This document shows, one piece after another, positions 1 through 64,000 of a stretch of DNA of 64,000 bases. Within the stretch, counting starts at the first letter, position 1. The number at the start of each line of letters is the position of its first letter. The DNA is taken from positions 1-64,000 of the IMG/VR virus record IMGVR_UViG_3300028131_000823; one strand, 5' to 3'. A program made the translations under genes and the position numbers. The notes below the pieces were generated by a model that was given only the letters and a program-made list of their open reading frames with translations, had not been told where the DNA came from and made no database searches.

Positions 1-1
1 A

Positions 2-103
2 ACCAATACTAATGTAGAAAACATTTCTGCAAAAATGACAAATGGTTTATTAATTATCGACTTTGGCGGCAAAACTGAATCTAAATCTATTACAATTAAG
101 TAA
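2..103 (+). CDS. Small heat-shock protein (Hsp20), 3' end only
   Basis: Frame 2 reads TNTNVENISAKMTNGLLIIDFGGKTESKSITIK*, matching the alpha-crystallin C-terminal A-x-x-x-NGLL-x-I...I-x-I pattern; truncated by the window edge. Confidence 0.7.
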   Translation, partial: TNTNVENISAKMTNGLLIIDFGGKTESKSITIK

Positions 104-104
104 A

Positions 105-193
105 TTGTTAATAACTTTTGAAAAAAAGCGGTCCAGGATTTTCACGGGTCGCTTTTTTTGTTTATATTAGTATTATAATTAAAACTTAAAAAA
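105..193 (+). promoter_or_regulatory. Conserved ~90 bp upstream element, copy 1 (putative early promoter)
   Basis: TGTTAATAACTTT...TTTTCACGGGTC-N11-TTATATTAGTATTATAATTAAAACTTAAA, also at 7224 and 62153, each directly before an ATG. Confidence 0.75.
121..159 (+). terminator. Intrinsic terminator-like hairpin after hsp20, overlapping the conserved element
   Basis: AAAAAAAGCGGTCC...GGGTCGCTTTTTTT inverted repeat with T7 tract. Confidence 0.55.
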
Positions 194-373
194 ATGACAA
201 TAGAAAAACAAGTACAAAAAAGCTGGAAAAACAAATCCGATTTAGATTGGGAATTATGTTGCACAATTAACTCAAAAAATCCATTAATTACATGGGGAGA
301 ATATTATGAACTAAATAAATTACATGTTGAATTTGAGATGGGTTGTGAGAATTTAGGTTATAAATTTGTATAA
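194..373 (+). CDS. Hypothetical protein (59 aa), below the ORF-track cutoff
   Basis: Translated by hand: MTIEKQVQKSWKNKSDLDWELCC...GYKFV*; directly follows the conserved element. Confidence 0.6.
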   Translation: MTIEKQVQKSWKNKSDLDWELCCTINSKNPLITWGEYYELNKLHVEFEMGCENLGYKFV

Positions 374-374
374 G

Positions 375-539
375 ATGACAAGATATACAGTACGCTTATT
401 TATAAATGGTGAGATTATAGACTATTTAAATACAGATAATTGGGATTTAGCCCATGCAATAGAAAGAGAGTTAACAAATAAACACGGCAAAGACAACGTT
501 TCATTATGCGATGCTGAAATAGAATGGATGGTAGGATAA
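375..539 (+). CDS. Hypothetical protein (54 aa), below the ORF-track cutoff
   Basis: Translated by hand: MTRYTVRLFINGEIIDYLNT...EWMVG*; fills the gap in a tightly packed gene row. Confidence 0.6.
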   Translation: MTRYTVRLFINGEIIDYLNTDNWDLAHAIERELTNKHGKDNVSLCDAEIEWMVG

Positions 540-549
540 TAAATAAAAT

Positions 550-783
550 ATGAGAATAGATTATAAAATATTAAAAAAGATAGAAAAAGAATACGGGTCT
601 GATGATTTTCAAGTAGGCCCATCTACTGAAGGAATGTTTGGTAGCATTACACTTAGATTTGGATATTGGGGAAGAGTTCCTTTAGATTCTTTACAAAAGG
701 CAATCGGAGACAGATATGTTGTTGAAGAAATAGAATATGATGATGAAGATACTGGTTGGCTATATCACTACATAATTAAATAG
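550..783 (+). CDS. Hypothetical protein
   Basis: 77 aa ORF, tight packing, A-rich upstream. Confidence 0.7.
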   Translation: MRIDYKILKKIEKEYGSDDFQVGPSTEGMFGSITLRFGYWGRVPLDSLQKAIGDRYVVEEIEYDDEDTGWLYHYIIK

Positions 784-797
784 ATAAATATAATATT

Positions 798-1151
798 ATG
801 AAAGATTATTTTGACAACGAGGATTATGATGATTTGTTTGATGATGAAAACAATAATCGTAGAGGAAGTGAATCATTTAATAGTTTAGATGATTTTAACG
901 AAGCTGATTTTAAAGATTTAATTGAAAAATTAAAAAGGGTTAGAGAAGAACAATTAATTATGGAAAACTATAACAACATTGTAAAACAAGGAGTAGACGT
1001 TGAAGGTATTGCCGAATATGGTGAAGATAATTTAAATAGACTAAAACAGACTCTTGATATTATGATTGAGTTTTTTGAAGATAGAGAAGATTATGAAAAA
1101 TGCCATGATGTTAAATTATTTTCAGATCAAATAAAAGAAATTGAATTTTGA
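798..1151 (+). CDS. Hypothetical protein with C-terminal UVR-like (EDYEKC) motif
   Basis: IEFFEDREDYEKCHDVKL; GATAAATA motif at 783. Confidence 0.7.
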   Translation: MKDYFDNEDYDDLFDDENNNRRGSESFNSLDDFNEADFKDLIEKLKRVREEQLIMENYNNIVKQGVDVEGIAEYGEDNLNRLKQTLDIMIEFFEDREDYEKCHDVKLFSDQIKEIEF

Positions 1152-1468
1152 AAACAATAAAAACATTTGAAAGTTTTATTTCTGAAAAGAAAAAGAATAA
1201 CACTACTACTAAAATAAAAGCTGTAACTAAAAAACAGAAAAAAGCAGTTAAAAAAGTTAAGAAGTTTTTAAAGAAAGATAAAAAAATAACCAGCGACGTT
1301 AAAGATGGTAAAGCAGATAGTTCTGATAAAATGAGAAGTATGTTATTTAAATTACAGGCTAAGGGCGCGAAGGTTGATGTGCAAAAGACTGATTTAAAAA
1401 AGAAAGAATTAGAAGTTAGATCTAAATTAGATACTATTAGAAAATCTAAAAAGAAAGAAGACGAATGA
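1148..1468 (+). CDS. Lys-rich basic protein with capsid-targeting-like N-terminus
   Basis: MKTIKTFESFISE followed by a very Lys-rich body; start overlaps the upstream stop. Confidence 0.65.
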   Translation: MKTIKTFESFISEKKKNNTTTKIKAVTKKQKKAVKKVKKFLKKDKKITSDVKDGKADSSDKMRSMLFKLQAKGAKVDVQKTDLKKKELEVRSKLDTIRKSKKKEDE

Positions 1469-1749
1469 AATATGTAAAAACATATAACGTGTTTGAACAT
1501 CAAGGAACTGGTGATTCTACAGGTGAAGATTCTAACTTATATAACATTAGGAATTTTAGAGGTACTATAAAGGACTTTGATGCATATTTTAAATCAAAGA
1601 TGGGTGAAACAAATCCATATAAAGATAATATAAAAGTAGAAGGGCCACAAATAGATAGTCCACATGAAGGAGAAAAGGATAATAGTTTGCCTTACCAAGA
1701 TTTTCAAAATGGAAAGTCAGACCTAGTAAAAAACAGATATGGAAAATAA
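1465..1749 (+). CDS. Hypothetical protein, weak CTS-like N-terminus
   Basis: MKYVKTYNVFE; ATGA overlap with the upstream gene. Confidence 0.65.
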   Translation: MKYVKTYNVFEHQGTGDSTGEDSNLYNIRNFRGTIKDFDAYFKSKMGETNPYKDNIKVEGPQIDSPHEGEKDNSLPYQDFQNGKSDLVKNRYGK

Positions 1750-1960
1750 TAGACTTACACAAGATCTTTTAAAACAATTAAAGAGAATTGCAGATGCTCT
1801 TGAAAAAGGGAACGTATTAACCGAAGCACAAAATAAAAAATCTGAAAAGTTTAATAAGGTGCAAGAAAAGAAGGCAACTTTAGAATTAAAAGATATTCAA
1901 GAAAAAAGAAAAGTAGGCCAAGTTACTGAGATTATTAATAAGAAACTTGATCAATCATAG
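1739..1960 (+). CDS. Hypothetical coiled-coil protein
   Basis: 73 aa ORF overlapping the upstream gene. Confidence 0.6.
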   Translation: MENNRLTQDLLKQLKRIADALEKGNVLTEAQNKKSEKFNKVQEKKATLELKDIQEKRKVGQVTEIINKKLDQS

Positions 1961-1963
1961 GAG

Positions 1964-2779
1964 ATGAACTACTACAACGTATTAGGCGTAGATAAAGGGG
2001 CATCTGATTCTGAAATAAAGAAAGCATATCGTAAAAAAGCAAAGGAGTATCATCCTGATAAAAACGGCGACTCAGAAAAGTTTAAGGAAGTTAGTGAAGC
2101 TTATGATGTTTTAGGAGATAAAACTAAGAAGCAAAACTATGATCAATTTGGAGATCCTAAGGGAAGTCCATTTAGTGGAAGGAATCCCTTTGGAGGTAAT
2201 GGTGGAAATCCCTTTGGTGGCAGTGGAGACTTTGCAGATATGTTTAATGACATATTTGGAAATAGAAGACAGGCTAAAGGCCAAGACTTTAGAGTTAATA
2301 TGACTATTAGTTTTAATGAAGCCTTTCATGGTTGTCGTAAAGAATTTTCAGTAAATGGACAAAGGCTTGCTATGAATTTTAAACCTGGTATGTTTACTGG
2401 TCAAACATTTAGAATTAATGACAAAGGAGGCACTAACCCCTATAACCCTGATGGTCCTAGAGGGGATGTTATCATAAATGTATCTGTTATACAAGATTCT
2501 AGATTTGTGTTACAAGGAAGTGATATCTGGACTGAATTAACTCTCAACTGGTGGGACATAATGTTAGGTTGTAAAAGAGAAGTTGAAACACCTGATGGCA
2601 AAGTCTTACTTAAAATTCCAGAAAACACATATCCTGGCAGGGTACTGAGGATAGTTGACAAAGGTTTCCCGATATATAATACAACAAACAGAGGAAGTTT
2701 GCTTTGTAGAATTAATGGTAAATGGCCAAAACTTACAGAGGAACAACTTGAACATGTTAAAAAAATAAAAGTAAAATGA
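1964..2779 (+). CDS. dnaJ: DnaJ/CbpA-type co-chaperone (J domain + G/F region + C-terminal domain, no Zn finger)
   Basis: NYYNVLGV...[17 protein letters not shown] (HPD motif), AYDVLGD, G/F-rich linker, GDVII, C-terminal beta domain. Confidence 0.95.
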
Positions 2780-3039
2780 TAGGCGAAAGTCCACTTGGTG
2801 AATTTAATGATTTTGAAATGTTTCTAAATATGTTAGTAACTAAACCAATTAATCCTGGTCACGTCTATGAAATGATTTATGATGCTTTAATAAAAGATAC
2901 TTCATATGCAATATATGGAGGTTATCCAAAGGATTTAAAATTAAAAGCCTTAGATTCTTTAATTAATTGGTTTGAATTAACTGAAGAATTTGAAAAGTGT
3001 AAAGAAGTAAAAACTATAAAAGACAAGATATGCTCATAG
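2776..3039 (+). CDS. Hypothetical protein with C-terminal UVR-like (EEFEKC) motif
   Basis: [24 protein letters not shown]. Confidence 0.7.
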
Positions 3040-3221
3040 TAAATGTAAAGAAAGATATAGAAAAGGCGTTAAAGCAATATAAAAGAAAAGTGTTTAAAAC
3101 TAAACAATCTAAGAAAGTTAGTGCAAGAAGACACCATACTAAAAAATCAGTACTCCGTAGAGAGGAAGTCAAACATGCCCAATACGTTGAAAGAATGTAT
3201 GGGAATAAAAATAATGACTAA
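3030..3221 (+). CDS. rpsU: Ribosomal protein bS21 (Bacteroidota-type)
   Basis: [21 protein letters not shown]...RRHHTKKSVLRR...AQY matches the bS21 pattern IE-x-AL-K-x-YKRK...R-x-x-x-x-KxS-x-x-RR; 63 aa, basic. Confidence 0.85.
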   Translation: MLIVNVKKDIEKALKQYKRKVFKTKQSKKVSARRHHTKKSVLRREEVKHAQYVERMYGNKNND

Positions 3222-3297
3222 TAATATAATCTATTTTTTTTATTAAACAAGGCTGCCAATAAAAGGTGGTTGGAATATATAAATAAAAGTAAGTAAA

Positions 3298-3564
3298 ATG
3301 GCGATGGAAGGATATTTATCCAGTGAGGATCACGACAAATTAATGGAAGAGTCATATGAACTGTTAAGTAAAAACCATACTAAATCAGTTAATAGATTCA
3401 TTGTATATAAAGAAGGAAGCCAGAGTGTTGAGGTACCACATGGTATTGGTCAACGTTCTAAATACATTGACTTGCTTATTAAACACTTTGAAGAAAAAGA
3501 GGAATATGAGAAGTGTACAAATCTACAAGAACTTAAAGAGCTTGTTATTATGGCAGGTGACTAA
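3298..3564 (+). CDS. Hypothetical protein with C-terminal UVR-like (EEYEKC) motif
   Basis: LLIKHFEEKEEYEKCTNLQELKELV. Confidence 0.7.
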   Translation: MAMEGYLSSEDHDKLMEESYELLSKNHTKSVNRFIVYKEGSQSVEVPHGIGQRSKYIDLLIKHFEEKEEYEKCTNLQELKELVIMAGD

Positions 3565-3579
3565 AAAATACCACAATAG

Positions 3580-4272
3580 ATGCAAAAAAGACAAAATGGA
3601 AACTCGTTAAAAAAACACATTCAAGAGTCGCTAAAGCGAGTACAGCTTAGACAATCACAACAAGAATATGTAAGAACAGTTAATGAAAATCAAATTATAT
3701 TTTGTCACGGCCCTGCCGGAACCTCAAAAACCTTTACAGCATGTTATATTGGACTTAAAATGTTTAGTGAAAAACAAATTAAGAGACTTGTACTTTGTAG
3801 ACCAATGGTTGAAAGTAGCGAGAAACTTGGATTCTTACCAGGTGTATTAGAAGAAAAGATCTCACCATATTTAAAATCTTATAAATCTAATATTGAAAAA
3901 ATCATAGGTTCTGAAATGACTGAACTTATGTTTGAAAAGAATTTTATTACATTTGAACCACTTGCATATATGAGAGGAGATACCTATGATGATGCATTAA
4001 TGATTCTTGATGAGGCGCAAAATGCTGAAATGAAAAGCTTAATGCTATTTATAACAAGAATGGGTAAATCTAGTAAATCAATTGTAGCTGGTGATATTAA
4101 CCAATATGACATTCAAAAAAATAAAGTTAGTATGCCAAAGTTTTATGAAATAATTAAAACTACTAAAGGTGTCAATGAACATGTCTTCACAGAAAAAGAT
4201 ATTGTTAGAGCCAAGATTCTTATTGATATTGTTAAGAAGTATGATGCATGGCGAGATAACGAAGGCAGATAA
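3580..4272 (+). CDS. phoH: PhoH-family ATPase
   Basis: GPAGTSKT P-loop, RPMVES..LGFLPG, PLAYMRGDTY, ILDEAQN, GDINQYD. Confidence 0.95.
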   Translation: MQKRQNGNSLKKHIQESLKRVQLRQSQQEYVRTVNENQIIFCHGPAGTSKTFTACYIGLKMFSEKQIKRLVLCRPMVESSEKLGFLPGVLEEKISPYLKSYKSNIEKIIGSEMTELMFEKNFITFEPLAYMRGDTYDDALMILDEAQNAEMKSLMLFITRMGKSSKSIVAGDINQYDIQKNKVSMPKFYEIIKTTKGVNEHVFTEKDIVRAKILIDIVKKYDAWRDNEGR

Positions 4273-4297
4273 ACATTTTTCATTTTCTTCATATAAT
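4271..4297 (+). promoter_or_regulatory. AAAC-N16-ATATAAT promoter-like motif (class 2)
   Basis: AAAC 4271-4274, ATATAAT 4291-4297; same spacing at 6014, 8892, 11414, 47813, 47966, 63843. Confidence 0.6.
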
Positions 4298-4302
4298 AAC
4301 AT

Positions 4303-4935
4303 ATGAATAAAGCAAAACACATTATTTTAAAATCTTACATGAACAAAGAACTTGTTGAGGTAGGATTAGATGAAGCGGGAAGAGGAGCATTGGCTGGACC
4401 AGTTGTGGTTGCAGGTGTTATAATGCCAAAAGGATTTACACATCCATTAATTAAAGATTCTAAATTATTAAACGAAGGTCAAAGACGAGAGGCAAGGGCA
4501 TTGGTGTTAGATAATGCAATTTCATATTCAATTAAAGCAGTTGATGTAGATTATATTGAAAAAACAAATATTTTAAAAGCTACATTATTTGGAATGAAAG
4601 AATGTTTAGATGGAATTAAAATAAAAGGAGATCAATTTGATTTTATTCTTGTAGATGGAGATCAATTTCATGGATGGAACGGGCTTCCATTCGAAACAGT
4701 AGTCGGCGGTGATAATAAATACACATCAATTGCTGCAGCTTCTATACTTGCAAAAACAAGTAGAGATTTAATTATGAAAAAATTAAACGAAGGCCATGAA
4801 CAATATGGTTGGAATTCCAATAAAGGTTATGGAACAAGTGCACATCGAAATGCAATTAAACAGGATGGAGCAACTGAACATCATAGAATGAGTTTTATAA
4901 GTCACATGCTAACCTCAACCTCGAGTTTGTTTTGA
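4303..4935 (+). CDS. rnhB: Ribonuclease HII (start may be ATG 4339)
   Basis: GLDEAGRGALAGPVVVAGV, IKDSKLL, LVDG, GGDNKYTSIAAASILAK, KGYGT, HR-x-SF. Confidence 0.95.
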   Translation: MNKAKHIILKSYMNKELVEVGLDEAGRGALAGPVVVAGVIMPKGFTHPLIKDSKLLNEGQRREARALVLDNAISYSIKAVDVDYIEKTNILKATLFGMKECLDGIKIKGDQFDFILVDGDQFHGWNGLPFETVVGGDNKYTSIAAASILAKTSRDLIMKKLNEGHEQYGWNSNKGYGTSAHRNAIKQDGATEHHRMSFISHMLTSTSSLF

Positions 4936-5276
4936 AAAACTTATTAATAGGCATAGGGCTTTATACTTTATCACAGTCACTTGTTTGGTTTCAATCAAAT
5001 GGTCAATTTATATGGCCATTCTTTAAGAAAAATACTTGGCTTATTGCCTTACTAGGAAGTGGTATTGCATATATGTTTATTAAAGGAACTGGTTATATAG
5101 CAGCACATTACGATGGGCAAATTTGGCCAGGAAGATTTATAGGATTTTCAATAGGTATGGTAACTTATTCAATATTTACATATTTTATCATGGGAGAAGG
5201 AATGAATTTAAAGACAACAATTTGTTTAATGTTAGCACTTTGTATATTATTAATACAATTATTTTGGAAAATATGA
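4932..5276 (+). CDS. Small multi-pass membrane protein (DMT/SMR-like)
   Basis: Four hydrophobic segments in 114 aa. Confidence 0.6.
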   Translation: MKNLLIGIGLYTLSQSLVWFQSNGQFIWPFFKKNTWLIALLGSGIAYMFIKGTGYIAAHYDGQIWPGRFIGFSIGMVTYSIFTYFIMGEGMNLKTTICLMLALCILLIQLFWKI

Positions 5277-5503
5277 GAGAAACAAAACCCGACGTCGTAG
5301 TCGTTTGGAGAAAAAGCGATAGATCAGCAAAAAGATATATGACAATTTTTAAAGACGTTAAAGTAGATGATGTCTTAGAAGAAAAAAGAAAACCTTTATT
5401 AGATAATAGCTATGTAATGGATGAGGTTGGAGTTGGCAGTTCATTTATAGATACTTGGCAACATAAATATAAAATTAATAAATATAATACAGTAAAAAAA
5501 TAA
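5273..5503 (+). CDS. Hypothetical protein (likely start ATG 5273, not 5123)
   Basis: MRETKPDVVVVWRK...; ATGA overlap with the upstream stop. Confidence 0.65.
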   Translation: MRETKPDVVVVWRKSDRSAKRYMTIFKDVKVDDVLEEKRKPLLDNSYVMDEVGVGSSFIDTWQHKYKINKYNTVKK

Positions 5504-5509
5504 ATTAAT

Positions 5510-5830
5510 ATGCATCCAATAGATTTAAATTACGTTAGTCATGAAACTAGACACATTGATGAAATGGAAATTAGAGTAAATGAACTAAAAGAAGATAAAA
5601 AGAAATATGTAAAGAATCTTGAAGTAAGATTTAGAAAAAACTGTTCTTTAGAAGAAGCACAACGTAGATTAAAAGATCATCTCGATAGAAATCCAAAGGG
5701 ATTGGAAATGAAAAAACTCAAATCAATGGATTCTACTTTACATCATGTTATTAAGCAATTAGATATTAGAAAAGAAAAACTGGAAAAATTCTGTAATGAG
5801 AGAACGATTGAAGGAGAAAGTAATTCTTAA
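5510..5830 (+). CDS. Hypothetical coiled-coil protein
   Basis: 106 aa ORF. Confidence 0.65.
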   Translation: MHPIDLNYVSHETRHIDEMEIRVNELKEDKKKYVKNLEVRFRKNCSLEEAQRRLKDHLDRNPKGLEMKKLKSMDSTLHHVIKQLDIRKEKLEKFCNERTIEGESNS

Positions 5831-6029
5831 TGACCTTTTAAATGAGTTACAGTTCGTAAGAAGAGTAATTCAAAGTTGTAAAACAGGGCACCAATTAGAA
5901 ATTGCGATTGATTGGATGAATCGCTGGAAACATAGTCGTAAAAAATGGATCGAATCTAAAAGGATGCCATATTTATTAAAAGAGTTTGAAAGTATTGAAT
6001 TCTTTAAAGAAATAAACAATTTGCAATAA
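5796..6029 (+). CDS. Hypothetical protein
   Basis: 77 aa ORF. Confidence 0.55.
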   Translation: MRERLKEKVILNDLLNELQFVRRVIQSCKTGHQLEIAIDWMNRWKHSRKKWIESKRMPYLLKEFESIEFFKEINNLQ

Positions 6030-6040
6030 TTTCATATAAA
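6014..6040 (+). promoter_or_regulatory. AAAC-N16-ATATAAA promoter-like motif (class 2)
   Basis: Same spacing as other class-2 sites; 5 nt before ATG 6046. Confidence 0.5.
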
Positions 6041-6045
6041 ATTAA

Positions 6046-6270
6046 ATGTTACAAGCAATCTCAATATATTTACTAATCGGAATCTTAATTAACTTATTAG
6101 TAGATTTAATGTATGATTGGATTGGTAGGAGTAACATTGACACTAAATTAATAGACACTAACATGAGTAATGAAAAATGGGATAACTTTACAAAGGTAGT
6201 AGTTACTTTATTATGGCCAATATGTATTGTTTATGTGATAATTCAAATTTTTAACGAATATACAAAATGA
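6046..6270 (+). CDS. Two-TM membrane protein
   Basis: Two hydrophobic helices (IYLLIGILINLLV; VVVTLLWPICIVYVII). Confidence 0.65.
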   Translation: MLQAISIYLLIGILINLLVDLMYDWIGRSNIDTKLIDTNMSNEKWDNFTKVVVTLLWPICIVYVIIQIFNEYTK

Positions 6271-7217
6271 CAAATTACGGATATTGTTGTATCAACAAAA
6301 CACTTGCCGAACAAGATATTAAAGTCGGCAGAAAAATGATTAAAAAAACCTTTACTGAAAGAGGTATTGAATATGCAGGTCAACTTGCACTCTTAAATGT
6401 AAGTGATATGTGTAAGATTATTAAATGGAATAATGAAAATGGCATTAAACTTTATCGTATGTCTTCAAGTATGTTTCCATGGTCCACTGAATATGATTTA
6501 AAAGATCTTCCTACATATAATAGAATTAAAGTATTATTACAAGGCGCAGGTCACATGGCTATTGAAGGTGGTCAAAGACTTACATTCCATCCTGGTCATT
6601 TTTGTGTATTGGCTAGCATGACTCCTAGGGTAGTATCTTCTGCGATACATGAATTAAATCAACATGGCGAAATCATGGACCTCATGGGTCTCCCAAGAAA
6701 TCCTAACGCACCTATCAATATACATGTCAATACAACAATGGGTGGCAAGAAAGAAAGTATGGAAAGGTTCTGTAAAATATTTAAAACACTAGATGAAAGC
6801 GTAAGATGTAGACTTGTTGTAGAAAATGATGACAAGAAAGCACAATACAGTGTAAAAGATTTGAAAGAAGGAATTTCAGATGTGATTGGATGTCCAGTTA
6901 TGTTTGATTATCACCATCATTGGTGTTATGAAGATCCAATGCCAGTCAAAGAAGCATTTGAACTTGCAAGATCAACATGGCCAGTAGGAACTAAACAATG
7001 TACACACTACAGTTCATGTAAACAAATACATGAAGATAGTTCAGTTATGAATAGAGCACATGCTGATTATATTTATGAAACTATTCCAACATTTGGTTAT
7101 GATGTAGACGTGGAATTAGAAGCTAAGGCTAAAGAACTTGCATTAATTAAATACTTAGAAGATTTAGCCCATAAAAAATTTTATGAGACTAATACTGGTC
7201 AAACCATGGTTGTTTAA
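6267..7217 (+). CDS. uvsE: UV-damage endonuclease UvsE/UVDE
   Basis: GYCCIN, KLYRMSSSMFPW, RLTFHPGHF-x-VLAS, INIHV, LVVENDDK, PVMFDYHHH, H-A-DYI, ELEAKAKELA. Confidence 0.93.
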   Translation: MTNYGYCCINKTLAEQDIKVGRKMIKKTFTERGIEYAGQLALLNVSDMCKIIKWNNENGIKLYRMSSSMFPWSTEYDLKDLPTYNRIKVLLQGAGHMAIEGGQRLTFHPGHFCVLASMTPRVVSSAIHELNQHGEIMDLMGLPRNPNAPINIHVNTTMGGKKESMERFCKIFKTLDESVRCRLVVENDDKKAQYSVKDLKEGISDVIGCPVMFDYHHHWCYEDPMPVKEAFELARSTWPVGTKQCTHYSSCKQIHEDSSVMNRAHADYIYETIPTFGYDVDVELEAKAKELALIKYLEDLAHKKFYETNTGQTMVV

Positions 7218-7223
7218 TTAAAA

Positions 7224-7314
7224 TTGTTAATAACTTTTGAAAAAAAGTGTTAAAAAGTTTTCACGGGTCAAAGATTATAGTTATATTAGTATTATAATTA
7301 AAACTTAAAAAAAC
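7224..7314 (+). promoter_or_regulatory. Conserved ~90 bp upstream element, copy 2 (putative early promoter)
   Basis: 52 bp (7258-7309) identical to 62188-62239. Confidence 0.8.
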
Positions 7315-7956
7315 ATGAAAAAAATAGCAATAACAATATTTACATTATTTACACTATCAACAACTGCACAGGATATTTGTAATGCACTAAACATAACTTA
7401 CACCCAATTTGGGACAAACTCTTTTAGATTATATTCAAATCTAGATAGTGTTAACATGTCGGGGGCTACTTCATTTAGATGGAAAGCATTTCCTGATAGT
7501 GTATTCGCACAATTAGATACTGCTAATTATAATTTTAAAACATGGTTAGATAGTACTAATATGAGCTGGGAGAGTGGGGATTCTGTGCCTTTTATACATT
7601 TTCTTTACCATAATACTAATCATAGAAAAAAATATGGAGTATTTTTATTTTCTTTTTTAAGAGATGGAGATACATGTGTTATTCCATTTACAATGAGTAG
7701 AACTAATAGTCCAATTACTTGGCATATGAATCAAATACCTTCATTTAATACTACAGTAGTTACTCCACCTAGTACTGGGAATCCAAATGGCAATACTACT
7801 GGAATTGAAGATTATACTAATACTAATAAAAAATTAGTTGCAGTGTATAATTTAATGGGACAAATTGTAAATCCTGATGAGGTTAACAATCAAGTTTTAA
7901 TATATCTATATGATGATAGAAGTATTGAAAAGAAGTACAAACAAACAATGTTCTAG
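7315..7956 (+). CDS. Secreted protein with signal peptide and T9SS-sorting-like C-terminal domain
   Basis: MKKIAITIFTLFTLSTTAQ signal peptide (AQ cleavage, Bacteroidota-style); S/T/P/G linker; TTGIED...KKLVAVYNLMGQ...LIYLYDDRSIEKKY tail. Confidence 0.7.
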   Translation: MKKIAITIFTLFTLSTTAQDICNALNITYTQFGTNSFRLYSNLDSVNMSGATSFRWKAFPDSVFAQLDTANYNFKTWLDSTNMSWESGDSVPFIHFLYHNTNHRKKYGVFLFSFLRDGDTCVIPFTMSRTNSPITWHMNQIPSFNTTVVTPPSTGNPNGNTTGIEDYTNTNKKLVAVYNLMGQIVNPDEVNNQVLIYLYDDRSIEKKYKQTMF

Positions 7957-7980
7957 ATATATTTAAATATTTAAACAAAA

Positions 7981-8004
7981 AAGGTGGCCTAGGCTGCCTT
8001 TTTT
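7981..8004 (+). terminator. Intrinsic terminator
   Basis: AAGGTGGC-CTAG-GCTGCCTT followed by TTTT, right after the 7956 stop. Confidence 0.7.
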
Positions 8005-8065
8005 ATTTTCAAAAATATTAATATATTATAATGATATATAACTAATAACAAAAAAATACTTTAAA

Positions 8066-8689
8066 ATGAATACTAATCAAATATTATCATTCGAAGAGTT
8101 TTCAACAAGAGGTACAGATACTGCCACTGCTGAAGCTCCAACAACAGATACTGCCACTGTAGATACTGATACTACTGTTACAGATACTGAAACAACAGAC
8201 ACTGACTCTGAAGAAACAACTGACTCTGAAGAAACAGAAGAAGAAACTACTGATACTGAAGAAACAGAAGAAGAGCCAGTTCACACACACACTCACTCAG
8301 CTGCTGAATCTGTTCAAGTAAATGAAGAAGAAGAAACACATACGACAACAGTTGCTGAAATGTACAAGAATATTAAAGAAGCTTGTAAAAATGAAGCAAT
8401 GGCATATGAAGCTGATGATTATGCAGAACATACAAAAGACACATACATGACTGAAATGGCTACACTTGCTGCTGAAACTGCATGTAATGTTATTCAAGAA
8501 ATGTATGAAAAAGAAGATTGTACAAAAGAACAATATGAAGCTGCATGTAATTCTATAAAAGAAGCTTATGCTAAAAAATGTAACGAAGCATGTGAAGCAT
8601 ATGGTACTTCTGAGAATGAAAGACCTGAATCTGAGAACGAACCAGTTCAAGGTCCAGAAAATTCAATCATTACTAAAACAGAAGCTTAA
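8066..8689 (+). CDS. Highly acidic (E/T/D-rich) protein with CTS-like N-terminus
   Basis: MNTNQILSFEEFS; low-complexity TDTE/EETT repeats; GATATATAA at 8033. Confidence 0.7.
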   Translation: MNTNQILSFEEFSTRGTDTATAEAPTTDTATVDTDTTVTDTETTDTDSEETTDSEETEEETTDTEETEEEPVHTHTHSAAESVQVNEEEETHTTTVAEMYKNIKEACKNEAMAYEADDYAEHTKDTYMTEMATLAAETACNVIQEMYEKEDCTKEQYEAACNSIKEAYAKKCNEACEAYGTSENERPESENEPVQGPENSIITKTEA

Positions 8690-8871
8690 TGAATAAGATA
8701 AAAGAAATCGTTAATGCGTCTTGGTTTAAAGCCGCAATTGCAGGAGGAATAGCAACCCTATTACTATTCCAAGGAGATAAATTCTACGCTGGCATTGCTT
8801 ACGGTATTGCCATTAGAGAATTCTTATTAGGACTTAAAGTTGAAGGCGGGACTCAACAACTTAATTCTTAA
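8689..8871 (+). CDS. Small two-TM membrane protein
   Basis: FKAAIAGGIATLLLF and FYAGIAYGIAIREFLLG hydrophobic segments. Confidence 0.6.
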   Translation: MNKIKEIVNASWFKAAIAGGIATLLLFQGDKFYAGIAYGIAIREFLLGLKVEGGTQQLNS

Positions 8872-8902
8872 TAAATTTATTAACAATTTAAAAACTTTAA
8901 TC

Positions 8903-8936
8903 AAGCCATCTATATAATAATAAAGATGGCTTTTTT
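8903..8936 (+). terminator. Intrinsic terminator whose loop holds a promoter -10-like box
   Basis: AAGCCATCT/AGATGGCTT perfect 9 bp stem plus T tract; ATATAAT (8912-8918) in the loop, AAAC at 8892. Confidence 0.65.
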
Positions 8937-8954
8937 AATACAAACTAAACAGAC

Positions 8955-9389
8955 ATGCCAAAGACACCAATAGAATATACATATATGCAAGTTGCTTATC
9001 AATTTGCTAAATTAAGCTATGCTGAAAGAAGGCAAGTTGGATGTATTCTCGTTAAGAATGAACAAGTAATAAGTTTTGGCTATAATGGAACGCCAAGAGG
9101 ATTTAATAACACTTGTGAATTAGATAACACTACTAAACCTGAAGTGTTACATGCAGAATCTAATGCTATTACTAAAGTTGCCCAATCTACGATGGGGAGT
9201 GGCGGGGCGGAACTCTACACTACAACAGCCCCCTGTTTTAGTTGTTCAAAAATAATTATTCAATCTGGTATATCAAGAGTATATTATTCAGAAACATATA
9301 GGGATATGTCAGGTATAGAACTATTAGAACAAGCCAATATAGAAGTAATAAGAATAGAACCAATACACATGAATGGATCAAGTAAATAA
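8955..9389 (+). CDS. dCMP deaminase (ComEB/T4 cd family)
   Basis: RRQVGCILVK, GYNGTP, HAESNAI, PCFSC zinc motifs. Confidence 0.92.
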   Translation: MPKTPIEYTYMQVAYQFAKLSYAERRQVGCILVKNEQVISFGYNGTPRGFNNTCELDNTTKPEVLHAESNAITKVAQSTMGSGGAELYTTTAPCFSCSKIIIQSGISRVYYSETYRDMSGIELLEQANIEVIRIEPIHMNGSSK

Positions 9390-11193
9390 GATTATAGAAC
9401 AAGCCTTACAAGAAAAAACTTTTGGTAAAGACTTTAAGTTTAGACAATATCAACGTGAAACAATCACAGCAATCGTTAATCAATATATAGAAGACCCTGA
9501 GTCTACAATTGTTATAGATGCTCCAACAGGTACTGGTAAATCAATTATTGCAATGTGGTCCTCATACATCCTTAAAGAACTTGGCAATCAAGGCTACATA
9601 GTAACATCGGATAAAACACTACAAGAACAATACGAATATGACTTCTCACAGTATAATACAGGATGGCCCTCAATTCAAGGCATTGACAACTACAACTGTG
9701 AAGTGAATGGCCTGCCGTTTAGCCTAGGTGAATGTAAGATGAGAGGCTACTCTTATGGCCAAGCCGAAAGACTACAATGCGCCAGAATGTGCGACTATTT
9801 AAACACTCGTAAAAAGGCGATCGATGCGCCAGTTACCCTTGTAAATTATAGTTTCTGGTTAATACAACAAAATTATGTTAATTATAGAATGGCTGTAAGA
9901 CAAATGGAGAAAGAAGGACATAATACCCTTATTAATGATATGTCCTCGGAACGATATGATGAAATACTAGAGTCATATGATAATTTTTTTCCTTTTAAGA
10001 AACGGGACTTTGTTTTCTTTGATGAGGCGCACAAGATAGATGAAATTGTTCAACAACATTTTTCTCCTTCTTTGAAAAAATTTTCCCTATTTAAAACGGG
10101 CGCTTTGATTGACTTCATGATGGCTGAAGGAGTTAGAGTCCCAGCAGTTTCTAAAAGTTTTATAGGAGATCTAATGGATGAAATTCTAATAGAAGAAAAT
10201 AAGGAAAAACTTCTCATTAAACTAGCAAAAGTAAAGGGGTTTTTATGGAGCATTTTAAAAGGTAGAGCAGAATTAAATCAGCGAGCAAAACAAAAGTTTG
10301 GAATTGATGTAAATTCAAGTCTTCCAAAGAAATGGCAACGGGCATTTTCACAGCTTGACGGGCTTAAAGATACTCATTGTAAAATTGAAGACTATTTAGA
10401 AATTATAGAAACTACAGGCATTGAGTCTATGGTTTTTAATCAAAACCTACATGATGGTGAAATTAAATTAATGTGTTTGAGTGAGGCACATCTAATTAAA
10501 AAGCATTTACACAAAAGAGCAGGCTTTAAAGTATTTATGTCAGCAACTATCGGAGAACCTAAAACTTATATGAAAGTAATGGGAATAGACAATGCTAAAT
10601 TTATCAGACTATCTAATGGATTTACATATGAGAAGTCTCCAATTGTATTTGTTGATAGATGGAAGATGTCAATGCAACATAAACATAAAAGTTTACCGGA
10701 AGCTATTAAGATGTTAGATCAAATTTTAGAGAAACATAAAGGGCACAGAGGACTTATTCACACAGGAAGTTATGAATTTAGTCAATATATTAAAGGACAC
10801 ACCTCGAACATTAGAAGGATTATTGAGTATAATAAGAGTAGCGAAAAGAAAGAAGCATTGGTTAAATTTAAGAATACAATGAATGGAGTTATTATGGGTC
10901 CATCAATTCTTGAAGGTTTAGATTTTAAAGATGACACTTGTAGGTTTCAAATATTTTTTAAAGTACCCTATCCTTCATTAGGAGATCCATTAACAAGTGC
11001 TAAAATAAAGAAATCACCAGGTTGGTATGATTGGAAAACTGGAATAACAATCCAACAAGGTGCAGGTAGAAGTATTAGAAACAAAGAAGATTGGGCAGTT
11101 ACATATATCTTAGATGCCTGCTTTGGAAATCTGATAAATAAACTAGAATACTTTCCAGATAATTTTAAACAAAGAATTAAGACAATAAAATGA
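9373..11193 (+). CDS. DinG/XPD-like SF2 helicase with putative Fe-S cysteines
   Basis: FRQYQ Q-motif, DAPTGTGKS, four Cys (CEV/CKM/CARMCDY), FDEAH, FMSAT, EGLDF, KVPYP, QGAGRSIR. Confidence 0.9.
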   Translation: MDQVNKIIEQALQEKTFGKDFKFRQYQRETITAIVNQYIEDPESTIVIDAPTGTGKSIIAMWSSYILKELGNQGYIVTSDKTLQEQYEYDFSQYNTGWPSIQGIDNYNCEVNGLPFSLGECKMRGYSYGQAERLQCARMCDYLNTRKKAIDAPVTLVNYSFWLIQQNYVNYRMAVRQMEKEGHNTLINDMSSERYDEILESYDNFFPFKKRDFVFFDEAHKIDEIVQQHFSPSLKKFSLFKTGALIDFMMAEGVRVPAVSKSFIGDLMDEILIEENKEKLLIKLAKVKGFLWSILKGRAELNQRAKQKFGIDVNSSLPKKWQRAFSQLDGLKDTHCKIEDYLEIIETTGIESMVFNQNLHDGEIKLMCLSEAHLIKKHLHKRAGFKVFMSATIGEPKTYMKVMGIDNAKFIRLSNGFTYEKSPIVFVDRWKMSMQHKHKSLPEAIKMLDQILEKHKGHRGLIHTGSYEFSQYIKGHTSNIRRIIEYNKSSEKKEALVKFKNTMNGVIMGPSILEGLDFKDDTCRFQIFFKVPYPSLGDPLTSAKIKKSPGWYDWKTGITIQQGAGRSIRNKEDWAVTYILDACFGNLINKLEYFPDNFKQRIKTIK

Positions 11194-11378
11194 CGTATAT
11201 AAGAACAATCCTACCAGAACCAGATGTATTAAGAAAAATGATAGCAGAACAAGGAGAAGTTACTATTTTTAAAAGATATAAAAAATATGACACTCTACAG
11301 GGTTCAGCTGAAAGTACTAAAATCATTAATGAAATACTATACAAACATTACAATAAAAAGAAACCTATAAAACAATAG
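11190..11378 (+). CDS. Hypothetical protein
   Basis: 62 aa ORF with ATGA overlap. Confidence 0.6.
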   Translation: MTYIRTILPEPDVLRKMIAEQGEVTIFKRYKKYDTLQGSAESTKIINEILYKHYNKKKPIKQ

Positions 11379-11413
11379 GTCGTTAAATTTAAACACACAT
11401 GTCGTTGTTACGT

Positions 11414-11440
11414 AAACTTTTTCGTAAAAGGGAGTATAAT
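11414..11440 (+). promoter_or_regulatory. AAAC-N16-GTATAAT promoter-like motif (class 2)
   Basis: Same spacing as other class-2 sites; implies the next gene starts at ATG 11456. Confidence 0.55.
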
Positions 11441-11455
11441 ATTAAAAATAAGAAT

Positions 11456-12022
11456 ATGTCAGAAGAAAAGACTGCCAATATTTATGTATGGCAAAAATCT
11501 GAAAGAATAGGTAAAATAGTAGTTGAGAAAGAAACTAAGGATGGATGGTTATACTTCACAGACGGAAGTAGAATTAATCCAAAATTAGTAGGTGAATTTT
11601 TAAGTCAAACAACGTCTATGGAAGATGCAGAAGGTATTGCAAAAATATTAAGTCCAGTTGCTGGAGTTGCACAAGCGGGTACAGAAAGAGGACCGGGTGT
11701 TATGGTGCATGAAAATAAACCTAAAAAACCAATAGAAATAATTACAGAAACTAAAAAGGTGGACAGTAATATTAAAGATCCAGAAGATAGTATAGTAGTT
11801 GGTATTTTAGAAAAACTTAGTAAAAAGAATAAAACTAATTTTGATATTAGTGTAGGTGTTAATATACCTGGAAAGACTATTTTTAAAGCTTTACAAATGG
11901 ACATGGAAGAAGAAGAATTAAAAGAAGGCCTAGTGGAGCTTGTAAAAAAACAGATAAATAATCTAGAACAACAATTAAACAAAGAAGTAGAAACTTTTAT
12001 TCAAAATCAATACTATGAATAG
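11456..12022 (+). CDS. Hypothetical protein (likely start 11456, MSEEK)
   Basis: ORF 11399-12022; a promoter motif lies inside its first 19 codons. Confidence 0.7.
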   Translation: MSEEKTANIYVWQKSERIGKIVVEKETKDGWLYFTDGSRINPKLVGEFLSQTTSMEDAEGIAKILSPVAGVAQAGTERGPGVMVHENKPKKPIEIITETKKVDSNIKDPEDSIVVGILEKLSKKNKTNFDISVGVNIPGKTIFKALQMDMEEEELKEGLVELVKKQINNLEQQLNKEVETFIQNQYYE

Positions 12023-12380
12023 GCAACAAAGAAGAAATGCATATAAGTCTATGGGAATTCTTAAAAACAAGAGCTCTAGACAATTTAATGATCCAGTAAG
12101 AAATCAAATTACAGAACAGCTTAGTAGAGAAGGTAAAGAAAAACATAGAGCAATGGTTGAAGCTAATGAAAGGCAATATCATGAGGATATGGAACATAAG
12201 CTTGCTGAATATAAAAAGACTCTCGAAGTTACGGGATGGGAAGGTAAAGAAATTGAAAAATTAGCAGAGGCTTGGATGCTTAAGGCAGTTAAAGATAAAG
12301 AGAATTATCAACAAGATAAAAAAGATGCTAAAAGATTAACTAAAGAAGCAGAAGCTTTAAAAGCTAAGAGAACTAAGTAA
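12015..12380 (+). CDS. Hypothetical coiled-coil protein
   Basis: 121 aa, charged, starts MNRQQRR. Confidence 0.7.
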   Translation: MNRQQRRNAYKSMGILKNKSSRQFNDPVRNQITEQLSREGKEKHRAMVEANERQYHEDMEHKLAEYKKTLEVTGWEGKEIEKLAEAWMLKAVKDKENYQQDKKDAKRLTKEAEALKAKRTK

Positions 12381-12718
12381 TGGTTACAGTAGTATTAGAC
12401 ATAGGAGACAATGGTGTAGTCAAAATTATAGAAGATGACAACTACAATGGAAATGGTGAAGTTAATGTCACTAAAACTCTTTATGTCTTTGATGGAGATC
12501 CTGATTATGAAAATAGAATTAAATTTTTAAAAGATCTTTGTTTAGATATTGGGTTAAGTATAGGTAATAAAGATGCTCAGAAAAGACTTAATATAAATCT
12601 TCACAAGAAGTCAAAAGACATGTCACTAATGACTAAAAAGGAATTAGAGACGAGTATTATGGCAGCAGGTAGACTTGTGGAGAAGTATAAAAAAGAACTT
12701 AAAAAATATGAATCTTAA
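12380..12718 (+). CDS. Hypothetical protein
   Basis: 112 aa, TAATG overlap. Confidence 0.7.
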   Translation: MVTVVLDIGDNGVVKIIEDDNYNGNGEVNVTKTLYVFDGDPDYENRIKFLKDLCLDIGLSIGNKDAQKRLNINLHKKSKDMSLMTKKELETSIMAAGRLVEKYKKELKKYES

Positions 12719-13157
12719 GGTAGAATGTATATGGTGTAAAACTAAAACTGATTTTAATAGATTTGCAAGAGAAACTAAAAAGTCAGAAGAATATGACAAG
12801 TTTAAAAACCAAATAATTTCTTATAATGAAATTGGAGATAGACTTTCTAAGAGTGATCCTTATGGAAATACTCCATCTGAAACTTTAGTTGCTTTACATA
12901 TACAAAAATTAATACGAAATCTTGTTAATAAAAATAGGAGAGTAGAAGAAGAAGTTGAAGAAGATCAAACTGCAAAGGTTACATATCTTCTTAAAAACTT
13001 AAATCAAGAAAATGTACTAAATTTTAAAAACTTTATTAATGAAATAGCTGATGGAGTAGAGTTTGAATTAGTAGTTATTAATAGAGAAGATAAATTAGAT
13101 CCTAAAGTATTGAGTAAATTCGATAACGTTAGAATTGTAGACAATGATAAGACATAA
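12708..13157 (+). CDS. Hypothetical protein (likely start ATG 12708)
   Basis: MNLKVECIWC...; overlaps the upstream stop. Confidence 0.65.
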   Translation: MNLKVECIWCKTKTDFNRFARETKKSEEYDKFKNQIISYNEIGDRLSKSDPYGNTPSETLVALHIQKLIRNLVNKNRRVEEEVEEDQTAKVTYLLKNLNQENVLNFKNFINEIADGVEFELVVINREDKLDPKVLSKFDNVRIVDNDKT

Positions 13158-13737
13158 GATATTTTCAAAAGGTGAAAGAATCCATGCTCTAATACATTCA
13201 ACAACAAATCCAAATATTTTATTTCCAGTTAGAGGCATGATTTACGATACTAAATTTGATGAGTACAATCCTCAATATCAAATTAAAGTAGATAAAATGT
13301 ATGATGATATTGCGTTCTTAAAGCGATATTTATTTAAAGGCCGAACTATCCGAAACTTTGATGGTAAAGATAGTAGATGGAAATTTACAAGAACAAGTTA
13401 TAAAACAACCGATGAGTTTGTACAAAAAGTTTTTAATGGTGATAATTGGGAAGGCTACTTAATTGTAGTTGATAGCGTTTATTGCTGTAGAACAAGAAAA
13501 GAACAGGTTGGCTTCTTTAATAAGATACAAACATTTATGATACAAAAGAATCTGAGAGAGCTATACGAGATGACTAGAAGGAAAGAATACAGATATGGTA
13601 GATTTTATTATCATACTAAAGATATGTTTAAGAGAGCACTTAAAAAGTTCTTTGGAGAACGATCACCTCAATCAGATAAATGGTGGAATGATTTTCTTGC
13701 ATCCACTGATATTAGAGATTTAGACAAACACGTCTAA
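13144..13737 (+). CDS. Hypothetical protein
   Basis: 197 aa ORF. Confidence 0.7.
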   Translation: MIRHKIFSKGERIHALIHSTTNPNILFPVRGMIYDTKFDEYNPQYQIKVDKMYDDIAFLKRYLFKGRTIRNFDGKDSRWKFTRTSYKTTDEFVQKVFNGDNWEGYLIVVDSVYCCRTRKEQVGFFNKIQTFMIQKNLRELYEMTRRKEYRYGRFYYHTKDMFKRALKKFFGERSPQSDKWWNDFLASTDIRDLDKHV

Positions 13738-13746
13738 ACTTTAAGT

Positions 13747-13758
13747 GATATATAAATA
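13747..13758 (+). promoter_or_regulatory. Late-promoter-like motif GATATATAAATA at the start of the structural block
   Basis: Contains the T4 late consensus TATAAATA; GATAWATA recurs before many structural genes. Confidence 0.65.
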
Positions 13759-13774
13759 AAAATAATACTTTTTA

Positions 13775-15505
13775 ATGAGCACATTTACCCATATTTTGGA
13801 AGAAGGCCTAAGCGCTGCAGATTTTGTATTCGATGAAATAACAGATGCTGGGGAAGTCATGTATACTAATCTTGTAGATGGCTTAACATCTAAGGCATAT
13901 AGTGGTATAATAGAAGGTGCTAAAAATAATCCAACTCCTGAAGAAGTACAAAAGGCATTATTTAAAGCTTCAAATCCAGATTTTGACCCCGCACTCGTTA
14001 AAGAGGAAGGACTTTATCCTAAATCAAACTTTAAACAGCCTACTACATATTCTGTTAAAAAAGGAGTAGAATCAGACGCAGAGTCAGATGCACCTACTAG
14101 TAGAGTTAATAATTGGACTTTATTAAAATATAAAGGGCAAGGAGAAAATCCAGATTATAATAAAGCAATGGTTGGATCAGGTGCAGGAGATTCTGGTTTA
14201 GCAATAAACCCTACTGCAAATAACATTATTCAAAGAACTTTTACTAAAGGATCTGCTAGTTTTAGATATTTTCAAAAAGACTTTATATTTTGTGAACATT
14301 ATGGTAAAGTTACAAATAATCATATGTTAACTTTAAGAAGGTTTCCATTCCCAGTTGAAGATAATATATTAGATCCTAAAAAATATAGCATGCAAGAAAA
14401 AAAGGTTGTTGATAATATTCAACCTGCTCTTGCACAGGCCGTAACGTGGATGAGTCCAACTATTGGAAATAGTTTAAATGAGATATTAAAATTTGGAGTT
14501 GGTTTTAAATGGAAAGAAACCGAAGCTGAGCTTCAAACTATTGAAAGTAAACCTAGAGATAGAGGCATGGTTGGAGGAATGATTGATAGTATTCCATATT
14601 CTCAAAATGCACAAGGTGGTTTAGCAGGAGAGAGTGCAGCAACTACTCATAGAAGAAAGCAACAAGGAGGTGGCTGGGATCCTTTAAAACAAACATATCC
14701 TAATCACACATTCGCTCCACTTAACGTTATAAAAAGTATGCAAGTTAGAGATAGTGGTTTAACCTTTGATCAAAGTTTTAGTTTGACATTTAATTATGAT
14801 TTAAAAGGAATTCCAAATACTTCTCCTAAAATGGCTTTTTTAGATGTTTTAGCTAATTTATTAGTATTGACATATAACAATGCTCCTTTTTGGGGAGGAG
14901 CAATTAGATACACAGGAGGTGGAGTTGTTGGTAATTCATTAGGTGATCTTGAAAAATTAAAAAAGGGAGATATTAAAGGTTTTATGGGAAGTGTAATGAA
15001 AGATATAGGAGGAACTATAAAAAATGTTGCAGAAGATCTTAAAGGTGCACTCAGTGGAGATAGTAAAATATTAAATAACGTAATCGGTGGAGGATTGATG
15101 GATTTATTTGGTGGACCACAAGGTGGACAAGTTGCAGCTGCATTCTTAACAGGAGAATCTACAGGTCAATGGCATTTAACGGTTGGAAATCCATTAAATC
15201 CAATTGCTGTAATTGGAAATTTAGGATGTAAGAAAGCTGATTTTCAATTTGATGGACCATTAGGTTATGAAGACTTTCCTACTAAACTAAAAGTTGTAAT
15301 TGAATTGCAACCTAATAGGCCAAGAGATAAAGCAGATATTGAATCAATGTTTAATGCTGGTAAAGGTAGATTATATTTACCAGAACAAGGAGTATTAGAC
15401 CCTAGTAATGATACATATGATGTTAGTGCTTATGGTAATAAAGAATTTAAAGGAAGAAGTAAAGAGGCATTTATTAAGAAGGCCGCAAAAACTGCAAACG
15501 GATAA
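13775..15505 (+). CDS. Probable baseplate/tail-tube-associated structural protein
   Basis: First gene of the late structural block, upstream of a gp53-like gene; no diagnostic motif recognised. Confidence 0.45.
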   Translation: MSTFTHILEEGLSAADFVFDEITDAGEVMYTNLVDGLTSKAYSGIIEGAKNNPTPEEVQKALFKASNPDFDPALVKEEGLYPKSNFKQPTTYSVKKGVESDAESDAPTSRVNNWTLLKYKGQGENPDYNKAMVGSGAGDSGLAINPTANNIIQRTFTKGSASFRYFQKDFIFCEHYGKVTNNHMLTLRRFPFPVEDNILDPKKYSMQEKKVVDNIQPALAQAVTWMSPTIGNSLNEILKFGVGFKWKETEAELQTIESKPRDRGMVGGMIDSIPYSQNAQGGLAGESAATTHRRKQQGGGWDPLKQTYPNHTFAPLNVIKSMQVRDSGLTFDQSFSLTFNYDLKGIPNTSPKMAFLDVLANLLVLTYNNAPFWGGAIRYTGGGVVGNSLGDLEKLKKGDIKGFMGSVMKDIGGTIKNVAEDLKGALSGDSKILNNVIGGGLMDLFGGPQGGQVAAAFLTGESTGQWHLTVGNPLNPIAVIGNLGCKKADFQFDGPLGYEDFPTKLKVVIELQPNRPRDKADIESMFNAGKGRLYLPEQGVLDPSNDTYDVSAYGNKEFKGRSKEAFIKKAAKTANG

Positions 15506-16425
15506 TGAATTTTAAAACAATATTAGATAAATTAATAGAGGGTGGAAAACTTATTTTAGCTCAACCTACATTTATATTTAAAGATGATGAGGTTCCATTT
15601 AGTGAATATGTTGTCAAAAATACAGATGCTGGTAGAATTGATTTAATAGCTGAGGAATATTATGGAAGTGCTGTTGATTTAGAAAGTATTTTAAAATTTA
15701 ATGGAATATCTGATCCGTTTTCAATTAACGAAGGTGATGTTTTAAAAATGCCAATAGATGATGCTGTTATTAAAAAATTAGAAAGGCCTAGCATTGCAAT
15801 AAGTAATATAGTTAGACAAGAATTTATAGATGGTAAGAAATTAACTAAAAAAGATAAAAGAAGAATTGATTTTCTTAAAAAGAAATATAATCTTAAAGAA
15901 GTACTCCCACCTAATATGTTAAAGTCTGGATTTAAAAACTTTGAATTAAGGAAAGAAGAAGGTGAAGATGTCATTAAGATGGGAATGGGTGTATCTACTC
16001 CAGAATCTTCATTTTCTGCACCTAAGAAGAAAGCCAAGAAAGTTTCAGTTAATGAGTCTGAAGCTGATTCAATTTCTAAAAAAATTAAAAGCGGTGCTAA
16101 TGAAGAATTAACAGATGCTGAAATTGCAAAATTAGAAAATAGTGGAATTAAATCTTCTAATATTTCTAAAAAGGCGTCTAAGTTAGCTACTACATTTGAT
16201 GGAAAAGAAATAGGAAACCGAGGAAATACTTCTTCTAATTTCACAGCCAATACGTCAGATGCATTAGACGATGACGGTAACAAGGTAGGAAACCAATCAG
16301 TAACTCAATCTGAACAAATTGAAGGTGATAAAGTTACAAAAACTGTCACAAAAACTATTGTAAAACCAGATGGCTCTTCTGAAACTACTCAAACTGTTAC
16401 TTTTTCTAAATACGAATCTAAATAA
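15505..16425 (+). CDS. gp53: Baseplate wedge gp53-like (LysM-like) protein
   Basis: GRIDLIAEEYYGS...ILKFNGISDPFSINEGDVLKMP, a LysM/gp53/tail-X pattern. Confidence 0.7.
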   Translation: MNFKTILDKLIEGGKLILAQPTFIFKDDEVPFSEYVVKNTDAGRIDLIAEEYYGSAVDLESILKFNGISDPFSINEGDVLKMPIDDAVIKKLERPSIAISNIVRQEFIDGKKLTKKDKRRIDFLKKKYNLKEVLPPNMLKSGFKNFELRKEEGEDVIKMGMGVSTPESSFSAPKKKAKKVSVNESEADSISKKIKSGANEELTDAEIAKLENSGIKSSNISKKASKLATTFDGKEIGNRGNTSSNFTANTSDALDDDGNKVGNQSVTQSEQIEGDKVTKTVTKTIVKPDGSSETTQTVTFSKYESK

Positions 16426-16442
16426 TTTAGATAAATAATATA

Positions 16443-17966
16443 ATGGAGTTAAATAATAATATACTATCACTAATAGAGCCTAAAATTAGACCAACTGATG
16501 TTGAGTTAAAGGGAGGAACTGAATCCGGCGAAGGTGATAAAACTTCTAAGTCATTTGGTACAGATTTACCTAGAATAACAATTAATAATTACTTATTTGA
16601 AGAAGGAGATTTAATATCTTTTAAACTTAATACTGGAATTACTAAAAAATATCCAACCGTTAATGTTACTGTTATTGATACAGGTGGAACATTTGACATT
16701 GATCAATTTCCTAGAGACGGAGATGTAATTACAGTTTATATTAATTCTAAAAACACAGATACTTTTAAAAGTATTCACATGGATTTTAATATTACATCAA
16801 TATCTTCACCTCCTAAAGGTTTACCAAATAGTCTTAAACAATATAGTTTTCAGGGCACATGTAAAGTACCAGGTTTATTTAGTGAAGATTGTGTTGCATA
16901 TACTGAAAACACAAGTTTAGGTCACTTAGAAGAAATTGCTACTAATTTAGAACTAGGTTTAGCATCAAACATTGACTCTACAGATGATACTCAAAATAGG
17001 CTACAGGCTTATACAACTACATTAGATTATATTAAAGAAACTGTTAATTCCTCTTATATAGATGAAGAAAGTTTTCAAACATTTTACATTGATCAATACT
17101 ACAATTTAAACTTTGTAGAGATGAATAGAATTTTTAATTCTGAAAATGTAAGTCTTGAGAGCATGCAAAGTAATTTTGCTTCTTTAGCAAAAAGTTTTAG
17201 TCAAGAGGCAGGAGTAGAAGATAATACAGACAATATAGAGAATAAATTAATGTTAACTAATAACACGCAATTTGATAAAAGCAATGTTAAAATATCTCAA
17301 TTTGCATTAAAAAATAATTCAAGTAAAATATCATTATTGAATGGTTATAGAAGAGTACTTCAAATGTGGGATGAATTAGAAGATAGTGAACCTACTGCAT
17401 GGGATACTGAGCGTTTAGTTGAGTTTGATGTTGAGGCGTATACTAGTAAAAATATTAGAGACGTTGAAGAACCTTTAAAAGGTAGGAGAGGTGAGACAGA
17501 ATATGATAATCATTCTAAATATAAATGGGTAGGTAGAATGCAAGATTATTCTTTAGAAGGAAATGTACACCTTAATCATAAGTATTCTATATTAAATAAT
17601 TGGCAAAATTTACAGGAACTTGAAAAAATAAAACTAGTCGTAGAATTAGATTCTTTTAACCCAAGCTTATATGTATGTCAAAAAATACCAGTAATGATGT
17701 ACACTTATGATGAGATACAATCTGCAGCTGCTACCAAAACCCAAACAGGTTTAAAAGATAAAGGTGTAAAAACAGATGATAAAGCTTTTCCTAGTAAAAC
17801 TGAAGAAGTTGAGGCTACAGAAGCTCCAGTAAGACAAGATGATTTTACATCTGGTCATTATGTTATCGGCGGAATAGAATATATATACTCAGACGGCGAT
17901 CAAGCCTTAACTCAGCGATTAACTCTTTTAAGGAGGGAATGGCCAACAAGAGCAAATAATTTATAA
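16443..17966 (+). CDS. Probable baseplate hub protein (gp27/VgrG-like)
   Basis: Lies between gp53-like and gp5-like genes; FQTFYIDQYYNLNF, C-terminal SGHYVIGGIEYIYS...QRLTLLRR typical of hub proteins. Confidence 0.5.
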   Translation: MELNNNILSLIEPKIRPTDVELKGGTESGEGDKTSKSFGTDLPRITINNYLFEEGDLISFKLNTGITKKYPTVNVTVIDTGGTFDIDQFPRDGDVITVYINSKNTDTFKSIHMDFNITSISSPPKGLPNSLKQYSFQGTCKVPGLFSEDCVAYTENTSLGHLEEIATNLELGLASNIDSTDDTQNRLQAYTTTLDYIKETVNSSYIDEESFQTFYIDQYYNLNFVEMNRIFNSENVSLESMQSNFASLAKSFSQEAGVEDNTDNIENKLMLTNNTQFDKSNVKISQFALKNNSSKISLLNGYRRVLQMWDELEDSEPTAWDTERLVEFDVEAYTSKNIRDVEEPLKGRRGETEYDNHSKYKWVGRMQDYSLEGNVHLNHKYSILNNWQNLQELEKIKLVVELDSFNPSLYVCQKIPVMMYTYDEIQSAAATKTQTGLKDKGVKTDDKAFPSKTEEVEATEAPVRQDDFTSGHYVIGGIEYIYSDGDQALTQRLTLLRREWPTRANNL

Positions 17967-17969
17967 GAA

Positions 17970-19352
17970 ATGGGTCTATTAGGAAATAAAAACAAATTTG
18001 CAAAAGCTAAAGGTAGAAGTGCTCATCCTTATGGTGATCCTACATTTCTTAGTTTCTTTTTAATGTTCGATTGGTATAGCCCAAAATCACCTTTGTTTAA
18101 TGGTGATGCAACTAATTTTTTAAGAAATGTTATAGGAGATAACAATAGAGCAGATCAACTTGAAAAATTTAAAAAGTATTTAAAGAGAATAAATCAAGAA
18201 ATGCCATGGTTTTGGCAATCAATTACTGGTTTAAATGCAGCATATGACTATGGTAAAATGGATGACGCTCTAGTATTTAAAGAAGGCGCAGAAATTGAAA
18301 TAGGTTGTTTAGAAACTTTAGACTTTACAATGGCTGGTATTTTTAATATGTATCAATCAATTGTATTAGACACTGAAAGGTATGTACAAGTTTTACCAGA
18401 TAATTTATGTTATTTTAATGTTTACGTACATGTGCAAGAAATAAGAAATTTTGTGCCATTTATTGGAAGTGGAAGTGCTGTAGAAAGAGCAATGGCAGGT
18501 ATTGAAAAGGCAAAAGGAGCTGCAAGTTCCTTAGCAGCGTTTAAAGCTGGAGACGCAGCAGACAGAAAAAAATTAATAGAAGATAACAAGGATGGTGTTT
18601 TAGGCAAAATACAAGACAGACTTAATTCTGACCAACTTGATTGGAAGTCAAAGGGATTAGGACCTAGATTTATAACTAAATTAGGAAAATGTAAGTTTAG
18701 TTATAATAATGGAATGGATATGTTTAGTGAGATAAGTAATGCTGAATTAGGAAGCCCTGTGCAACACAAATTAAAATTTAAATTTCATACAAGTAAAGTT
18801 CATGAATTTGAATATTTAACAGGTTTTAATCATGTAGATCCTGATCCTCTTAGTCCATTTAATAATGACATATTAAATGATTTAGCAAATGATGCTGTAA
18901 ATCAATTAGTTACTAAAGGAACTGCATTTGCTAAAGGAAAACTTGAAGACTTTAAAAATAAACTATTATTAGGAAACGTATACGGTGCTAATGCTCTTTC
19001 TAAAATACAAGATGTTTTTAATTCAGGTTCTATAAATGCTATAGTACCTTTAGTAAAAGGAGAAGATCCAAAAGGAGAGCCCGAAAACGTTGGAAGACCT
19101 ATAGGTGACAATGTTCACCCTGTACTTCCAGCTGACGAAGTTGCATTAGAATCTACTAAAATTTACGAAGATACTCCAGAAGAACAGCCATTAACAAGTA
19201 CTAATACAATGCCAATCGCAAGCCCGGAAGTGCCATTAGAATCTACTAGAATTTATGATGATGCTCCGGAAGAAGGCACATTGAATAGTACTAGAATTTA
19301 TGATGATGCTCCACCTGAAAGTCCATTAGAAAATAGCAATGTTTATGAGTAA
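17970..19352 (+). CDS. Probable baseplate/tail-tube-related protein with C-terminal 15-aa repeats
   Basis: Baseplate context; C-terminal repeats E-x-x-L-x-ST-x-IYDD-x-P. Confidence 0.45.
   Translation: MGLLGNKNKFAKAKGRSAHPYGDPTFLSFFLMFDWYSPKSPLFNGDATNFLRNVIGDNNRADQLEKFKKYLKRINQEMPWFWQSITGLNAAYDYGKMDDALVFKEGAEIEIGCLETLDFTMAGIFNMYQSIVLDTERYVQVLPDNLCYFNVYVHVQEIRNFVPFIGSGSAVERAMAGIEKAKGAASSLAAFKAGDAADRKKLIEDNKDGVLGKIQDRLNSDQLDWKSKGLGPRFITKLGKCKFSYNNGMDMFSEISNAELGSPVQHKLKFKFHTSKVHEFEYLTGFNHVDPDPLSPFNNDILNDLANDAVNQLVTKGTAFAKGKLEDFKNKLLLGNVYGANALSKIQDVFNSGSINAIVPLVKGEDPKGEPENVGRPIGDNVHPVLPADEVALESTKIYEDTPEEQPLTSTNTMPIASPEVPLESTRIYDDAPEEGTLNSTRIYDDAPPESPLENSNVYE
19137..19349 (+). repeat. Five degenerate 15-aa (45 bp) coding repeats
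   Basis: EVALESTKIYEDTPE / EQPLTSTNTMPIASP / EVPLESTRIYDDAPE / EGTLNSTRIYDDAPP / ESPLENSNVYE. Confidence 0.8.
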
Positions 19353-19500
19353 ACGTGGTAATAAAACTCAATTAAGAATTTTAGAATTTGCAAGAAACAT
19401 AGTGTGTGGAAAGGTAATGGATTCACCAGAAGATATTCAATTTTATTTAAACTATAGAGTAGAAATCGAAGAAACTCTAAGAAATTGGTCAGAAGATTAA
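19345..19500 (+). CDS. Hypothetical protein (51 aa), below the ORF-track cutoff
   Basis: Translated by hand: MSKRGNKTQLRILEFARNIVCGKVMDSPEDIQFYLNYRVEIEETLRNWSED*; overlaps the upstream stop and fills the gap. Confidence 0.6.
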   Translation: MSKRGNKTQLRILEFARNIVCGKVMDSPEDIQFYLNYRVEIEETLRNWSED

Positions 19501-19515
19501 CAGAATATATAATAT

Positions 19516-20238
19516 ATGAAGGCTGAAGAATTATATAAAGATAATTTAAGGGATACTCATTGGTTGGGAAAGGTTGTTGATACAGCTGATCCTTTAATTG
19601 AAGGTAGATGTCGAGTGATGGTATATGGTAAGTTTGATAAAATACCAACTGAATCAATTCCATGGGCAACATCTTCTAATAGTAATATGATAGGTAGTTA
19701 TTCTACTCCAAAATTAGGAGATATTGTTTCTGTTAACTTTGATAATGGAGATATTTACCATCCTGAATATACTTATACAATTAACAGCAAAGATAGAAAT
19801 ACATTTAAAACAGAAATATTAGAAGCGCTAGGAGCTGAGGAAGCTGTTAAAGCACAATCAATTGTATATGATGTTGATAATAAATTTAGAATCTATTATG
19901 AACCAAATGAAGGTTTAATAGTTTCAATGGGTGATGGAATTAAAACAGAGCCTTTTATAAATGTAAAACAAACGGGTGAAATACACATTCATACTGATCA
20001 AGAAGGTAAGGTTGAAGTGTTTACAGATGGAGACGTTGAGGTCAAAGGTAAAAAGGTACATGTTAATAGCCCAGCAGTTGAGCTTGGTGAACTTGCACTT
20101 GAACAAGTAATTAAAGGAAATACTTTTCAAGCTTTATTTAACACACATACTCACACTGGAAATTTAGGACTACCTACAACTCCTCCTATGGTACCATTAA
20201 CAGGAACAGAATTAAGTAAAATAACTAAAACGGAATAA
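19516..20238 (+). CDS. gp5: Baseplate central spike (gp5/gpV-like OB fold + beta-spike with HxH tip)
   Basis: WLGKVVDTADPLIEGRCRV, IPWA, P-x-LGD-x-V-x-V-x-F-x-NGD-x-YHP; C-terminal FNTHTHTGN metal-binding tip. Confidence 0.8.
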   Translation: MKAEELYKDNLRDTHWLGKVVDTADPLIEGRCRVMVYGKFDKIPTESIPWATSSNSNMIGSYSTPKLGDIVSVNFDNGDIYHPEYTYTINSKDRNTFKTEILEALGAEEAVKAQSIVYDVDNKFRIYYEPNEGLIVSMGDGIKTEPFINVKQTGEIHIHTDQEGKVEVFTDGDVEVKGKKVHVNSPAVELGELALEQVIKGNTFQALFNTHTHTGNLGLPTTPPMVPLTGTELSKITKTE

Positions 20239-20240
20239 AA

Positions 20241-20765
20241 ATGGCAAGTAAAGATACTTTAATATTTGAAGGTTTATTAAGAGCAGATGTAAAAGAACAA
20301 GAAGAAAACCTAAAACTAAGGTTAGAAGGAGGTGATTTAAATAATGTAAGACTTGATGATTTTTTAACATCTGATTATAAAGGTGAGGAATTAGTAACTC
20401 CTCCAGGTGGAATTTATAATGCTCAAAAGGAATTAGAAGAGTGGATGAATGCAAATAGACCTGCGCCCGGAGAAGACCAAGATAAAATTAAAAAGAAAAT
20501 GTGGAGACAGTTTTCAAAAGAAATGTCTAAAGAAATTTCAAAAAATATAGTAGATTGGTTAAACAAAGATGTAATTCCTAATTTAGCTGTTACTATTAAT
20601 AATCAAATTTTAGATTTAGAGTTTGATTTGACTATTCCTATAGGAGAAATAAATGTTGTAGGCACCGCAGCTGCTCAAAATAATACAACACCTATCACCT
20701 TAAGTGGAGTCCAAACTTCTGATCCTTTGACTACTACATTGGAGATTAAAACTGAAATAATTTAA
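20241..20765 (+). CDS. Hypothetical, probable spike/baseplate-associated protein
   Basis: Immediately follows the spike gene. Confidence 0.5.
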   Translation: MASKDTLIFEGLLRADVKEQEENLKLRLEGGDLNNVRLDDFLTSDYKGEELVTPPGGIYNAQKELEEWMNANRPAPGEDQDKIKKKMWRQFSKEMSKEISKNIVDWLNKDVIPNLAVTINNQILDLEFDLTIPIGEINVVGTAAAQNNTTPITLSGVQTSDPLTTTLEIKTEII

Positions 20766-20826
20766 TTTACGATATATTATAATAATATTATGATATATAA
20801 TTTACTAACACTTTAAAAAAATAAAA

Positions 20827-22026
20827 ATGATAGAAAAACAGAATGCTGACTTTTTTGATAAAGATGGCAATTTCGACTGGGATGGATATGAATCAACGTG
20901 TCCAAAAATTTTAAGAACCCCAAACCCACACATAAAAGTAGTAAACGATAAGCATAAAGTATATAGTAGAGAGCCATATGCTCAAGAAATGTATAATAAG
21001 CTTATAGGTCACATTGAAGAAAATGACATTATTACTCATATTAAATATGGATCTGCTTATAATGGTAAAGTTTTTGCAGTTACAGACATGACTGCAAGTA
21101 TTGACATTGGCTACAGACAGCTTGTTTATGTTAATTTAGAAAAAGAGGATGATGAATTCAAAGGCATGCAAACTGGAGATGAGGTTAGTGTTATTATTAC
21201 ATCATTGATGGAAGATGATAGACAACCTATAATGGGCAGTGTTAGTGAAGGAACTAAACAGGCTACTTTCCAAGAAATGTTAGGTGCTATTGAAGAACAA
21301 GATACTGCATGGGTCGGTACAGTTACTAGAATGCTATCTGCTGCTGGTTATATGGTTAATGTTAAGGGTATAGAGTGTTTTATGCCAGGTAGTCTTGCAG
21401 GCATTAATAAATTACATGATTTTGAAAGCATAGTAGGACAAGAAATCTATGTTGTACCTGTTAGTTTTTCTAAAGAAAGAAAAATAATGGTTGTATCTCA
21501 TAGAGCATATCTTAAAACATTAATTCCAGATGCTATTGAAAAATTAAAAGAAACGGCAGGTGAATATATTACTGGAAGTGTTACAGGTTCTGCTAAATAT
21601 GGAGTTTTCTGTGAATTCTCACAATGTTTAACTGGTATGATTCATGTTAATGATTTAGATGGAGATACATTGGCTAGACATAAAAATAGAGAAATAGAAC
21701 CGGGTGAAGAGATTAAGTTTAAAGTAAAAGATATTGTATCTGATACTAAAATAACCTTGACTCAAAGAGACGATGTCGAATTAAATCCATGGTTAGAAAT
21801 TAATAAGAAATTTAAAGTACCTTCTGAGGTTGAGGCTACTGTAAAAACTTGTAAAGATTATGGTTTATTCGTGGAGTTAGAAGAAGGCATTGTTGGACTA
21901 TTACATGTTAGTGAAATTGGAGAAGACAATATTAAAAAATACCGGCCAAAACAAACTATCAACGTTTTAATTACTAAAATAGAAGAAGATACTAAGAAGA
22001 TATTCTTAAAATTACCTAAGGAATAA
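20827..22026 (+). CDS. rpsA: Ribosomal protein bS1-like protein (about four S1 domains)
   Basis: Repeated S1/OB units: G-x-V...GIECFMPGS...VGQEI...VVSHRAYL; ITGSVTG...YGVFCEF...GMIHVND; EATVK...YGLFVELEEGIVGLLHVSEI. Confidence 0.8.
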   Translation: MIEKQNADFFDKDGNFDWDGYESTCPKILRTPNPHIKVVNDKHKVYSREPYAQEMYNKLIGHIEENDIITHIKYGSAYNGKVFAVTDMTASIDIGYRQLVYVNLEKEDDEFKGMQTGDEVSVIITSLMEDDRQPIMGSVSEGTKQATFQEMLGAIEEQDTAWVGTVTRMLSAAGYMVNVKGIECFMPGSLAGINKLHDFESIVGQEIYVVPVSFSKERKIMVVSHRAYLKTLIPDAIEKLKETAGEYITGSVTGSAKYGVFCEFSQCLTGMIHVNDLDGDTLARHKNREIEPGEEIKFKVKDIVSDTKITLTQRDDVELNPWLEINKKFKVPSEVEATVKTCKDYGLFVELEEGIVGLLHVSEIGEDNIKKYRPKQTINVLITKIEEDTKKIFLKLPKE

Positions 22027-22078
22027 TTTAGGTAATAAATAAATGTGATATATAAATAAATAATTTATTTTATATTGC

Positions 22079-23392
22079 ATGCTAACGTATCAAATTACAA
22101 AACATAAAAGTAAAGAATATATTTTACAAGATTCTCTTGTCGGAATAGAGTTTGAATTTTATTCCGATAAGAGTCTTGAAAATACTCAAAAGGAGCTTGC
22201 TCAATTATTAGGTAAAAAGATTAGACTAGAGGATAAAGCACATAGTGACTTTGTACCAACTGATAAAGAATTTAAAATTGAGCCAGATATGAGTGGAGGT
22301 AAAGGTCTAATGGAACTTGTTACAGGTCCAACCCCATATTCTGTTGCAAGAAATATAATACTTAAAACACTTGGCTGGATTCAAGAAAACGGCTACACTA
22401 CTGAAAAAAGTTCAATTCACCTAAATTTAAGCTTTGATCCTAAAAAAACTAATAAACCTAGTTTAATATCTAAAATGGACACTCTTAAATTTATTTTAGG
22501 ATTTAATGAAAATGAAGTTTACAAATTATTTCCAAATAGAAAAGATAGTGTATATGCTAAGTCTGTGAAATGGATAACTCCTAAAATTGATTATAATTAC
22601 TTTGAAGGACAAAACATTAATTCACATGTTTTTCATTTTGCAACTGAAAAATATTATGGAGTTAATTTTGAAAAATTACAACAAGGTTATTTAGAATTTA
22701 GATACATCGGTGGTAAAGATTATGAAAATAAAACTACTAATATTTTATACCTATTAGACCGGTTTTTACTGCAACTTTGGTCAATTGCTAATCAAACTAA
22801 ATATACTGATTTAAATTATATTGAACTTAAAAAAATTCTTAATAAAAACTATAAATTTACTGAGATATTAAAAGATTGGAGAAAGTTAAAAGATTATTAT
22901 CCTGATATTAATTTATACGTAGATTTAAAAGATAATGAAAAAATAATTGACATGTATTGGCCTAAGATATTGATGGAAGTTGTACAATTAATTAGCCATG
23001 GCGGATTAGAAAAAGGAGATATTAATTATGATAGTGATATTAGTAGAGTGCAAGTAAGTGGAGGTAAATTGCCATTTTGTTTTGATTTAAGTAATTATGA
23101 TTTTGTAGACTGTGAAATCGCGGGTTCTATAAGTTTTTGTGATATTTTTAGAAGTCAAATTAGTAATGCTACTCTATTAAGATGTAATTTATACCAAGGC
23201 ACGTCTGTTGAAGGTAGTAAAGTAGAATCATGTTATGTTAATCAAACATGTGAAGTTAAAAATAGTTATGTGTTTCAGTGGGATTCTGTATTTAAAGGTA
23301 AAATGATTGGTGGAATATTTAGACACGGTCAAATAGGTAAAGAAGCTGAATTTGACGGTACTGAAATAATAACTAGTAAAAAAATTAATTAA
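22079..23392 (+). CDS. Putative amidoligase (COOH-NH2 ligase, type 2) with C-terminal beta-helix-like region
   Basis: VGIEFEF, IEPDMS, MELVTGP, SIHLNLS, YYGVNF, YLEFRY motif series. Confidence 0.7.
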   Translation: MLTYQITKHKSKEYILQDSLVGIEFEFYSDKSLENTQKELAQLLGKKIRLEDKAHSDFVPTDKEFKIEPDMSGGKGLMELVTGPTPYSVARNIILKTLGWIQENGYTTEKSSIHLNLSFDPKKTNKPSLISKMDTLKFILGFNENEVYKLFPNRKDSVYAKSVKWITPKIDYNYFEGQNINSHVFHFATEKYYGVNFEKLQQGYLEFRYIGGKDYENKTTNILYLLDRFLLQLWSIANQTKYTDLNYIELKKILNKNYKFTEILKDWRKLKDYYPDINLYVDLKDNEKIIDMYWPKILMEVVQLISHGGLEKGDINYDSDISRVQVSGGKLPFCFDLSNYDFVDCEIAGSISFCDIFRSQISNATLLRCNLYQGTSVEGSKVESCYVNQTCEVKNSYVFQWDSVFKGKMIGGIFRHGQIGKEAEFDGTEIITSKKIN

Positions 23393-23394
23393 AA

Positions 23395-24240
23395 ATGAGT
23401 GATATTAGAAGCGGCGATAATATAGATTTAAGTCAAGGTAGAGATTATGGGACTGATTGTTTAACTGAATTCTTAAATGAAATTGGTTCAGAAATAACAG
23501 GAGCATGTATGGTACCTCTTAATTTGCCACAAGCTGAAATAATAAACATTATAAAAAGAGCAGTAAAATGGTTCCGGAAAAATTATGAATATAGTCTTAG
23601 AGAAAACTATTTTCATGTACCTAATGGAGTTTTTAGTAGTCAAAGTTTTAAGACAACTAGAACTTTAAACTTTCCAAAGGAAAATGCAACATCAGGTGCT
23701 GGTGAAGTCTTTTCAATATATGGAGTGTATGACCTTGCATCTGGTTGGAATACAGGTGGAAGTGGATTAGATTTAAGATTTGCAGGCGGTGCTGATTTTA
23801 ATATTGAAAAAATGTTTTTTAGTAATTCATTTGCAGGAACAGGAGCAGCTGAATCTGCAGAAGAACTTCAATATTATGTAATTAACCAAAGTTATTTTGA
23901 TATGGCTCGTCAAATCCTAGAAAACCCTTTGAGTTTTCACTATTCACAACTAACAGGTCAGCTTAAATTTATGGGAGATACTCCTAAAGGTGATGTAATA
24001 ATTGAGTGTTATGAAAGTATTGAAAACTGTGCATTATATAATGATGAAATATTTTTTAGATATGTTGCAGCTAAAGTAAAACAAGCCGTTGGTGCTAAAT
24101 TAGGAGTCTTTAAATTCTCTTTACCAGGTGGTGTTGAAATTGATTATGATGGCATTAAAGGCATGGGTGACGAAGAAATGGATAGAGTGCTTGAGGAAAT
24201 TAAAGGAGATGAAGGTGTTGACTGGATGTTTCACTCATAA
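23395..24240 (+). CDS. gp13: Neck protein gp13-like
   Basis: C-terminal LPGGVEIDYDGIK-x-x-GDEEM..LEEI resembles gp13 LPGGV-x-x-xG..A..EI; structural context. Confidence 0.7.
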   Translation: MSDIRSGDNIDLSQGRDYGTDCLTEFLNEIGSEITGACMVPLNLPQAEIINIIKRAVKWFRKNYEYSLRENYFHVPNGVFSSQSFKTTRTLNFPKENATSGAGEVFSIYGVYDLASGWNTGGSGLDLRFAGGADFNIEKMFFSNSFAGTGAAESAEELQYYVINQSYFDMARQILENPLSFHYSQLTGQLKFMGDTPKGDVIIECYESIENCALYNDEIFFRYVAAKVKQAVGAKLGVFKFSLPGGVEIDYDGIKGMGDEEMDRVLEEIKGDEGVDWMFHS

Positions 24241-24259
24241 AAAAACGGATAAATAATTA

Positions 24260-24616
24260 ATGGAACTGTATATCAAAACATTAGGCGACCCTAACTATGA
24301 TCCAAAAAGAGTAGATGTAGAGAATGAATTAAGTCAACTTTTAATTCAAATCGAAACACTTCTTTTTACAAGTAGTGGAGATGTATTAGGAAATACTAGA
24401 TTCGGTGTTGATTTAGAACAAATGATATATGATTTTCAATTTAATGAATTTGAAATAAAAAGAGTAATAGAAGATCAGATAGAGGAGTATTGTCCAAATT
24501 CTGGTAAATATAAGACTAAGGTAGATATTAATTTTACAAGAGGTGAAGTAAGAGATATTGCTCAAATAAATATAACAGTAGACTCTAAGTATTTGATTGG
24601 AGTTTATGTAAATTAA
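24260..24616 (+). CDS. gp25: Baseplate wedge gp25-like
   Basis: 118 aa; IETLLFTSSGDVLGNTRFGVDLEQMIY, the gp25 T-x-x-GE-R...FG pattern; precedes gp6. Confidence 0.75.
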   Translation: MELYIKTLGDPNYDPKRVDVENELSQLLIQIETLLFTSSGDVLGNTRFGVDLEQMIYDFQFNEFEIKRVIEDQIEEYCPNSGKYKTKVDINFTRGEVRDIAQINITVDSKYLIGVYVN

Positions 24617-24627
24617 AAGATTAAAGA

Positions 24628-26481
24628 ATGGCAGATTTTAAATTTTTAGATAAGGCTAGAGTAACTGCTGGAAACATAGTAGAAGACTCTAGATCATATT
24701 TAAGTAGAGTCTATAAAAAGGCTGGTAATTATTTTACAACAGCTTCACCGTTTTCTCAAATACTTGAGGTAATGGCTGAAATGAATGAGATGCTTATGTT
24801 CTATATAGAGGACTCTACTGTAGAGCAGAATATTTATACAGCTCAACAGCCTGAATCTATTCACGGACTTGCAAGACTTGCAGGGCATGATGCTACTAGA
24901 GGTTTCGCGGCAACTGGAGAAATAAGATTTAGATGGAAGCCTGGTGTAACAGAAGATGTTGCTGGAAGTAATTTAATAATTGAGCCAAATACTGAAATTC
25001 AATATGATAACAATGGTTTAATTTATTTTTTAAGAACTGATAAAGATGAGTTCTTATTACCAAAGAGTAGTAACGATTGGGTTAGAGCAAATATTATACA
25101 AGGTAAATTAGAGTCTCAAACCTTAACAAGTACAGGTGAAAGTATGCAAAGCTTTAATATTCAATCTAAAGGAACGACTGACCATGCTTTAGTAAAGGTA
25201 AGTGTTAATGGAGAACAATGGACAAAGTTTAATTCATTATACGAAATGTTAGCCACTGATAAAGGTTGTTTAGTAAAGACTGGAATTAGTGGAGGAATGG
25301 ATGTTTATTTCGGAACTGGTAACTTTGGTATAATTCCACCAAGTGGAGCTACTATCGAAATAGAATATATTAAATGTGATGGTGCAGCTGGAAATCTTAA
25401 CCAAGCAGGAGATCTTACATTTAAATGGTTAGGTGAAGGTAAGGACTCAACTGGAGATACACATGACCTAAACGAATTATTAGAAATGGAGACTTCAACT
25501 TCTCCTTTTATGGGAGCAGATCCTGAAAGTACTGAATTTACGAAGTTAATGGCACCACTTGCAAGCAAGAGTTTTGTACTTGCAAATCCAGATGCATATG
25601 AATATTTCTTAAGTAGATATGCGCAGTTTAGTTATTTAGATGCATATAATACTACGAACGATGGTTATTTAGATGATGACAATGTTATTTATATTTTTGC
25701 AATTCCAGATTTAGAGAAAAGATTATTAAAAGGGACAGATTATTTTTCAGTTGACGAAAGCGAGTTTTTCTTTGGAAAAGACGAAACCGATAGAATGCTT
25801 GGTGTAATTGAAGATAGTGGGCAGCAAATGGTTACAAGTGAAGCAATATTTGTAGAGCCGGAAGCTGTTAAATATAGAATGGATATTTCTATTAGATGGT
25901 TTGAAGGATTTAAGCAACAAGATATTTTCAATGACATTAGAGCGGCTATCTCAAATTATCTAATAAAAATTGTACGAAGAGATAAACTACCTAAGAGTGA
26001 TATTATTGCAATCATAGAAGGTATCGAAGGTGTAGATGCGGTAAATGTACAATTTGTATCAAGTATTGAGGAGCAAGCAAGAAAGGATGGATTTTATAAT
26101 TATACTGAAGTTACTGTAACGCCATCAACTCCTGAATTAGAAGGAGCAGATGGAGATCAAAAAAGACTTGTATTTTTTAAGAGAACTGAAGAAATTAAGA
26201 AGATAGTATTAGAAAATCCTGACTTATTAATACCAGTTACTGGAGATAAGCAAATAGAAGACTGGTATAATAAAATAGGACTTGACAGATATGGTGATAT
26301 TATTTTAGACAAGCAAGAAGTTGCAATATTTAGAGGAGGCTGGGAAGATAGAGATGGAGAACTAGTAAAAGATGAGCCATCAATTGGAGAAATGGCTTCA
26401 ATGTCTTTATACTTTGATAACCCACCTGTGCCAAGAACTATTTATAGTAGAGTACAGGCTGGAAATAGAAGCGCATTATAA
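24628..26481 (+). CDS. gp6: Baseplate wedge gp6/J-like
   Basis: ILEVMAE...YIEDSTVE..IYTAQ..SI..LA...G; Y-x-x-x-x-GAAGN; follows gp25. Confidence 0.8.
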   Translation: MADFKFLDKARVTAGNIVEDSRSYLSRVYKKAGNYFTTASPFSQILEVMAEMNEMLMFYIEDSTVEQNIYTAQQPESIHGLARLAGHDATRGFAATGEIRFRWKPGVTEDVAGSNLIIEPNTEIQYDNNGLIYFLRTDKDEFLLPKSSNDWVRANIIQGKLESQTLTSTGESMQSFNIQSKGTTDHALVKVSVNGEQWTKFNSLYEMLATDKGCLVKTGISGGMDVYFGTGNFGIIPPSGATIEIEYIKCDGAAGNLNQAGDLTFKWLGEGKDSTGDTHDLNELLEMETSTSPFMGADPESTEFTKLMAPLASKSFVLANPDAYEYFLSRYAQFSYLDAYNTTNDGYLDDDNVIYIFAIPDLEKRLLKGTDYFSVDESEFFFGKDETDRMLGVIEDSGQQMVTSEAIFVEPEAVKYRMDISIRWFEGFKQQDIFNDIRAAISNYLIKIVRRDKLPKSDIIAIIEGIEGVDAVNVQFVSSIEEQARKDGFYNYTEVTVTPSTPELEGADGDQKRLVFFKRTEEIKKIVLENPDLLIPVTGDKQIEDWYNKIGLDRYGDIILDKQEVAIFRGGWEDRDGELVKDEPSIGEMASMSLYFDNPPVPRTIYSRVQAGNRSAL

Positions 26482-26750
26482 TGGGACTATACGACGATTT
26501 ATACAGATATAAAAGAGAAAAGATTTATGACATTAAAAAGTCTGCCAAAGATAATAAAAAGTATTTAGGCTATGATTATAAAAATGACTTAATAACTAAT
26601 AGAGTTTCTAGGCACATTGTTAGAAATCAAACCATTCTTGATTTTTTACAATTCTGTACTGACTATTATTACAATACTATTAAACAAATTCGTGTAATGA
26701 AAAATTGGAAAAATTACACAGCAAACAAAGATGATAAAAATATAAGATAA
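26481..26750 (+). CDS. Hypothetical baseplate-region protein
   Basis: 89 aa, TAATG-coupled to both neighbours. Confidence 0.55.
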   Translation: MGLYDDLYRYKREKIYDIKKSAKDNKKYLGYDYKNDLITNRVSRHIVRNQTILDFLQFCTDYYYNTIKQIRVMKNWKNYTANKDDKNIR

Positions 26751-29497
26751 TGTCAAAGTATTCATATTTAAGATTTTTTAATGGAGTTGAGAATGAATTA
26801 AACCTTGACTATGATTCTACAAATGAAAAGTGGAGTGGTGTTGTATATTTACCTGAGGTTTCAGTAGGCCTTTATGAAACTTTAAACTTATTTATATTAG
26901 AAGAGCTTGTAGATGCTAATGGCCAAATAGTATATGGTAGACCTGTTTCTGTAGATAGTAATGGTAGTAATTTTAAATTTAGTTGGAAAGACGATAGGTA
27001 TATTAGTAAAGATATTTTTATATATGGTACAAGTTTAGAAAACAATGCTGTAAAAATACAAAACCTAGATGGACTAAATATTCAAGTATTAGATCATACG
27101 GATGTTGTTTCAGTAATTGCAGGTTTAAAAACTGTAAATAATTTTACAAATGATGCAATACAGGCTAACATTGCACTTTCATCTAAGGCTGAACAAAGAC
27201 ATCAAAGAACTTTATTAATTACAGATGATAGTGATGGACATGAAGTTGCTGAAATAATAATATATGGTGAAACTGTTGGAGAGGATGAAAGAATGCAGGA
27301 CCTATTACAAAACATGGGTGCTACTCTTGATGATGGTGATTTTATAATTTTTAAAGAGCATGATATTAATGAAATGGGAATCGACTGGAGACTCATGAAT
27401 CAAAAAAGAAGAGAGCTACTTTTAGAATTACACAATATTAAACCATTTATTGGAACTTATAAAGCTGTATTAAATGCAATTGATTTTTTCGGTTATAATA
27501 ATATTACACTTAAAGAATATTGGCTAAATATAAATCAAGATAGCGATAGCTTTGGAAAACTAAAAGCAGTTTCAGTTCCAGATAAAAATGCTGGATTTAG
27601 TTATAAGAAAAGAAAGCAATTTAATTTGCCTTCTACTACAATGAAAAAAACAAGCAGATTTTCATTGGTTTATAAATTAAACGAGCCTAATGGATCATTT
27701 GATTATTGGGACATTCCTAATGTCGATGAGGTATTTGATTTTACACCGGAAGAGATTTTAATAAAATTATACGGTCTTAAGAATAAACTACAAAAAGAAT
27801 ACCTTCCACTTCAAGCAAAGATTGTAGATATTGTAGGAGAAGGAAGTTATTTTGATCAAAAGAATTTAAACGTTTGGAATAATCAACAACCTATTGTTTC
27901 ATTCAATGAAGGTAAAGATGTTGAATTTAAGGTTTATCCAGAAGATAAACAACTTTACGTTGAAGATTATGCACTTGTTTCAAATAATGATATTTTAATA
28001 GACAATGTAAATTTTGAACCTATTTCACTAGATGGTTTTGGAAATCTTAACGAAACTGAATATGAAACTTTATTATCAGATTTTGAAACATTTTACAATA
28101 ACTACTATATAAATAAAAAGGAAACTTTTAACAATGACACAGATGGAGAGCACTCAATTCCTGTAGGCTGTCCAATAATTTTAGAATGTACTTCACTTCC
28201 ACAAGAATGGGAATTTGCAAACTTTACATGGTTTGATGCGTTAGATTCAACAGTTACTTGGGATAACTGGTGGAAGCAGCATGTTTATGAATTAGAATGG
28301 GTAGTTACTGGACCTAATAATTATTCGCAAAGTTTTAGAGGCAGTATTGGTTATTATGAAACAGATGGCACGTTTCATCCTGGATATTTAAGGTTTCCAA
28401 TAATTGTACCCTTTGAAGGAGACTACAGCGTAGAGCTAAGAATGTATGACCTTCAAGGAATTATGAGTTTTAGAAAAGAGTCAGACTTCTTTAACGTTAA
28501 GGTAAAGCCACTTGAAATATATGGAATTTATCAATGGAAAGAAGATAATAGATGGAAAGATTGGAAAACTGATTGGAATAAAACAGGAGGTTATTGGGAA
28601 TTGCCAACTGAAAATTTACAAAAGGTTGAAGATAGTTTCCAGTCTTTATACTTAACAATGGATAGGGCTAATTATGTACACAATGAAAGTCAAGGTAAAG
28701 TTTTTAGTACGGTTGAAAGATATGTAGATACAGATCCTGTTAATTTAACGGGTTATAGTGAAACTACTGGACCTTATGTTTGGAATGAAATGGATCCAGT
28801 CAGATGGGTAGATGGAAAATATAATTGGTGGGACGCTACTAGAATTGGTGCTGATTTGACGGCAAGTTTTAAAATAAATACAATTCAACAAGGCAGTGTT
28901 TTAACTATTACACATAAAAACCCTACCACACATTTAATTGAAACAGGAATTCACACACTAGTTACTACAACTCCTACTAATAACTCAGATCTTTCAGGTT
29001 GGCAAGCAATTGCTGATGAATTAAATGCATCTACAGATTCTATTATTAGTAAGTTTAATTATAACCCAGTATTTGAAGATACTGATAATGATGATACCAA
29101 TGACATATTTAAATTCTTAATATGTGTAGGAAAAGATTATTCTTTTAAATATGATTTTGAAGAGGTGACATTAACTAATGGAACAATTTATGGTAAAACA
29201 AAATATGTTAGGTACAATCCTACATTTGATACTGTAAGAATTATTAACGGAAGTGCAGAGGTGGAAAGATCAACCCATGTTACATTTGCTTTAGATAAAA
29301 CACAAATGCCTGGTATTAAAAAGCCAGTTTGGAGAATATATAAAGATAGTAGTCAAGAAGAACATGATATATATTATGATAATATGTGGATGACATATAT
29401 CTTTAAGGACGCTGGAAACTATAAAATTTCAGCTGAAATAGAAGATACAAATGGTAATAGAAATAAAACCATTAGAAACATGATAATAGTAAAATAA
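26750..29497 (+). CDS. Baseplate wedge gp7/I-like protein with C-terminal PKD-like domains
   Basis: Follows gp6; IKPFIGTYKAVLNAIDFFG resembles the GT-x-x-A..ffg of gpI/gp7; F-x-x-EGDYSVEL and F-x-x-AGNYKIS PKD-like motifs. Confidence 0.55.
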   Translation: MSKYSYLRFFNGVENELNLDYDSTNEKWSGVVYLPEVSVGLYETLNLFILEELVDANGQIVYGRPVSVDSNGSNFKFSWKDDRYISKDIFIYGTSLENNAVKIQNLDGLNIQVLDHTDVVSVIAGLKTVNNFTNDAIQANIALSSKAEQRHQRTLLITDDSDGHEVAEIIIYGETVGEDERMQDLLQNMGATLDDGDFIIFKEHDINEMGIDWRLMNQKRRELLLELHNIKPFIGTYKAVLNAIDFFGYNNITLKEYWLNINQDSDSFGKLKAVSVPDKNAGFSYKKRKQFNLPSTTMKKTSRFSLVYKLNEPNGSFDYWDIPNVDEVFDFTPEEILIKLYGLKNKLQKEYLPLQAKIVDIVGEGSYFDQKNLNVWNNQQPIVSFNEGKDVEFKVYPEDKQLYVEDYALVSNNDILIDNVNFEPISLDGFGNLNETEYETLLSDFETFYNNYYINKKETFNNDTDGEHSIPVGCPIILECTSLPQEWEFANFTWFDALDSTVTWDNWWKQHVYELEWVVTGPNNYSQSFRGSIGYYETDGTFHPGYLRFPIIVPFEGDYSVELRMYDLQGIMSFRKESDFFNVKVKPLEIYGIYQWKEDNRWKDWKTDWNKTGGYWELPTENLQKVEDSFQSLYLTMDRANYVHNESQGKVFSTVERYVDTDPVNLTGYSETTGPYVWNEMDPVRWVDGKYNWWDATRIGADLTASFKINTIQQGSVLTITHKNPTTHLIETGIHTLVTTTPTNNSDLSGWQAIADELNASTDSIISKFNYNPVFEDTDNDDTNDIFKFLICVGKDYSFKYDFEEVTLTNGTIYGKTKYVRYNPTFDTVRIINGSAEVERSTHVTFALDKTQMPGIKKPVWRIYKDSSQEEHDIYYDNMWMTYIFKDAGNYKISAEIEDTNGNRNKTIRNMIIVK

Positions 29498-29511
29498 AAA
29501 AATAAAATAAA

Positions 29512-30060
29512 ATGGCGGTTACAGAAATTTTAGGAACAGATTCGCTTTCATCATCGAGAATTACACTTAATGATAACTTTACTTCAATTGAAGATGAAAT
29601 AACAAGCTTAAAGGGATATTTAGATCCAACAGCTTTAACTCTTTCAGGGGTTACTATTTCGACTAGTCAAATTGCAATTGATGGAGGAACAGCAGTAAAT
29701 GCTAGTTCAGCTACCTTTGGAGTTGCTAGTACGTTTAATAATGAAATTAATATCGATGCAGGTATTACAAAGAGTAGTATTAGGAAAAGTTCTTCAGACG
29801 GGCTTACATCAATGCCTGTTAATCTTCAACATTCTAGTTATTTTGTAGATGTAGCGGATGGATCAATTCCACTAGCGTTACCAACAAGTACAATAGCAGG
29901 TAAAGAAATTACATTAATTGCAACATCAACTGGTGATATTGAAGCTACTAATGTTGCAGGTGCAGCAAGTATTGCAATAGTGCAAAATGGAACACTTACT
30001 TTAAGATCAGATGGTACTTCATGGTACGTTATTGGTTCTTTTGGTGCAACGATTGCGTAA
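29512..30060 (+). CDS. Short fibre/baseplate-anchored structural protein
   Basis: N-terminal DSLSSSRITLNDNF resembles the gp9/gp10-type IN-x-NF anchor; beta-rich C-terminus. Confidence 0.5.
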   Translation: MAVTEILGTDSLSSSRITLNDNFTSIEDEITSLKGYLDPTALTLSGVTISTSQIAIDGGTAVNASSATFGVASTFNNEINIDAGITKSSIRKSSSDGLTSMPVNLQHSSYFVDVADGSIPLALPTSTIAGKEITLIATSTGDIEATNVAGAASIAIVQNGTLTLRSDGTSWYVIGSFGATIA

Positions 30061-30077
30061 AAAAATTATAAGAATAA

Positions 30078-32006
30078 ATGGCTACATCATTAGTTAGAAT
30101 ACCTCAAATCCAAGGAGGAACAATGTACGCTTTTGCAAGTGGGACTAGAGATTTGACAAGAGCTTTTAATAACCCAGATATTAAATTTGAGTTTAGTAAA
30201 TATGCTCTTTTAGATATTCCTAATTTTGAAACTGCAGTTTCCGGTAAAAATACAATGGATTTTACGAATATGTTAGATTATTCTGGTCTATCATACGTTT
30301 TAAAAGGAGATGCAGGTCATGATTTTGCTAACACCTTTCAAAACTATGCACTTAACTTAGAAGAAGAGCTTTTACAAGATGATGATTTTGACAGTACTTT
30401 ATATGGTTCAGATGCAGAAAAAATATTTTTTAAATGGTTAAACACTATAGGTGCTATTAGATTTAGAACCGCTGATTCTAATGAGTCTGTAAATCCTGGC
30501 TTTTATACTGAAGAACAAAATGCGTCAGGCACTGGAACTGACTATGATAGAGTAGTTAAATATTTAGGCAGTATCGATGTAGGTAATGATATACAATATA
30601 AAGGTAATGCATACCACGAGGTATATATTAATGTTCCCTCAAGCGTAGGATATACTCCAGCAGTATTATTTAACAATTCTCTTTATAATGCCTCTGGTAA
30701 CAAGACTTACACAGAAGCTGAAATTAGCGGTAGAGCAAGTCAAACACACCCTGATCCTAATATGGATTTAGAAACTTTAGTGGATGTTGCAGGCGTAACT
30801 CCTTATTATGATGTTGATTCTAATACTACTTCTAATTTTGAAATTGATTGGAACATTGCTAATTATAATGCAGTTGCTAATAATTCAGACATAAATAGTT
30901 TACAAGATTATGCTAAGCAAGGAGGAGACTTTAGGTTTAACGCAGTTCTTGTTTATTATGATTTATATAGTGATTCAGTATCTGCAAATAGAGAAACTAA
31001 TCTCTATGGTGTATTAATATTGGATAATCCTCAAGATAATCCTGGTGCAGCAAACAGTTCTTATATTCCTGAACTTATTAAATATAAGCCAAATGAAATT
31101 ACTGGCTTAAATGGAAATGCATTCGGTCTTAAATTAAATATTAAATTTAATTCATCTCTTGATAATGTTGGTGTTGAAGTTAACATTAATGACTTTACAA
31201 CATTCTCAATGGATTTATTTATGGATACGACAAGTGCCCTAGAGAATGCTGCCAAATTATTATCAGATGCGAATGCAAGATATACTAGAATTAAAGGCAG
31301 AGTTGATGACTTAGAAAACTTAGTAATGTCGATGGACTCAAGTGCTGAAATGCTAAGCAGAATAAGTTCATTAGAAACAGATTTTCAAAATGCAAGTGCA
31401 AACCTTGCAGATAGCAACAGTTTATTAGAATTAATTACAAGTGCCAATGGAAGAATTAATCAACTTATTGATGGTACAATTCCATCTGAAGTACAATATA
31501 ATACTGATATTTTATTTAATGGTCCTGGCATATTAGTTGACAAAACAGTTCCTAATAAAATTAAAATTAAAAACGATTTAAAAACATATGTATTTGGAAA
31601 GCCATTCTTATGGAATGAAAATACATTAAGTGTTTATAATGAAATTAAAGATACTAATCAGTTTAACCCATCAAATGCAACAGGTTTTGGAATATGGGCT
31701 AGACTAAAAGAATTTTCAAATCAACTTAGGTTAGTTGGTAAAACAATGGATCAAGGCGCAGATAATAATATTAATATATACATAGATGACAAACTTATAA
31801 ATTGGAAAGATGGCCAAAGTTATAAGATTGTTTTTGAAAACTTAAATTTAAGCGGGAATAACATTAACGTTTATACTAATTGGAAAGCTGGATATGATAA
31901 ACTAATTGGAAGTATATCAAACACACAAGTTGGAAACAATCCATATTTCGAAATAGTTTGTATAAACGCTGCGATGTTTGAATTTGAAATAGATGTTATA
32001 AGATAA
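30078..32006 (+). CDS. Probable virion structural protein (642 aa)
   Basis: Structural block, N/D/S/T-rich, central coiled coil. Confidence 0.55.
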   Translation: MATSLVRIPQIQGGTMYAFASGTRDLTRAFNNPDIKFEFSKYALLDIPNFETAVSGKNTMDFTNMLDYSGLSYVLKGDAGHDFANTFQNYALNLEEELLQDDDFDSTLYGSDAEKIFFKWLNTIGAIRFRTADSNESVNPGFYTEEQNASGTGTDYDRVVKYLGSIDVGNDIQYKGNAYHEVYINVPSSVGYTPAVLFNNSLYNASGNKTYTEAEISGRASQTHPDPNMDLETLVDVAGVTPYYDVDSNTTSNFEIDWNIANYNAVANNSDINSLQDYAKQGGDFRFNAVLVYYDLYSDSVSANRETNLYGVLILDNPQDNPGAANSSYIPELIKYKPNEITGLNGNAFGLKLNIKFNSSLDNVGVEVNINDFTTFSMDLFMDTTSALENAAKLLSDANARYTRIKGRVDDLENLVMSMDSSAEMLSRISSLETDFQNASANLADSNSLLELITSANGRINQLIDGTIPSEVQYNTDILFNGPGILVDKTVPNKIKIKNDLKTYVFGKPFLWNENTLSVYNEIKDTNQFNPSNATGFGIWARLKEFSNQLRLVGKTMDQGADNNINIYIDDKLINWKDGQSYKIVFENLNLSGNNINVYTNWKAGYDKLIGSISNTQVGNNPYFEIVCINAAMFEFEIDVIR

Positions 32007-32009
32007 TAG

Positions 32010-35000
32010 ATGGACACACAAAACTCATTTTCAGGAATAATCAAGCAATTCACACAGATGAATGCCAATGCGTTAGAAACTTTTGAGCGTATTAATGAGG
32101 CAATGACTAGTGAAAAGGATGCTATTACAGTTTCAGTAGACTTATTCGGTACGCCAGATGATGACGGCGTAACTACAATTAAAACTTATCAAATACCTTC
32201 GTTTGGGTTTATTGATAGAGAAATAAAAAGATTAGAAAATAATATTAAAGCATTGAGTGGTGTTGGAACTGCAGATGCAACTGTACAGATGCCTGACGGT
32301 AGCTTTAAAAAGATTATTGCAAGAAAACTTAAAACTCCTGCAAGTGATTTAACTTCAATTGCATTACCTACACAATTCGTAACTACAGATAATGACTTTT
32401 TTGAAGATTATTTAAATCCATTATTAACTGTTAAATTTGATGTTAGTAATCAAATTGTAGTAGATACTGAAAGAGTTTTAGTAAAAAGATATATTTTTCA
32501 AGCAAACGATGAATTTGCTGCAGCTTATTTTGATGACACTTATAATAATGTTGATGAGATTAATTATCAAACATTTGTAGAAGACTTAATAAGTAGTGGG
32601 GCAAATGCAACTATTGATGAACAGGTTAGAGACCTTCCTTTTAAATCAACTCAATACTATGGTGATTTTGATGTATTAGCAGTTGAAAATGCAGAAAGAG
32701 AATTTGTAGTAGACGGAACTCCAGTTATAAAAACAGTTAAACTATATACTTTAAATAAATTAACTTATACTGATGGAGATAAATCTTTAAATGATACTGA
32801 ATTTTTATCAGTTGGTGATGAGCTACTTGTAAATAGCGGCAACAACAATACGAGGTATAGAATTGAAAATGTATATAACGGTACTAGTCAACTTGAACTA
32901 AGATTAATTGAAGGTTTTGACAGTATTAAAATTGGAACTAGTCAACTTAGAATTTATAAATCTTTAGAAAACAAAGTAGATCTAAGCATTAATGTGGGAT
33001 TTGATGAGAGACAAGTTGTATTCTTTAAAGCAATTGATCCTGATTCTAAAATCATTGCAGAAAACTGGTCACCCGGTGTTGGTTTTTATTCTAATGATTT
33101 AACAATTGAGAACGAAGCTGGAGGAACTCAAACATTATCTGCTTTCTATAGAGATAGCGTTTCTGACTTTGGTCAATTTATTAAAGCCTTAAAAGAAGAC
33201 TTTATTCCACCAGCAAATGTTGGTATTGTACCAGATCCAGTTGAATTAAATGTAGATAATTTTCAAGTTGTACAGATTAATACACACTTAACTGAAAATG
33301 ACGCATTAGATAATATTAAAAAATTAAACACTGATAAAATAACAGTTAGTGAAAATTTAAAGAAATTAGATGACACTATTTCTAGTAAGAGAAGTGAAAT
33401 TGCTACTAAGAAATATAGTTCACAAATACAAAAAAATAAAGATAAAAATACTCTAAACACTCTTATTGAAAAAAGAAGTAGTGAAGCTAAATTATATTCT
33501 TCAGTTGTTAATCAAATCCAAAGCATTAGCACAGATCAGAATGTAAAAGATATTAAGCCTAAATTTAGAGTTAGAGGTTTTTGGAAAGTGCCTGAAGCAA
33601 AAACAAATGCGGATACGCTTCCACAAGAAATTGTTAAATTTAGTATTCAATATAGATATGTTTCTGCAAGTGGTAAAACAAGTAACATTGAACAAATACC
33701 ATTTACACAAGATAATAAAACTACAACTGCAAGTTTTTCAAACTGGAATCAACTAGATACTCCAACTAGAAAGAGATTAAAGGATGTGACTACGGGTAAA
33801 TATATTTGGACAACTGAAAGTATAGAAGATGGACAAGAAGTTAATTTTAATCAACTAGATCTTCCTATTAATTTAGGTGAAAATATTGAAATTAGAATAA
33901 AGGCATATTCAGAAGCTGGTTTTCCATCAACTCCTGTAACTTCAGATTGGAGTGAACCTATATTAATAGAATTTCCACAAGGTATGTTAGATACTTCTGA
34001 TGTAATTAACCTTGTTGAGGAAAATAGCAAAGAAACTACTTATGTAAAACTTGTTGATGAATTAGATTCTAAAGGAGTTTACACACATATTGCTGATAGT
34101 TTTATTGCAAATGAAAAATATTTTACACATGGAGCCGGTAATATCGCTTCAGGTTTTTTATCTTCTGAACAAACTCCAATTAGTTTATTAGATAAATTAA
34201 TAGATCTTCAAAAGGAAATAGATAGTCTTAAGGAACAATTAGAAAATGCCGAAGGTGAGTTATTGGCAACTATAGTAGATGAGGAAGGTAGAACAACCCA
34301 GGTTGAGGCAAACACTACTACTAAATTATTTGCAGGATATTATGTAGATGAGGTAGCTGACTTAAATATTAAGAAAGGAACAATTGTAACTAAGACTTTT
34401 AAATTATTATTAGAAAATAGTAAAGCAACTGACTTAGAATTAACTGCAAGAATAATAGGAAATAGAAATGATGCAGTTTATCCATCTTCTTCTTCGGGAG
34501 ACGAAGTTACTTTTGAAATGGGTACGCATGATTATAGCACAGGTACACCTGCTCTTGCTTCAAGAATTGAAAACGATACATATTACACAGTTGAAGGAAA
34601 ATATGATTTAGTTCCTATTCAATATCAGAATATGACTACTATAGAAGCTAACGCTGAAATATTTAACAATAAAGCTGCTATGCAATCTGCGCAGCGTAAA
34701 GGTCAATTTATATATGGTAGATATATGGATGTTACTGGTGAAAATCCATTATATTCAACATTGCCTCTAGATTATTTAACAGGAGATGATACTAGTTTGA
34801 CAAACGGTACTAATAGATTTGAATATTTTGGAAAGGCTGCTACAGGTACTGACGGTACTTCAACAAATGACTTCATATGGAAAGGTGTAAACGCTGAGGT
34901 AATTCAATTATCAAGTTTAACAAGTGGAGATTATGATGACTCTATTTATGTACATGTTGATCACCCTACTGTATTTACAGGTACAACCTATCAGGCTACC

Positions 35001-35558
35001 TGGAACAACATCTCTCAATTTGCAACATTATCAACTGATGATAATTATTCTAATCTACAGACACCTTACAGGTACGATAACAGTCAATTTTATCAGAGAA
35101 CTATGAAAATGTCGTTTAGTGATAATGATCAATTTTTATTAGGAGGTAAATCTTGTGGAGCATATTTATTTATGTCACCTGCTAGAATCGGAAGTTTAGT
35201 AGTTGATGGAGATAATAAATTTGGAAAAAAGACAATAGGTAAAGTAGATAGTAAGCAGGTTAATTCCCAAGTTGCAAAATCCCCTAATATTACAGTTGAT
35301 CTTGTTTTCCAATATAGAATGACTGATTATTTTGGAGTTACTGCAAGTGGAGGAGTTGATACTTCAACTGGTAGGGTTGCAGGTAAGAATACAAATCCTG
35401 TTTCTAATTTAACATATTCTAAAACAATTGGTTTAGATATATTTGATTCTAATGAAAATCAATTTTCTTTTGATTTAGAAGTGTTTGCTAAATATAAGCC
35501 ACAAGGATATAACTTAAACAATACTAAAACAGTTACTCTTACTAAAGCAGTTAGTTAA
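32010..35558 (+). CDS. Probable large virion structural protein (1182 aa)
   Basis: Structural block, coiled-coil and beta-rich segments. Confidence 0.55.
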   Translation: MDTQNSFSGIIKQFTQMNANALETFERINEAMTSEKDAITVSVDLFGTPDDDGVTTIKTYQIPSFGFIDREIKRLENNIKALSGVGTADATVQMPDGSFKKIIARKLKTPASDLTSIALPTQFVTTDNDFFEDYLNPLLTVKFDVSNQIVVDTERVLVKRYIFQANDEFAAAYFDDTYNNVDEINYQTFVEDLISSGANATIDEQVRDLPFKSTQYYGDFDVLAVENAEREFVVDGTPVIKTVKLYTLNKLTYTDGDKSLNDTEFLSVGDELLVNSGNNNTRYRIENVYNGTSQLELRLIEGFDSIKIGTSQLRIYKSLENKVDLSINVGFDERQVVFFKAIDPDSKIIAENWSPGVGFYSNDLTIENEAGGTQTLSAFYRDSVSDFGQFIKALKEDFIPPANVGIVPDPVELNVDNFQVVQINTHLTENDALDNIKKLNTDKITVSENLKKLDDTISSKRSEIATKKYSSQIQKNKDKNTLNTLIEKRSSEAKLYSSVVNQIQSISTDQNVKDIKPKFRVRGFWKVPEAKTNADTLPQEIVKFSIQYRYVSASGKTSNIEQIPFTQDNKTTTASFSNWNQLDTPTRKRLKDVTTGKYIWTTESIEDGQEVNFNQLDLPINLGENIEIRIKAYSEAGFPSTPVTSDWSEPILIEFPQGMLDTSDVINLVEENSKETTYVKLVDELDSKGVYTHIADSFIANEKYFTHGAGNIASGFLSSEQTPISLLDKLIDLQKEIDSLKEQLENAEGELLATIVDEEGRTTQVEANTTTKLFAGYYVDEVADLNIKKGTIVTKTFKLLLENSKATDLELTARIIGNRNDAVYPSSSSGDEVTFEMGTHDYSTGTPALASRIENDTYYTVEGKYDLVPIQYQNMTTIEANAEIFNNKAAMQSAQRKGQFIYGRYMDVTGENPLYSTLPLDYLTGDDTSLTNGTNRFEYFGKAATGTDGTSTNDFIWKGVNAEVIQLSSLTSGDYDDSIYVHVDHPTVFTGTTYQATWNNISQFATLSTDDNYSNLQTPYRYDNSQFYQRTMKMSFSDNDQFLLGGKSCGAYLFMSPARIGSLVVDGDNKFGKKTIGKVDSKQVNSQVAKSPNITVDLVFQYRMTDYFGVTASGGVDTSTGRVAGKNTNPVSNLTYSKTIGLDIFDSNENQFSFDLEVFAKYKPQGYNLNNTKTVTLTKAVS

Positions 35559-35617
35559 TAAAACTAATAGAGATATATAATCTTAAGTAATATTAAACTA
35601 AAAATAAAAACACAAAT

Positions 35618-38600
35618 ATGTTTGAAGGTGGAGATGACCCAATATTAGGTGGAGATGACACTGACTCAGGTTCTGGAGACGGCCCAACTGATTTTAACGA
35701 CACTGATTCGGGTGCCGGTGGAACCCCAATAGGAGATGGTGGAGATAGCGGTGGAGACGCTGATGGGGATGGAGTAGCTGATAATAAAGATGCTTTTCCA
35801 AACGATCCAACTGAAACTGCTGATACAGATGGGGATGGTGTAGGTGATAACGCTGATGACTTTCCAACAGATCCTAACGAAGACACAGATTCAGATGAAG
35901 ATGGTGTAGGTGATAACGCCGATGACTTTCCAACAGATCCTAACGAAGATACTGATACTGATGGGGACGGTGTAGGTGATAACGCTGATGACTTTCCAAC
36001 AGATCCTAACGAAGATACTGATACTGACGGGGACGGTGTAGGAGATAACACCGATGCATTTCCAAATGATTCAACTGAAACTTTAGATTCTGATGGAGAT
36101 GGTGTAGGAGATAACACTGATTCATTTCCAACAGATCCTAACGAAGACACTGATTCAGATGGAGATGGTGTAGGAGATAACGCTGATGCATTTCCAAATA
36201 ATTCAACTGAAACTTTAGATTCAGATGGAGACGGTGTAGGAGATAACACTGATGCATTTCCAAATGATTCAACTGAAACTTTAGATTCTGATGGAGACGG
36301 CGTAGGTAATAACGCTGATGCATTTCCAAATGATTCAACTGAAACTTTAGATTCTGATGGAGATGGTGTAGGTGATAATGCAGATGATTTTCCAACAGAT
36401 CCTAATCAACAAGTAGCACAAATTAATCCTAATTTAATACAACAGGTAGCTGAATCTTTAGAAAACTTAAATGGAACGTCTGATGGAAGCGATCCTTATA
36501 GTAGTTTAACTCCTTTTAAAATTAGAACAGATATAGAAAATAATGGAAGATATGACAACATTTCAAAACCATTACTTAGAACAAATCCTAAAATAAGCAC
36601 TAATATAAAGTTAATAGTTGAAAATGATCAAATGTATTTAGAAAGTTTTAATGCGACTGATCAACTTGCTGCTTCTAATTATAAAAAATATTTAGTTAAA
36701 GAAACTGGATCATATTCATATGATGTTGCTAAATTTTGGAATAAAGATTCTACACCAAATGATTTAGTTTATAAAGTAAAAAGAGATAATTCAGATTTTT
36801 CAGTATTAGATAGTTATGAAAAACAATTAGAAGAAACTTATAATTATGGTACTTCTATAAATTATAATAAACTATATGATAGTGAATTTGCAATGTTAGC
36901 TCCAATTTGGCTAGATAAAAAAGTACCTTCTAAGTTTTTAATCTATAGGGTTAAAGATCCGATAAACACAAAGAATTATTCTAATTCTGAAAATTTAGAT
37001 AGAATTAATGAAATGCTTAAAAATGCAACATTAATAAAGACAATTGATCTTTCTAATGACTCTGCTATAGGTAAATATATTAGAAATTATGTAAATGATG
37101 ATAGTTTTCCAGACTCTCCATTAACTGTTTCATTTAATAAAGATGAACAAACTTTTTATAATGGTATAGATTTAGAAAAAGGTGGCTTCACTAGTAAAGG
37201 AGAATTTCACTATAAAGATACTATTAAAACAGATAAACCTATTATAGAATATAATGATTTTATAACTGAAGGTTTTTCTAGAAATAATTTAGCATGTGCA
37301 AACTTAGTTAATTTAGAATTTTTATTTGATGATGAAGAAGCTGAAGAGTTTTCTATAAATAGGTATTTTGGAATTTATGTAGATGAACATAAATTAGGAG
37401 GAGGATCCGTTGATAATATTAAAAACGATTTATTTACATTTAAAAAAGACACACTAATCAGTGAAATGGATTTAAGCGATGTTGGTTCCGGAACTTATAT
37501 GTTACCTCATAATGTGTTTTATCAAAATATGCCAATGTTAGGTTGGATTAAAAGTTTTTCAAATTATCATAATATTAAAAATGGAGTATATTGGAATCGT
37601 AAAAATTATGAATTAAGAGCAGATACTAATAATACTGATTATAGTTTATTTACAGGAATTAAAAAGACTAATAAAAACATAGAGATTATTGTTAATACAA
37701 GTGCAGCTTCTGATTTTATTAAAATTAAAATAATAGATAACCCATTAAATGGAGATGAGTTTAGACTTTTAAAATTAAAAAAACAAAGATTCACAATAAA
37801 GATTGTAGTTAATGAAAATACAGGGTCAGTAACATTAAATGATAATACTGGATTTGGTTATACAAGACCTTCAGGCGCAACTGAATATGACACTCTTCTA
37901 GATTTAGTAAACAATTGGCCTATCAGTGTAGGTAATACTTTTGAAAAGTATGAACCTTCTTTAATTCAACGTGGCAATAAATACTTTATAGAACTTGTAG
38001 AAAAGCAATATAATTTTGAAGAAAACCATAGTATTTTTTGTTTAAATAACAACTTAACAATATTAGATGTTAAAAAAACATACACTCATATTAATGTTGT
38101 AGAAAATACATTTATAGCCGATAACAACGTTGATAAAGGTAGATTTGAAAATAATAGATTCTCAAATCAAGGTACTTTAAAGAATGTTGCAGATTCAATA
38201 AGTTCACTAATTAATAATTATACTTTATTTAGTTCTATTGTTTTAGAAAATGAAATTATAATTTATTCAGACGTTGACGGTTATAATAGAGAATTAGGAA
38301 TTTTTGTTAAAAATTTATCTTCTTCTAATTTCATAGAAATAAATGAGGAATCCTCTAATAAAAACATAACTTCTAACTTTTTATTAAATAATGAAGTTTG
38401 GTATTTAAAAGGAGGAAGTAATGTAAATTCTTCAATTTATATTAATGAAGATGATGAAGATGAAATCAGTATAGGTGAATATTTATTAGATATTGAAAAT
38501 AGATTTAATGAGGTATTAGACATAGTAGATGATCCAAGAGAGATAAATTCTAATTTTAAAAGAGTAATTCTTAAAGATAAAAACAATGGTATAGAAAATA

Positions 38601-41320
38601 TTGTTAATGTTTATAAAGACTTTAAAATTGAATGGGGAATGTTTAGTGCATATGATATTCATGATATGGATTTTGATTTTTATGATGAATCTAATTCTGA
38701 TTTAAAAGAATTAGATTTAGAAGATGACATACTTTACCCATTTTCAAATGCAATTGATGAACCTACTGGGCCTAATGGAGAAATGCCTTTAGATGCATAT
38801 GCTGATGTTGAAAGGTTAAAGGAAGATTCTAATACTTATTTTTCTAATTTAATAAACATATTAGAAGATGAAAACAGTTTACCTGAAGGAAACACAATGA
38901 CTAGAATATCTAGTGAATTTGAAAGACTACAAGAAAATAATACAACGGAATTTGCTACAATCTCCAGAGTAGTTCCATATATTAATAAATGGTCTCTAAA
39001 GGATAGCTTAAACGTTAGAGAAAACCCATACTTTCTAAATTTAAATGAAGCATTTGGTGAAACTAATTTTGCTGCTTCTCTAGAAAGTTTAGATAGAGAC
39101 GAAACTAAAATGACACACGAATGGTTCTATATAGACGAATACCCTACATACTTAGAGTATTTTGATGTCGATAATACTTTTAGTTATTTAAAACCTTCAC
39201 CCAATATTGAATTTAGTTTAGATCATTTTAAAGATATAAATTTTGATTATTTTAAAACATATTTTGTAGGGACTGGGGCAATGGTTGGTTCTGATGAAAC
39301 ATTTGCTCAAACTTCATTTGGAAAATCTAGAACTTTTAAAAAGTATACAATAATAGAAGATGGAGGAGGTGAATCGTTTGCCTCAACAATATTTAAAGGT
39401 ATTAGATTTATACCTAAAACTAGAAAAAAAATTGAAAATAACATAACTAAAGAATTTATTAAAAATAGTGAATTTAATGGTTATAGATTTTCAACCGTTT
39501 TAAAAACATCCTTTGATGTAAATTCTCCAAATGAATTAAAACTTAGAATAATTCAAAATAAAAAATTTAAATTTGTTGTTTTAATTTTAGATTTAAATTT
39601 ATCAGATGATAACTTTAGATGTTTAAATAGAAAATTATTATATGAACTAGATCATAAGTTACAAGATCTTTATAACTATTCAAATAGCATAGTTTCGGGT
39701 GCATTAGATTTAAGTTCAGTTAATTTAAGTCAAGGTCAAAGCACTGTAATAGATGGAATTACTCACAACAGTAGTAGTGTTCCTTCATTTACTTCACAAA
39801 TACTTAAAGATCCTATAACTGGTTCTTATGGTATTTTAGAAGTTGAAGTTGCTGGAATAACATATGAACTAAACATAGACAATGTAATAAATGATAATAA
39901 AATTTCAGTTACTGGGGAAATGACAATAAATGGTGTTCCTCAACCTACTCAATTTTATACATTAAATCAATATAAGTCTGCAAGCTATTCATATAGAGGT
40001 GGAGGTATTTTTGCACATTCATCTTTATTAAATTTATTATCTGCTGGAAATGTTGCAAATGTTTTAAATACTACTAACAATGCTGAATATTTAACAGTTA
40101 ATGTTGATGGAAGTATTATTGAAAATACATTTTCTTTAGAAATGCAAGACGGTGTTGAAATAGTTAAAACTTCTAACTTATATCCTGAAATAGACATTAA
40201 TAAACCTAAAGCATTTGGATTAACAAATGAATCTATTGGATATAGTATAAAATCTAGAAACGAATATTTTGCTCTTTTAACTAGACAAAATGGAAAATAT
40301 ACCATAAATACTAAACCTATTATTACATTTAGTGAACCTTTTTCTATGCATAAAATTGAACCAGGTGACGGATATGATTGGAGCGATGTATATAGAACTC
40401 CAATTGGATATGTCTATAATTATAACATTGGTAATGCTGATGAAAATAAACTTGCAATAGAATTATATAAAAAACTAAATGGGTGTGGTGTATTATTTAA
40501 CATAGGTGAAGTTAAATCACCTTTACATGACAGCCAATGGGGAAGTATTAAAAATCATTTTTTCCATAAAGTAAACGACATAGATACTAGTGGAGTTATA
40601 AAACTTTCAGAATCAGATGATTTATTACCTAAATATAATTTAATAAATGAAATTGCTATTGAAAAGAAAAACAAAAATGTTTTCATGTCAAGATGGGAAG
40701 ATACTTACTACATTAGATCAACCAGTGGAGGAGGTATTCAATATATTCCAGGAACTAAAAATATAGTTGAAGAAAAAAGTTATATGAGTTCAAGCGCTAT
40801 AAAGTTAAATAAAGAATATGAAGTATTTAACTTTACACATGGAAGATATGAGGCTATTGAGGAGTTAAACAATATTAAATTATTAGGTGAATCTCAAAAT
40901 GATATTAATTATATAGAAACTGAAAGAGAAGTAATAATGGATTTTTATATGAGGGAGGCCGTTGTTAAAAAACTAAGCAGTTTAGGTTTAAGTTATACAA
41001 TGAACAGATTGGTAGAGGTTGAAAATAGTTTTGGTAGAATTGACACGTTAAGTGATGATATTAATGGATATGTTGCTGAAAATATAATACCTGCATTTTC
41101 AATAGATTCTATTAGATTAGCGGTATATGAAGGGAAAAAACAAATAACTACAATTGATATTATTTCTGATCCCTCTAATTTAAATGTAAATGGATATATC
41201 TCAGATGGTAATTTTACTTATAAATTAGACCCTGTAAACCCTCTCAATTTTAGATTAATATATAATAAAAGAATAGGCTACTCTTATAAGATTAGACCTT
41301 TAATAAAAATAAAGTCATAA
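35618..41320 (+). CDS. 1900 aa structural protein with N-terminal thrombospondin type-3-like Ca-binding repeats
   Basis: About 10 x DGDGVGDN-x-D-x-FP-x-D repeats, then a long N/I/F-rich body; GATATATAA at 35572. Confidence 0.7.
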   Translation: MFEGGDDPILGGDDTDSGSGDGPTDFNDTDSGAGGTPIGDGGDSGGDADGDGVADNKDAFPNDPTETADTDGDGVGDNADDFPTDPNEDTDSDEDGVGDNADDFPTDPNEDTDTDGDGVGDNADDFPTDPNEDTDTDGDGVGDNTDAFPNDSTETLDSDGDGVGDNTDSFPTDPNEDTDSDGDGVGDNADAFPNNSTETLDSDGDGVGDNTDAFPNDSTETLDSDGDGVGNNADAFPNDSTETLDSDGDGVGDNADDFPTDPNQQVAQINPNLIQQVAESLENLNGTSDGSDPYSSLTPFKIRTDIENNGRYDNISKPLLRTNPKISTNIKLIVENDQMYLESFNATDQLAASNYKKYLVKETGSYSYDVAKFWNKDSTPNDLVYKVKRDNSDFSVLDSYEKQLEETYNYGTSINYNKLYDSEFAMLAPIWLDKKVPSKFLIYRVKDPINTKNYSNSENLDRINEMLKNATLIKTIDLSNDSAIGKYIRNYVNDDSFPDSPLTVSFNKDEQTFYNGIDLEKGGFTSKGEFHYKDTIKTDKPIIEYNDFITEGFSRNNLACANLVNLEFLFDDEEAEEFSINRYFGIYVDEHKLGGGSVDNIKNDLFTFKKDTLISEMDLSDVGSGTYMLPHNVFYQNMPMLGWIKSFSNYHNIKNGVYWNRKNYELRADTNNTDYSLFTGIKKTNKNIEIIVNTSAASDFIKIKIIDNPLNGDEFRLLKLKKQRFTIKIVVNENTGSVTLNDNTGFGYTRPSGATEYDTLLDLVNNWPISVGNTFEKYEPSLIQRGNKYFIELVEKQYNFEENHSIFCLNNNLTILDVKKTYTHINVVENTFIADNNVDKGRFENNRFSNQGTLKNVADSISSLINNYTLFSSIVLENEIIIYSDVDGYNRELGIFVKNLSSSNFIEINEESSNKNITSNFLLNNEVWYLKGGSNVNSSIYINEDDEDEISIGEYLLDIENRFNEVLDIVDDPREINSNFKRVILKDKNNGIENIVNVYKDFKIEWGMFSAYDIHDMDFDFYDESNSDLKELDLEDDILYPFSNAIDEPTGPNGEMPLDAYADVERLKEDSNTYFSNLINILEDENSLPEGNTMTRISSEFERLQENNTTEFATISRVVPYINKWSLKDSLNVRENPYFLNLNEAFGETNFAASLESLDRDETKMTHEWFYIDEYPTYLEYFDVDNTFSYLKPSPNIEFSLDHFKDINFDYFKTYFVGTGAMVGSDETFAQTSFGKSRTFKKYTIIEDGGGESFASTIFKGIRFIPKTRKKIENNITKEFIKNSEFNGYRFSTVLKTSFDVNSPNELKLRIIQNKKFKFVVLILDLNLSDDNFRCLNRKLLYELDHKLQDLYNYSNSIVSGALDLSSVNLSQGQSTVIDGITHNSSSVPSFTSQILKDPITGSYGILEVEVAGITYELNIDNVINDNKISVTGEMTINGVPQPTQFYTLNQYKSASYSYRGGGIFAHSSLLNLLSAGNVANVLNTTNNAEYLTVNVDGSIIENTFSLEMQDGVEIVKTSNLYPEIDINKPKAFGLTNESIGYSIKSRNEYFALLTRQNGKYTINTKPIITFSEPFSMHKIEPGDGYDWSDVYRTPIGYVYNYNIGNADENKLAIELYKKLNGCGVLFNIGEVKSPLHDSQWGSIKNHFFHKVNDIDTSGVIKLSESDDLLPKYNLINEIAIEKKNKNVFMSRWEDTYYIRSTSGGGIQYIPGTKNIVEEKSYMSSSAIKLNKEYEVFNFTHGRYEAIEELNNIKLLGESQNDINYIETEREVIMDFYMREAVVKKLSSLGLSYTMNRLVEVENSFGRIDTLSDDINGYVAENIIPAFSIDSIRLAVYEGKKQITTIDIISDPSNLNVNGYISDGNFTYKLDPVNPLNFRLIYNKRIGYSYKIRPLIKIKS
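35762..36406 (+). repeat. About 10 tandem 66 bp (22 aa) TSP3-like repeats
   Basis: DGDGVGDNADDFPTDPNEDTDT and DGDGVGDNTDAFPNDSTETLDS variants. Confidence 0.95.
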
Positions 41321-41321
41321 A

Positions 41322-43313
41322 ATGGCAATAAATATAAAAGAATTATTCGATGCTGACTCAGATAATATCAAGGTTGAAAAGACAAATTACAACTTTGATC
41401 AAGTTTTAGCAAATGGTGGAGGGCCAATTGGTCCTAAAGGAGTTCAAGGAACTACCGGAAACGTAGGACAAAAAGGAGACGGAGGTGATAAAGGTGATAA
41501 AGGTGACGGTGGACAAAAAGGAGAACAAGGTGTTTCTTTAAATATATGGGACAGTGATGTTAATTCATCCGTAGCTCCATTGTTTAATATACTAAGACCT
41601 TTTAATCAGTCTGGAACTATACCTAATCAAGCATTAACTTCTAGAATTATATTAGGAGACGACACAAGTGTCTCTACTGCTCCTTCATATTCTCCAACCG
41701 CATTATTAAGTATGTTGTTAAAGGCAGATGATGCTCCAAACCATATTGAGCTAAAGGTAGATAATAGCAATGCTGCAATTTACAATATTAGAAGTGAATA
41801 TTCTAACGGTAATGGTACTACTTTAAAAATAGTAGGAAGCGCTGCTGCTGTTCAAGGGGAAACTGTTAATATGACAATAAACCCTGGAAATAATATTACA
41901 TTATTAGGTTCTACTTTAAATTTTGAAGGAAGTGGACTTATTGAAATATTGTCTAATGGATCTGCAATACAGATAGAAGGAAATCAAGGAGTGACGATCG
42001 ATGGTCAGGATGGAGACATATTAATTGACAACACGTCAGGAGACAGCAACATTGATATAAATTCTAATGAGGATTTAAACTTAGATGCTTCTGCGGTTAA
42101 TATAATAGCAAATGGAGGTGGAGACAATTTAGATATTGCTATTACAGCAAATGATGGAGAAGTTAATATTAAGGCTTTAAATGATAATGATGTTTTAATT
42201 GGAAATGCTGCCGGTACGGATTCTATTTATTTGGCGGCGAAAAGCTTAATAAGATTAAATACTCCTATTTTTCGAATAAATGCGACAACTAATGTTGATA
42301 TTAATTCACCTGTATTAGATATTGATGTTTCAAATGCGACTAATATTACAACTGCGAATACTAACGTAATTAACGTATCTAGTGCTTCTGGTTTTAATGA
42401 TCTACAAGTAGAATCTGCATCTAAACTTAAAATAGAAAAGGAATTAATTACAGCTGACAAATCATTATTTTTTAGTGATAGTGATGGAGACCATGATGGC
42501 GATACTGATGGGGCTATTGATCCTACTGAAGTAAGTTCAGGTGATGGTATTAGATTTAAAGGAGGTGCAGCAGCAACCGGTGGGCCTGCTATAGGCTCTA
42601 CAACTGCAGGCTTTTATCCTGCTCCGAATAATGGATCAACTGACGATAAAAGAACTCTTAGCGATTATTTCTTTGAAGATAATTTAGTAGATCCTATTAC
42701 TGCAAATAAAAGATCAGATGCAGCAAGTGGAACTCTAAGCAGTGAACCCACTGGTAGCACATTTGACTCATTGCCTACAGGTTCTGGTGGAAGTAGTAGC
42801 GTTGTATCGTATGTAAAAATTGGAAATTCAATTAGTGTAAATGGAAGGTTTACGTGTAGATCTCATACCTTATGGTCACTATATGATATTGATGGTAGCT
42901 TTAATAATAATTATTTTGTATTAAGATTTGATGAGACTTTTCCATATTTAAATAGTGGAACTTCTCCTGTATATGCAAATATTGCTATCTCTACACAATT
43001 CGGTAGTGATCTAAACCTAGCGATAGGCCCAGGTACATCTGTTGATGTTTATTTTGGATTTGTAGGAGTAATTTATCCTAATTCTAATACTATTCATTTT
43101 TATAAAAATGGTGTAAGAACAGTAAATGGTCAAAATCCTATAACTCCTATACCATTGTCTCCTAAAGATTTAAGTAGAAATGCTTCAACGACATCGGATC
43201 AAAGTATTGACATTTCATTTTCATTTACCATGCCTACTATTTGGAATTCATACAATAGAGAATATACAAGCGGTACTAGTATCAATGATGGTGATGGTAA
43301 ATTAGGTGGTTAA
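41322..43313 (+). CDS. Tail fibre-like protein with collagen-like segment
   Basis: N-terminal TNYNF anchor-like motif, GPIGPKGVQGTTGNVGQKGDGGDKGDKG G-X-Y repeats, beta-helix-like I/N-rich middle. Confidence 0.7.
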   Translation: MAINIKELFDADSDNIKVEKTNYNFDQVLANGGGPIGPKGVQGTTGNVGQKGDGGDKGDKGDGGQKGEQGVSLNIWDSDVNSSVAPLFNILRPFNQSGTIPNQALTSRIILGDDTSVSTAPSYSPTALLSMLLKADDAPNHIELKVDNSNAAIYNIRSEYSNGNGTTLKIVGSAAAVQGETVNMTINPGNNITLLGSTLNFEGSGLIEILSNGSAIQIEGNQGVTIDGQDGDILIDNTSGDSNIDINSNEDLNLDASAVNIIANGGGDNLDIAITANDGEVNIKALNDNDVLIGNAAGTDSIYLAAKSLIRLNTPIFRINATTNVDINSPVLDIDVSNATNITTANTNVINVSSASGFNDLQVESASKLKIEKELITADKSLFFSDSDGDHDGDTDGAIDPTEVSSGDGIRFKGGAAATGGPAIGSTTAGFYPAPNNGSTDDKRTLSDYFFEDNLVDPITANKRSDAASGTLSSEPTGSTFDSLPTGSGGSSSVVSYVKIGNSISVNGRFTCRSHTLWSLYDIDGSFNNNYFVLRFDETFPYLNSGTSPVYANIAISTQFGSDLNLAIGPGTSVDVYFGFVGVIYPNSNTIHFYKNGVRTVNGQNPITPIPLSPKDLSRNASTTSDQSIDISFSFTMPTIWNSYNREYTSGTSINDGDGKLGG

Positions 43314-43329
43314 TAAAATAAAAAAATAA

Positions 43330-44127
43330 ATGTTTAAAAGTTTAGAAATAAAGCCAATTCATTTTATAGCAACTATTTTATTGCTTATTATTTTACTAAT
43401 GCATCAATGTAATAGGACTTCTAAAATAAAGGCTATTAATAAAGGCTTAGAGGTTAAAGTAGAAAGAGCGGGTCAAAATATTATCGCTAGTCAAGATAGT
43501 ATAAAATATTATAAAAATGAAAATGACTTCTTAGTTAGCGAAATTACAGCATATGAGTTTACTGCAGAAGAATTAACAAATGACGCGAATGACTTATATG
43601 CAAAATACGAAAATGCACTAGGAGATATTAAAAAACTTAAAAAGGTAAATCAATTGTTAAGTGCAGAAATTAATATTAAAGAAGTTGATACAGTTTACGC
43701 TTTTATAGAAAGTGATTCAGTTTTATATTTTAATGATTCTACAGTTTATGGAGATGGCAATTGGAGAAAATGGAATAGTAAGATTAGTCTGTTCGAAAAA
43801 GATAATAAATTAACAGGTGCATTGAATAGTTTTAGTTATGAACAAGGAATTAAACTATACTCAAGTGTTGAGGAAATTGATGGCATTAAAAAAATTAATA
43901 TTGCTACAAAATATCCGGGCTTAACATTTAATAGTATTGAAGGAATTAGTCTCATTGAAGATGAGATAAATAAAGCAAAGGAAGAATATAAAAGTAGAGT
44001 TAAATTAGGTCTAGGAGTTGGCTATGGCTTAACTTTTACAAAAGACAATAGAGTTTATCATGGACCTCAACTTGGTTTATTTTTAACATATACTCCAAAG
44101 TTGTTCAATTTTAAAAGAGATAAATAA
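43330..44127 (+). CDS. Membrane-anchored coiled-coil protein, possible spanin
   Basis: N-terminal TM (FIATILLLIILLM), coiled coil, C-terminal alternating beta strands (LGLGVGYGL...GPQLGLFLTY). Confidence 0.45.
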   Translation: MFKSLEIKPIHFIATILLLIILLMHQCNRTSKIKAINKGLEVKVERAGQNIIASQDSIKYYKNENDFLVSEITAYEFTAEELTNDANDLYAKYENALGDIKKLKKVNQLLSAEINIKEVDTVYAFIESDSVLYFNDSTVYGDGNWRKWNSKISLFEKDNKLTGALNSFSYEQGIKLYSSVEEIDGIKKINIATKYPGLTFNSIEGISLIEDEINKAKEEYKSRVKLGLGVGYGLTFTKDNRVYHGPQLGLFLTYTPKLFNFKRDK

Positions 44128-44130
44128 ATT

Positions 44131-46131
44131 ATGGCAGAAAGTTCAAGATATTACAAAATAGATAATGATATACTTTTAGAGTTTATCTATCACGATCAAG
44201 CAGATACCACTCCTTATGAGATAGACGTTGATGATAATGGTAGTGAGATGAAAATACTAAGTACCGATGAATCAAATCCTGCATTAACTAGACATCTTAT
44301 AAATGAACTAGGCAGCGATGTTGTGAATTTCGATGTTACTGAAGATGGAGCTTATATATCAATTGAAGGATTTGCTGCAAGAACTCTGTTATTAGAAGTT
44401 GGAAAAACATATAAGTTTAATTTAAGTGCTCTTACTATTGCTGCTAACTTTGCAATTACTGGAACGAATAATGCTAGTGGATTAAGTGGAAACATATTCA
44501 CATACATTCCAGCAAATACAGGAAATTTTGAATATTCTTTAACTAATTTCATAGGTGGCAAAGTTACAGTTGGAAATGTTGCAAACCCATTATTTGCTAC
44601 ACCGGATGAAGAAACTGGTAATAGTATCATAACTGGCTCGGGAAGTATCGAAAGATACCATGCTGTAAATGTTAATGAAAATAAATATGCTCTTTTAGAT
44701 AGTACTGAAGGATTTATAGATAGTGTAGAATGGACCGGTACTGATTCTACTGAATTATTAGCAAGTCAAACAAACGCTACAAATAATATTACTAAAATAA
44801 AATATGATAAAGTTAGACTTCATTTAAGAAGTGGTTTTAGTTTTGCAGCAAGAGGTTATGAGGGTTTTTTATTCGAAGTAAAAACTAATAGAACATCAGG
44901 AGTTCAAAACTTTTTAACTCAAATAGTTTATTTAAATACTTCAAGTTTTGAAATTAAAAATCCAAGACCCTTTATATTAAGTGAAACTCTTTATAGTAAT
45001 TTTATAGAAGTTAAACTACCAACATTAAAAGATCAGTTTGTAGATTTTAACAATTTATTTTATGACAATGGTTCTGGCTCTAGTGACTTAGACCCTACTT
45101 CAAATTATGAAGTTTCTTTAAAATTAGTTGATGTTTTAGAAGATACTAATGGGACTGACTACATTTACACAGGAGACGAAACTAATTTCACAATTGCTAA
45201 AGAAGATGAATTCCAAGATTTTACAGTAGTTGTAGAAGAGGCAACTGATGGAGACTACTTTAAAATATATGGAGAGAAAGATAATAGTGCAGCAGACTTT
45301 GAGTCCTATATAATAAATAGAATATCGACAAGCTCAGATGACATTAGCGTTATTTATGATATTATAGTAAATGAACAAATAGGCACAAGTTATATTGAAA
45401 CATATTCAACTTCAATTACGCAAACTCAAGATTTTGAAGAGCCAATTCAATTTAGACCAATTATACAAAATGCAAATAACGCTGCAAGTTTTATGATTGA
45501 TGTGACTATGAGAATTTACAATCAAACAGACAATACTCAAATTGTAAAGAGAGGAAGTTTAATCGGTAACAACGCGCCTAAATATGGTAAGAGAATGATG
45601 CAAGTAAATATAGCATCAAGTGCTAACTTAACTAGAGTATATAATACTCTTCCGGATTTACAAGCTTCAAGGAATGTTGCACAGGTGATTAATTCTAGTT
45701 TACCTAAAGCTCAAGTAAAGTATGCACCTGCATTTATTGAGAGATTAAATGTTGTAGTTAATGTAGGAAATGTAACAATAGATGATGGTCAAATTACTTC
45801 TATTAATAATCAAAGTGGTTTAGAAATATCACCATTTGATATGTATGTTAAATTTAGTATTTCTAAAATCGACAATGGTGAAAGAAAGGCAATATCTTTT
45901 ACTAATTTAAAAAATATAAAACTTAATTTTTCAGATGGCATTTATTTTAACAATGTTACAAGTTTTAAAGATGTTGATTTAAGCAATGGAGAAGTCCTAT
46001 TTAAGATAGATAAAGCAAATGCTAGTAAATTACAAGGTAAAGGTGGTCTAAAAGATAAAAAATATTATATTTCAATCGATAACGGAAGTACTGAAACTAT
46101 GGTGTTTAAAGGTAAATATACAATAGTATGA
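44131..46131 (+). CDS. Probable structural protein (666 aa)
   Basis: GATAAATA at 44119; LLLEVGKTYKFNLS beta-sandwich-like segment. Confidence 0.5.
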   Translation: MAESSRYYKIDNDILLEFIYHDQADTTPYEIDVDDNGSEMKILSTDESNPALTRHLINELGSDVVNFDVTEDGAYISIEGFAARTLLLEVGKTYKFNLSALTIAANFAITGTNNASGLSGNIFTYIPANTGNFEYSLTNFIGGKVTVGNVANPLFATPDEETGNSIITGSGSIERYHAVNVNENKYALLDSTEGFIDSVEWTGTDSTELLASQTNATNNITKIKYDKVRLHLRSGFSFAARGYEGFLFEVKTNRTSGVQNFLTQIVYLNTSSFEIKNPRPFILSETLYSNFIEVKLPTLKDQFVDFNNLFYDNGSGSSDLDPTSNYEVSLKLVDVLEDTNGTDYIYTGDETNFTIAKEDEFQDFTVVVEEATDGDYFKIYGEKDNSAADFESYIINRISTSSDDISVIYDIIVNEQIGTSYIETYSTSITQTQDFEEPIQFRPIIQNANNAASFMIDVTMRIYNQTDNTQIVKRGSLIGNNAPKYGKRMMQVNIASSANLTRVYNTLPDLQASRNVAQVINSSLPKAQVKYAPAFIERLNVVVNVGNVTIDDGQITSINNQSGLEISPFDMYVKFSISKIDNGERKAISFTNLKNIKLNFSDGIYFNNVTSFKDVDLSNGEVLFKIDKANASKLQGKGGLKDKKYYISIDNGSTETMVFKGKYTIV

Positions 46132-46679
46132 TTTTAAATAGTAGAAATAATTTATTTGATTTTAGATTTAATAAGAATTTTATACCTAAAGAAATCGTAA
46201 AAAAGTATAAACCTTATTTAAATAAAATACCTGGAAATCTTTTTGAAGAGCCTATTGATTTTATTAATTATGGTATTCAAGGTATTAATTTACCAGGAGT
46301 TACCTTCGACCCTGTAAGCCAATCAGATAATGATGGAACTACTCGTTATTTTAGAGGTAAAATTCCAACACAAAATACTATTACTAGACAATTTACAGTT
46401 ACAATGCAGCTAATGGATGGTTATATTAACTACTGGATGATGAATGACATTTTATTACATTATTATGCACCTACGACTAAACAAAAACATTTAGATGATT
46501 TAAAACTTAGAGTCTTAGATGCAGAAGGATTAGGAATAGCAAGTATTACATTTGAACAACCTATATTAAATCAAATAAGTGAGTTAACATTAAACATGGC
46601 TGAAAACGTTTCAGAATTTAATACATTTGATTTAAACTTTTATTATAATAAGTTTGAAATTAAAATGGACATAGATTAA
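46128..46679 (+). CDS. Tail-tube-fold protein (gp3/gp19/gp54-like)
   Basis: IQGINLPGVT, FTVTMQL, L-x-VLD, ITFEQP, ISELTLN, FDLNFYY pattern of T4 tube-fold proteins. Confidence 0.55.
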   Translation: MILNSRNNLFDFRFNKNFIPKEIVKKYKPYLNKIPGNLFEEPIDFINYGIQGINLPGVTFDPVSQSDNDGTTRYFRGKIPTQNTITRQFTVTMQLMDGYINYWMMNDILLHYYAPTTKQKHLDDLKLRVLDAEGLGIASITFEQPILNQISELTLNMAENVSEFNTFDLNFYYNKFEIKMDID

Positions 46680-46693
46680 AAGATATATAACTT

Positions 46694-47062
46694 ATGAAAA
46701 CATTTATAGAATATTTAGAAGAAAACAGAGTTACTGAAAAGGAAATGCAACTTTTAACAGAAGGACTTCAACAAGAATGGACTCCTGAACTAGAAGAAAA
46801 AGTAGATAAAGCAGTTGATGAATTTTTAAACGAATACAGAGATAAAAATGGAGACTTAGATGTTGATAGATTTAATAATGAAATGACTAATGAAGGTCTT
46901 TTAGGTTCCATTGTAGGTGGTCTTGCTGGATTTGCTTTAGGAAAATCTATTGGAAAAATGGTAGCTAAAGTATTAGGTGTACAAAAAGGTATTCTATATG
47001 ATTTATTAACTTCACGACTCGTTGGAACTGCAATCGGAGCTTCAATCGGTAAAAGGTTTTAA
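46694..47062 (+). CDS. CTS-bearing protein with C-terminal glycine-zipper membrane segment
   Basis: MKTFIEYLEE; GLLGSIVGGLAGFALG...LVGTAIGASIG; GATATATAA at 46682. Confidence 0.7.
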   Translation: MKTFIEYLEENRVTEKEMQLLTEGLQQEWTPELEEKVDKAVDEFLNEYRDKNGDLDVDRFNNEMTNEGLLGSIVGGLAGFALGKSIGKMVAKVLGVQKGILYDLLTSRLVGTAIGASIGKRF

Positions 47063-47063
47063 T

Positions 47064-47720
47064 ATGAATTTTATTACAATTGATTTTTCTTTAAACTCTC
47101 CTGGTATTTGTTTATTTAATGACAATACTAATCAATATCATTTTATTTCTTATTTAAAAAGATCAGGTACAAAAAAGGCTATTAAGACACAGGAAGACTT
47201 AGCTTTAATGGAGGGTGTTACTCTTGTTTTTCAGCCGGATTGGGAAACTCATGTTGATTATTCTAGTATTGAACTTGCTAAGATTAAACGTTATGATATT
47301 ATGTCAAATAATATTATCGAACTAATTACAAAACATATAGATAAAGAAGACTCATTTAAGATAGCATTTGAAGGGGTATCTTATGGTAGTTCTGCTGGGA
47401 CTAATAATATTATTGATATGGCAGCGGCTGCATCTATTCTTAAGATTAAACTTCTCAAATACTTTAAGCCTGAAGATATTTTAACAATAGCTCCTTCAAC
47501 AATTAAAAAACATGCAGGTAAAGGTAATATGAATAAGCTAGCTTTATGGGAAGTTTTTATAAATAATTCTACTGGTGAAAAATTTCTCGAGGAGACAAAA
47601 TTCTGGAAGTTCGCTAAAACCGTTGAATTCGGTAAATCTATCCCAAAGCCCTTTGATGACCTTGTAGACGCTTTCTACTTAAACTCCTTAATGAGAACCT
47701 TAGAACCTAATCTTCCCTGA
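47064..47720 (+). CDS. RuvC-like Holliday junction resolvase (likely start ATG 47064)
   Basis: ITIDFSLNSPG (D), IAFEG-x-SYGS (E), AP-x-TIKK-x-AGKGN-x-NK, DDLVDAF (DxxD). Confidence 0.8.
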   Translation: MNFITIDFSLNSPGICLFNDNTNQYHFISYLKRSGTKKAIKTQEDLALMEGVTLVFQPDWETHVDYSSIELAKIKRYDIMSNNIIELITKHIDKEDSFKIAFEGVSYGSSAGTNNIIDMAAAASILKIKLLKYFKPEDILTIAPSTIKKHAGKGNMNKLALWEVFINNSTGEKFLEETKFWKFAKTVEFGKSIPKPFDDLVDAFYLNSLMRTLEPNLP

Positions 47721-47812
47721 GGCTTAAATACTTAAGTTATATAGCCCGTTCTCTCTTTTGTTTCAGAAAATATAAAAAAAAATTAAAAAAAGTTTTTAGG
47801 CTAATTTAGTTG

Positions 47813-47839
47813 AAACTATTCTAAATAGAGATATATAAT
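47813..47839 (+). promoter_or_regulatory. Class-2 promoter-like motif TGAAAC-N16-ATATAAT (overlaps a GATATATAA)
   Basis: TGAAACTATT repeated at 47964; identical spacing. Confidence 0.65.
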
Positions 47840-47846
47840 ATTGTAT

Positions 47847-47921
47847 ATGGAAAACGATAAACTAAGTTCATATTTGAACACTAATTATCGGACCCTGTCT
47901 GAAGCAAACGAGGTGCAATAG
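47847..47921 (+). other. 24-codon sORF embedded in a candidate structured RNA
   Basis: MENDKLSSYLNTNYRTLSEANEVQ*; region shows several complementary stems. Confidence 0.3.
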
Positions 47922-47965
47922 CACAAACTAAGTCGGTTAGACGCGCAAACAAGGTTCATATTATG

Positions 47966-47992
47966 AAACTATTTTAAAGTTGACTATATAAT
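47966..47992 (+). promoter_or_regulatory. Class-2 promoter-like motif upstream of gp32
   Basis: AAAC 47966-47969, ATATAAT 47986-47992. Confidence 0.65.
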
Positions 47993-48000
47993 ATTATAAG

Positions 48001-48057
48001 TTTAAAGTATAAACGGTAAATTAAAGTAAAATTAAAGATTAAAAGTAAATTAAAGTT
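48001..48057 (+). promoter_or_regulatory. AU-rich TTAAA-repeat leader, putative gp32 translational operator
   Basis: TTAAA(A)G at 48002, 48021, 48032, 48039, 48050 directly before the gp32 ATG. Confidence 0.55.
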
Positions 48058-48984
48058 ATGGAAGATTTTAACATTTTTAGCATTGGTGTCGAAGACATCA
48101 ACACACATGAACAAGAGGTAAATACAACTGGAAACATGATGTATAAGCCTTCTGCCGATGATGGCAAAGACGGAACGTATAAAGCATTAATTAGATTCGT
48201 TCCTAATATTGAAAACCCAAGAAATTCATTAATTAAAAAATACGTAAACTGGCTAACAGGTCCAAACGGCGATTCTAAGTTGATTGATTCTCCAACTACA
48301 ATTGGTGAACACTGTCCAGTTTCTGATGCATTTTTTAGATTAAGAAAATCAGAAAGCGCAGTTGATAGAAAGGCGTCTGATAAATTAAAAAGAAGAGAAT
48401 CTTATGTAGCTCTTGTAAAAATTATCAAAGACCCTCAACAACCTGAATTAGAAGGTACTTATAAAATATTTAAATTCGGTTACAAAATCAAAGAAAAAAT
48501 CGATGCGGAATTAAAGCCTAATTTTGGTGAGCCAACTCAAGTATTTGATTTATTTGAAGGTAAAAACTTTGAATTAGTAATTACAAGACAAAACGATTAT
48601 AATAACTACGACACTTCTAAATTCTCATCTTCAACATCTGCGGTCACTGTTAAAGGTAAAGCAGCAGAAAGAACTAAAGAAGATATGGATGCTATTAAAA
48701 CTGAATTAGAAGGAGCCCCTTCAATGAAGCAGTTTGAATACAGACCATGGGATGAAGACACAAGAAATTTCGTAAATAGCGTTCTTAAAATGTATTTAAA
48801 CCCTGGTGAAGCAATAGATGCTGTAACTAATCAGTTTGAAACAAGCACTCCGGTACCTAAAGCTGAAAAGGCTACTTCAACTCCTAAAGCTGAAAAGGCT
48901 ACTTCAACTCCTAAAGCTGAAAAGGAAGCAACACCAGCAGGTGGCGATGATTTAGAATCTTTTCTGAATGATCTCGAACTCTAA
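48058..48984 (+). CDS. gp32: Single-stranded DNA-binding protein, T4 gp32-like
   Basis: YKP...GTYKALIRF-x-P, CPV, KRRESY...IIKDP, IFKFG-x-KI-x-EKI, FDLFEG-x-NF-x-L, NY-DTSKF; acidic tail DDLESFLNDLEL. Confidence 0.9.
   Translation: MEDFNIFSIGVEDINTHEQEVNTTGNMMYKPSADDGKDGTYKALIRFVPNIENPRNSLIKKYVNWLTGPNGDSKLIDSPTTIGEHCPVSDAFFRLRKSESAVDRKASDKLKRRESYVALVKIIKDPQQPELEGTYKIFKFGYKIKEKIDAELKPNFGEPTQVFDLFEGKNFELVITRQNDYNNYDTSKFSSSTSAVTVKGKAAERTKEDMDAIKTELEGAPSMKQFEYRPWDEDTRNFVNSVLKMYLNPGEAIDAVTNQFETSTPVPKAEKATSTPKAEKATSTPKAEKEATPAGGDDLESFLNDLEL
48856..48925 (+). repeat. 27 bp tandem repeat x2.6 (PKAEKATST) in the gp32 linker
   Basis: CCTAAAGCTGAAAAGGCTACTTCAACT exact copies at 48856 and 48883, partial copy at 48910. 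Confidence 0.95.
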
Positions 48985-50050
48985 TATAGAATTAACATTA
49001 GAACTAAGAGAGAAGGTAAAAACACTAGTCAAAGAAGTAGTTGTAAAAACCCACTCTAATCGCAATAAGCAAATGATAAAGGACATGTCAGGTAGATTAA
49101 ACCTGGCATGTCCCTATTGCGGTGATTCTCACAAAGATGAAAATGCTAAAAGAGGCAACGTCTTTTGGAATAACTTAGGTTATTATTGTTTTAACTGTGA
49201 CTACCACACTAACTTTTATTCTTTCTTAAAAGATTTCGGTATTCAACTGCCAGATAAAATGGACGCTATTACTCTAATAGATTATATTAAGACAAATACA
49301 CAGGTTAAAGACACTTCTGAAAAATTTACACCATTTGTATATGAAAAAATATTAGAGCTTTCAATTGAAATAGAAGACTTTTCAAAAGCAACTGGAGCAA
49401 AGCCTATTCAAATCGGGGATTGGATATGGTTTAAATTAAAGGAAAGGCTCTTACACAAAAAACTAGATAGCTTTTTATTTAATCCAAGAGATCAAAGACT
49501 TTGGATTTTAAATAAATCCAATAATAATAAAATTATAGGTGCACAGTGTAGAAGAATGAAAGGGCATGGATCTAGATACTTAACATATGATCTAAGTAAA
49601 ATACATGAAGCCATACTCAATAAACCTATTGAAATGGACGAGATGACTCGCCAACAATTTAATAACGTGTCTACATTGTTTGGAGCATTAAAGGTTAATT
49701 TCCAAAATCCAGTTACAATATTCGAAGGCCCATTAGATGCAATGTTTATGAGAAACTCAATTGCATTATGTACAGTTGGAAGAGATACTACTAAATTAGA
49801 CTATATTGATAGTAGTCGATATATGTTAGATAATGATGAAGCCGGCCTCAAAAAATCCATTGAAAAACTTAAATCAGGTAAAAAGGTATTTATGTGGACT
49901 AAATATCTAAAGGATAAAAAAATGGATAAATATACTATAAAAGATTTAAACGACCTTGTAAAGGTTTGTTATAATGAAAAAATAAAGTTATCTCTGTCAG
50001 AGTTAGATGATTATTTTACTAACGATAAACTTGATATGAGATATGTTTGA
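48968..50050 (+). CDS. gp61: DNA primase, T4 gp61-like
   Basis: Zn ribbon CPYCGDS...YCFNC; TOPRIM IFEGPLDAMF, LDNDEAG, KDLND. Confidence 0.88.
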   Translation: MISNSNIELTLELREKVKTLVKEVVVKTHSNRNKQMIKDMSGRLNLACPYCGDSHKDENAKRGNVFWNNLGYYCFNCDYHTNFYSFLKDFGIQLPDKMDAITLIDYIKTNTQVKDTSEKFTPFVYEKILELSIEIEDFSKATGAKPIQIGDWIWFKLKERLLHKKLDSFLFNPRDQRLWILNKSNNNKIIGAQCRRMKGHGSRYLTYDLSKIHEAILNKPIEMDEMTRQQFNNVSTLFGALKVNFQNPVTIFEGPLDAMFMRNSIALCTVGRDTTKLDYIDSSRYMLDNDEAGLKKSIEKLKSGKKVFMWTKYLKDKKMDKYTIKDLNDLVKVCYNEKIKLSLSELDDYFTNDKLDMRYV

Positions 50051-50249
50051 TATAGATATGGATGAGGAATTAGACAAGTTTTATAGAGATAAAAACAGGT
50101 TTAAAAATTTAAAGAAAATGTTAGATTTTAAATTTAACAAAGAAGATTTTGAAGGTAAAGGTATTAAGATGAGTCAACCTAAATTTAAAAAGAAATTGAC
50201 TACATCGACGTTTATAAAAAGTAAAAGTAATAAGAAAGGACTATTTTAA
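50043..50249 (+). CDS. Small basic protein ending in GLF
   Basis: 68 aa, coupled between primase and uvsY. Confidence 0.6.
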   Translation: MFDIDMDEELDKFYRDKNRFKNLKKMLDFKFNKEDFEGKGIKMSQPKFKKKLTTSTFIKSKSNKKGLF

Positions 50250-50692
50250 TGGAACAACAAAAAGACACAAAGGCAAGTAAGATATTAAAGTTAGATGAAA
50301 AGTTAGGAGTACAGAGAGAAAGATGGACTAAAAAGATAACTGCACTTGCACATGGTATTAAGACATTAAGTGGAATGGAAATTGTTATCGGTGATATTTT
50401 ACATACAAGACAATTAATGGTAGAACAGTTAATGTATGTACAGCTTAAAACAAAAGAGCAGAAAAAACAAGTCGACATTAAATGGAAAGAGGCTTGGATA
50501 AGATATTACAACTATGATTATAAATTAACTGATAAAATAAAAGCACAATTTTTAGAAGCTGAATTAGCAGATGATAAAATGATTTTATCTCAGTTAGAAA
50601 ATCAAGTTGAATTTTATAGAGAATCAATAAAGACTCTCGATAATATGGGATTTGCAGTACGTAATAGACTTGCAATTAAAGATCTCGTTTAA
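50249..50692 (+). CDS. uvsY: Recombination mediator UvsY-like
   Basis: Helical 147 aa; C-terminal VEFYRESIKTLDNMGFAVRN resembles UvsY; adjacent to uvsW as in T4. Confidence 0.6.
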   Translation: MEQQKDTKASKILKLDEKLGVQRERWTKKITALAHGIKTLSGMEIVIGDILHTRQLMVEQLMYVQLKTKEQKKQVDIKWKEAWIRYYNYDYKLTDKIKAQFLEAELADDKMILSQLENQVEFYRESIKTLDNMGFAVRNRLAIKDLV

Positions 50693-50708
50693 AAATTATG
50701 TTGAATGA

Positions 50709-52208
50709 ATGGAGCTTACTCTCACAGAGAATAAACAATATTTAAGAGTTGATGAAGCATCTGAGCTTGAACTTGAACAACTAAACATATCACTAACTAA
50801 AAGAATCGACAGCTGGAGATTTAATCCTCTAGTAAAAAAAGGAATATGGGATGGGTACATTTCATATTTTAAAGATAATAAGTGGATTCCGGCAGGTTTA
50901 TGGAGATATGTTTATAATGTTTGTAAAGAATATAGATTTGAACTTAATATTAATGGCGTTAAAGAGCTGTTTGATAAGAATGTTACAGCATCTTATTTTG
51001 AGAAGTGGGCTTTGGCCTTCTTTGAAGGTTCAGAGATAACTCCTAGGGACTATCAAATAGAAGCTGCGTATAATATCCTTAAGTTTAGAAAGTGTCTTAG
51101 TGAACTTGCTACGTCTGCAGGAAAGACATTAATTAGTTTCCTTACAGTTGCTTATTTATTAGAACAAGAAAAGGCAAAGAAGATTTTATTCATTGTACCT
51201 AATGTTTCATTGGTTGTTCAAGCAACTGAAGATTTTTCAGACTATAATTATGCAAATAGGGTTAATATAAAAATTCAACAAATATTTAGTGGTAAAAAGA
51301 TTAGAGATGGTAGAAATGTAGTGATAGGTACATATCAATCTCTCGTTAAAAAGAAGCAAGAATATTTTGATCAGTTTGATGCTGTTATAATTGATGAGTG
51401 TCACAAAATGAAAAGCCAATCTATTAAAACAATCTTACAGAAATGTGTAAACGCAGAATATAGATATGGTCTTTCAGGTACAATTCCTAAAGACGGCACA
51501 TTAGATCGTTTAACATTGATGGCTTATACAGGTCCACTAATCAGTGAGGTGAGTGCTAGTTTCTTACAACAAGAGGGGTATATAGCAAATTGTAAGGTTA
51601 AAGTAATTGAAATGGATTATGCACCTGAAAGTGCTAAGAATGCCTTTACAGAAATGGCTCAAAACAGATATGAAAACAAGGACTTATTTCAATTAGAACA
51701 AAACTACATAATTAATTCAGAACCAAGATTAAATTTTATATGTAAGGTTATTGGTAAAATACCAAGAAATAGTCTTGTACTTTTTCATAGGATTGAACAT
51801 GGAAAAAAGGTTTATGAAAAACTTAGACAAGAAAGTAATAAAGCGGTCTATTATGTAGATGGCGGCACAGACAAGGATATTAGAGAAGAGTATAAGAAAA
51901 AGATGGAAGCTGGAGATGAGGTTGCAATCGTTGCAAGTTATGGTACATTCTCTACAGGTATATCAATTAAAAAAATTCACAATATCTTTTTTACAGAAAG
52001 TTTTAAGTCTGAGGTTATTATTAGACAATCAATTGGTAGAGGATTAAGACAACATCACTCTAAAAGTAGTGTTCTTATTATAGACTTTGTAGATGATTTG
52101 GCCACTACAGAATGGAGTAATTATTTAATGAAACACTCTAAAGCAAGACAATCAATATACAAAGAACAACAGTTTGAGTACAGTGTAAAGAAATTTCAAT
52201 TTGAGTGA
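50709..52208 (+). CDS. uvsW: UvsW-like SF2 DNA helicase
   Basis: PRDYQIEA, LATSAGKTLI, IVPNVSLVVQ, IIDECH, GLSGT, ASYGTFSTGISIK, QSIGRGLR. Confidence 0.92.
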   Translation: MELTLTENKQYLRVDEASELELEQLNISLTKRIDSWRFNPLVKKGIWDGYISYFKDNKWIPAGLWRYVYNVCKEYRFELNINGVKELFDKNVTASYFEKWALAFFEGSEITPRDYQIEAAYNILKFRKCLSELATSAGKTLISFLTVAYLLEQEKAKKILFIVPNVSLVVQATEDFSDYNYANRVNIKIQQIFSGKKIRDGRNVVIGTYQSLVKKKQEYFDQFDAVIIDECHKMKSQSIKTILQKCVNAEYRYGLSGTIPKDGTLDRLTLMAYTGPLISEVSASFLQQEGYIANCKVKVIEMDYAPESAKNAFTEMAQNRYENKDLFQLEQNYIINSEPRLNFICKVIGKIPRNSLVLFHRIEHGKKVYEKLRQESNKAVYYVDGGTDKDIREEYKKKMEAGDEVAIVASYGTFSTGISIKKIHNIFFTESFKSEVIIRQSIGRGLRQHHSKSSVLIIDFVDDLATTEWSNYLMKHSKARQSIYKEQQFEYSVKKFQFE

Positions 52209-52259
52209 TATTTAAGGTGATATATAATTATAATATAGTAATAAAAAAACATAATAAAA

Positions 52260-52994
52260 ATGGAAACACAAATTCAATCATTTGCTACATTTTCTGAAAC
52301 TAGAAAAGCAGCAATAGACACTAAGATAAAAGAAGAAGCGTCTACAAAGAGAACAACTGAAGCTCAAAGATTTGCTGACTTATTAGCTGAGTATGAAGTA
52401 ACCACTGTTGCTGAAATAGCTGAAGAACAAAGAACTGAATTTTTTGCTAAATTAGTTGGAGAAACTGATGAGGTAGAAACTGAAGGTAATGCATTTGGAG
52501 CAGCTGTTAAAAAAGCAAAAGAAGAAGATAAAGAAGAATTTAAAGTAGGCGGAGAAACTTACAAAGTAGAAGAATCAACAGTTACCGAAGCTAGAGCTAA
52601 ATATGTAAATACACAAAAAACAGTAGATGGTAATCCATTAATATCTTTTAATAGCTCCACTACTAGAGCTAAATGGATTGATGAAAATAAATCAAATGTT
52701 ATATCTGTACCTGATTCAACGGTTATTAATTCCGATCAAGGTAGAGTAGTAGGTTCTAGTAGAGGTCCTTATTACTTAATCGTAAAGGCAGATGTACTAG
52801 AAGAATCTAAAGTTGAAGAAGCTGAAGTTAAGTCTGATGAAGATTTTATGGAGATGGCTATGACAATGTATAAAGAAGCATTCGGTGATGATTTTGACGA
52901 GGCTAAAGCTAAAGAAGCTGCTGAAGGAATGTTAAAGAAAGCTGATGGAGACTATGGAGCTGCTGTAGGAATGTTACAATCATCTTTAGGATAA
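52260..52994 (+). CDS. Acidic internal-head/core-like protein with CTS-like N-terminus
   Basis: METQIQSFATFSE; several x-x-E^A/G sites (ETE^G, VTE^A, VEE^A); GATATATAA at 52219. Confidence 0.6.
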   Translation: METQIQSFATFSETRKAAIDTKIKEEASTKRTTEAQRFADLLAEYEVTTVAEIAEEQRTEFFAKLVGETDEVETEGNAFGAAVKKAKEEDKEEFKVGGETYKVEESTVTEARAKYVNTQKTVDGNPLISFNSSTTRAKWIDENKSNVISVPDSTVINSDQGRVVGSSRGPYYLIVKADVLEESKVEEAEVKSDEDFMEMAMTMYKEAFGDDFDEAKAKEAAEGMLKKADGDYGAAVGMLQSSLG

Positions 52995-53009
52995 AAATAA
53001 AATATAGAC

Positions 53010-54275
53010 ATGTTATTAACTTACGAACAATTTCTAGTCGAAAAGGCTCAGATAGTAGAGGGTAATTTGATTTTAGAAGGAGGAGCTGCAGGCCACATGC
53101 CTCATCCCTTTGACTATAATGATTTAACTTTCCAAGATTTTAAAACCATTGTTACAAATTCATTACAAGGTGAAATACATTTTGAAGAAGGACCTACTGA
53201 AAAAACAGATGGTCAAAACTTCTTTGTTACAGTAAAGGATGGTCAAGTTCTTTTCTCAAGAAACAAAGGGCAACTAATGGCACCTGTATCTTTAGATGGA
53301 GTTATTAAAATGTTCACGGGCCATGCATCAAAACTAGTAGAAGATACTTTTATCTATGCTGCAACAGATTTAGAAGCTGCATTATTAAGTTTAAGCGATC
53401 ACCAAGAATTTAACAATGGACAAAACTTTCTTAATATGGAGTTAATTTATTCTAAGAACCCTAATGTGATTAATTATGACAGAGATGTTATTCAATTTCA
53501 CGGCATGGCAGAAACTGATGGCAAAGGTAATATAGTTAACATGTCACAGCAAACAGGTGCAAAACTTGCAAGACTTCTTAAAGGTATAGAGGCAGATGTA
53601 CAAAAGACATTTACAATTATTCCTCCACAAATACTTAAACTTCAGAAAAACATAGATTTTGAAAAGAGACAAAGTTATTATCACAGTAAATTAAATGACT
53701 TAAGAGATGAGTTTAATTTATCAGACGGTGACGAAGTTAAAATGTATCATGAAGCATGGTGGAGAAGAGAAATTGAAAAAGATTTTGCAGATATTTCAAG
53801 TGATTTAAAAGAAGGTTTATTTTTAAGATGGGCATACAATGACAAGCAAACTATGAATATGGTTGCTATGAAAAAGATTGCTACTCCCGAACAAATGAAA
53901 AAAATCAAAGAGTTTGATAAGATAAAAGGTAAAAAGTATAAGCAGAATATTTTACCATTTGAAAACTTATTTTTAGAGTTAGGAAAAGATGTATTATTAA
54001 ATGCAAGTAATTTTGTTGCTGCAAATCCTGATTTAGAAAAGAAAAACTTACATGCTAAAATTAGAAAGGCAGCAGCTGACGTTAAACTTAACGGTGACTT
54101 AAAGCAAGTTGCTAAAATCGAAGCTGAATTAGAAAGATTAGAAAGTATTGGAGGTATCGAAGGTATTGTACCAACTGAGGGAATAGTCTTTAAATATAAA
54201 GGTAAGATTATGAAACTTACCGGCACATTTGCTGCAATTAATCAGCTTATGGGCATCATAAAATACGGAAGATAA
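53010..54275 (+). CDS. Ligase-superfamily nucleotidyltransferase-like protein with CTS-like N-terminus
   Basis: MLLTYEQFLVE, ILE^GGAAGH; motif I TEKTDG, SRNK, motif III LNMEL, motif IV EGIVF, motif V KIMKLTG. Confidence 0.6.
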   Translation: MLLTYEQFLVEKAQIVEGNLILEGGAAGHMPHPFDYNDLTFQDFKTIVTNSLQGEIHFEEGPTEKTDGQNFFVTVKDGQVLFSRNKGQLMAPVSLDGVIKMFTGHASKLVEDTFIYAATDLEAALLSLSDHQEFNNGQNFLNMELIYSKNPNVINYDRDVIQFHGMAETDGKGNIVNMSQQTGAKLARLLKGIEADVQKTFTIIPPQILKLQKNIDFEKRQSYYHSKLNDLRDEFNLSDGDEVKMYHEAWWRREIEKDFADISSDLKEGLFLRWAYNDKQTMNMVAMKKIATPEQMKKIKEFDKIKGKKYKQNILPFENLFLELGKDVLLNASNFVAANPDLEKKNLHAKIRKAAADVKLNGDLKQVAKIEAELERLESIGGIEGIVPTEGIVFKYKGKIMKLTGTFAAINQLMGIIKYGR

Positions 54276-54282
54276 ATATACT

Positions 54283-56241
54283 ATGATAATTAATTATAAT
54301 CAATTTATTTTAGAAAACGAAGATAAGGAATATGAGAAGTTAGATGCGAAAGCAGGTGACATGTCAAAAAAGTTAACCGATAAGGAGAGAGCACGTTATA
54401 AAGAATTAAGTAAAAAACATTTCCCAATAGTTATTAAAAAATTACCTGGAGATGTTTATGAAATTAAGACAGTAGGTTTAGGATATACAGGCCCACAAGG
54501 AGATGTGTTAGCAGAATATTATAGAGAAGAAATTTTAGCAAAGGTAAAAAATCCAAAAGGTATTCACATGGATATTAGAAGAAATGATGGAGGACAACAG
54601 GCTCCAGCTAAGGCAATATTGGATTTTTTTGTAGATACACCTAAAGACGAAGATGGAAATAGAAAAATTCCATTAGAACAACAAAGTAATTATTGGCCAA
54701 CTGATGAATGGACAGATGAAGATAGAGAAAGAGGTTATCAATCGAAGACTAATTATTTAGAAAGTAAAATAGAAGATAAGAATAAATTTACAAATATACC
54801 TACAGTGGTTTCCACAAGTGATTGGACATTTTCAGGAGGTGAATTCTTAACTGACACTATAAAAAACTTTGGCAAAGACAACATTACACACGTTGGCTCT
54901 AATTCAGGAGGAGGAGCAAATAGAACGTCACATACTGCCGACGACATGGCATCAACTTGGCCAGATGAAGATCCAAATGCTGAAGGATTATCAGTTGATG
55001 AAAAGTTAGAAAGATCAATGAAAGTATTTGAAAAGTTTTATGTAGATAAAGAAAAAGCCAAAGAATGTAGAGAAGCAGTTATGAAAGATCCTAGTAAATA
55101 TATTAAGGATGGAAAAATAAACGATAAAACAGTTCAAGACAAAATGCGTGAAATTACAAAAGATTTTCATGTAGCATATTTTACAAGAGAAGATGGAAAA
55201 ATTGAAGTAGCGACGCCTTATGGAAAATCTGATAGGATAGTAACTGATAAAGATGGTAAGCCATTTGGACCTCCTTATGAATTTAAAGGAAATTGGGAAG
55301 GAACAGGAACAGGAAATGCAGTACCAGGAATAGGAATTACAGAAACAGATCCAGATACTGCTAAAAACAGCGCATTAGAATTACTATATACAAAGACTGG
55401 TCAGAAAGATCAGCTTGAAAAAATGAAATCAAATCCAAAAGAATTTGGTCTTACTAAAGACGGCAAAGATGATTGGTATAAAAGAGGTACACTTGCAGAT
55501 AGAGAAGCAGGTAGAGAACATAATTACCCAGGATATGCAGCTGAAGGAAAACACCCTGAAATGTGGAAAGCTAGCCAAAAGGCAGCAAGTAAAAATATGA
55601 AAAACTGGAAAAGCATTCTTAAAAAAGCAGAGTCTAATAAAAATATAGATGATAAATCTAAACCAGAGCCTGAAAATTGGTGGGAAGAATACAGTGATGA
55701 AGCAAAGGCCAAATATATTAAAAAACACGGAGAGGCTCCAGACGTCGGTAATAAAGTAAAACCAACTAATGAAAATAAAAGAAATATTATGAAAAAGGTT
55801 AAACTATTTGAAGAATTCTTAAATGAATCAACAATGAATAATTTTAAACCCGAGGTATTGTCTAATAGAGATAAAGTAGATATGAAGCTTTTTAAAAGTT
55901 TAATGCCTAGAACTGCTAAAACGGTTAAAGACGCTGATCGTAGAATTCAAACATGGAAGGGTAATAAAATGTTTGTACATTATCAAGCATTTACAGTTCA
56001 ACCAAATGGTAATAAACCAGATTTACCAACATATAAGTTCCATAATTCACAATATTGGTTAAACGATACTCAATTAGGTTGGGCAGGTAGAGCAGGTGAA
56101 AAGGTAAACATCACTTTATTAACAATAACTGATGTAACTGATCCTGATAATGAAAAAATGTTAGGAGAACTTTATGTTAATACCGATACATATTTACAAG
56201 AACACAATATAGTATTTAACGAGTTAAAGAAAATATCATAA
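54283..56241 (+). CDS. CTS-bearing polyprotein-like ORF with S41 (tail-specific/C-terminal) peptidase domain
   Basis: MIINYNQFILE; HMDIRRNDGG resembles DLRxNxGG; VVSTSDWTFSGGE resembles TxSAAE; HVGSNSGGG resembles VGExTxG; NWEGTG; second CTS MKKVKLFEEFLNE at 55789. Confidence 0.65.
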   Translation: MIINYNQFILENEDKEYEKLDAKAGDMSKKLTDKERARYKELSKKHFPIVIKKLPGDVYEIKTVGLGYTGPQGDVLAEYYREEILAKVKNPKGIHMDIRRNDGGQQAPAKAILDFFVDTPKDEDGNRKIPLEQQSNYWPTDEWTDEDRERGYQSKTNYLESKIEDKNKFTNIPTVVSTSDWTFSGGEFLTDTIKNFGKDNITHVGSNSGGGANRTSHTADDMASTWPDEDPNAEGLSVDEKLERSMKVFEKFYVDKEKAKECREAVMKDPSKYIKDGKINDKTVQDKMREITKDFHVAYFTREDGKIEVATPYGKSDRIVTDKDGKPFGPPYEFKGNWEGTGTGNAVPGIGITETDPDTAKNSALELLYTKTGQKDQLEKMKSNPKEFGLTKDGKDDWYKRGTLADREAGREHNYPGYAAEGKHPEMWKASQKAASKNMKNWKSILKKAESNKNIDDKSKPEPENWWEEYSDEAKAKYIKKHGEAPDVGNKVKPTNENKRNIMKKVKLFEEFLNESTMNNFKPEVLSNRDKVDMKLFKSLMPRTAKTVKDADRRIQTWKGNKMFVHYQAFTVQPNGNKPDLPTYKFHNSQYWLNDTQLGWAGRAGEKVNITLLTITDVTDPDNEKMLGELYVNTDTYLQEHNIVFNELKKIS

Positions 56242-56252
56242 AATTATAAGAA

Positions 56253-58091
56253 ATGGCATTACAGGATTTAAGAACATATTATGAGTCAGTTGAAAAAGAG
56301 GATTTTAATAATCTCTTAGCACAGAAATGTTTAGTTACTGAAAAGATTCAAGCAAGTAGTCTTCATGTAAGAAGAGAAGATAGACTCTTAGAATTTTATA
56401 AATCAGGTAATAAGCAGGCTCTTAATAAAATAGATAGAACAATTGTTTCTTACTATGAAAAAGGTATAGGCCATTTTAAAGCATTATTAGACGAGACTAT
56501 TCAACAGATGCCAAGTGATTGGAAATTTGGATTTGATTATATGGTTAGTGAAAAGACAGTAGACATTGAATATGATACACTTCCAAAAAATAGTCTTATA
56601 TTAACACATATTCAAGTATTAAATGAAGACAGAACCCAGATTAAAAAAGTAATTAGAGATCCTAAGATTTTAGAAAAATGGGCTAATCTTTTAGAAGTTC
56701 AATCGCCTGAGGTTGTTTATGAAGGCATCCTTTCAGATCACCAAAAGGAAAAGTTAGTTAATATACTGAGCTTACAAGGAGAGCAAGCAAAAATAGAATT
56801 ACAAGATTTTGGTTTTTCTTATAGAGCATTTACAACATTTAACGAGTCAATTCATAAGTCAATGTTAAACAATGATATTCATAAAGACATTGATGGATTA
56901 GTTGTAAGTTTTGTAGAGGGCAAATCATTAAAGAACTTTAAACTACAGAGTCCATTAAAAGAAATTAAAGAACAAGAAGAAAGAAAGAGTTCGGATGCGT
57001 ATCAAATTACCGTAGTAAAACTTATTGAATATTTTAATGCGTTTGATTTTAGTGAAATACAACTTGAAAGTAAAGAAGTTGATGAGAGATATTTAGAATT
57101 AATGACAGCAGGTTTTAATTCATTTATAAAAGATAATGGAGCAAGCTTTATTGGCATGAATTTTGATAGCGCAGAGTTTGCAAACAATGAAGCATTTGAT
57201 TTAAATCCAAAAATGATAACAAATCAAGAAACTATTAGGCTTGTTAATGAATCAAGAGAAGTCGCAGAATTATTAAAAATAACATTAGGTACTTTTAGAA
57301 AGAAGAGACAGAAAGAAAATGGAGTTTTAGCAGGAGATGCATTTAATAGTTTAAACGGTATTATAGAAAAGATTGAAGCAAGAATTTACGAAAAAGTAGA
57401 GGAAGATAGTGTAATGGATTTTAAAACATTTAAAATTAACGATACACTTAAGGGACAAACAAATCCAATTAACGAAGGTTTAAAAGTAAACCATCCTGAA
57501 AGAGGAGCTAAAGAAGTTAATATGTTTGTTGGTAGGTTTCAGCCATTCACATTAGGACATGTTAAAGTCGTTGAACATTTGCATAAACAAAATGGACTTC
57601 CAACTGTTATATTTTTAGTTAAAGCTAAAAAGAAAAAGAAAGAAGACAGTTTTAAAAGACCATTTGATGAAACAATGCAGGTAAATATGATAAAACAGGT
57701 GATGAAGGAATATCCTATTGAGACAGTGTATGTTATAGATACCGCAGCAATTGACAAAATGTTTAATGCTATGAGACCTAAGTATGAACCTGTATTATGG
57801 GGAACAGGTAGTGATAGAATGAAAACATATGGCTATCAAGTTAATAACCCAAAATATAGAGGAGAATTAGGAGTTGAAGATAGCTTCAGATTAGAAGAAA
57901 TTCCAAGGACAGACGATAACATTAGTGCAACAAAGGTAAGAAACGCTTTATTAGATGGAGACGAAAAGACATATAAGTCCATGACTCCAAAATCTATGCA
58001 CAAAATGTATAAATTATTAAAACAAACAATGGAAGAAAGTGTTGAACTACAAGAACAAGTTTTAACATTTTCAGAATTTAAAAGCAAATAA
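56253..58091 (+). CDS. Fusion: RNA-ligase-like domain + TxGH nucleotidyltransferase (NMNAT/PPAT/cytidylyltransferase family)
   Basis: VTEKIQAS (degenerate motif I), DIDGLVVSF, NFKL; VGRFQPFTLGH, GTGSDR, ISATKVR; C-terminal VLTFSEFK. Confidence 0.75.
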   Translation: MALQDLRTYYESVEKEDFNNLLAQKCLVTEKIQASSLHVRREDRLLEFYKSGNKQALNKIDRTIVSYYEKGIGHFKALLDETIQQMPSDWKFGFDYMVSEKTVDIEYDTLPKNSLILTHIQVLNEDRTQIKKVIRDPKILEKWANLLEVQSPEVVYEGILSDHQKEKLVNILSLQGEQAKIELQDFGFSYRAFTTFNESIHKSMLNNDIHKDIDGLVVSFVEGKSLKNFKLQSPLKEIKEQEERKSSDAYQITVVKLIEYFNAFDFSEIQLESKEVDERYLELMTAGFNSFIKDNGASFIGMNFDSAEFANNEAFDLNPKMITNQETIRLVNESREVAELLKITLGTFRKKRQKENGVLAGDAFNSLNGIIEKIEARIYEKVEEDSVMDFKTFKINDTLKGQTNPINEGLKVNHPERGAKEVNMFVGRFQPFTLGHVKVVEHLHKQNGLPTVIFLVKAKKKKKEDSFKRPFDETMQVNMIKQVMKEYPIETVYVIDTAAIDKMFNAMRPKYEPVLWGTGSDRMKTYGYQVNNPKYRGELGVEDSFRLEEIPRTDDNISATKVRNALLDGDEKTYKSMTPKSMHKMYKLLKQTMEESVELQEQVLTFSEFKSK

Positions 58092-58092
58092 G

Positions 58093-59103
58093 ATGAGTAT
58101 AAGAACAGATTTTCAAATATTATTAAATAAAGCTATTAAAAGAGAAGATCTTTTAGTAGAAGGAAATATAGGTAAGTATCAATCACTAGGAAGTTTAAAT
58201 AATTTAAAGGCAAAGCAACAAATGTTTGACCTTATTAACAAAGATTATTTTAAAGGAAAATCTCCTTTTTCAAAGAGATTAACTTTAACAGAAATAGATG
58301 ATTCTACAATGCAAGAAGTTTTTACATTAATGAGTGAAGATATTGATGCAGCAAATACAATATTTAATTTAAAAAGAACAGGTATTGGTTCAGGTGAAAT
58401 ATTAATGGCATACCTTGTTGAAAACTTAGTAATAGGAGGAGGTAGTGCAGATGTAGACTTAAACTTATTCGATCCAAAGTCGGGTAAATTTTTAAGTGCT
58501 GGAATAGCAGAATTAAAAGAGGTTACAAGAACAAATGATGGTTTTTTAAAAGGTTGGAGAACAGGCGCAAGGCACGCTGCAATTAGAGCACAGGCTATTG
58601 CGGATATTAGAAATTTATATTTAGCAGTTAGGGATTCTATTACTGAATTAGACCCTACTACAAAGGCTGGTCAAGCTGCAGCAATAAGTGCAGCAAAAGG
58701 AGAATATTCAGCACTACTTAAATATTTTGAAGACCTAGATGCAATACCAGCAGCAGCTGATAGAGATTTTAAACTTAAACAAGGTACAAAAGGTGAAATA
58801 ATCGTAAAGTTTCAAGGGAATGTAATAGGTAATATTGGTGACGCAAAAACAATTTCAGAAATTAATAAGATTTTAAGTCAAGATGTTAATACGAATGTAA
58901 AAACTTATAGGCAAATCGAAGAAGAAGTGGCAAAAGGGTTTGGAGATATAGATGAAAAGTTTGTATTTATTAGAACTACAGGAAAATCTGAAAAGAAAAA
59001 GATACAAGGTATTTATTATAAGGAAAAATTACCTGATAATGCTAAAGAATTAAAAATATCAGAAGTCACTCAAAATACGATTAAAGTTAAAGTAAAAATT
59101 TGA
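58093..59103 (+). CDS. Putative PD-(D/E)xK nuclease-like protein
   Basis: GIGSGEILM...DVD...AELKEV pattern; N-terminal LLVE^G site. Confidence 0.4.
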   Translation: MSIRTDFQILLNKAIKREDLLVEGNIGKYQSLGSLNNLKAKQQMFDLINKDYFKGKSPFSKRLTLTEIDDSTMQEVFTLMSEDIDAANTIFNLKRTGIGSGEILMAYLVENLVIGGGSADVDLNLFDPKSGKFLSAGIAELKEVTRTNDGFLKGWRTGARHAAIRAQAIADIRNLYLAVRDSITELDPTTKAGQAAAISAAKGEYSALLKYFEDLDAIPAAADRDFKLKQGTKGEIIVKFQGNVIGNIGDAKTISEINKILSQDVNTNVKTYRQIEEEVAKGFGDIDEKFVFIRTTGKSEKKKIQGIYYKEKLPDNAKELKISEVTQNTIKVKVKI

Positions 59104-59138
59104 TATATAATAGATAGGACAAAAAATAAAGAAAAAAA

Positions 59139-61592
59139 ATGGCAACATTCGAAGAATTTTTAAACGAAAGAAATATAACTCTTAAAAGAAGATATACTGA
59201 ATCACACCCTTCCCAAACTGTAGGCAATTCAGCTAGAGTTAGAAATGCAATTATCGAAGCATTAAAGGATGGCAAAATAACAGTTGAAGAATTTAATAAT
59301 ATAGTTAGTCAACACTCTTCTGCTCCATCAAAATGGACAAGAGGTAATAAAAGATTTTTCAAAATAGAAGAAGATGGCGTAAGTCTTTCTAAATATGGAA
59401 CAAAAATATTAAATAGCTTAGTTACTGAATCTATAGATGAAGGTTTAAATAAGTCAGATGTTACATATCAATTAGCAATAGATTATACAGGTAGAACTAA
59501 GCCGAAAATTACTAAACTTAATAAGAAAAGACTTGAAATTAAGTACGGTTATAAAATTAGCCCAGAAACGGTAATTGATTCTATCAAGAAGGTTCATCCA
59601 GAAGTAGAACTTAAACATGTTGAATGGTCAGATAAAATGTCAGGTGGAGGTTTTCACATATTTGATATTTTAGAATCTGCAGTTACTGAAGGAACATATG
59701 ACTCAAAAGATCATATAGGATCTACATCAGATGGACAAGGTTCTAATGCTGAGATTTATAAAAAAGGTAGAGGATATTATGTAGTTGTTAGTGGAGAGTA
59801 TGATTATGACTTCGAGGCTAAGAATGACAAAGAACTAATAAATAAGTTAGAAGAATATGAATTTGATTCTTCTGATATTTTAGAATCAGCGATTAATAAT
59901 ATAGAAGAAAATATGATACATAATAATTTTAATGAATTCATTAATAAATCAATTAATGAAAATAACGTACAGGATTTAGATATGGAAGATATGAATCCTA
60001 AAATGGCTAAGCAGCTATTAAACATGGCTAGTAAACAATATAAAAACGAATTTCAAGGATCTTATACTGTAGATAAAGGAAATAAAAAAATGAGGTTTGA
60101 TACTTATAGTGCTTTATTAGCTATGGTAAAGCAAAAAGATTCTGGACCTTATGGTCCTTCATATGGTATTAATATTGGAGGAAATAATGAATTAGAAGAT
60201 TTTGAAGGTAATGTTTTAGGTAAGCTAAATGATAAATCATTATCAAGTGCAATTAGTAGTGTTGCAGCTGCTATGAAAATGGCAGCTAAAAACAGTAATG
60301 AATCAGTAGTTACTGAAGCCAGAGTAAGTGCAAAAAAGTTATTAAAATCAGTTGTAAATGGAGAAAGTAACTCAGTTGAAGGTATTAAACTTTCTAAAGA
60401 AATGGCCCAATCATTTTTAGAGTGGCTAGATCAATCAAGTTATGGTAGAAAATTTAGCGATCTTCCATTTGATAAATTATTTAGTGCAGCATTTAATTGG
60501 GGTATTGAAAGATATGCTAAAGACAATAAACTGAAAAATGAATTAAAAGATTTAAAAACAAAGGCAAAAACAATGAAAGAATCAAAAATATACGAAAGTT
60601 TCAGTGAATTTGTTAATGAATCTTTAGAACTTAATGAAGCATTAAAGAGTTCTAAACTTAGAGGACTTCTTACTATGAAAAGAGGTAGTAAGGCAATTTT
60701 AAAAGCAATTTATGGCTTTAGTAAAATAGAATTAGACAAAATAACAGATGATCAAATAATAGATATTGATCCTAAATTAGGTAAAAAAGCAGAAGGTTTA
60801 GTTGTTTATTATACAACTCAAGAAAAAGACAACCCTTATGCTGATACTTCAAAATCTACATATAATTCTGCTGGTAAAATTCCAGCAAATACAATACTTG
60901 CATTAGGTATGGGAAAAGACGTTGCATATGTTAAAAGAGATTATATTAAGAGAAAAATGACAATGTCTTTAACTACAGATCCTAGAAAATCATCTTATGA
61001 TATTGGAATTAATAAAGAGTATAGAGGCTGGGACGCATCCGGTATTTATAATGTAAAAAGAGTAATTGATGTTGCAGACGCTGCATTTGTAATTAATACT
61101 AACGCTCTTCCAAATACTAAAGGAAAAATTGAAGACAGAGTAAAAGCTAAAGAAGGTGCATTAGCATTTAAATCTGATAAGGAATTTAAAGATGCAAACA
61201 TAGCAAGATATAGAGAAATTCTACAAAAGAGAGCAAGTGAATTACCAATAGATAAATTAGTAGAAGATGCAATTGATGATGCAACTAAGGTTATGAAAGA
61301 TGGTTTAAAAAATCAAGAAAAAAATAAGTACGGAGAACTTATTGCAGGTGTAGGAAAGGACGGTAGAGCTTATAAATTAAATGACATTAGTAATTTTATA
61401 AATGGTTTAATTTCAGACTATGAAAGATGGTCAGGTTATATGGCAACAATTGAAGAGGCTGAAGCTAAATATGGTAAAGATTCTAGAGAATTTGAATGGG
61501 AAGCTAGATATTCTCAAAAAGAATCTGAGGAATACGCAAAGAGAATTAAAGATAAATTAGCTAAACTTAAGAAAAGAAACTTAGCTTGGTAA
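59139..61592 (+). CDS. 817 aa CTS-bearing polyprotein-like internal protein
   Basis: MATFEEFLNE; internal HNNFNEFINK and ESFSEFVNE; repeated IDE^G, VTE^G, VTE^A, LNE^A sites; GATATATAA at 59102. Confidence 0.65.
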   Translation: MATFEEFLNERNITLKRRYTESHPSQTVGNSARVRNAIIEALKDGKITVEEFNNIVSQHSSAPSKWTRGNKRFFKIEEDGVSLSKYGTKILNSLVTESIDEGLNKSDVTYQLAIDYTGRTKPKITKLNKKRLEIKYGYKISPETVIDSIKKVHPEVELKHVEWSDKMSGGGFHIFDILESAVTEGTYDSKDHIGSTSDGQGSNAEIYKKGRGYYVVVSGEYDYDFEAKNDKELINKLEEYEFDSSDILESAINNIEENMIHNNFNEFINKSINENNVQDLDMEDMNPKMAKQLLNMASKQYKNEFQGSYTVDKGNKKMRFDTYSALLAMVKQKDSGPYGPSYGINIGGNNELEDFEGNVLGKLNDKSLSSAISSVAAAMKMAAKNSNESVVTEARVSAKKLLKSVVNGESNSVEGIKLSKEMAQSFLEWLDQSSYGRKFSDLPFDKLFSAAFNWGIERYAKDNKLKNELKDLKTKAKTMKESKIYESFSEFVNESLELNEALKSSKLRGLLTMKRGSKAILKAIYGFSKIELDKITDDQIIDIDPKLGKKAEGLVVYYTTQEKDNPYADTSKSTYNSAGKIPANTILALGMGKDVAYVKRDYIKRKMTMSLTTDPRKSSYDIGINKEYRGWDASGIYNVKRVIDVADAAFVINTNALPNTKGKIEDRVKAKEGALAFKSDKEFKDANIARYREILQKRASELPIDKLVEDAIDDATKVMKDGLKNQEKNKYGELIAGVGKDGRAYKLNDISNFINGLISDYERWSGYMATIEEAEAKYGKDSREFEWEARYSQKESEEYAKRIKDKLAKLKKRNLAW

Positions 61593-62098
61593 TGAACGAA
61601 AACGTTACACCAGCAAATATTGGAGGTATGGGAAATCCTGCCTTTCCACAAGGTGGAGAAGTAGGAAGTGGAGATGTGCCAGCTGGTAAAGGAGATGCTA
61701 AGAAAGAGCAAAAGAAAAAGAAGAAAGAAAGAGAAGAATATCTTAAAAATAGAAAAGAAGAAATGGTACATACTACATTTAGTGGATTTATAAATGAAGC
61801 TAAAATTAAAGATGCTAGAAAAGATTTAGGCTATATTGCATTTCTTGAAGAAATGGCAGAAATTAATAATAGAGACATTCAAAACGCATATGATGTTGCA
61901 CTAAAAGTTTTACAAGATAAAGGTATGAGTGAAAAGGAAGCAATTGGATTTTTAAACTCACCACATGGAAAGTATATGGCAGAATATTTAATTCCAGGTC
62001 AAGATTATAGTCATGAAGCATTCTTAGACAAATTAGATGAATACTATAACGAAAGAATGTTGAAACAATATGCAAAGGATTTTAAAAACCTAGCATAA
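61592..62098 (+). CDS. Hypothetical protein with internal CTS-like motif (likely start ATG 61592)
   Basis: TAATG overlap; MNENVTPANIGGMG...VGSGD; internal MVHTTFSGFINE^A at 61763. Confidence 0.6.
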   Translation: MNENVTPANIGGMGNPAFPQGGEVGSGDVPAGKGDAKKEQKKKKKEREEYLKNRKEEMVHTTFSGFINEAKIKDARKDLGYIAFLEEMAEINNRDIQNAYDVALKVLQDKGMSEKEAIGFLNSPHGKYMAEYLIPGQDYSHEAFLDKLDEYYNERMLKQYAKDFKNLA

Positions 62099-62120
62099 GA
62101 ATAAGTTAGTATTTATAATT

Positions 62121-62154
62121 AAAACCCAAGTTCTCGCAGATCTTGGGTTTTTTT
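62121..62154 (+). terminator. Intrinsic terminator
   Basis: AAAACCCAAG/CTTGGGTTTT 10 bp stem plus T tract. Confidence 0.8.
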
Positions 62155-62243
62155 GTTAATAACTTTAGTAAAAAAGTTGCCTCAAAATTTTCACGGGTCA
62201 AAGATTATAGTTATATTAGTATTATAATTAAAACTTAAACTAG
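62153..62243 (+). promoter_or_regulatory. Conserved ~90 bp upstream element, copy 3 (putative early promoter)
   Basis: 52 bp identical to copy 2. Confidence 0.8.
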
Positions 62244-62519
62244 ATGAGCTATACAAATTTTAACAGACATGAATCAATGAATTCAGAAACTAGAAAAGAA
62301 ATCATGAACTTAATTAATGATTTAATAAATTACGATGAACAAATAGATAAAAAATTAAGAAGATCTATTGAAAACAAATTATATGGTTTATTTGATGGTT
62401 ATTTATATGATAAACTTCAATTGAATGCATTAGAATGTCCAAGTGATTTAGCAAGTAGAATTATGAAAATATATCATAAATGTGCAATGTACCCAAAGTC
62501 AAAAACAATTATATTTTAA
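62244..62519 (+). CDS. Hypothetical protein (putative early gene)
   Basis: 91 aa directly behind conserved element copy 3. Confidence 0.7.
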   Translation: MSYTNFNRHESMNSETRKEIMNLINDLINYDEQIDKKLRRSIENKLYGLFDGYLYDKLQLNALECPSDLASRIMKIYHKCAMYPKSKTIIF

Positions 62520-62557
62520 TCTGATATATAATATAATATTAAAAATAAAATAACAAG

Positions 62558-62980
62558 ATGAACAATATTAAGAATTTTAACGACTTTATTAATGAGTCTC
62601 AAGAAATAAACGAAGGTACTCGTTCTCAATTTGGAAAAATTGATAAAAAAGGAAATATAACTTCAGTTTATATGCATTATGATGGTTATCCAGAAAACGT
62701 ATTACCTATTTTAAGAAAAGGTTATAAAGGTGGAAAAAATGTAGATTATGTACTTTCACAAGGAAGTGGTTCAGGTCTTGAAGTAAATCCTAAGAAAATT
62801 AACTTTTATAAAGATGATAGAGATTCTCAATCAACTGGTAATGTTGCAACAATTGCAAATTATTTATCAGATGTAGAAGATGATGGTGGAGCAGAATACG
62901 TTTATTTATGGGATGAAAGATCAAAGCAATGGATGATGGCATCTTATGGTGAAAGAGACTTAAAGGTTGCAGAAGTTTAA
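62558..62980 (+). CDS. CTS-bearing hypothetical protein (YxHYDGYP family)
   Basis: MNNIKNFNDFINE, INE^G, VYMHYDGYP, AEYVYLW; GATATATAA at 62523. Confidence 0.7.
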   Translation: MNNIKNFNDFINESQEINEGTRSQFGKIDKKGNITSVYMHYDGYPENVLPILRKGYKGGKNVDYVLSQGSGSGLEVNPKKINFYKDDRDSQSTGNVATIANYLSDVEDDGGAEYVYLWDERSKQWMMASYGERDLKVAEV

Positions 62981-62996
62981 AAAAATTAAAGTAACA

Positions 62997-63308
62997 ATGA
63001 AAAACGTAAAATTATTCGAAGAATTTATAAACGAAGATATTGACTCAAATAAAATATTTGAATTAACTGAACTAGAAAAAAAAATTAATGGCTTTACAGG
63101 CCAAGCACAGGTAAAAGCTAAAGTTGGAGTAACGACATTTTCTGTTTCAAAATACATGATAGTGTTTGATTATGACGAAGCTAATAAAGATTTACCATTT
63201 GTATTTAGACCAGATATGAAATCTGCAAAAGTAGCAAAGGATAAATTAGAAAAAACTGACATGTTTACTCCTGAAATGAACTTAAGAATTGAAGAAATTA
63301 AATATTAA
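62997..63308 (+). CDS. CTS-bearing hypothetical protein (likely start ATG 62997)
   Basis: MKNVKLFEEFINE. Confidence 0.7.
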   Translation: MKNVKLFEEFINEDIDSNKIFELTELEKKINGFTGQAQVKAKVGVTTFSVSKYMIVFDYDEANKDLPFVFRPDMKSAKVAKDKLEKTDMFTPEMNLRIEEIKY

Positions 63309-63326
63309 AATTAAAAAAACAAAGTT

Positions 63327-63782
63327 ATGAAAAATATAAAATTATTCGAAGAGTTTATCAATGAAAACGATATGATGGCTACAACGCCAGCAGAACTTAA
63401 AAAAATGGCTAAAAAATTTAAACAAATCCATTATGACATGGCCTCCGGTGATTTTGAAGAGGAAGATATAGATGCAAACTTTAAATTTATAACAGACTTT
63501 CTTGGAACAGACCAAATAGTTGAAATAGTTGGAGGAGACCATTGGGCTAATCATTCTTCTGGAAAAGAATTAACAGACATTTATAATGATTTAATCACTA
63601 AGATTAAAAACAAGAAAGACCATGAATTAGATTCAGGAGCAGACTATGTTACAGGTACATTAAATGGAGCAAAGGTAGTTTGTCAATACGATGGTTACAG
63701 TACCCCTACTCATTTATCAATTATGATAAACGTTAATGACATTAAAAAGTTTGACATTAAAACAACACCTTTTGTAGTTTAA
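63327..63782 (+). CDS. CTS-bearing hypothetical protein
   Basis: MKNIKLFEEFINE. Confidence 0.7.
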   Translation: MKNIKLFEEFINENDMMATTPAELKKMAKKFKQIHYDMASGDFEEEDIDANFKFITDFLGTDQIVEIVGGDHWANHSSGKELTDIYNDLITKIKNKKDHELDSGADYVTGTLNGAKVVCQYDGYSTPTHLSIMINVNDIKKFDIKTTPFVV

Positions 63783-63827
63783 TATTAGGAAGGTATCATT
63801 AAAAAGTTAATAACTAATTAGTAATTT

Positions 63828-63859
63828 AAAGGAGATTGTATGAAACAATCTCCTTTTTT
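63828..63859 (+). terminator. Intrinsic terminator overlapping a class-2 promoter
   Basis: AAAGGAGATTGT/ACAATCTCCTTT perfect 12 bp stem plus T tract; AAAC 63843 + N16 + ATATAAG 63863. Confidence 0.75.
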
Positions 63860-63884
63860 AGTATATAAGTTTTAAAATAACTAT

Positions 63885-64000
63885 ATGAAAAGTATACTAG
63901 AAGAAGCAGATCAAATTATCAATCACAGAAGCGAAGAAAAAGAAAGACAATATGGCCCTTTCAGCGAGGGTATGGATAGAGCAGCATCTATTTTCAATGG
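63885..64000 (+). CDS. Hypothetical protein, 5' end (DUF6378-like)
   Basis: MKSILEEADQIINHRSEEKERQYGPFSEGMDRAASIFN resembles the IL-x-EA-x-x-I..R...YG phage family; truncated. Confidence 0.55.
   Translation, partial: MKSILEEADQIINHRSEEKERQYGPFSEGMDRAASIFN

What the first reader, a model, noticed from the sequence alone, without database searches (positions are those of the whole stretch)
7224..8004. Phage early gene that looks like cargo for the host type IX secretion system
Seen: a self-contained unit made of the conserved upstream element, the ORF and a terminator. The ORF encodes a Sec signal peptide ending AQ, a globular domain, an S/T/P/G linker and a C-terminal TTGIED...KKLVAVYNLMGQ...LIYLYDDRSIEKKY. 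Known: T9SS type-A CTDs of Bacteroidota contain a Y/D-x-x-G-(Q/R) motif, a downstream Y-x-Y segment and terminal K-x-x-K, and signal peptides ending before Gln are typical of Bacteroidota. Inference: the phage hijacks T9SS to display or secrete a protein early in infection, for example for superinfection exclusion, receptor masking or jamming of gliding/T9SS. Caveat: the visible CTD (about 50 aa) is shorter than the canonical domain.
Basis: partly seen in the sequence, partly recalled or inferred. Interest (0 to 1): 0.8.

Follow-up and report, generated by a model that had tools for sequence, protein, structure and literature searches.

The report
Phage gene with short secretion tail
A marine phage of Flavobacteria-like hosts carries a stand-alone gene for an exported protein whose short C-terminal tail looks like a cut-down, so far unmodelled version of the Bacteroidota type IX secretion tag, a tag class also found on over a hundred proteins of marine Bacteroidota.

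Summary
ORF 7315-7956 (213 aa) sits between a ~90-nt element present three times in the window and a strong terminator hairpin; metatranscriptome contigs fit a separate transcript. The protein has a Bacteroidota-style signal peptide (TTA|Q), a fast-diverging beta-rich domain with two invariant cysteines, a disordered linker and a near-invariant ~50-aa beta tail. The tail is not a certified type A CTD: TIGR04183 scores 16.1 bits against a cutoff of 23, PF18962 gives nothing, and hhalign probability is 35-48%. It does behave like a sorting tag. It lies 0-5 residues from the stop in 103/103 cases in 80 genome loci, nearly all Bacteroidota. About 95% of carriers have signal peptides, passengers are diverse, and the genes sit beside canonical T9SS cargo. 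It keeps the two motifs shown experimentally to matter in type A CTDs (beta3-beta4 Gly, C-terminal Lys). The passenger domain has chromosomal homologues in marine bacteria, and a second phage lineage carries another short-tail protein. Best reading: a host-derived moron encoding probable T9SS cargo with a reduced 'mini-CTD'. Phage-encoded T9SS cargo is already published, so the new element is the short tail class. Early timing and any superinfection-exclusion role remain untested.

The parts
7224..7313 (+). Conserved promoter-like element. Three invariant blocks (7224-7247, 7258-7269, 7281-7313) are separated by variable spacers of fixed length, and the element ends at the ATG.
   Evidence: Three copies in the window. 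Conserved in L001 and L005. No RNA-structure support. Promoter function is inferred.
7315..7368 (+). Signal peptide, residues 1-18 (MKK + hydrophobic core + TTA), with predicted cleavage before Gln19.
   Evidence: Sequence; conserved in homologues. Fits the -3/-1 rule and the Bacteroidetes Q-rule (PMC5837995). 87/88 short-tail carriers show [AGSTC]Q at this position.
7369..7746 (+). Passenger domain, residues 19-144: beta-rich, with invariant C22, W85 and C121. A local divergence hotspot.
   Evidence: Alignments. AF2 strands, with only weak FN3/Ig-like fold hits. dN 0.15-0.21 against 0.006-0.067 in neighbouring genes. Chromosomal homologues in the P0010 and P0008 clusters.
7747..7794 (+). S/T/P/G/N-rich linker, residues ~145-160.
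   Evidence: pLDDT ~35 over residues 151-170; indels among homologues.
7795..7953 (+). Short C-terminal tail ('mini-CTD'), residues 161-213: KKLVAVYNLMGQIV hairpin, VLIYLYDD strand and IEKKYK terminal strand. G182, Y199 and D201 are invariant; K206 is >=90% conserved.
   Evidence: Sub-threshold likeness to type A CTD. dN 0.015-0.046.
7977..8004 (+). Intrinsic terminator hairpin followed by a T-run.
   Evidence: Fold -14.9 kcal/mol, z -2.5. The RNA contig of run X16 ends at 7983, and no listed RNA piece in four runs covers ~7984-8059.
105..194 (+). Copy 1 of the promoter-like element, ahead of the leftmost small-ORF block (ATG at 194).
62153..62243 (+). Copy 3 of the promoter-like element, ahead of ORF 62244-62519.

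Best explanation
The region is an insulated promoter-gene-terminator cassette (a 'moron') in the nucleotide-metabolism module of an uncultured marine myovirus-type phage of Flavobacteriales-like hosts. Its product is exported by Sec and cut by signal peptidase I before Gln19. It consists of a small disulfide-containing beta-rich passenger domain derived from a host chromosomal family, a flexible linker and a ~50-residue beta tail. The tail belongs to a large short-tail family that current type A/B models do not capture and that marks secreted proteins of marine Bacteroidota. It is most probably a reduced type-A-like T9SS sorting domain that keeps the beta3-beta4 Gly hairpin and the terminal Lys strand but lacks the PNP strands and about one middle strand. 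The infected cell's T9SS would then carry the protein across the outer membrane, to be released or surface-attached. Shown: gene, cassette, family, position, taxonomy, selection pattern, presence in RNA libraries. Inferred: Sec cleavage site, T9SS dependence, promoter function, timing, and any benefit to the phage.
For: Cassette. RNA contig 7284-7983, an uncovered intergenic gap, then new deeper contigs from 8060. Phage identity and Flavobacteriia affinity. Tail is modular and terminal: profile hits at the C-termini of unrelated proteins; 103/103 tails end 0-5 aa from the stop. Signal-peptide coupling: 94-96% against 38-40% background and 81-87% for canonical CTD ORFs. Taxonomy: 94 confirmed loci, nearly all Bacteroidota plus one Kapabacteria MAG. 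Adjacency to PF18962 cargo. 25 loci hold both tail types. Four sub-threshold signals point to type A CTD at the same residues: TIGR04183 E 0.0083; top PDB hit 8glj_D, a T9SS CTD, E 0.37; hhalign P 1.8e-4 and 4e-4; a canonical-CTD HMM built from bacterial loci ranks this ORF first of 396 window fragments, E 1e-3. Invariant G182 and conserved K206 match the Gly and Lys shown to matter for secretion (PMC11285876, PMC10994853). Purifying selection on the tail. AF2 gives an all-beta tail at pLDDT 70-78. Host homologues of the passenger.
Against: Curated thresholds are not met: TIGR04183 16.1 bits against 23; PF18962 no hit on the query and 1/24 family members at E 0.042; TIGR04183 3/24. hhalign probabilities are only 35-48% and cover just 19-32 columns. 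Known CTDs are 7-stranded sandwiches, whereas this tail has room for about 4 strands (PMC10994853). Foldseek found no CTD match with the whole model. A few tail-bearing gene calls lack a signal peptide (P0014, P0030). No experiment exists and the hosts are uncultured. The RNA evidence comes from assembled contigs in RNA libraries, which can contain DNA.
Confidence: 0.6

Rival explanations
1. The tail is a C-terminal module unrelated to T9SS targeting, for example a small surface-, glycan- or partner-binding or oligomerisation domain, or the tag of an unknown sorting route. The phage protein would then stay in the periplasm or act after lysis.
For: Family HMMs do not reach threshold. Only a 19-32-column hairpin aligns to canonical CTDs. 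The tail is too short for the 7-stranded CTD fold (PMC10994853).
Against: Strict placement 0-5 residues from the stop in 103/103 cases. ~95% signal-peptide coupling. Restriction to T9SS-bearing lineages. Adjacency to PF18962 genes. Conservation of exactly the Gly and Lys positions important in CTDs (PMC11285876). A binding domain has no need to be terminal.
Confidence: 0.22
2. It is an ordinary full member of the type A CTD family (TIGR04183/PF18962), and is merely divergent.
For: TIGR04183 is the only NCBIfam hit. The best PDB hit is a type A CTD. The local sequence NPNGNTTGIED resembles the PNP..f.IE start of canonical CTDs.
Against: The score is below the curated cutoff and the match covers only profile positions 4-42 of 72. 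About 10-12 residues between the hairpin and the last two strands are missing in all ~130 tails. The PNP motif is not conserved across the short-tail family. The same genomes hold canonical CTDs that form a separate HMM class.
Confidence: 0.08
3. The gene is a recently captured host gene with no role in infection (neutral cargo), or a mis-binned piece of bacterial DNA.
For: Chromosomal homologues exist. No function could be assigned to the passenger.
Against: It is syntenic in at least four related phage contigs from different samples. It has a phage-type promoter element shared with two other phage loci. The signal peptide and tail are under purifying selection. It is present in RNA libraries. 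A second phage lineage independently carries a short-tail protein. Its GC content (0.29) is close to the window's (0.30).
Confidence: 0.1

Closest known systems
T9SS type A C-terminal sorting domain (TIGR04183 / PF18962 Por_Secre_tail)
   Same: Extreme C-terminal position on Sec-exported proteins of Bacteroidota with diverse passengers. Beta structure. A hairpin with a conserved Gly ([FY][DN]xxG[RQK]) and a conserved Lys in the last strand. Encoded next to canonical cargo.
   Different: About 50 instead of 70-100 residues. About four predicted strands instead of seven. No conserved PNP strand, and ~10-12 residues missing before the last two strands. Below the curated HMM cutoffs. T9SS dependence untested.
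Phage-encoded T9SS cargo: 'Cryophage' (Bellas et al. 2020, PMC7468147) and crAss-like cluster 2 phages (de Jonge et al. 2019, PMC6949934)
   Same: Phages of Bacteroidota carrying genes for proteins with T9SS sorting domains. In Cryophage the cargo genes are hypervariable between variants, like the passenger domain here.
   Different: Those proteins carry canonical type A domains recognised by standard annotation and known enzyme, PA14 or BACON passengers. Here the tail is a short unmodelled variant, the passenger is a small domain of unknown function, and the gene is an insulated cassette.
Phage morons (independent promoter-gene-terminator units in phage genomes; from general knowledge of lambdoid phages)
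   Same: Own promoter-like element, a single ORF, own terminator, set between conserved phage genes, with cellular homologues.
   Different: The promoter element is a phage-wide repeat (three copies) rather than a host-type promoter brought in with the gene. No related genome lacking the cassette was found.
T9SS type B CTD (TIGR04131 / PF13585) with PorP/SprF-like partners (PMC9143113)
   Same: An alternative C-terminal T9SS signal class on Bacteroidota surface proteins.
   Different: No HMM hit even at E<=10. No PorP/SprF-like family was listed for the genes next to the tail-bearing genes in the contexts examined.

Membership tests
T9SS type A CTD (TIGR04183 / PF18962) | Scores at or above the curated cutoff of the family HMM | tested here: not met
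   TIGR04183 16.1 bits against cutoff 23, E 0.0083, profile positions 4-42 of 72. PF18962 no hit. Among 24 tail-bearing proteins, 3 hit TIGR04183 (best E 0.0057) and 1 hits PF18962 (E 0.042).
T9SS type A CTD (TIGR04183 / PF18962) | Domain lies at the extreme C-terminus of the protein | tested here: met
   The tail ends 3 residues before the stop in the query. 103/103 genomic tails end 0-5 residues before the stop.
T9SS type A CTD (TIGR04183 / PF18962) | N-terminal Sec signal peptide on the same protein | tested here: met
   MKK + hydrophobic core + TTA|Q. 94-96% of carriers are SP-like against 38-40% background. This is a heuristic only; SignalP was not available.
T9SS type A CTD (TIGR04183 / PF18962) | Seven-stranded Ig-like beta-sandwich of ~70-100 residues | tested here: not met
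   The tail is ~50 residues. AF2 (pLDDT 70-78) gives strands 174-178, 193-199 and 204-209 plus a short bridge. About 10 residues are missing relative to 8glj_D. Model confidence is moderate.
T9SS type A CTD (TIGR04183 / PF18962) | Conserved Gly at the beta3-beta4 loop and conserved Lys in the last strand (functionally validated motifs, PMC11285876, PMC10994853) | tested here: met
   G182 is invariant and K206 is >=90% conserved in 24- and 57-sequence alignments. The hairpin aligns to the canonical I.i.D..Gk.v block.
T9SS type A CTD (TIGR04183 / PF18962) | Restricted to lineages that have a T9SS | tested here: met
   94 confirmed loci, nearly all Flavobacteriales or other Bacteroidota plus one Kapabacteria MAG. 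Three contigs in two MAGs labelled otherwise are probably binning errors. Canonical CTD ORFs are present in 25 of the same loci. T9SS core genes were not surveyed genome-wide.
T9SS type A CTD (TIGR04183 / PF18962) | Secretion depends on the T9SS and the CTD is removed or processed | not testable with these tools
   Needs genetics and proteomics in a cultured carrier.
T9SS type B CTD (TIGR04131 / PF13585) | Family HMM match | tested here: not met
   No hit at E<=10 for the query or for the 24 family members.
Phage moron | Own promoter, single ORF, own terminator, transcribed separately from its neighbours | tested here: inconclusive
   Element and terminator are present. The RNA contig ends in the terminator and a new contig starts at 8060. 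However, a contig also runs from uvdE into the element, the 5' contig end falls in a repeat, and promoter activity is not shown.
Phage early gene | Transcribed in the first phase of infection | not testable with these tools
   Only indirect evidence: an element shared with the leftmost small-ORF block, and the position among DnaJ, PhoH, RNase HII, UvdE, dCMP deaminase and helicase genes.

The most novel reading that the evidence does not exclude
The ~50-residue tail defines a third, minimal class of T9SS sorting signal ('mini-CTD', about four strands that keep only the Gly hairpin and the Lys strand). It would be used by hundreds of secreted proteins of uncultured marine Flavobacteriales that current annotation misses, and at least two phage lineages would have captured it to place fast-evolving small proteins on or outside the infected cell.
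Probability: 0.4. Interest if true: 0.7.

Novelty: new variant of a known kind. Interest (0 to 1): 0.5.

Why it matters
If the short tail is a working T9SS signal, three things follow. First, it lowers the known minimal requirement for recognition by the translocon from a seven-stranded sandwich to about four strands, which matters for mechanism and for engineering surface display. Second, the secretomes of abundant marine Flavobacteriales (Crocinitomicaceae, Cryomorphaceae and relatives) are under-predicted, because these proteins are annotated as 'hypothetical'. Third, marine phages repeatedly pick up such cargo and keep the targeting parts constant while the passenger diverges, which points to a role at the cell surface during infection. 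If it is not a T9SS signal, it is still a widespread unannotated C-terminal module tightly linked to secretion.

Tried and rejected
- Megablast and tblastn against isolated phages: no match for the region or the protein.
- PHROGs, Pfam and PDB sequence search with the whole family: nothing useful.
- First AF2 run with 8 close homologues: pLDDT 49, unusable.
- Foldseek with the better model: only weak FN3/Ig-like hits in PDB and weak viral hits, so no function for the passenger.
- P0013, P0024 and P0025 from the profile search are tandem-repeat translations with summed spurious scores; rejected.
- The P0020 phage cluster was first aligned as a full-length homologue, but a tail-less HMM shows that only the signal peptide and tail are shared.
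- Two genome scans with broad alignments failed for lack of a conserved stretch; a 5-sequence tail alignment worked.
- RNA structure in the upstream element: none.
- Lipoprotein reading: no lipobox before C22, and C22 and C121 are co-invariant, so more likely a disulfide (inference).
- Exosortase or sortase-type tags: the tail has no hydrophobic helix or basic end (sequence).
- Positive selection on the passenger: omega 0.18-0.43 with raised dS, so not shown.

Full report
**1. What is there**

The window is a phage genome segment. All ORFs over 90 aa are on the + strand. It encodes a baseplate wedge subunit, helicases and phage-only families. A neighbouring protein has distant relatives only in phages of Tenacibaculum, Chryseobacterium and Flavobacterium and in uncultured huge phages. 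No tRNA gene is present, and no isolated phage is similar at the DNA level.

The finding's ORF is 7315-7956, 213 aa. It lies between uvdE (6267-7217) and an acidic-protein gene, followed by dCMP deaminase and a helicase. The same order occurs in four related metagenomic contigs, one of them 86.6 kb long.

**2. The cassette**

The ~90-nt element before the ATG occurs three times in the window: 105-194, 7224-7313 and 62153-62243. Each copy ends directly at a start codon, and none is expected by chance. The element has three invariant blocks separated by variable spacers of fixed length. It is conserved at the same place in L001 and L005 and has no RNA-structure signal. A DNA-level promoter or regulator site is therefore the likeliest role, but this is inferred.

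Downstream, 7977-8004 forms a strong hairpin followed by a T-run (-14.9 kcal/mol, z -2.5).

Six seawater metatranscriptome runs hold the region. When four were laid on 5800-9700:
- Run X16 gives a perfect 700-nt contig spanning 7284-7983. Its 3' end is inside the terminator. Its 5' end is in the repeated element, where assemblies break, so it is not a reliable start site.
- None of the listed pieces from the four runs covers ~7984-8059.
- Much deeper contigs (depth 38-89, against 5-14 over the gene) begin at 8060-8067 in three runs, just before the next ATG at 8066.

This fits separate transcripts rather than contaminating DNA. These are assembled contigs from RNA libraries, though, so the result is only consistent with transcription. 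Infection timing cannot be read from these data.

**3. The protein**

- **Signal peptide (residues 1-18):** MKK, a hydrophobic core, then TTA. Gln19 follows, matching the -3/-1 rule and the Bacteroidetes Q-rule (PMC5837995).
- **Passenger (residues 19-144):** beta-rich, with C22, W85 and C121 invariant even in distant homologues.
- **Linker (residues ~145-160):** S/T/P/G/N-rich, with indels among homologues and pLDDT ~35.
- **Tail (residues 161-213):** almost invariant among the seven close homologues.

Codon analysis shows this is protein-level constraint. Tail dN is 0.015-0.046 with synonymous changes present. The passenger is the most divergent stretch of the neighbourhood (dN 0.15-0.21, against 0.006-0.067 in flanking genes), with raised dS and omega 0.18-0.43. 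That describes a variable island, not proven positive selection.

With a 57-sequence alignment, AF2 gives an all-beta tail at pLDDT 70-78 and a beta-rich passenger. Fold searches give only weak FN3/Ig-like matches, so the passenger has no assigned function.

**4. Is the tail a T9SS CTD? Formal tests**

Pfam gives nothing. NCBIfam gives TIGR04183 as the only hit, but at 16.1 bits against a cutoff of 23 (E 0.0083), covering only profile positions 4-42 of 72. By its defining HMMs the tail is not a member.

A profile of the family searched against 1.84 billion representatives found 27 proteins. Apart from the protein's own cluster, one full-length homologue and three tandem-repeat artefacts, these match mainly or only profile positions ~155-208, at their own C-terminal ends. 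They carry varied passengers such as LRR and PKD domains. Of 24 such proteins, only 3 touch TIGR04183 and 1 touches PF18962, all below threshold. The tail is therefore a distinct short family (alignment A5).

Four independent weak signals point to type A CTDs at the same residues:
- The best of 177,635 PDB sequences is the 75-aa T9SS CTD 8glj_D. It matches in two colinear blocks, with ~10 residues missing in our tail (E 0.37).
- hhalign against canonical CTDs taken from the same bacterial contigs gives P 1.8e-4 over 32 columns.
- With 128 short tails against 33 canonical CTDs, hhalign gives P 4e-4 over 19 columns.
- An HMM of six canonical CTDs ranks this ORF first among 396 six-frame fragments of the window (E 1e-3).

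The protein-language-model neighbours of the tail mostly fall in cluster sets where some members carry PF18962. This is a lead only. No other ORF of the window carries either kind of tail.

**5. Behaviour of the tail family**

A motif scan of one genome per species found 94 confirmed loci. Nearly all are uncultured marine Flavobacteriales (Crocinitomicaceae, Cryomorphaceae, Weeksellaceae) or other Bacteroidota, plus one Kapabacteria MAG. Three contigs in MAGs labelled Thalassomonas or Bdellovibrionales are probably mis-binned.

In the 80 loci kept:
- All 103 tails end 0-5 residues before the stop codon.
- Carrier proteins are 50-1102 aa long.
- 94-96% have a signal-peptide-like start, against 81-87% of canonical-CTD ORFs and 38-40% of other ORFs.
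- 87 of 88 have a small residue followed by Gln at the cleavage position.
- 25 loci hold both short and canonical tails.

On a 155-kb bacterial contig a short-tail gene is the fourth in a row after three PF18962 genes.

The two positions that experiments have shown to matter in type A CTDs are conserved here. These are the Gly at the beta3-beta4 turn and the Lys in the last strand that contacts PorV (PMC11285876, PMC10994853). Here G182 is invariant and K206 is >=90% conserved.

Together this is what a secretion tag looks like, and T9SS is the only known Bacteroidota pathway that uses a beta-type C-terminal tag. Dependence on T9SS remains an inference.

**6. Origin**

With the tail removed, the passenger still matches the chromosomal P0010 cluster (E ~1e-7 over profile positions 1-125) and part of the P0008 cluster. 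P0046, of the P0010 cluster, lies among housekeeping genes directly after a 996-aa trypsin-PKD protein with PF18962, on at least 24 marine contigs. P0040, of the P0008 cluster, lies on a 356-kb bacterial contig with PF18962 genes. Named relatives of the short-tail family come from a Crocinitomicaceae MAG and a Flavobacteriales bacterium, and are annotated 'hypothetical'.

A different phage lineage (DNA ligase, RecA-like gene, DUF932) carries another protein that shares only the signal peptide and the tail. Phages have therefore acquired short-tail cargo at least twice.

**7. Comparison and novelty**

Phage-encoded T9SS cargo is already published: three variable cargo genes in 'Cryophage' (PMC7468147) and sorting-domain proteins in crAss-like phages (PMC6949934). 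The concept is known.

Two things appear new. One is the short tail class itself, which is unmodelled, widespread in marine Bacteroidota and retains only the two functional motifs. The other is its presence on an insulated phage cassette with a host-derived, fast-diverging passenger.

I rate this a new variant of a known kind, of moderate interest. The proposed roles (superinfection exclusion, receptor masking, jamming of gliding) are untested. The constant targeting parts combined with a variable passenger fit a surface-interface role but do not identify it.

Noticed in passing
window 8066-8689: The next gene encodes a very acidic T/D/E-rich repeat protein (pI 4.05; 56 D+E against 12 K+R). 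It has its own transcript start near 8060 and the highest RNA-contig depth of the stretch (38-89). It might be a DNA-mimic or anti-restriction-like early protein. It has no Pfam hit.
   Followed up: partly
window 1964-4935: Auxiliary genes upstream: DnaJ-like (1964-2779), a ribosomal protein S21 homologue (3030-3218), PhoH (3580-4272) and RNase HII (4303-4935), followed by UvdE (6267-7217). They were identified by 95-98% identity to L001 genes carrying those Pfam hits.
   Followed up: partly
window 105-194 and 62153-62243: Two further copies of the promoter-like element head other small-ORF blocks. Loose ends of RNA contigs at 7238-7313 show still other sequences on either side of the element, so the phage population has more copies or variants than the three in the window.
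   Followed up: partly
L092 4355-4963; L093 8001-8609: A second, unrelated phage lineage (56-64 kb contigs with DNA ligase, RecA-like gene, DUF932 and T5orf172) encodes a 202-aa protein (P0075) with a Bacteroidota-type signal peptide, a different passenger and the same short tail.
   Followed up: partly
P0014 and P0030 (metagenomic proteins): Two gene calls join a cytoplasmic enzyme fragment (UvrC N-terminus; homocysteine S-methyltransferase N-terminus) to the short tail, without a signal peptide. They are probably deletion remnants or mis-called genes, but this is unexplained.
   Followed up: no
window 6295-6708: RNA contigs of runs X16 and X18 show a joint that skips 412 nt inside uvdE. The support is weak (23 letters on the shorter side). 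It may be a strain variant with a different uvdE segment.
   Followed up: no
L016, L037, L054: Short-tail genes occur on contigs of MAGs labelled Thalassomonas (Gammaproteobacteria) and Bdellovibrionales. The contigs are short (2.6-12.9 kb), and L016 and L037 carry signal peptides ending ...AQ. Binning contamination is likelier than real occurrence outside Bacteroidota.
   Followed up: no
BFVD hits A0A7S9STJ6 and A0A7S9XDT1 (Virus NIOZ-UU157): Two proteins of this marine virus match the model over ~50 columns at 26-29% identity. They may be further viral carriers of the short tail.
   Followed up: no

Follow-up and report, generated by a model that had tools for sequence, protein, structure and literature searches.

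A candidate T4-type capsid-targeting tag on single proteins and cassette polyproteins of a hypervariable phage island

Genes and regulatory motifs of the island

The window analysed here is a stretch of 64,000 nt of the virus record IMGVR_UViG_3300028131_000823. An island of 11 ORFs, named below by their first positions, occupies positions 52260-63782 (Table 1). Eight of these (52260, 53010, 54283, 59139, 61592 [at an internal Met], 62558, 62997 and 63327) carry a short motif, hereafter the tag, and a scan with a tag matrix found none in 56253, 58093 or 62244. A sequence-only reading of this DNA had described a shared N-terminal motif on most ORFs of the island. The ORFs and N-termini that it quoted were found again, and this description holds.

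Table 1. Features of the island and its surroundings, with two tagged ORFs located elsewhere in the window
Feature	Position	Strand	Remarks
Tagged protein outside island	1148..1468	+	13-aa tag, 20.7 bits
Tagged protein outside island	46694..47062	+	10-aa tag of T4 length; glycine-zipper segment
Late-type promoter-like GATATATAA	52219..52227	+	heads operon 52260-59103
Tagged acidic 244-aa protein	52260..52994	+	13-aa tag ending F-S-E (weak form), 8.6 bits
Tagged 421-aa protein	53010..54275	+	11-aa tag, variable linker, conserved core with KxDG and EGxVFK
Tagged 652-aa two-module protein	54283..56241	+	11-aa tag; S41/IRBP-like domain, aa 12-502
Untagged 612-aa protein	56253..58091	+	C-terminal NMNAT/cytidylyltransferase-like domain, aa 424-584
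Untagged 336-aa protein	58093..59103	+	last gene of first operon
Late-type promoter-like motif	59102..59110	+	heads operon 59139-62098
Tagged 817-aa cassette polyprotein	59139..61592	+	10-aa tag, nt 59139-59168
168-aa ORF	61592..62098	+	capsid-arm-like start, K/E-rich linker, internal tag, 99-aa domain
30-nt repeated promoter-like element	62210-62239	+	recurs at 161-190, at 7280-7309 and downstream on the contig
Untagged 91-aa ORF	62244-62519	+	directly behind the 30-nt element
Late-type promoter-like motif	62523..62531	+	heads operon 62558-63782
Tagged 140-aa protein	62558..62980	+	13-aa tag, then a second INE site; phrog_1987; 19.9 bits
Tagged 103-aa protein	62997..63308	+	13-aa tag, 23.4 bits
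Tagged 151-aa protein	63327..63782	+	13-aa tag, 23.4 bits; eight tagged IMG/VR homologues
Intrinsic-terminator-like hairpin	63828..63866	+	12-bp stem, then a T run; closes the island

The motif GATATATAA was present in 12 copies in the window (2.8 expected). Copies also stood ahead of four baseplate/tail genes (13775, 20827, 22079, 35618), of head-module genes elsewhere on the contig and, at a distance of 3 nt, of 46694. The looser form GATAWATA was not enriched in the window (24 copies vs 17.8 expected). The sequence-only reading had placed most tagged ORFs behind a late-type motif of the looser form; it is the specific motif that is enriched, and in the island it heads three operons rather than each ORF. 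For a promoter, the spacing of some GATATATAA sites, a mere 3 nt ahead of the ATG, is difficult to explain. Three untagged ORFs of the island are co-transcribed with tagged ones. The segment 62210..62519 is an insert inside the island under different regulation. No tRNAs were found in the window.

ORF 53010 had more than 1262 homologues, all of about 421-429 aa, in which F8 and E11 of the tag were invariant; the protein is conserved in LR756500.1. The motifs EKTDG, EGxVFK and KLTG were invariant in 17-19 homologues. In the AF2 model (pLDDT 63.7) the tag was a helix (aa 5-12) and the linker (aa 13-31) was disordered. The best fold matches were T4 Rnl2 and Rnl1 (Foldseek E = 0.04-0.07), and hhalign against Rnl2 gave a non-significant E of 0.19; profile and PDB searches likewise gave no significant match. 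The protein may be an RNA-ligase-like nucleotidyltransferase. We do not call it a ligase, because the confidence of the AF2 model was moderate and no fold match reached E <= 0.001.

In 54283, the Pfam Peptidase_S41 score was 22.6 bits, under the cutoff of 24; PF03572 was found in distant homologues. The Ser of F-S-G-G-E was invariant among the homologues, and the position that we take to be that of the S41 catalytic Lys reads G-G-G by eye. The best PDB match was IRBP, which is non-catalytic. On these matches the assignment as a protease is weak. A second full 13-aa tag (aa 503-515, nt 55789-55827) follows the S41/IRBP-like domain and precedes a basic module of 137 aa. One homologue was without the C-terminal module; in another, the junction tag was followed by a Zeta_toxin/AAA_33 P-loop module.

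The C-terminal domain of 56253 matched PF01467 at 33.9 bits (cutoff 21) and, weakly, PDB 1f9a and the NCBIfam NMNAT models. Neither 56253 nor its homologue in LR756500.1 had an N-terminal tag. A tag-like F-S-E-F without cleavage residues at its C-terminus was not counted as a tag, because it was absent from the LR756500.1 homologue. The N-terminal half was considered as a paralogue of 53010; the hhalign comparison was not significant. ORF 58093 had no match in Pfam, PHROGs, NCBIfam or PDB. The sequence-only reading had put the tag on large enzymes, namely ligase-like (53010), protease (54283), nucleotidyltransferase and nuclease-like proteins. The tag is indeed present on 53010, 54283 and 59139, but the NMNAT-like 56253 and the supposedly nuclease-like 58093 lack it. 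The term "ligase-like" rests on KxDG and the non-significant fold and profile matches, and "protease" on an S41/IRBP-like domain in which the canonical catalytic Lys could not be placed by eye. ORF 59139 turned out to be a polyprotein of small cassettes instead of a large enzyme.

For 52260, 59139, 61592, 62997 and 63327, sequence searches of PHROGs, Pfam, NCBIfam and PDB returned nothing usable. The true start of 62997 is the ATG at 62997, not the upstream TTG at 62967; on independent contigs the gene was likewise called with a length of 103 aa, and six tagged homologues were found in IMG/VR. The 12-aa tag of 61592 begins at an internal Met (nt 61763-61798, 21.0 bits). Outside the island, the mature part of 1148 would comprise 93 aa with a pI of 10.3 and 38% K+R. 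ORF 46694 adjoins the end of the tail and baseplate genes, and its tag has aromatics at positions 4 and 7, L at 8 and E at 10; its LR756500.1 counterpart, assigned by position (size, syntenic place, similar N-terminus) and not by BLAST homology, is also tagged.

Definition, statistics and portability of the tag

The layout aromatic, x, x, aromatic, I/L, x, Glu was kept throughout the tags, which are 10-13 aa long and start at the initiator Met; most have 13 residues with an M-K-x-[IV]-K prefix. All strong tags have aromatics at -7 and -4 from the Glu and finish in [ILV]-x-E. In tags lacking the Glu (the internal tag of 59139, and P0123), a second I-N-E occurs 4 residues further on. The pattern F-x-[ED]-F-[ILV]-x-E gave 6 matches in the 71 proteins of the window vs 0.10 in shuffles, and 4 within the first 20 residues vs 0.008 expected. 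An 8-column tag matrix gave 8 N-terminal matches vs 0.17 expected; the tags used to train the matrix were chosen by eye. The motif is real and far above chance.

Beyond the island, tags were present in the window on 1148, 46694 and, in weak form, 8066. Past the window, the same contig encodes a tagged 400-aa ORF between the RNR genes and a second DNA polymerase B fragment, and a tagged 114-aa ORF between portal and protease, which gives about a dozen tagged genes per 93 kb. Internal tags occur at module junctions, in 54283 and in 59139. The sequence-only reading had held that a motif equally frequent on replication and metabolic genes would speak against a capsid address; because no replication or nucleotide-metabolism gene was tagged in the 93 kb of contig scanned, the motif is not equally frequent on these classes.

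In the T4 IPIII capsid-targeting sequence (CTS), residues 4 and 7 are needed for targeting and residues 8 and 10 for processing (PMC9026906), and T4 gp21 cleaves after L/I-x-E. The tag matches the T4 CTS at these four experimentally defined positions, and the identification with it made in the sequence-only reading is supported. When the T4 proteome was scored with a matrix trained only on tags of this phage, IpIII and IpII ranked first and second of 179 ORFs (11.4 bits vs <=5.4 for the rest); IpI was third, within noise, and gp22 fifth.

The tag is portable. An identical 13-aa tag stood at the head of 14 unrelated families at 38 IMG/VR loci, with an upstream stop before each; the same pattern gave 1 match in 596 Gb of cellular genomes. 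Weak BLAST links among 1148, 62997, 63327 and the C-terminal module of 54283 (E from 1e-5 to 1e-3) would suit paralogous ORFs in which the motif is merely the first helix of one common domain. However, these links were driven by the first 13-30 residues, and likeness among the tagged proteins ends where the tag ends. When the tag was stripped from 42 IMG/VR ORFs, these fell into 14 unrelated families. In addition, the PHROG profile of 62558 begins at residue 20, past the tag, and orthologues retained the tag while the linker behind it varied; this linker was predicted by AF2 to be disordered. We therefore consider a common domain the least probable of the readings weighed here.

Selection at the level of nucleic acid or translation (an A/T-rich start), or a signal to membrane, secretion or a phage compartment, could also place a motif at gene starts. 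The tag codons are A/T-rich and the long form is always at the initiator Met; a stop codon lay within 12 codons upstream of the tag in 44 of 44 IMG/VR cases. However, the amino acids are conserved whereas synonymous codon positions differ among tags, and the tag was retained in contigs of 25 to 39% GC. It recurs at internal junctions and near C-termini, is not hydrophobic as a signal peptide would be, and agrees with the functional residues of T4. These findings make such an origin highly improbable.

Cassette polyproteins and the head module

ORF 59139 contains the junctions ESIDE (aa 97-101), ESAVTE (aa 179-184) and ESVVTE (aa 388-393) and two tag-like junctions (aa 263-274 and 487-500), followed by a conserved C-terminal module of ~317 aa. 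Five junction motifs were present vs 0.45 expected. When 59139 and its homologues (545-1262 aa long) were cut at the motif, the modules aligned end to end, with >=80% reciprocal coverage in 400 of 687 segment pairs, and the homologues yielded 12 module families in varying order. The junction motif thus coincides with module boundaries. The small modules of 59139 are 56-125 aa long and unannotated; searches of the protein for Pfam, PHROG and NCBIfam domains and for polyvalent-type conflict domains (MPTase, ParB, methylases, anti-restriction) found none. To judge from these alignments, 59139 is a mosaic polyprotein: its small cassettes meet at ES-x-[IV]-x-E sites, and their arrangement has been shuffled from one homologue to another. 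Over 93 kb, 8 junction motifs were found vs 0.47 expected, 6 of them in ORFs of the island. One, ESTVTE at aa 105-110 of 52260, divides that protein into two modules.

The head genes were tied to the window by following its JGI contig, which is 100% identical to the window, further downstream. This contig encodes Portal_T4, a Peptidase_S77 (gp21-family) protease fused to a scaffold, and Gp23, the gp23-type capsid protein lying ~20 kb downstream of the window's end. A set of 80 protease loci from IMG/VR was matched by no protein of the window. When the proteases of three other phages (LR756500.1, PTm1 and T4) were aligned with one another, the columns of His, Ser and Asp were invariant. The scaffold half of the window phage's protease contains 9 aromatic-xx-aromatic-[ILV]-x-[ED] units vs 0.17 expected, with a 14-residue period (repeats at aa 257-375 of the protease-scaffold), and the protease-scaffold has 35 [ILV]xE sites vs 14.5 expected. 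The protease-scaffold of LR756500.1 likewise has tag-like units and an excess of [ILV]xE. The aromatic repeat is absent from T4 gp22.

Among the T4-type capsid proteins listed, the nearest to that of this phage came from a cyanophage, with an identity of only ~26%. This large marine phage falls in one clade with LR756500.1, the Lak megaphages and the Tenacibaculum jumbo phages. LR756500.1 itself has 22 N-terminal tags vs 2.5 expected; their bearers include LRR proteins, a PNK 3'-phosphatase, the ligase-like protein and a DUF2201 metallopeptidase-VWA protein. Only 2 of the 11 ORFs of the island were conserved there, and megablast found nothing like the island among phage records; as far as these comparisons go, the island is hypervariable. 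In the cultured relative, Tenacibaculum phage PTm1, no such tags were present in the 27 kb examined, and the scaffold repeats differ.

The head module also bears on whether the tagged proteins are instead components of head assembly or structure, which are processed by the protease and then degraded or retained in the capsid and are not injected as effectors. The tagged acidic 114-aa protein between portal and protease occupies the gp67/68 position, and at ~15 related loci the ORF immediately behind the capsid gene, 290-390 aa in length, bears a tag. ORF 61592 bears a copy of the capsid N-arm: its first 35 aa resemble the arm at the N-terminus of the major capsid protein encoded by this phage (BLASTP, 16/36 identical, E = 6e-7), and its GMG..FP motif is elsewhere confined to capsid proteins. 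The tags look like scaffold repeats, and several cargo proteins are acidic, as are T4 core proteins. However, a hypervariable island and shuffled modules are typical of arms-race cargo and not of assembly parts; LRR binders and a polynucleotide 3'-phosphatase are among the proteins tagged in LR756500.1; and T4 proteins with a tag of this type are ejected (PMC9026906). We consider a role in head assembly or structure unlikely.

Proposed loading mechanism and comparison with known systems

Taken together, the evidence makes it probable that the motif serves as a propeptide for capsid targeting and processing of the T4 type, and the interpretation given in the sequence-only reading is partly supported. 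Points that weigh against it are the three island ORFs that lack a tag, the lack of tags in the 27 kb of PTm1 examined, and the GATATATAA sites that nearly touch the ATG. The findings suggest that exchangeable protein cargo is packaged along with the DNA, a principle known from T4 but realised differently here. We infer prohead incorporation, cleavage and ejection as follows. The tagged proteins would be made late in infection, alongside the virion proteins. The short N-terminal helix, with aromatics at -7 and -4 from the cut, would bring them into the prohead core, which would be built by the protease-scaffold fusion, its scaffold half being a tandem array of the tag unit. Once activated, the S77 (gp21-family) protease would cut after the Glu of [I/L]-x-E, removing the tag and dismantling the scaffold, and would also cut 59139, 54283, 52260 and the 61592 ORF at junction tags and ES-x-[IV]-x-E sites. 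These cuts would release modules of T4-IP size and a few larger proteins inside the head; the freed proteins would remain with the DNA and probably exit with it at infection.

More tentatively, the tag could be a free copy of the scaffold repeat unit, used to load a modular, fast-evolving payload from few genes, which comprises single proteins, LRR binders (as seen in the relative) and cassette polyproteins, each brought in by one tag and then cut by the protease into pieces of T4-IP size; we consider this less likely than not. If the tag is a scaffold unit, a single unit would be enough for a protein to join the core during assembly, and the cleavage that takes the scaffold apart would also set the protein free. 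Such an identity is without T4 precedent, because T4 gp22 has no aromatic repeat. The single-protein cargo is possibly a kit for RNA end healing and sealing, to which this phage would contribute its ligase-like protein; the PNK phosphatase and P-loop kinase of the kit are tagged proteins of relatives.

To our knowledge, the means by which the T4 CTS locates the prohead core has not been established. In the present phage the likely partner of the CTS can be read in the sequence, as a scaffold of tandem CTS-like units fused to the protease, and this provides a testable model. The four-residue CTS code is extended to a very distant and environmentally abundant clade, whose members include jumbo phages from the sea as well as relatives of the Lak megaphages and Tenacibaculum phages. 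Mosaic polyproteins cut at prohead-protease sites would be a second route of cargo loading. The N-terminal tag and the junction motif provide a simple rule by which proteins that are packaged, and probably injected, can be predicted in uncultured phages, and many counter-defence proteins are likely among those predicted by the tag.

The T4 CTS and its bearers IPI, IPII, IPIII and Alt were described by Mullaney & Black (1996) and are reviewed in PMC9026906 and PMC3012670. The present system resembles them in having a short N-terminal propeptide on unrelated proteins, a variable cargo set and late expression; in the aromatics at 4 and 7, I/L at 8 and Glu at 10, with predicted removal by a gp21-family protease; and in the head-gene set of portal, protease and gp23. 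The closest analogue of the small basic internal proteins of T4 is 1148. The T4 CTS has 10 residues whereas the tag here mostly has 13, and T4 has a handful of tagged genes whereas about a dozen were found here per 93 kb. Unlike in T4, internal junctions and C-termini can bear tags as well, the scaffold to which the protease is fused consists of tag-like repeats, which gp22 lacks, and part of the cargo consists of cassette polyproteins. In T4, Alt is a large enzyme that is packaged by means of a propeptide of this kind, and RNA polymerases are packaged by giant phages (PMC9026906, PMC5694885). Enzymatic cargo of large size, which the sequence-only reading had offered as a novelty, is therefore not new in itself.

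In phiKZ, 201phi2-1 and SPN3US, many head proteins, including the virion RNA polymerase, are processed by a gp21 homologue after Glu (PMC5694885, PMC7411985, PMC10052503). The propeptides of these giant phages hold several cut sites, which is a likeness to the present system; however, they are ~80-130 aa long, share no common short tag and are cleaved at S/A-x-E, and no mosaic cassette polyproteins have been described in these phages. Polyvalent proteins have 2-15 domains, are highly mosaic and are thought to be both packaged and delivered with the DNA; it has been proposed that proteolysis then frees their domains (Iyer et al. 2017, PMC5512222). ORF 59139 resembles them in its multiple modules and in the extensive mosaicism between homologues. 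In polyvalent proteins, release is ascribed to MPTase or other peptidase domains within the protein itself, and the domains can be recognised as enzymes, whereas 59139 consists of small unannotated modules with prohead-protease-type sites between them and has an N-terminal CTS as its putative address.

Tag sequences and the T4 capsid-targeting sequence

The N-termini quoted in the sequence-only reading of the island at 52260-63782 are present in the sequence. They carry a tag, a short motif resembling the T4 capsid-targeting sequence (CTS). The statement that most island ORFs (named here by start coordinate) are tagged held for 8 of 11, but not for 56253, 58093 and 62244. The strict pattern F-x-[ED]-F-[ILV]-x-E was found 6 times (0.10 expected), and 4 times within the first 20 residues (0.008 expected); a position matrix gave 8 N-terminal matches against 0.17 expected. 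The tag has a long form of 13 residues (M-K-x-[IV]-K-x-F-x-x-F-[IL]-x-E) and a short form of 10-11 residues, the length of the T4 tag. Strong internal copies occur in ORFs 54283, 59139 and 61592, and outside the island tags were also found on 1148 and 46694 and further along the contig, past the window end. Tags differ from one another at synonymous codon positions, and similarity among tagged proteins stops where the tag stops; readings of the tag as a shared domain, a translation signal or an address for another destination are poorly supported. No N-terminal tag was found on replication, nucleotide-metabolism or tail genes in 93 kb of contig. Thus the motif is not equally frequent on replication and metabolic genes, and the objection that the earlier reading had raised against itself does not apply. 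The untagged 56253 ends in L-T-F-S-E-F-K-S-K, tag-like in that the aromatic pair is present, with the cleavage residues absent. This end may be a relic of a tag once belonging to the next gene; it is not found in the homologue from the relative phage LR756500.1.

Experiments on T4 IPIII found its first 10 residues enough for packaging, with residues 4 and 7 the main determinants of targeting, residues 8 and 10 those of processing, and cleavage by gp21 after L/I-x-E (PMC9026906). The proposed likeness to the CTS was borne out: these four positions are exactly those kept here (aromatic, x, x, aromatic, [IL], x, Glu). An 8-column matrix made from this phage's tags alone was used to score the first 20 residues of 179 T4 ORFs (50-168 kb of the T4 record). 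IpIII and IpII ranked first and second of 179 (11.4 bits vs at most 5.4 for all others); IpI ranked third, without separation from noise, and scaffold protein gp22 fifth. Judged by all five criteria testable on sequence, the system is predicted to be of the T4 CTS/internal-protein kind.

Head proteins and putative tagged cargo

The window's own contig was walked past the window end, with 100% overlaps verified. The gene order beyond the island is split DNA polymerase B, RNR genes, UvsX, DnaB and gp46/47-like, then a gp15-like gene and gp2, Portal_T4, a tagged 114-aa protein, Peptidase_S77 and a Gp23-family capsid protein. The polymerase halves lie 2.4-10 kb past the window end, and the ~5 kb between them encodes the two RNR subunits and two further ORFs, one of 400 aa with a tag and one of 247 aa. 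The 114-aa protein has an acidic tail and is positioned like T4 gp67/68. The main rival explanation is that many tagged proteins are assembly or capsid-internal components, not effectors.

The Peptidase_S77 protein has 632 aa. When three protease domains, those of LR756500.1, PTm1 and T4 but not the window phage's own, were aligned, His, Ser and Asp columns were invariant; the LR756500.1 homologue matched 2198 phage records, including T4-like phages. The C-terminal half is scaffold-like, with 9 units of aromatic-x-x-aromatic-[ILV]-x-[ED] (0.17 expected), mostly at 14-residue spacing, and 35 [ILV]-x-E sites (14.5 expected). The LR756500.1 protease protein has the same scaffold pattern; in T4 gp22, [ILV]-x-E is over-represented but the aromatic repeat is absent. 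Given nine tag-like units in the scaffold half, the tag looks like a single scaffold-repeat unit standing on its own. This suggests co-assembly of tagged proteins with the scaffold and their release by the same cuts.

Among the large enzymes proposed as tagged cargo, the nucleotidyltransferase 56253 (NMNAT-like) is untagged, and so is 58093, proposed as nuclease-like but without a match in Pfam, PHROGs, NCBIfam or PDB. The ligase-like 53010 has invariant KxDG, EGxVFK and KLTG motifs, but its best fold matches, T4 RNA ligases 2 and 1, were non-significant, making it a lead and not a result. In Microcystis phage Mel-JY01, a 53010 homologue without a tag is fused behind an NMNAT/cytidylyltransferase-like domain; in the window, the NMNAT-like domain is the C-terminus of the neighbouring gene 56253. 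On the evidence of this fusion and of the neighbouring genes, the two functions are predicted to be linked. In 54283, proposed as a protease, an S41/IRBP-like domain with its Ser kept was seen, but the canonical Lys could not be placed by eye. Its C-terminal 150 residues open with a complete second tag. One homologue is without this module, and another has a junction tag and a Zeta_toxin/AAA_33 P-loop module instead, which is also found as a stand-alone tagged gene. Distant homologues also carry a tag-like motif at the end, which recalls T4 Alt, cleaved at both ends (PMC9026906). The 61592 ORF opens with a 35-residue copy of the capsid protein N-terminal arm (44% identity, E = 6e-7), a motif found elsewhere in capsid proteins only, followed by a charged linker, the tag and a small domain; the copy may be a second way to dock on the capsid interior. 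A similar segment is found near the C-terminus of PTm1 ORF-299, which lies between portal and protease. Single-module cargo has a mature size of 10-16 kDa, as do T4 internal proteins, and the 1148 protein is strongly basic.

The 817-aa 59139, also taken for a large enzyme, proved to be a mosaic of small modules, as are its homologues (545-1262 aa). 59139 has 5 copies of the motif ES-x(0-3)-[ILV]-x-E, and its homologues have up to 10 (~0.2-0.5 expected). Pieces cut at this motif match end to end (400 of 687 match pairs with at least 80% reciprocal coverage) and form 12 module families of 56-125 aa, whose order differs between proteins. A tagged N-terminal module is common to most closer homologues, and a C-terminal module of ~317 aa was found in all 14 proteins examined. 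A stricter junction pattern occurred 8 times in the 93-kb proteome (0.47 expected), 6 of these in island ORFs and 1 in the scaffold. ORF 52260 consists of a tag and two modules.

Promoter-like motifs, relatives and other viruses

The loose GATAWATA pattern named earlier was not enriched. The specific late-type motif GATATATAA was (12 copies vs 2.8 expected); it heads three island operons and lies upstream of baseplate and tail genes, the gp15-like gene, the head-module gene that carries a tag and the gene that follows the capsid gene. It ends only 3 nt before the ATG at several genes; if it is a -10-like element, messages would be leaderless or start within the gene. A strong terminator-like hairpin closes the island. 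A 30-nt conserved element within an ~87-nt repeat lies directly upstream of small untagged ORFs 194, 7315 and 62244 and of a 91-aa ORF past the head module; it probably represents another class of promoter, early or middle, separate from GATATATAA.

Coordinates of features in the window, on its contig beyond the window end (L016, L103, ext) and in other records
Feature	Location	Detail
30-nt element	window 161-190, 7280-7309, 62210-62239; L103:19969-20055	
S1 RNA-binding protein	window 20827-22026	399 aa; PF00575, 1.8e-26
GATATATAA 3 nt before ATG	window 46682-46696; ext 85241-85255, 79733-79747	
First island gene	window 52260-52994; L003:9045-9985	L003, other sample
56253 tag-like end	window 58062-58088	
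Capsid-arm copy	window 61592-61696	
Terminator-like hairpin	window 63828-63866	
DNA polymerase B halves	L016:12401-13801; L016:18911-20119	466 and 402 aa
53010 homologue, Mel-JY01	PP395634.1 11243-13162	L002
Tagged gene cluster, LR756500.1	313382-317720	L012:25382-29720

The window DNA has ~30% GC, with all genes on the + strand. A baseplate and tail module, with a gp5-like OB domain and baseplate wedge proteins, occupies ~13.7-47 kb, and gp32 and a UvsW-type helicase lie between it and the island. This module includes a protein with S1 RNA-binding domains, behind the late-type motif. The nearest public phage record is LR756500.1 (uncultured phage, 462 kb), syntenic with window 11-58 kb at 26-56% protein identity. 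Other relatives are Lak megaphages of Prevotella, 630-735-kb 'huge phages' and Tenacibaculum jumbo phages; from these we infer that the host is probably a marine member of Bacteroidota. A JGI marine contig of 144,856 bp is 100% identical to the window, and an IMG/VR contig of 204,977 bp has two island genes in the same order, with the same lengths and, over the residues compared, the same N-termini. Gene calls on a contig from a different sample show no more than a 48-aa ORF in place of the 244-aa tagged ORF; thus some populations appear to have a disrupted or different first island gene.

A degenerate DNA pattern for M-K-x-x-K-x-F-E-E-F-I-N-E, used to search IMG/VR, revealed 38 loci and 44 ORFs, on contigs that range from 25 to 39% GC and reach 256 kb. 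All matched ORFs begin with the tag and have a stop codon a short way upstream; without the tag, the ORFs represent 14 unrelated families. One tag-bearing contig also has the S77 protease. The same pattern in 596 Gb of bacterial and archaeal genomes gave one 36-aa ORF only. These findings point to a portable and virus-specific tag. Orthologues hold the tag and vary in the linker after it (>1262 homologues of 53010; all homologues of 54283), and an AF2 model of 53010 predicts a short helix for the tag and disorder for the linker that bears it. LR756500.1 has 22 N-terminal tags (2.5 expected) dispersed through the genome, their bearers including four LRR proteins, a polynucleotide-kinase (PNK)-type 3'-phosphatase, a DUF2201 metallopeptidase-VWA protein and the 53010 homologue. 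Five tagged genes cluster within its structural module: four start M-K-[YF]-I-L-E-Y-E-E-F-L, and the fifth, the PNK-type 3'-phosphatase, M-K-Y-I-Q-T-Y-D-D-F-L-N-E. The tagged LRR proteins lie outside this cluster.

Proposed mechanism and known systems

We consider it probable that these tags constitute a targeting and processing propeptide system of T4 type. Tagged proteins and polyproteins would be made late, and the aromatic face of the tag helix would bring them into the prohead core; the S77 protease would next cut them at tag ends and junctions, and the products would stay with the DNA.

Compared with the T4 CTS and internal proteins, the tag here is longer, the number of tagged genes differs, tags are also found at junctions and C-termini, the protease-scaffold fusion is built of tag-like repeats, and there are cassette polyproteins. 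Large enzymatic cargo is not without precedent, since T4 Alt and virion RNA polymerases are known. Giant phages of the phiKZ/SPN3US type have many processed packaged proteins, but with long dissimilar propeptides (PMC5694885). 'Polyvalent proteins' have in common with 59139 a mosaic, delivered-with-DNA idea; however, they depend on peptidases of their own and on recognisable enzyme domains, features that 59139 does not have (PMC5512222). The new and testable parts are the scaffold-repeat link and the protease-delimited cassette polyproteins.

What the first reader, a model, noticed from the sequence alone, without database searches (positions are those of the whole stretch)
53010..58091. Two ligase-fold nucleotidyltransferases plus a TxGH nucleotidyltransferase in the payload: possible RNA/NAD repair counter-defence
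Seen: 53010-54275 has covalent nucleotidyltransferase motifs (EKTDG, SRNK, ME, EGIVF, K). 56253-58091 has a degenerate ligase domain (EKIQA, DGLVV) joined via an INE^G linker to GRFQPFTLGH...ISATKVR. Known: KxDG ligases such as T4 Rnl1 repair tRNA cut by anticodon nucleases. GRFQP-x-(H/T)-x-GH is the NMNAT/NadM/PPAT family signature, and phage NAD-reconstitution pathways use NMNAT-like enzymes against NAD-depleting defences. Inference: an injected module that repairs host-defence damage to RNA or to the NAD pool, or that nucleotidylates a protein or nucleic acid target. The substrate cannot be determined from sequence.
Basis: partly seen in the sequence, partly recalled or inferred. Interest (0 to 1): 0.75.

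Follow-up and report, generated by a model that had tools for sequence, protein, structure and literature searches.

The report
Phage RNA-ligase pair with adenylyltransferase partner
An uncultured marine T4-like phage carries two extra RNA-ligase-type enzymes and an NMNAT-like adenylyltransferase that always travel together in related phages, often fused to RNA-repair domains, and some carry a T4-style capsid-targeting leader, so this is probably an undescribed and possibly injected RNA-repair kit.

Summary

- **ORF1 (53010-54275)** is a ligase-fold covalent nucleotidyltransferase. Its KxDG lysine and motifs Ia, III, IV and V are invariant in the family. It has a ~180-residue helical insert and matches no Pfam or PHROG family.
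- **ORF3 (56253-58091)** is a T4 Rnl2-like ligase (invariant Lys31; some relatives have a canonical EKIDGSS motif I). It is fused to a HIGH-superfamily nucleotidyltransferase that most resembles archaeal NMNAT.

The new result is linkage. In IMG/VR, close relatives have ORF1 followed directly by the ORF3-type gene. In distant relatives the ORF1 domain is fused to a HIGH nucleotidyltransferase in one protein. Other fusion partners are Pnk-type kinase, HD, CCA-adding and 2H domains. This points to RNA end-healing and sealing, not stand-alone NAD salvage: no Nampt was found, and NMNAT model scores fall far below cut-off.

ORF1 and ORF2 start with a leader like the T4 internal-protein capsid-targeting sequence. 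The genome encodes a T4-type prohead protease. A leader-bearing cytidylyltransferase of cyanophage S-CREM2 was detected in purified virions. Packaging is therefore plausible but unproven here.

The substrate and the nucleotidyltransferase's role remain unknown. I class this as a new variant of a known kind.

The parts
53010..54275 (+). ORF1, 421 aa: stand-alone member of an unnamed ligase-fold covalent nucleotidyltransferase family (sister to Pfam DUF6267)
   Evidence: No Pfam, PHROG or NCBIfam hit. There are 1723 relatives among 50%-identity cluster representatives. Model pLDDT is 86.9 and all of the top 45 structural matches are RNA or DNA ligases.
53010..53042 (+). ORF1 N-terminal leader MLLTYEQFLVE, resembling the T4 capsid-targeting sequence and ending in an (L/I)xE site
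   Evidence: T4 IPII/IPIII begin MKTYQEFIAE. The motif is conserved in ORF1 orthologues although flanking residues vary. Residues 1-27 have pLDDT below 50, so they lie outside the fold. Across the genome 16 of 256 ORFs carry it versus 3.4 expected.
53199..53213 (+). ORF1 motif I EKTDG (Lys65, the predicted AMP-accepting nucleophile)
   Evidence: K65, D67 and G68 are invariant in alignment A2.
53622..54164 (+). ORF1 helical insert (about aa 205-385) between nucleotidyltransferase motifs IIIa and IV
   Evidence: DSSP on the model shows helices 217-380. Structural alignments to ligases cover about 185-197 residues drawn from both ends of the protein, 22-415.
54177..54224 (+). ORF1 motifs IV-V (EGIVF...K..KLTG)
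   Evidence: G391 and K402 are invariant; E390, F394, G398, T404 and G405 are nearly invariant.
54283..56241 (+). ORF2, 652 aa: variable insert between ORF1 and ORF3. It is a two-module protein with an N-terminal leader (MIINYNQFILE) and a second, internal leader. It is not part of the nucleotidyltransferase trio.
   Evidence: The S41 peptidase signal is weak (E 8.6e-5, below cut-off; Atlas score 0.87). In most relatives ORF1 and ORF3 are 0-50 nt apart. In the 99%-identical relative L017 only the C-terminal module is present, as a separate 156-aa gene.
55789..55827 (+). Internal leader copy MKKVKLFEEFLNE inside ORF2 (aa 503-515), marking a fused module boundary
   Evidence: In L017 the same module starts a separate gene.
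56253..57392 (+). ORF3 N-terminal part (aa 1-380): divergent T4 Rnl2-like RNA ligase, comprising the nucleotidyltransferase domain and a helical C-domain
   Evidence: Foldseek finds T4 Rnl2 (2hvr/2hvq) at E 2.6e-7 to 4e-6 over 367-377 columns, then Trl1 and REL1. The nearest Atlas clusters carry PF09414 RNA_ligase and T4_Rnl2_C. Pfam itself gives no hit.
56340..56360 (+). ORF3 motif I EKIQASS (Lys31)
   Evidence: E30, K31, A34, S35 and S36 are invariant. The T4 Rnl2 sequence reads EKIHGTN at the same distance from its N-terminus. Relatives have EKIDGSS, EKIQGSS and EKINGSS.
56892..56945 (+). ORF3 motifs IV-V (DGLVV ... KNFKL)
   Evidence: D214 is nearly invariant; K227, F229 and K230 are invariant. 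The motif assignment comes from comparison by eye with the T4 Rnl2 sequence and is an inference.
57414..57479 (+). Disordered linker holding a leader-like motif (VMDFKTF; invariant M388, F390) and the conserved SP(I/V)xE(G/A) site (PINE|G)
   Evidence: M388 and P405 are invariant and F390 and E408 nearly so. pLDDT is below 50 for 381-388 and 397-408. Use as a protease site is an inference.
57510..58046 (+). ORF3 C-terminal HIGH-superfamily nucleotidyltransferase domain (aa 420-598) with GRFQPFTLGH (57531-57560) and ISATKVR (57921-57941)
   Evidence: PF01467 hits at E 4e-8. phrog_3041 and phrog_395 'cytidyltransferase' also hit. Structural matches: 1f9a NMNAT Z 14.9, with NadM, NadD and PPAT at Z 13-15. 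NMNAT equivalog scores are far below cut-off.
58062..58079 (+). Conserved C-terminal tail motif LTFSEF, i.e. (L/M)TFxxF
   Evidence: It is present at the C-terminus of both the 610-aa fused forms and the 420-aa ligase-only forms of the family.
52260..52994 (+). ORF0, 244 aa: conserved upstream neighbour with the C-terminal motif GDYGAAVG.LQSSLG; function unknown
   Evidence: The same C-terminal motif ends the gene upstream of ORF1 in L017, L020, L055 and L058.
59139..61592 (+). ORF5, 817 aa: conserved downstream neighbour with the leader MATFEEFLNE and an internal leader copy; function unknown
   Evidence: orthologues in L017, L020, L055 and L058.

Best explanation
ORF1 and ORF3 form a nucleic-acid end-sealing module of a marine T4-like myovirus.

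**Components.** ORF1 is a member of a large, unnamed, phage-restricted family of ATP-type (KxDG) RNA-ligase-fold enzymes. ORF3 is a divergent Rnl2-like nick-sealing ligase fused to a HIGH-superfamily adenylyltransferase. The phage also has a canonical DNA ligase, so the set parallels T4's gp30 + Rnl1 + Rnl2.

**Likely job.** The most likely role is repair of RNA (tRNA or rRNA) cut by host defence nucleases. Each ligase would self-adenylylate on its motif I lysine, transfer AMP to a 5'-phosphate end, and seal it to a 3'-OH.

**Role of the HIGH nucleotidyltransferase.** It is an obligatory partner of the ligase, not a free-standing NAD-salvage enzyme. Its chemistry is AMP transfer from ATP to a phosphate acceptor. 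That fits either making a dinucleotide cofactor for the ligation pathway or adenylylating a phosphorylated end.

**Delivery.** ORF1 and the neighbouring ORF2 and ORF5 carry a T4-type capsid-targeting leader ending in an (L/I)xE protease site. At least part of the set is therefore probably loaded into the prohead, trimmed by the gp21-type protease, and delivered with the DNA.

**Shown:** folds, catalytic motifs, family-wide linkage, leader enrichment. **Inferred:** RNA as substrate, the counter-defence role, the partner function of the nucleotidyltransferase, and packaging.
For: **Ligase folds and motifs:**

**Linkage of ligase and HIGH nucleotidyltransferase:**
- Among 79 IMG/VR loci, 40 of 45 stand-alone ORF1 genes have an ORF3-type gene within 6 kb downstream, usually 0-50 nt away. 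Four of the five exceptions run out of contig within 2.5 kb of ORF1. In 26 of 34 more distant relatives the ORF1 domain and a HIGH nucleotidyltransferase lie in one ORF.
- 106 of 127 cluster representatives of at least 560 aa carry the G(R/G/K)FxP..H motif, mostly at residues 9-40.
- Phage Mel-JY01 has a fused protein, and huge phage LR756500 has the adjacent pair.
- In cyanomyoviruses S-TIM4 and S-SSM4 a DUF6267 KxDG protein sits directly upstream of the cytidyltransferase.

**RNA-repair fusion partners:** AAA_33/Zeta kinase, HD, PolyA_pol/CCA-adding enzyme and 2H. P0384 reads leader-nucleotidyltransferase-DUF5661-AAA_33-HD-CCA-ligase. AAA_33 is also the kinase family of Pnkp-type kinase-phosphatase-ligase proteins.

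**A canonical DNA ligase lies elsewhere in the genome**.

**Leader:**
- T4 IPII/IPIII start MKTYQEFIAE.
- 16 of 256 ORFs carry the motif versus 3.4 expected, P 4e-7.
- 40 of 141 family representatives carry it versus 2 expected.
- The S77 prohead protease and gp23 are present.
- In relatives the fused gene sits next to TerL-portal-protease.
- S-CREM2 gp154 starts MKNFSSFLTE and was found in CsCl-purified virions by mass spectrometry (PMC10665884).
Against: - There is no biochemical data for any member. The only cultured phage with the ORF1 family is Microcystis phage Mel-JY01.
- Sequence-level links to known ligase families are weak. Pfam does not hit ORF1 or the ORF3 N-domain, profile searches of PDB sequences find no ligase, and hhalign finds nothing.
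- Foldseek E-values for ORF1 are only about 0.01, and VIA Z of 9 is close to the tool's stated background of 7-8. What carries the argument is that every top hit is a ligase.
- The genes sit behind replication genes (gp32, primase, UvsW). They have no T4-type late promoter, and a sigma70-like site lies upstream. That fits early expression better than late packaging.
- ORF3 has no N-terminal leader.
- The S-CREM2 detection rests on 3 peptides, and its authors note that carry-over is possible. gp154 is too divergent for my nucleotidyltransferase profile.
- No kinase or phosphatase end-healing gene lies next to ORF1/ORF3. The only AAA_33 kinase is at 148 kb.
- The complex prediction of ORF1 with the nucleotidyltransferase domain gave no answer.
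Confidence: 0.55

Rival explanations
1. NAD+ reconstitution. The ORF3 C-domain is a true NMN adenylyltransferase that rebuilds NAD+ after depletion by Thoeris, SIR2, DSR or similar defences. The ligase-fold domains are accessory or unrelated.
For: The best sequence and structure matches are archaeal NMNAT and NadM. The GRFQPF and IS.T..R signatures are present. phrog_3462 NMNAT hits at E 2e-5. Authors working on cyanophage homologues speculate on NAD+ control (PMC10665884).
Against: Scores of 35-36 bits fall far below the NMNAT equivalog cut-offs of 127-181. PPAT and NadD match almost as well, at Z 13-14. No Nampt is found in the 205-kb record, which is however only about 75% complete. The nucleotidyltransferase is fused or adjacent to a ligase domain in essentially every relative, not to Nampt or Nudix. 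The first His of HxGH is Thr in the whole ORF3 family.
Confidence: 0.15
2. DNA transactions. The two enzymes seal nicks in DNA or RNA-primed DNA, either during replication and recombination or in the injected genome. The (L/M)TFxxF tail would be a docking motif for a replisome protein such as the sliding clamp, rather than a capsid-targeting signal.
For: The genes lie directly after gp32, primase and UvsW here, after UvsW in L004, and between gp41 and gp61 in S-TIM4. Rnl2-type enzymes act on duplex nicks (established knowledge). Three of 49 ORF1 relatives weakly hit the NAD-dependent DNA ligase adenylation domain. From my own recollection, not checked here, short hydrophobic-x-x-F motifs at protein ends also serve as clamp-binding peptides in T4-like phages.
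Against: A canonical ATP-dependent DNA ligase is present at 114365-114943. Fusion to a CCA-adding enzyme and a 2H phosphoesterase is RNA-specific. RNA ligases outrank DNA ligases in the structure comparison, Z 8-9.4 versus 5-7. No gp45-type clamp was detected with PF02916, though the control search was also silent, so this is uninformative.
Confidence: 0.15
3. Target nucleotidylation. One or more of the three domains AMPylates, or otherwise nucleotidylates, a host protein or nucleic acid as an injected effector, without any ligation.
For: Leader-bearing proteins of T-even phages are diverse host-directed effectors (PMC3012670). The ORF3 motif I departs from KxDG.
Against: The full ligase motif set I-V is conserved in ORF1. 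Motifs IV and V serve the later ligation steps (established knowledge). Canonical KxDG occurs in ORF3 relatives. The fusion partners are end-healing enzymes.
Confidence: 0.07
4. Virion assembly helper. Like T4 Rnl1 (gp63), which also promotes tail-fibre attachment, ORF1 would serve mainly in morphogenesis.
For: From my own knowledge, T4 gp63 has a dual role. The window's tail and baseplate genes lie upstream on the same strand.
Against: The catalytic motifs are invariant across more than 1700 clusters. Linkage is to the nucleotidyltransferase and RNA-repair domains, not to fibre genes.
Confidence: 0.03

Closest known systems
T4 RNA ligase 2 (Rnl2, gp24.1; PF09414) and the RNA-editing ligases
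   Same: The ORF3 N-part has the same fold over nucleotidyltransferase plus C-domain (Foldseek E 2.6e-7). Its EK-x-x-(G/A)-S/T-x motif I lies at the same distance from the N-terminus, and the motif III/IV acids and motif V lysines are conserved.
   Different: There is no Pfam-level sequence match. Motif I reads K-I-Q-A-S. A HIGH nucleotidyltransferase is fused at the C-terminus, and there is a conserved (L/M)TFxxF tail.
T4 Pnkp + Rnl1 and bacterial Pnkp (kinase-phosphatase-ligase) RNA repair systems
   Same: ORF1-type domains sit at the C-terminus of proteins that carry AAA_33 kinase, HD phosphohydrolase, 2H and CCA-adding domains. That is the same healing-then-sealing logic, with the same kinase family as Pnkp.
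   Different: The ligase domain belongs to a different, unnamed family with a 180-residue helical insert. A HIGH nucleotidyltransferase is the constant partner, which known systems lack. In this window no healing enzyme is adjacent.
Naegleria gruberi RNA ligase (Rnl5) and fungal Trl1 ligase domain
   Same: These are the best structural matches to the ORF1 nucleotidyltransferase core (Z 9.4 and 8.8, about 185-197 residues).
   Different: Identity is only 13-14%. ORF1 has no N-terminal OB-like or C-terminal helical domain of those enzymes. It has an internal insert and an N-terminal GGAxGHMxHPFD element instead.
Pfam DUF6267 + 'cytitidyltransferase' gene pair of T4-like cyanophages
   Same: A KxDG ligase-like protein lies immediately upstream of a leader-bearing HIGH nucleotidyltransferase. 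ORF1's nearest Atlas clusters carry DUF6267. The ORF3 nucleotidyltransferase hits 317 phage records, mostly these cyanophage genes.
   Different: ORF1 does not match the DUF6267 model. Here the nucleotidyltransferase is fused to a second, Rnl2-like ligase. As far as my searches show, the cyanophage pair is itself uncharacterised.
Archaeal NMNAT (MJ0541, MTH150) and NadM
   Same: Same Rossmann HIGH fold, with GRFQPF-x-x-GH and IS-x-T-x-x-R motifs; Z 14.9.
   Different: Thr replaces the first His. Equivalog cut-offs are missed by about 100 bits. There is no NAD-salvage context, and the domain is bound to ligase domains.
T4 internal proteins IPI-III and Alt (capsid-targeting sequence, gp21 processing); 'polyvalent proteins' of phages (Iyer et al. 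2017, PMC5512222)
   Same: There is an N-terminal leader of the MKTYQEFIAE type ending in (L/I)xE, and a T4-type S77 protease in the genome. Relatives are multi-domain proteins encoded next to head genes.
   Different: The cargo here would be ligases and a nucleotidyltransferase. The polyvalent-protein survey states that its 2H domains were never seen with RNA ligases. Packaging is unproven for this phage.

Membership tests
Covalent nucleotidyltransferase superfamily (ATP/NAD ligases, capping enzymes) - ORF1 | Nucleotidyltransferase fold | tested here: met
   All of the top 45 VIA-align matches are ligases, Z up to 9.4. The top ~43 Foldseek hits are likewise ligases, although E is only about 0.01.
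Covalent nucleotidyltransferase superfamily - ORF1 | Motif I KxDG lysine plus motifs Ia, III, IV and V | tested here: met
   K65, D67, G68, R84, E144, G391 and K402 are invariant and E390 is nearly invariant. Assignment of III, IV and V to structural positions is inferred.
Covalent nucleotidyltransferase superfamily - ORF1 and ORF3-N | Formation of a covalent enzyme-(Lys)-NMP intermediate | not testable with these tools
   Requires a biochemical assay.
T4 Rnl1 family (PF09511) | Match to the family model | tested here: not met
   No Pfam hit at E up to 0.1. Structural TM to Rnl1-family clusters is only 0.41.
Pfam DUF6267 (PF19782) | Match to the family model | tested here: not met
   No match in the genome at E up to 10 or in the Pfam scan. 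The model itself works: cyanophage S-TIM4 ORF_183 scores E 3e-88. The relationship rests only on Atlas features and structure.
Rnl2 family (PF09414) - ORF3 N-part | Match to the family model | tested here: not met
   No Pfam hit and no PF09414 hit in the genome at E up to 0.1. hhalign against T4 Rnl2 finds nothing.
Rnl2 family - ORF3 N-part | Rnl2-like fold including the C-terminal domain, and a motif I lysine in an EKxxGxx context | tested here: met
   Foldseek E 2.6e-7 over 367 columns to 2hvr. K31 is invariant and relatives have EKIDGSS. The nearest Atlas clusters carry PF09414 and T4_Rnl2_C.
HIGH (cytidylyltransferase-like, PF01467) nucleotidyltransferases - ORF3 C-part | Family model match, (H/T)xGH motif and ISxTxxR motif | tested here: met
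   33.9 bits against a cut-off of 21. TLGH and ISATKVR are present. Z 13-15 to NMNAT, NadD and PPAT.
NMN adenylyltransferase (archaeal NMNAT / NadM equivalogs) | Score above the curated equivalog cut-off | tested here: not met
   34.8 bits versus 181 (TIGR01527); 36.4 versus 127 (NF002243); 27.9 versus 409 (NadM).
Phage NAD+ reconstitution pathways (Nampt + NMNAT type) | Partner Nampt/NAPRTase gene in the genome | tested here: not met
   PF04095 is absent from the 205-kb record. The record is about 75% complete, so absence is not proven.
T4-type capsid-targeted internal proteins | N-terminal targeting motif like MKTYQEFIAE, ending in (L/I)xE | tested here: met
   Met for ORF1, ORF2 and ORF5. 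Not met for the ORF3 N-terminus, which is part of the fold.
T4-type capsid-targeted internal proteins | gp21-type (S77) prohead protease encoded by the phage | tested here: met
   PF03420 hit at 85723-86073 of the genome, 44.8 bits. The gp23 capsid protein lies next to it.
T4-type capsid-targeted internal proteins | Presence in the virion and N-terminal trimming | not testable with these tools
   Support is indirect only: S-CREM2 gp154, a leader-bearing cytidylyltransferase, was detected by virion mass spectrometry (PMC10665884).
Pnkp-type RNA repair system | End-healing kinase and phosphatase linked to the ligase | tested here: inconclusive
   They are fused in some relatives. In this genome the only AAA_33 kinase is 90 kb away, and none is adjacent to ORF1 or ORF3.

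The most novel reading that the evidence does not exclude
A very large, phage-only class of head-packaged 'RNA-repair polyproteins' exists, with more than 1700 clusters at 50% identity. In it a HIGH-superfamily adenylyltransferase is a mechanistic partner of an RNA ligase. It might regenerate a dinucleotide cofactor for the ligase, or directly adenylylate phosphorylated ends. The enzymes would be injected with the genome so that repair capacity is present before any phage gene is expressed. This window shows the unfused form: ORF1 plus an Rnl2-nucleotidyltransferase fusion.
Probability: 0.2. Interest if true: 0.85.

Novelty: new variant of a known kind. Interest (0 to 1): 0.66.

Why it matters
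Phage RNA repair is known mainly from T4 Pnkp/Rnl1. The role of T4 Rnl2 is still unclear, and so is the role of the 'cytidyltransferase' conserved in hundreds of marine cyanophages.

This locus ties these threads together. It links an abundant uncharacterised ligase-fold family (with its sister family DUF6267), an Rnl2-like ligase and the cyanophage-type nucleotidyltransferase into one conserved module. Fusions to kinase, HD and CCA-adding domains give the module a testable function.

If the T4-like leaders do direct packaging, marine phages would deliver repair enzymes with their DNA. That would be a new class of injected counter-defence cargo. It would also provide new ligases and adenylyltransferases of possible practical use.

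Tried and rejected
- **Sequence links to known ligases.** ORF1 versus ORF3 by BLASTP and by profile-profile comparison showed no detectable relationship. Profile searches of PDB sequences with A2 and A1 found no ligase; A2 gave only a spurious eS6 match, and A1 matched only nucleotidyltransferase-domain proteins. hhalign of the ORF3 family against T4 Rnl2 found nothing.
- **DUF6267 membership of ORF1:** not met.
- **Complex prediction** of ORF1 with the ORF3 nucleotidyltransferase domain returned 'no answer' and is not used as evidence.
- **Late promoter.** TATAAATA occurs 15 times versus 19.8 expected, with none upstream of ORF0-ORF5. The sigma70 and terminator scan was not above shuffles, apart from one strong terminator at 63828-63856.
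- **'Missing DNA ligase' idea:** rejected, because a PF01068 ligase exists at 114 kb.
- **Clamp search** with PF02916 was uninformative.
- **NAD-salvage context:** no Nampt.
- **ORF2 as part of the trio:** rejected, because it is absent or much shorter between ORF1 and ORF3 in relatives.
- **Literature.** Searches for DUF6267, for Mel-JY01, and for an RNA ligase plus cytidylyltransferase combination found no paper. Burroughs and Aravind 2016 is not held in the library.

Full report
**Context.** The window is the first 64 kb of a 204,977-bp IMG/VR viral contig (30.8% G+C, CheckV about 75% complete, host unknown). Nearly all genes are on the + strand. Baseplate, tail and fibre genes fill 13-46 kb. 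A RuvC-like resolvase, gp32, primase and a UvsW helicase follow at 47-52 kb. The genome also encodes a T4-type prohead protease (PF03420) and the gp23 capsid protein at 85-89 kb, a canonical ATP-dependent DNA ligase at 114 kb, and seven tRNAs. It is therefore a distant T4-like marine myovirus. Close protein relatives come from Tara, ENA and JGI marine metagenomes.

**ORF1 (421 aa).**
- It has no Pfam, PHROG, NCBIfam or PDB sequence match.
- It has 1723 relatives among representatives of 50%-identity clusters.
- In a 49-sequence alignment at 34-58% identity, the invariant positions are exactly those expected of a covalent nucleotidyltransferase: K65-x-D67-G68, R84, E144, G391 and K402, with E390 nearly invariant. 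There is also an N-terminal G24/H29/H32 element.
- The AlphaFold model is confident (pLDDT 86.9, pTM 0.83) except for residues 1-27.
- Foldseek E-values are weak (about 0.01), but the first ~43 hits are all RNA or DNA ligases.
- VIA-align gives Z 9.4 to Naegleria RNA ligase, 8.8 to Trl1 ligase, 8.4 to REL1, 7.9 to T4 Rnl2 and Rnl1, and 5-7 to DNA ligases. These alignments use residues from both ends of the protein.
- A helical module of about 180 residues is inserted between them.
- Five of 49 relatives weakly hit PF09414 RNA_ligase.

**ORF3 (612 aa).**
- Its N-terminal 380-400 residues are Rnl2-like. The best Foldseek hits are T4 Rnl2 structures (E 2.6e-7, 367 columns), then Trl1 and REL1. 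The nearest ESM Atlas clusters carry PF09414 and T4_Rnl2_C.
- The T4 Rnl2 sequence reads EKIHGTN at residues 34-40. ORF3 reads EKIQASS at 30-36, with E30, K31, A34, S35 and S36 invariant.
- Relatives read EKIDGSS, EKIQGSS and EKINGSS. This is a drifting but genuine motif I, so 'degenerate' overstates the case.
- Residues 420-598 are a HIGH-superfamily nucleotidyltransferase: PF01467 at E 4e-8, GRFQPFTLGH, ISATKVR, and Z 14.9 to M. jannaschii NMNAT. NadM, NadD and PPAT follow closely at Z 13-15.
- Scores against curated NMNAT models are about 100 bits below their cut-offs.

**Linkage (the main new result).**
- The ORF1 domain is usually the C-terminal module of longer proteins.
- Of 127 representatives of at least 560 aa, 106 carry the G(R/G/K)FxP..H motif, mostly within the first 40 residues. 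Pfam finds CTP_transf_like in 15 of 39 sampled.
- In 79 IMG/VR loci the pattern is binary. Close relatives have a stand-alone ORF1 followed by an ORF3-type gene: 40 of 45, usually 0-50 nt apart; four of the five exceptions run out of contig within 2.5 kb. More distant relatives have the ORF1 domain and the nucleotidyltransferase in one ORF: 26 of 34.
- The same theme occurs in Microcystis phage Mel-JY01 (fused), in huge phage LR756500 (adjacent), and in T4-like cyanophages. There a DUF6267 protein with a KWDG motif (E 3e-88) sits immediately upstream of the conserved 'cytitidyltransferase'.
- The ORF3 nucleotidyltransferase domain detects that cyanophage gene in 317 phage records.
- The nucleotidyltransferase is therefore a partner of a ligase-fold enzyme throughout, which argues against a free-standing NAD-salvage role. 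No Nampt was found.

**Function.**
- Other domains fused to the ORF1 domain are AAA_33/Zeta-type kinase, HD, PolyA_pol/CCA-adding enzyme with its RNA-binding domain, 2H phosphoesterase and DUF5661.
- One 1930-aa protein reads leader - nucleotidyltransferase - DUF5661 - AAA_33 - HD - CCA-adding - ligase domain.
- AAA_33 is also the kinase family of Pnkp-type kinase-phosphatase-ligase proteins.
- These are the parts list of RNA end-healing and sealing, and of tRNA 3'-end repair. With a canonical DNA ligase elsewhere, ORF1 and ORF3 parallel T4's Rnl1 and Rnl2.
- I conclude, by inference, that the module repairs broken RNA, most plausibly damage from host defence nucleases.
- The nucleotidyltransferase's task is open. 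Its family chemistry is AMP transfer to a phosphate acceptor. That is compatible with making a dinucleotide used in the pathway, or with adenylylating a phosphorylated end. Neither was testable here.

**The 'payload' idea.**
- T4 IPII and IPIII start MKTYQEFIAE and IPI starts MKTFKEF. This capsid-targeting sequence is the only feature shared by the diverse T-even internal proteins (PMC3012670).
- ORF1 (MLLTYEQFLVE), ORF2 (MIINYNQFILE), ORF5 (MATFEEFLNE) and several small ORFs at 62.5-63.8 kb carry the same motif ending in (L/I)xE. One ORF at 176 kb reads MKTYEEFINE.
- In the whole genome 16 of 256 ORFs have it in the first 20 residues against 3.4 expected (P 4e-7).
- It is conserved in ORF1 orthologues and enriched at the N-termini of the fused family: 40 of 141 against 2 expected.
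- Internal copies preceded by Met mark fused modules in ORF2, in ORF5 and in two 680-aa proteins. In a 99%-identical relative the C-terminal module of ORF2 is a separate gene.
- Cyanophage cytidyltransferases start with the same leader. S-CREM2 gp154 (MKNFSSFLTE) was detected in CsCl-purified virions, and its authors note frequent detection of such proteins in cyanophage virions but also possible carry-over (PMC10665884).
- In relatives the fused gene lies just upstream of TerL, portal and prohead protease.
- ORF3 has no N-terminal leader, because its N-terminus belongs to the Rnl2-like fold. However, two leader-like motifs flank its nucleotidyltransferase domain: VMxFxT(F/Y) with invariant M388, and the C-terminal (L/M)TFxxF. 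Ligase-only forms keep both.
- The conserved SP(I/V)xE(G/A) linker fits a gp21-type site, but ORF3 has 13 [LI]xE tripeptides, so cleavage there is only a possibility.
- Against packaging: the genes follow replication genes, there is no late-promoter motif, and a sigma70-like site precedes ORF0.

**Verdict.** The module is a new variant of known phage RNA-repair and injected-protein themes. My literature searches found no description of the ORF1 family, of DUF6267 function, or of the ligase-nucleotidyltransferase pairing. A key 2016 survey could not be read, so prior description cannot be excluded.

Noticed in passing
window 52260-63856 (ORF0 to the terminator at 63828-63856): A possible single transcription unit. 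It runs from a sigma70-like site at 52201-52234 to a strong stem-loop terminator at 63828-63856, and holds 6 of the genome's 16 leader-bearing ORFs. ORF0 (C-terminal GDYGAAVG.LQSSLG) and ORF5 (leader MATFEEFLNE, then a conserved RRYTE..HP box) are syntenic with ORF1/ORF3 in relatives and have no known function.
   Followed up: partly
window 54283-56241 (ORF2); genome 132449-134491 and 141388-143430: Several large proteins contain internal copies of the leader preceded by Met (for example MKKVKLFEEFLNE and MKNLETLESFINE). They look like in-frame fusions of leader-plus-module units. The two 680-aa proteins may be paralogues; this was not tested.
   Followed up: partly
window 54283-56241, aa 84-211 of ORF2: Weak similarity to S41 (C-terminal processing) peptidases: Pfam E 8.6e-5, just under cut-off, and Atlas score 0.87. 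This is a lead only.
   Followed up: partly
window 61586-62098: Residues 75-164 of this 170-aa ORF match residues 24-113 of P0242 (phmmer E 5e-4). P0242 is a 525-aa protein that carries the ORF1-type ligase domain, so this small domain is another occasional fusion partner.
   Followed up: no
L012 (cyanophage S-TIM4) 3860-4789; L013 (S-SSM4) 1336-2259: Pfam DUF6267 proteins of cyanomyoviruses carry a KWDG motif. By Atlas features and structure they are relatives of ORF1, which suggests DUF6267 is an unrecognised ligase-fold family. Both records annotate a non-ATG start.
   Followed up: partly
genome 148278-149640: A cluster of an AAA_33 kinase, an unknown 212-aa ORF and a second CTP_transf_like gene. 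A third CTP_transf_like gene lies at 122648-123028. Relatives place PfkB, glycosyltransferase and CTP_transf genes next to the fused ligase gene (L009, L010).
   Followed up: no
window 35618-41320 and 32010-35558: Very large ORFs (1900 and 1182 aa) matching only PHROGs of unknown function. They lie next to a collagen-like fibre protein (41322-43313) and are probably tail fibre or baseplate components.
   Followed up: no
L055 and L058, about 7400-10500: In some relatives the Rnl2-like gene is a protein of 1026-1034 aa with motif I EKLSGSS. Its extra domains were not examined.
   Followed up: no
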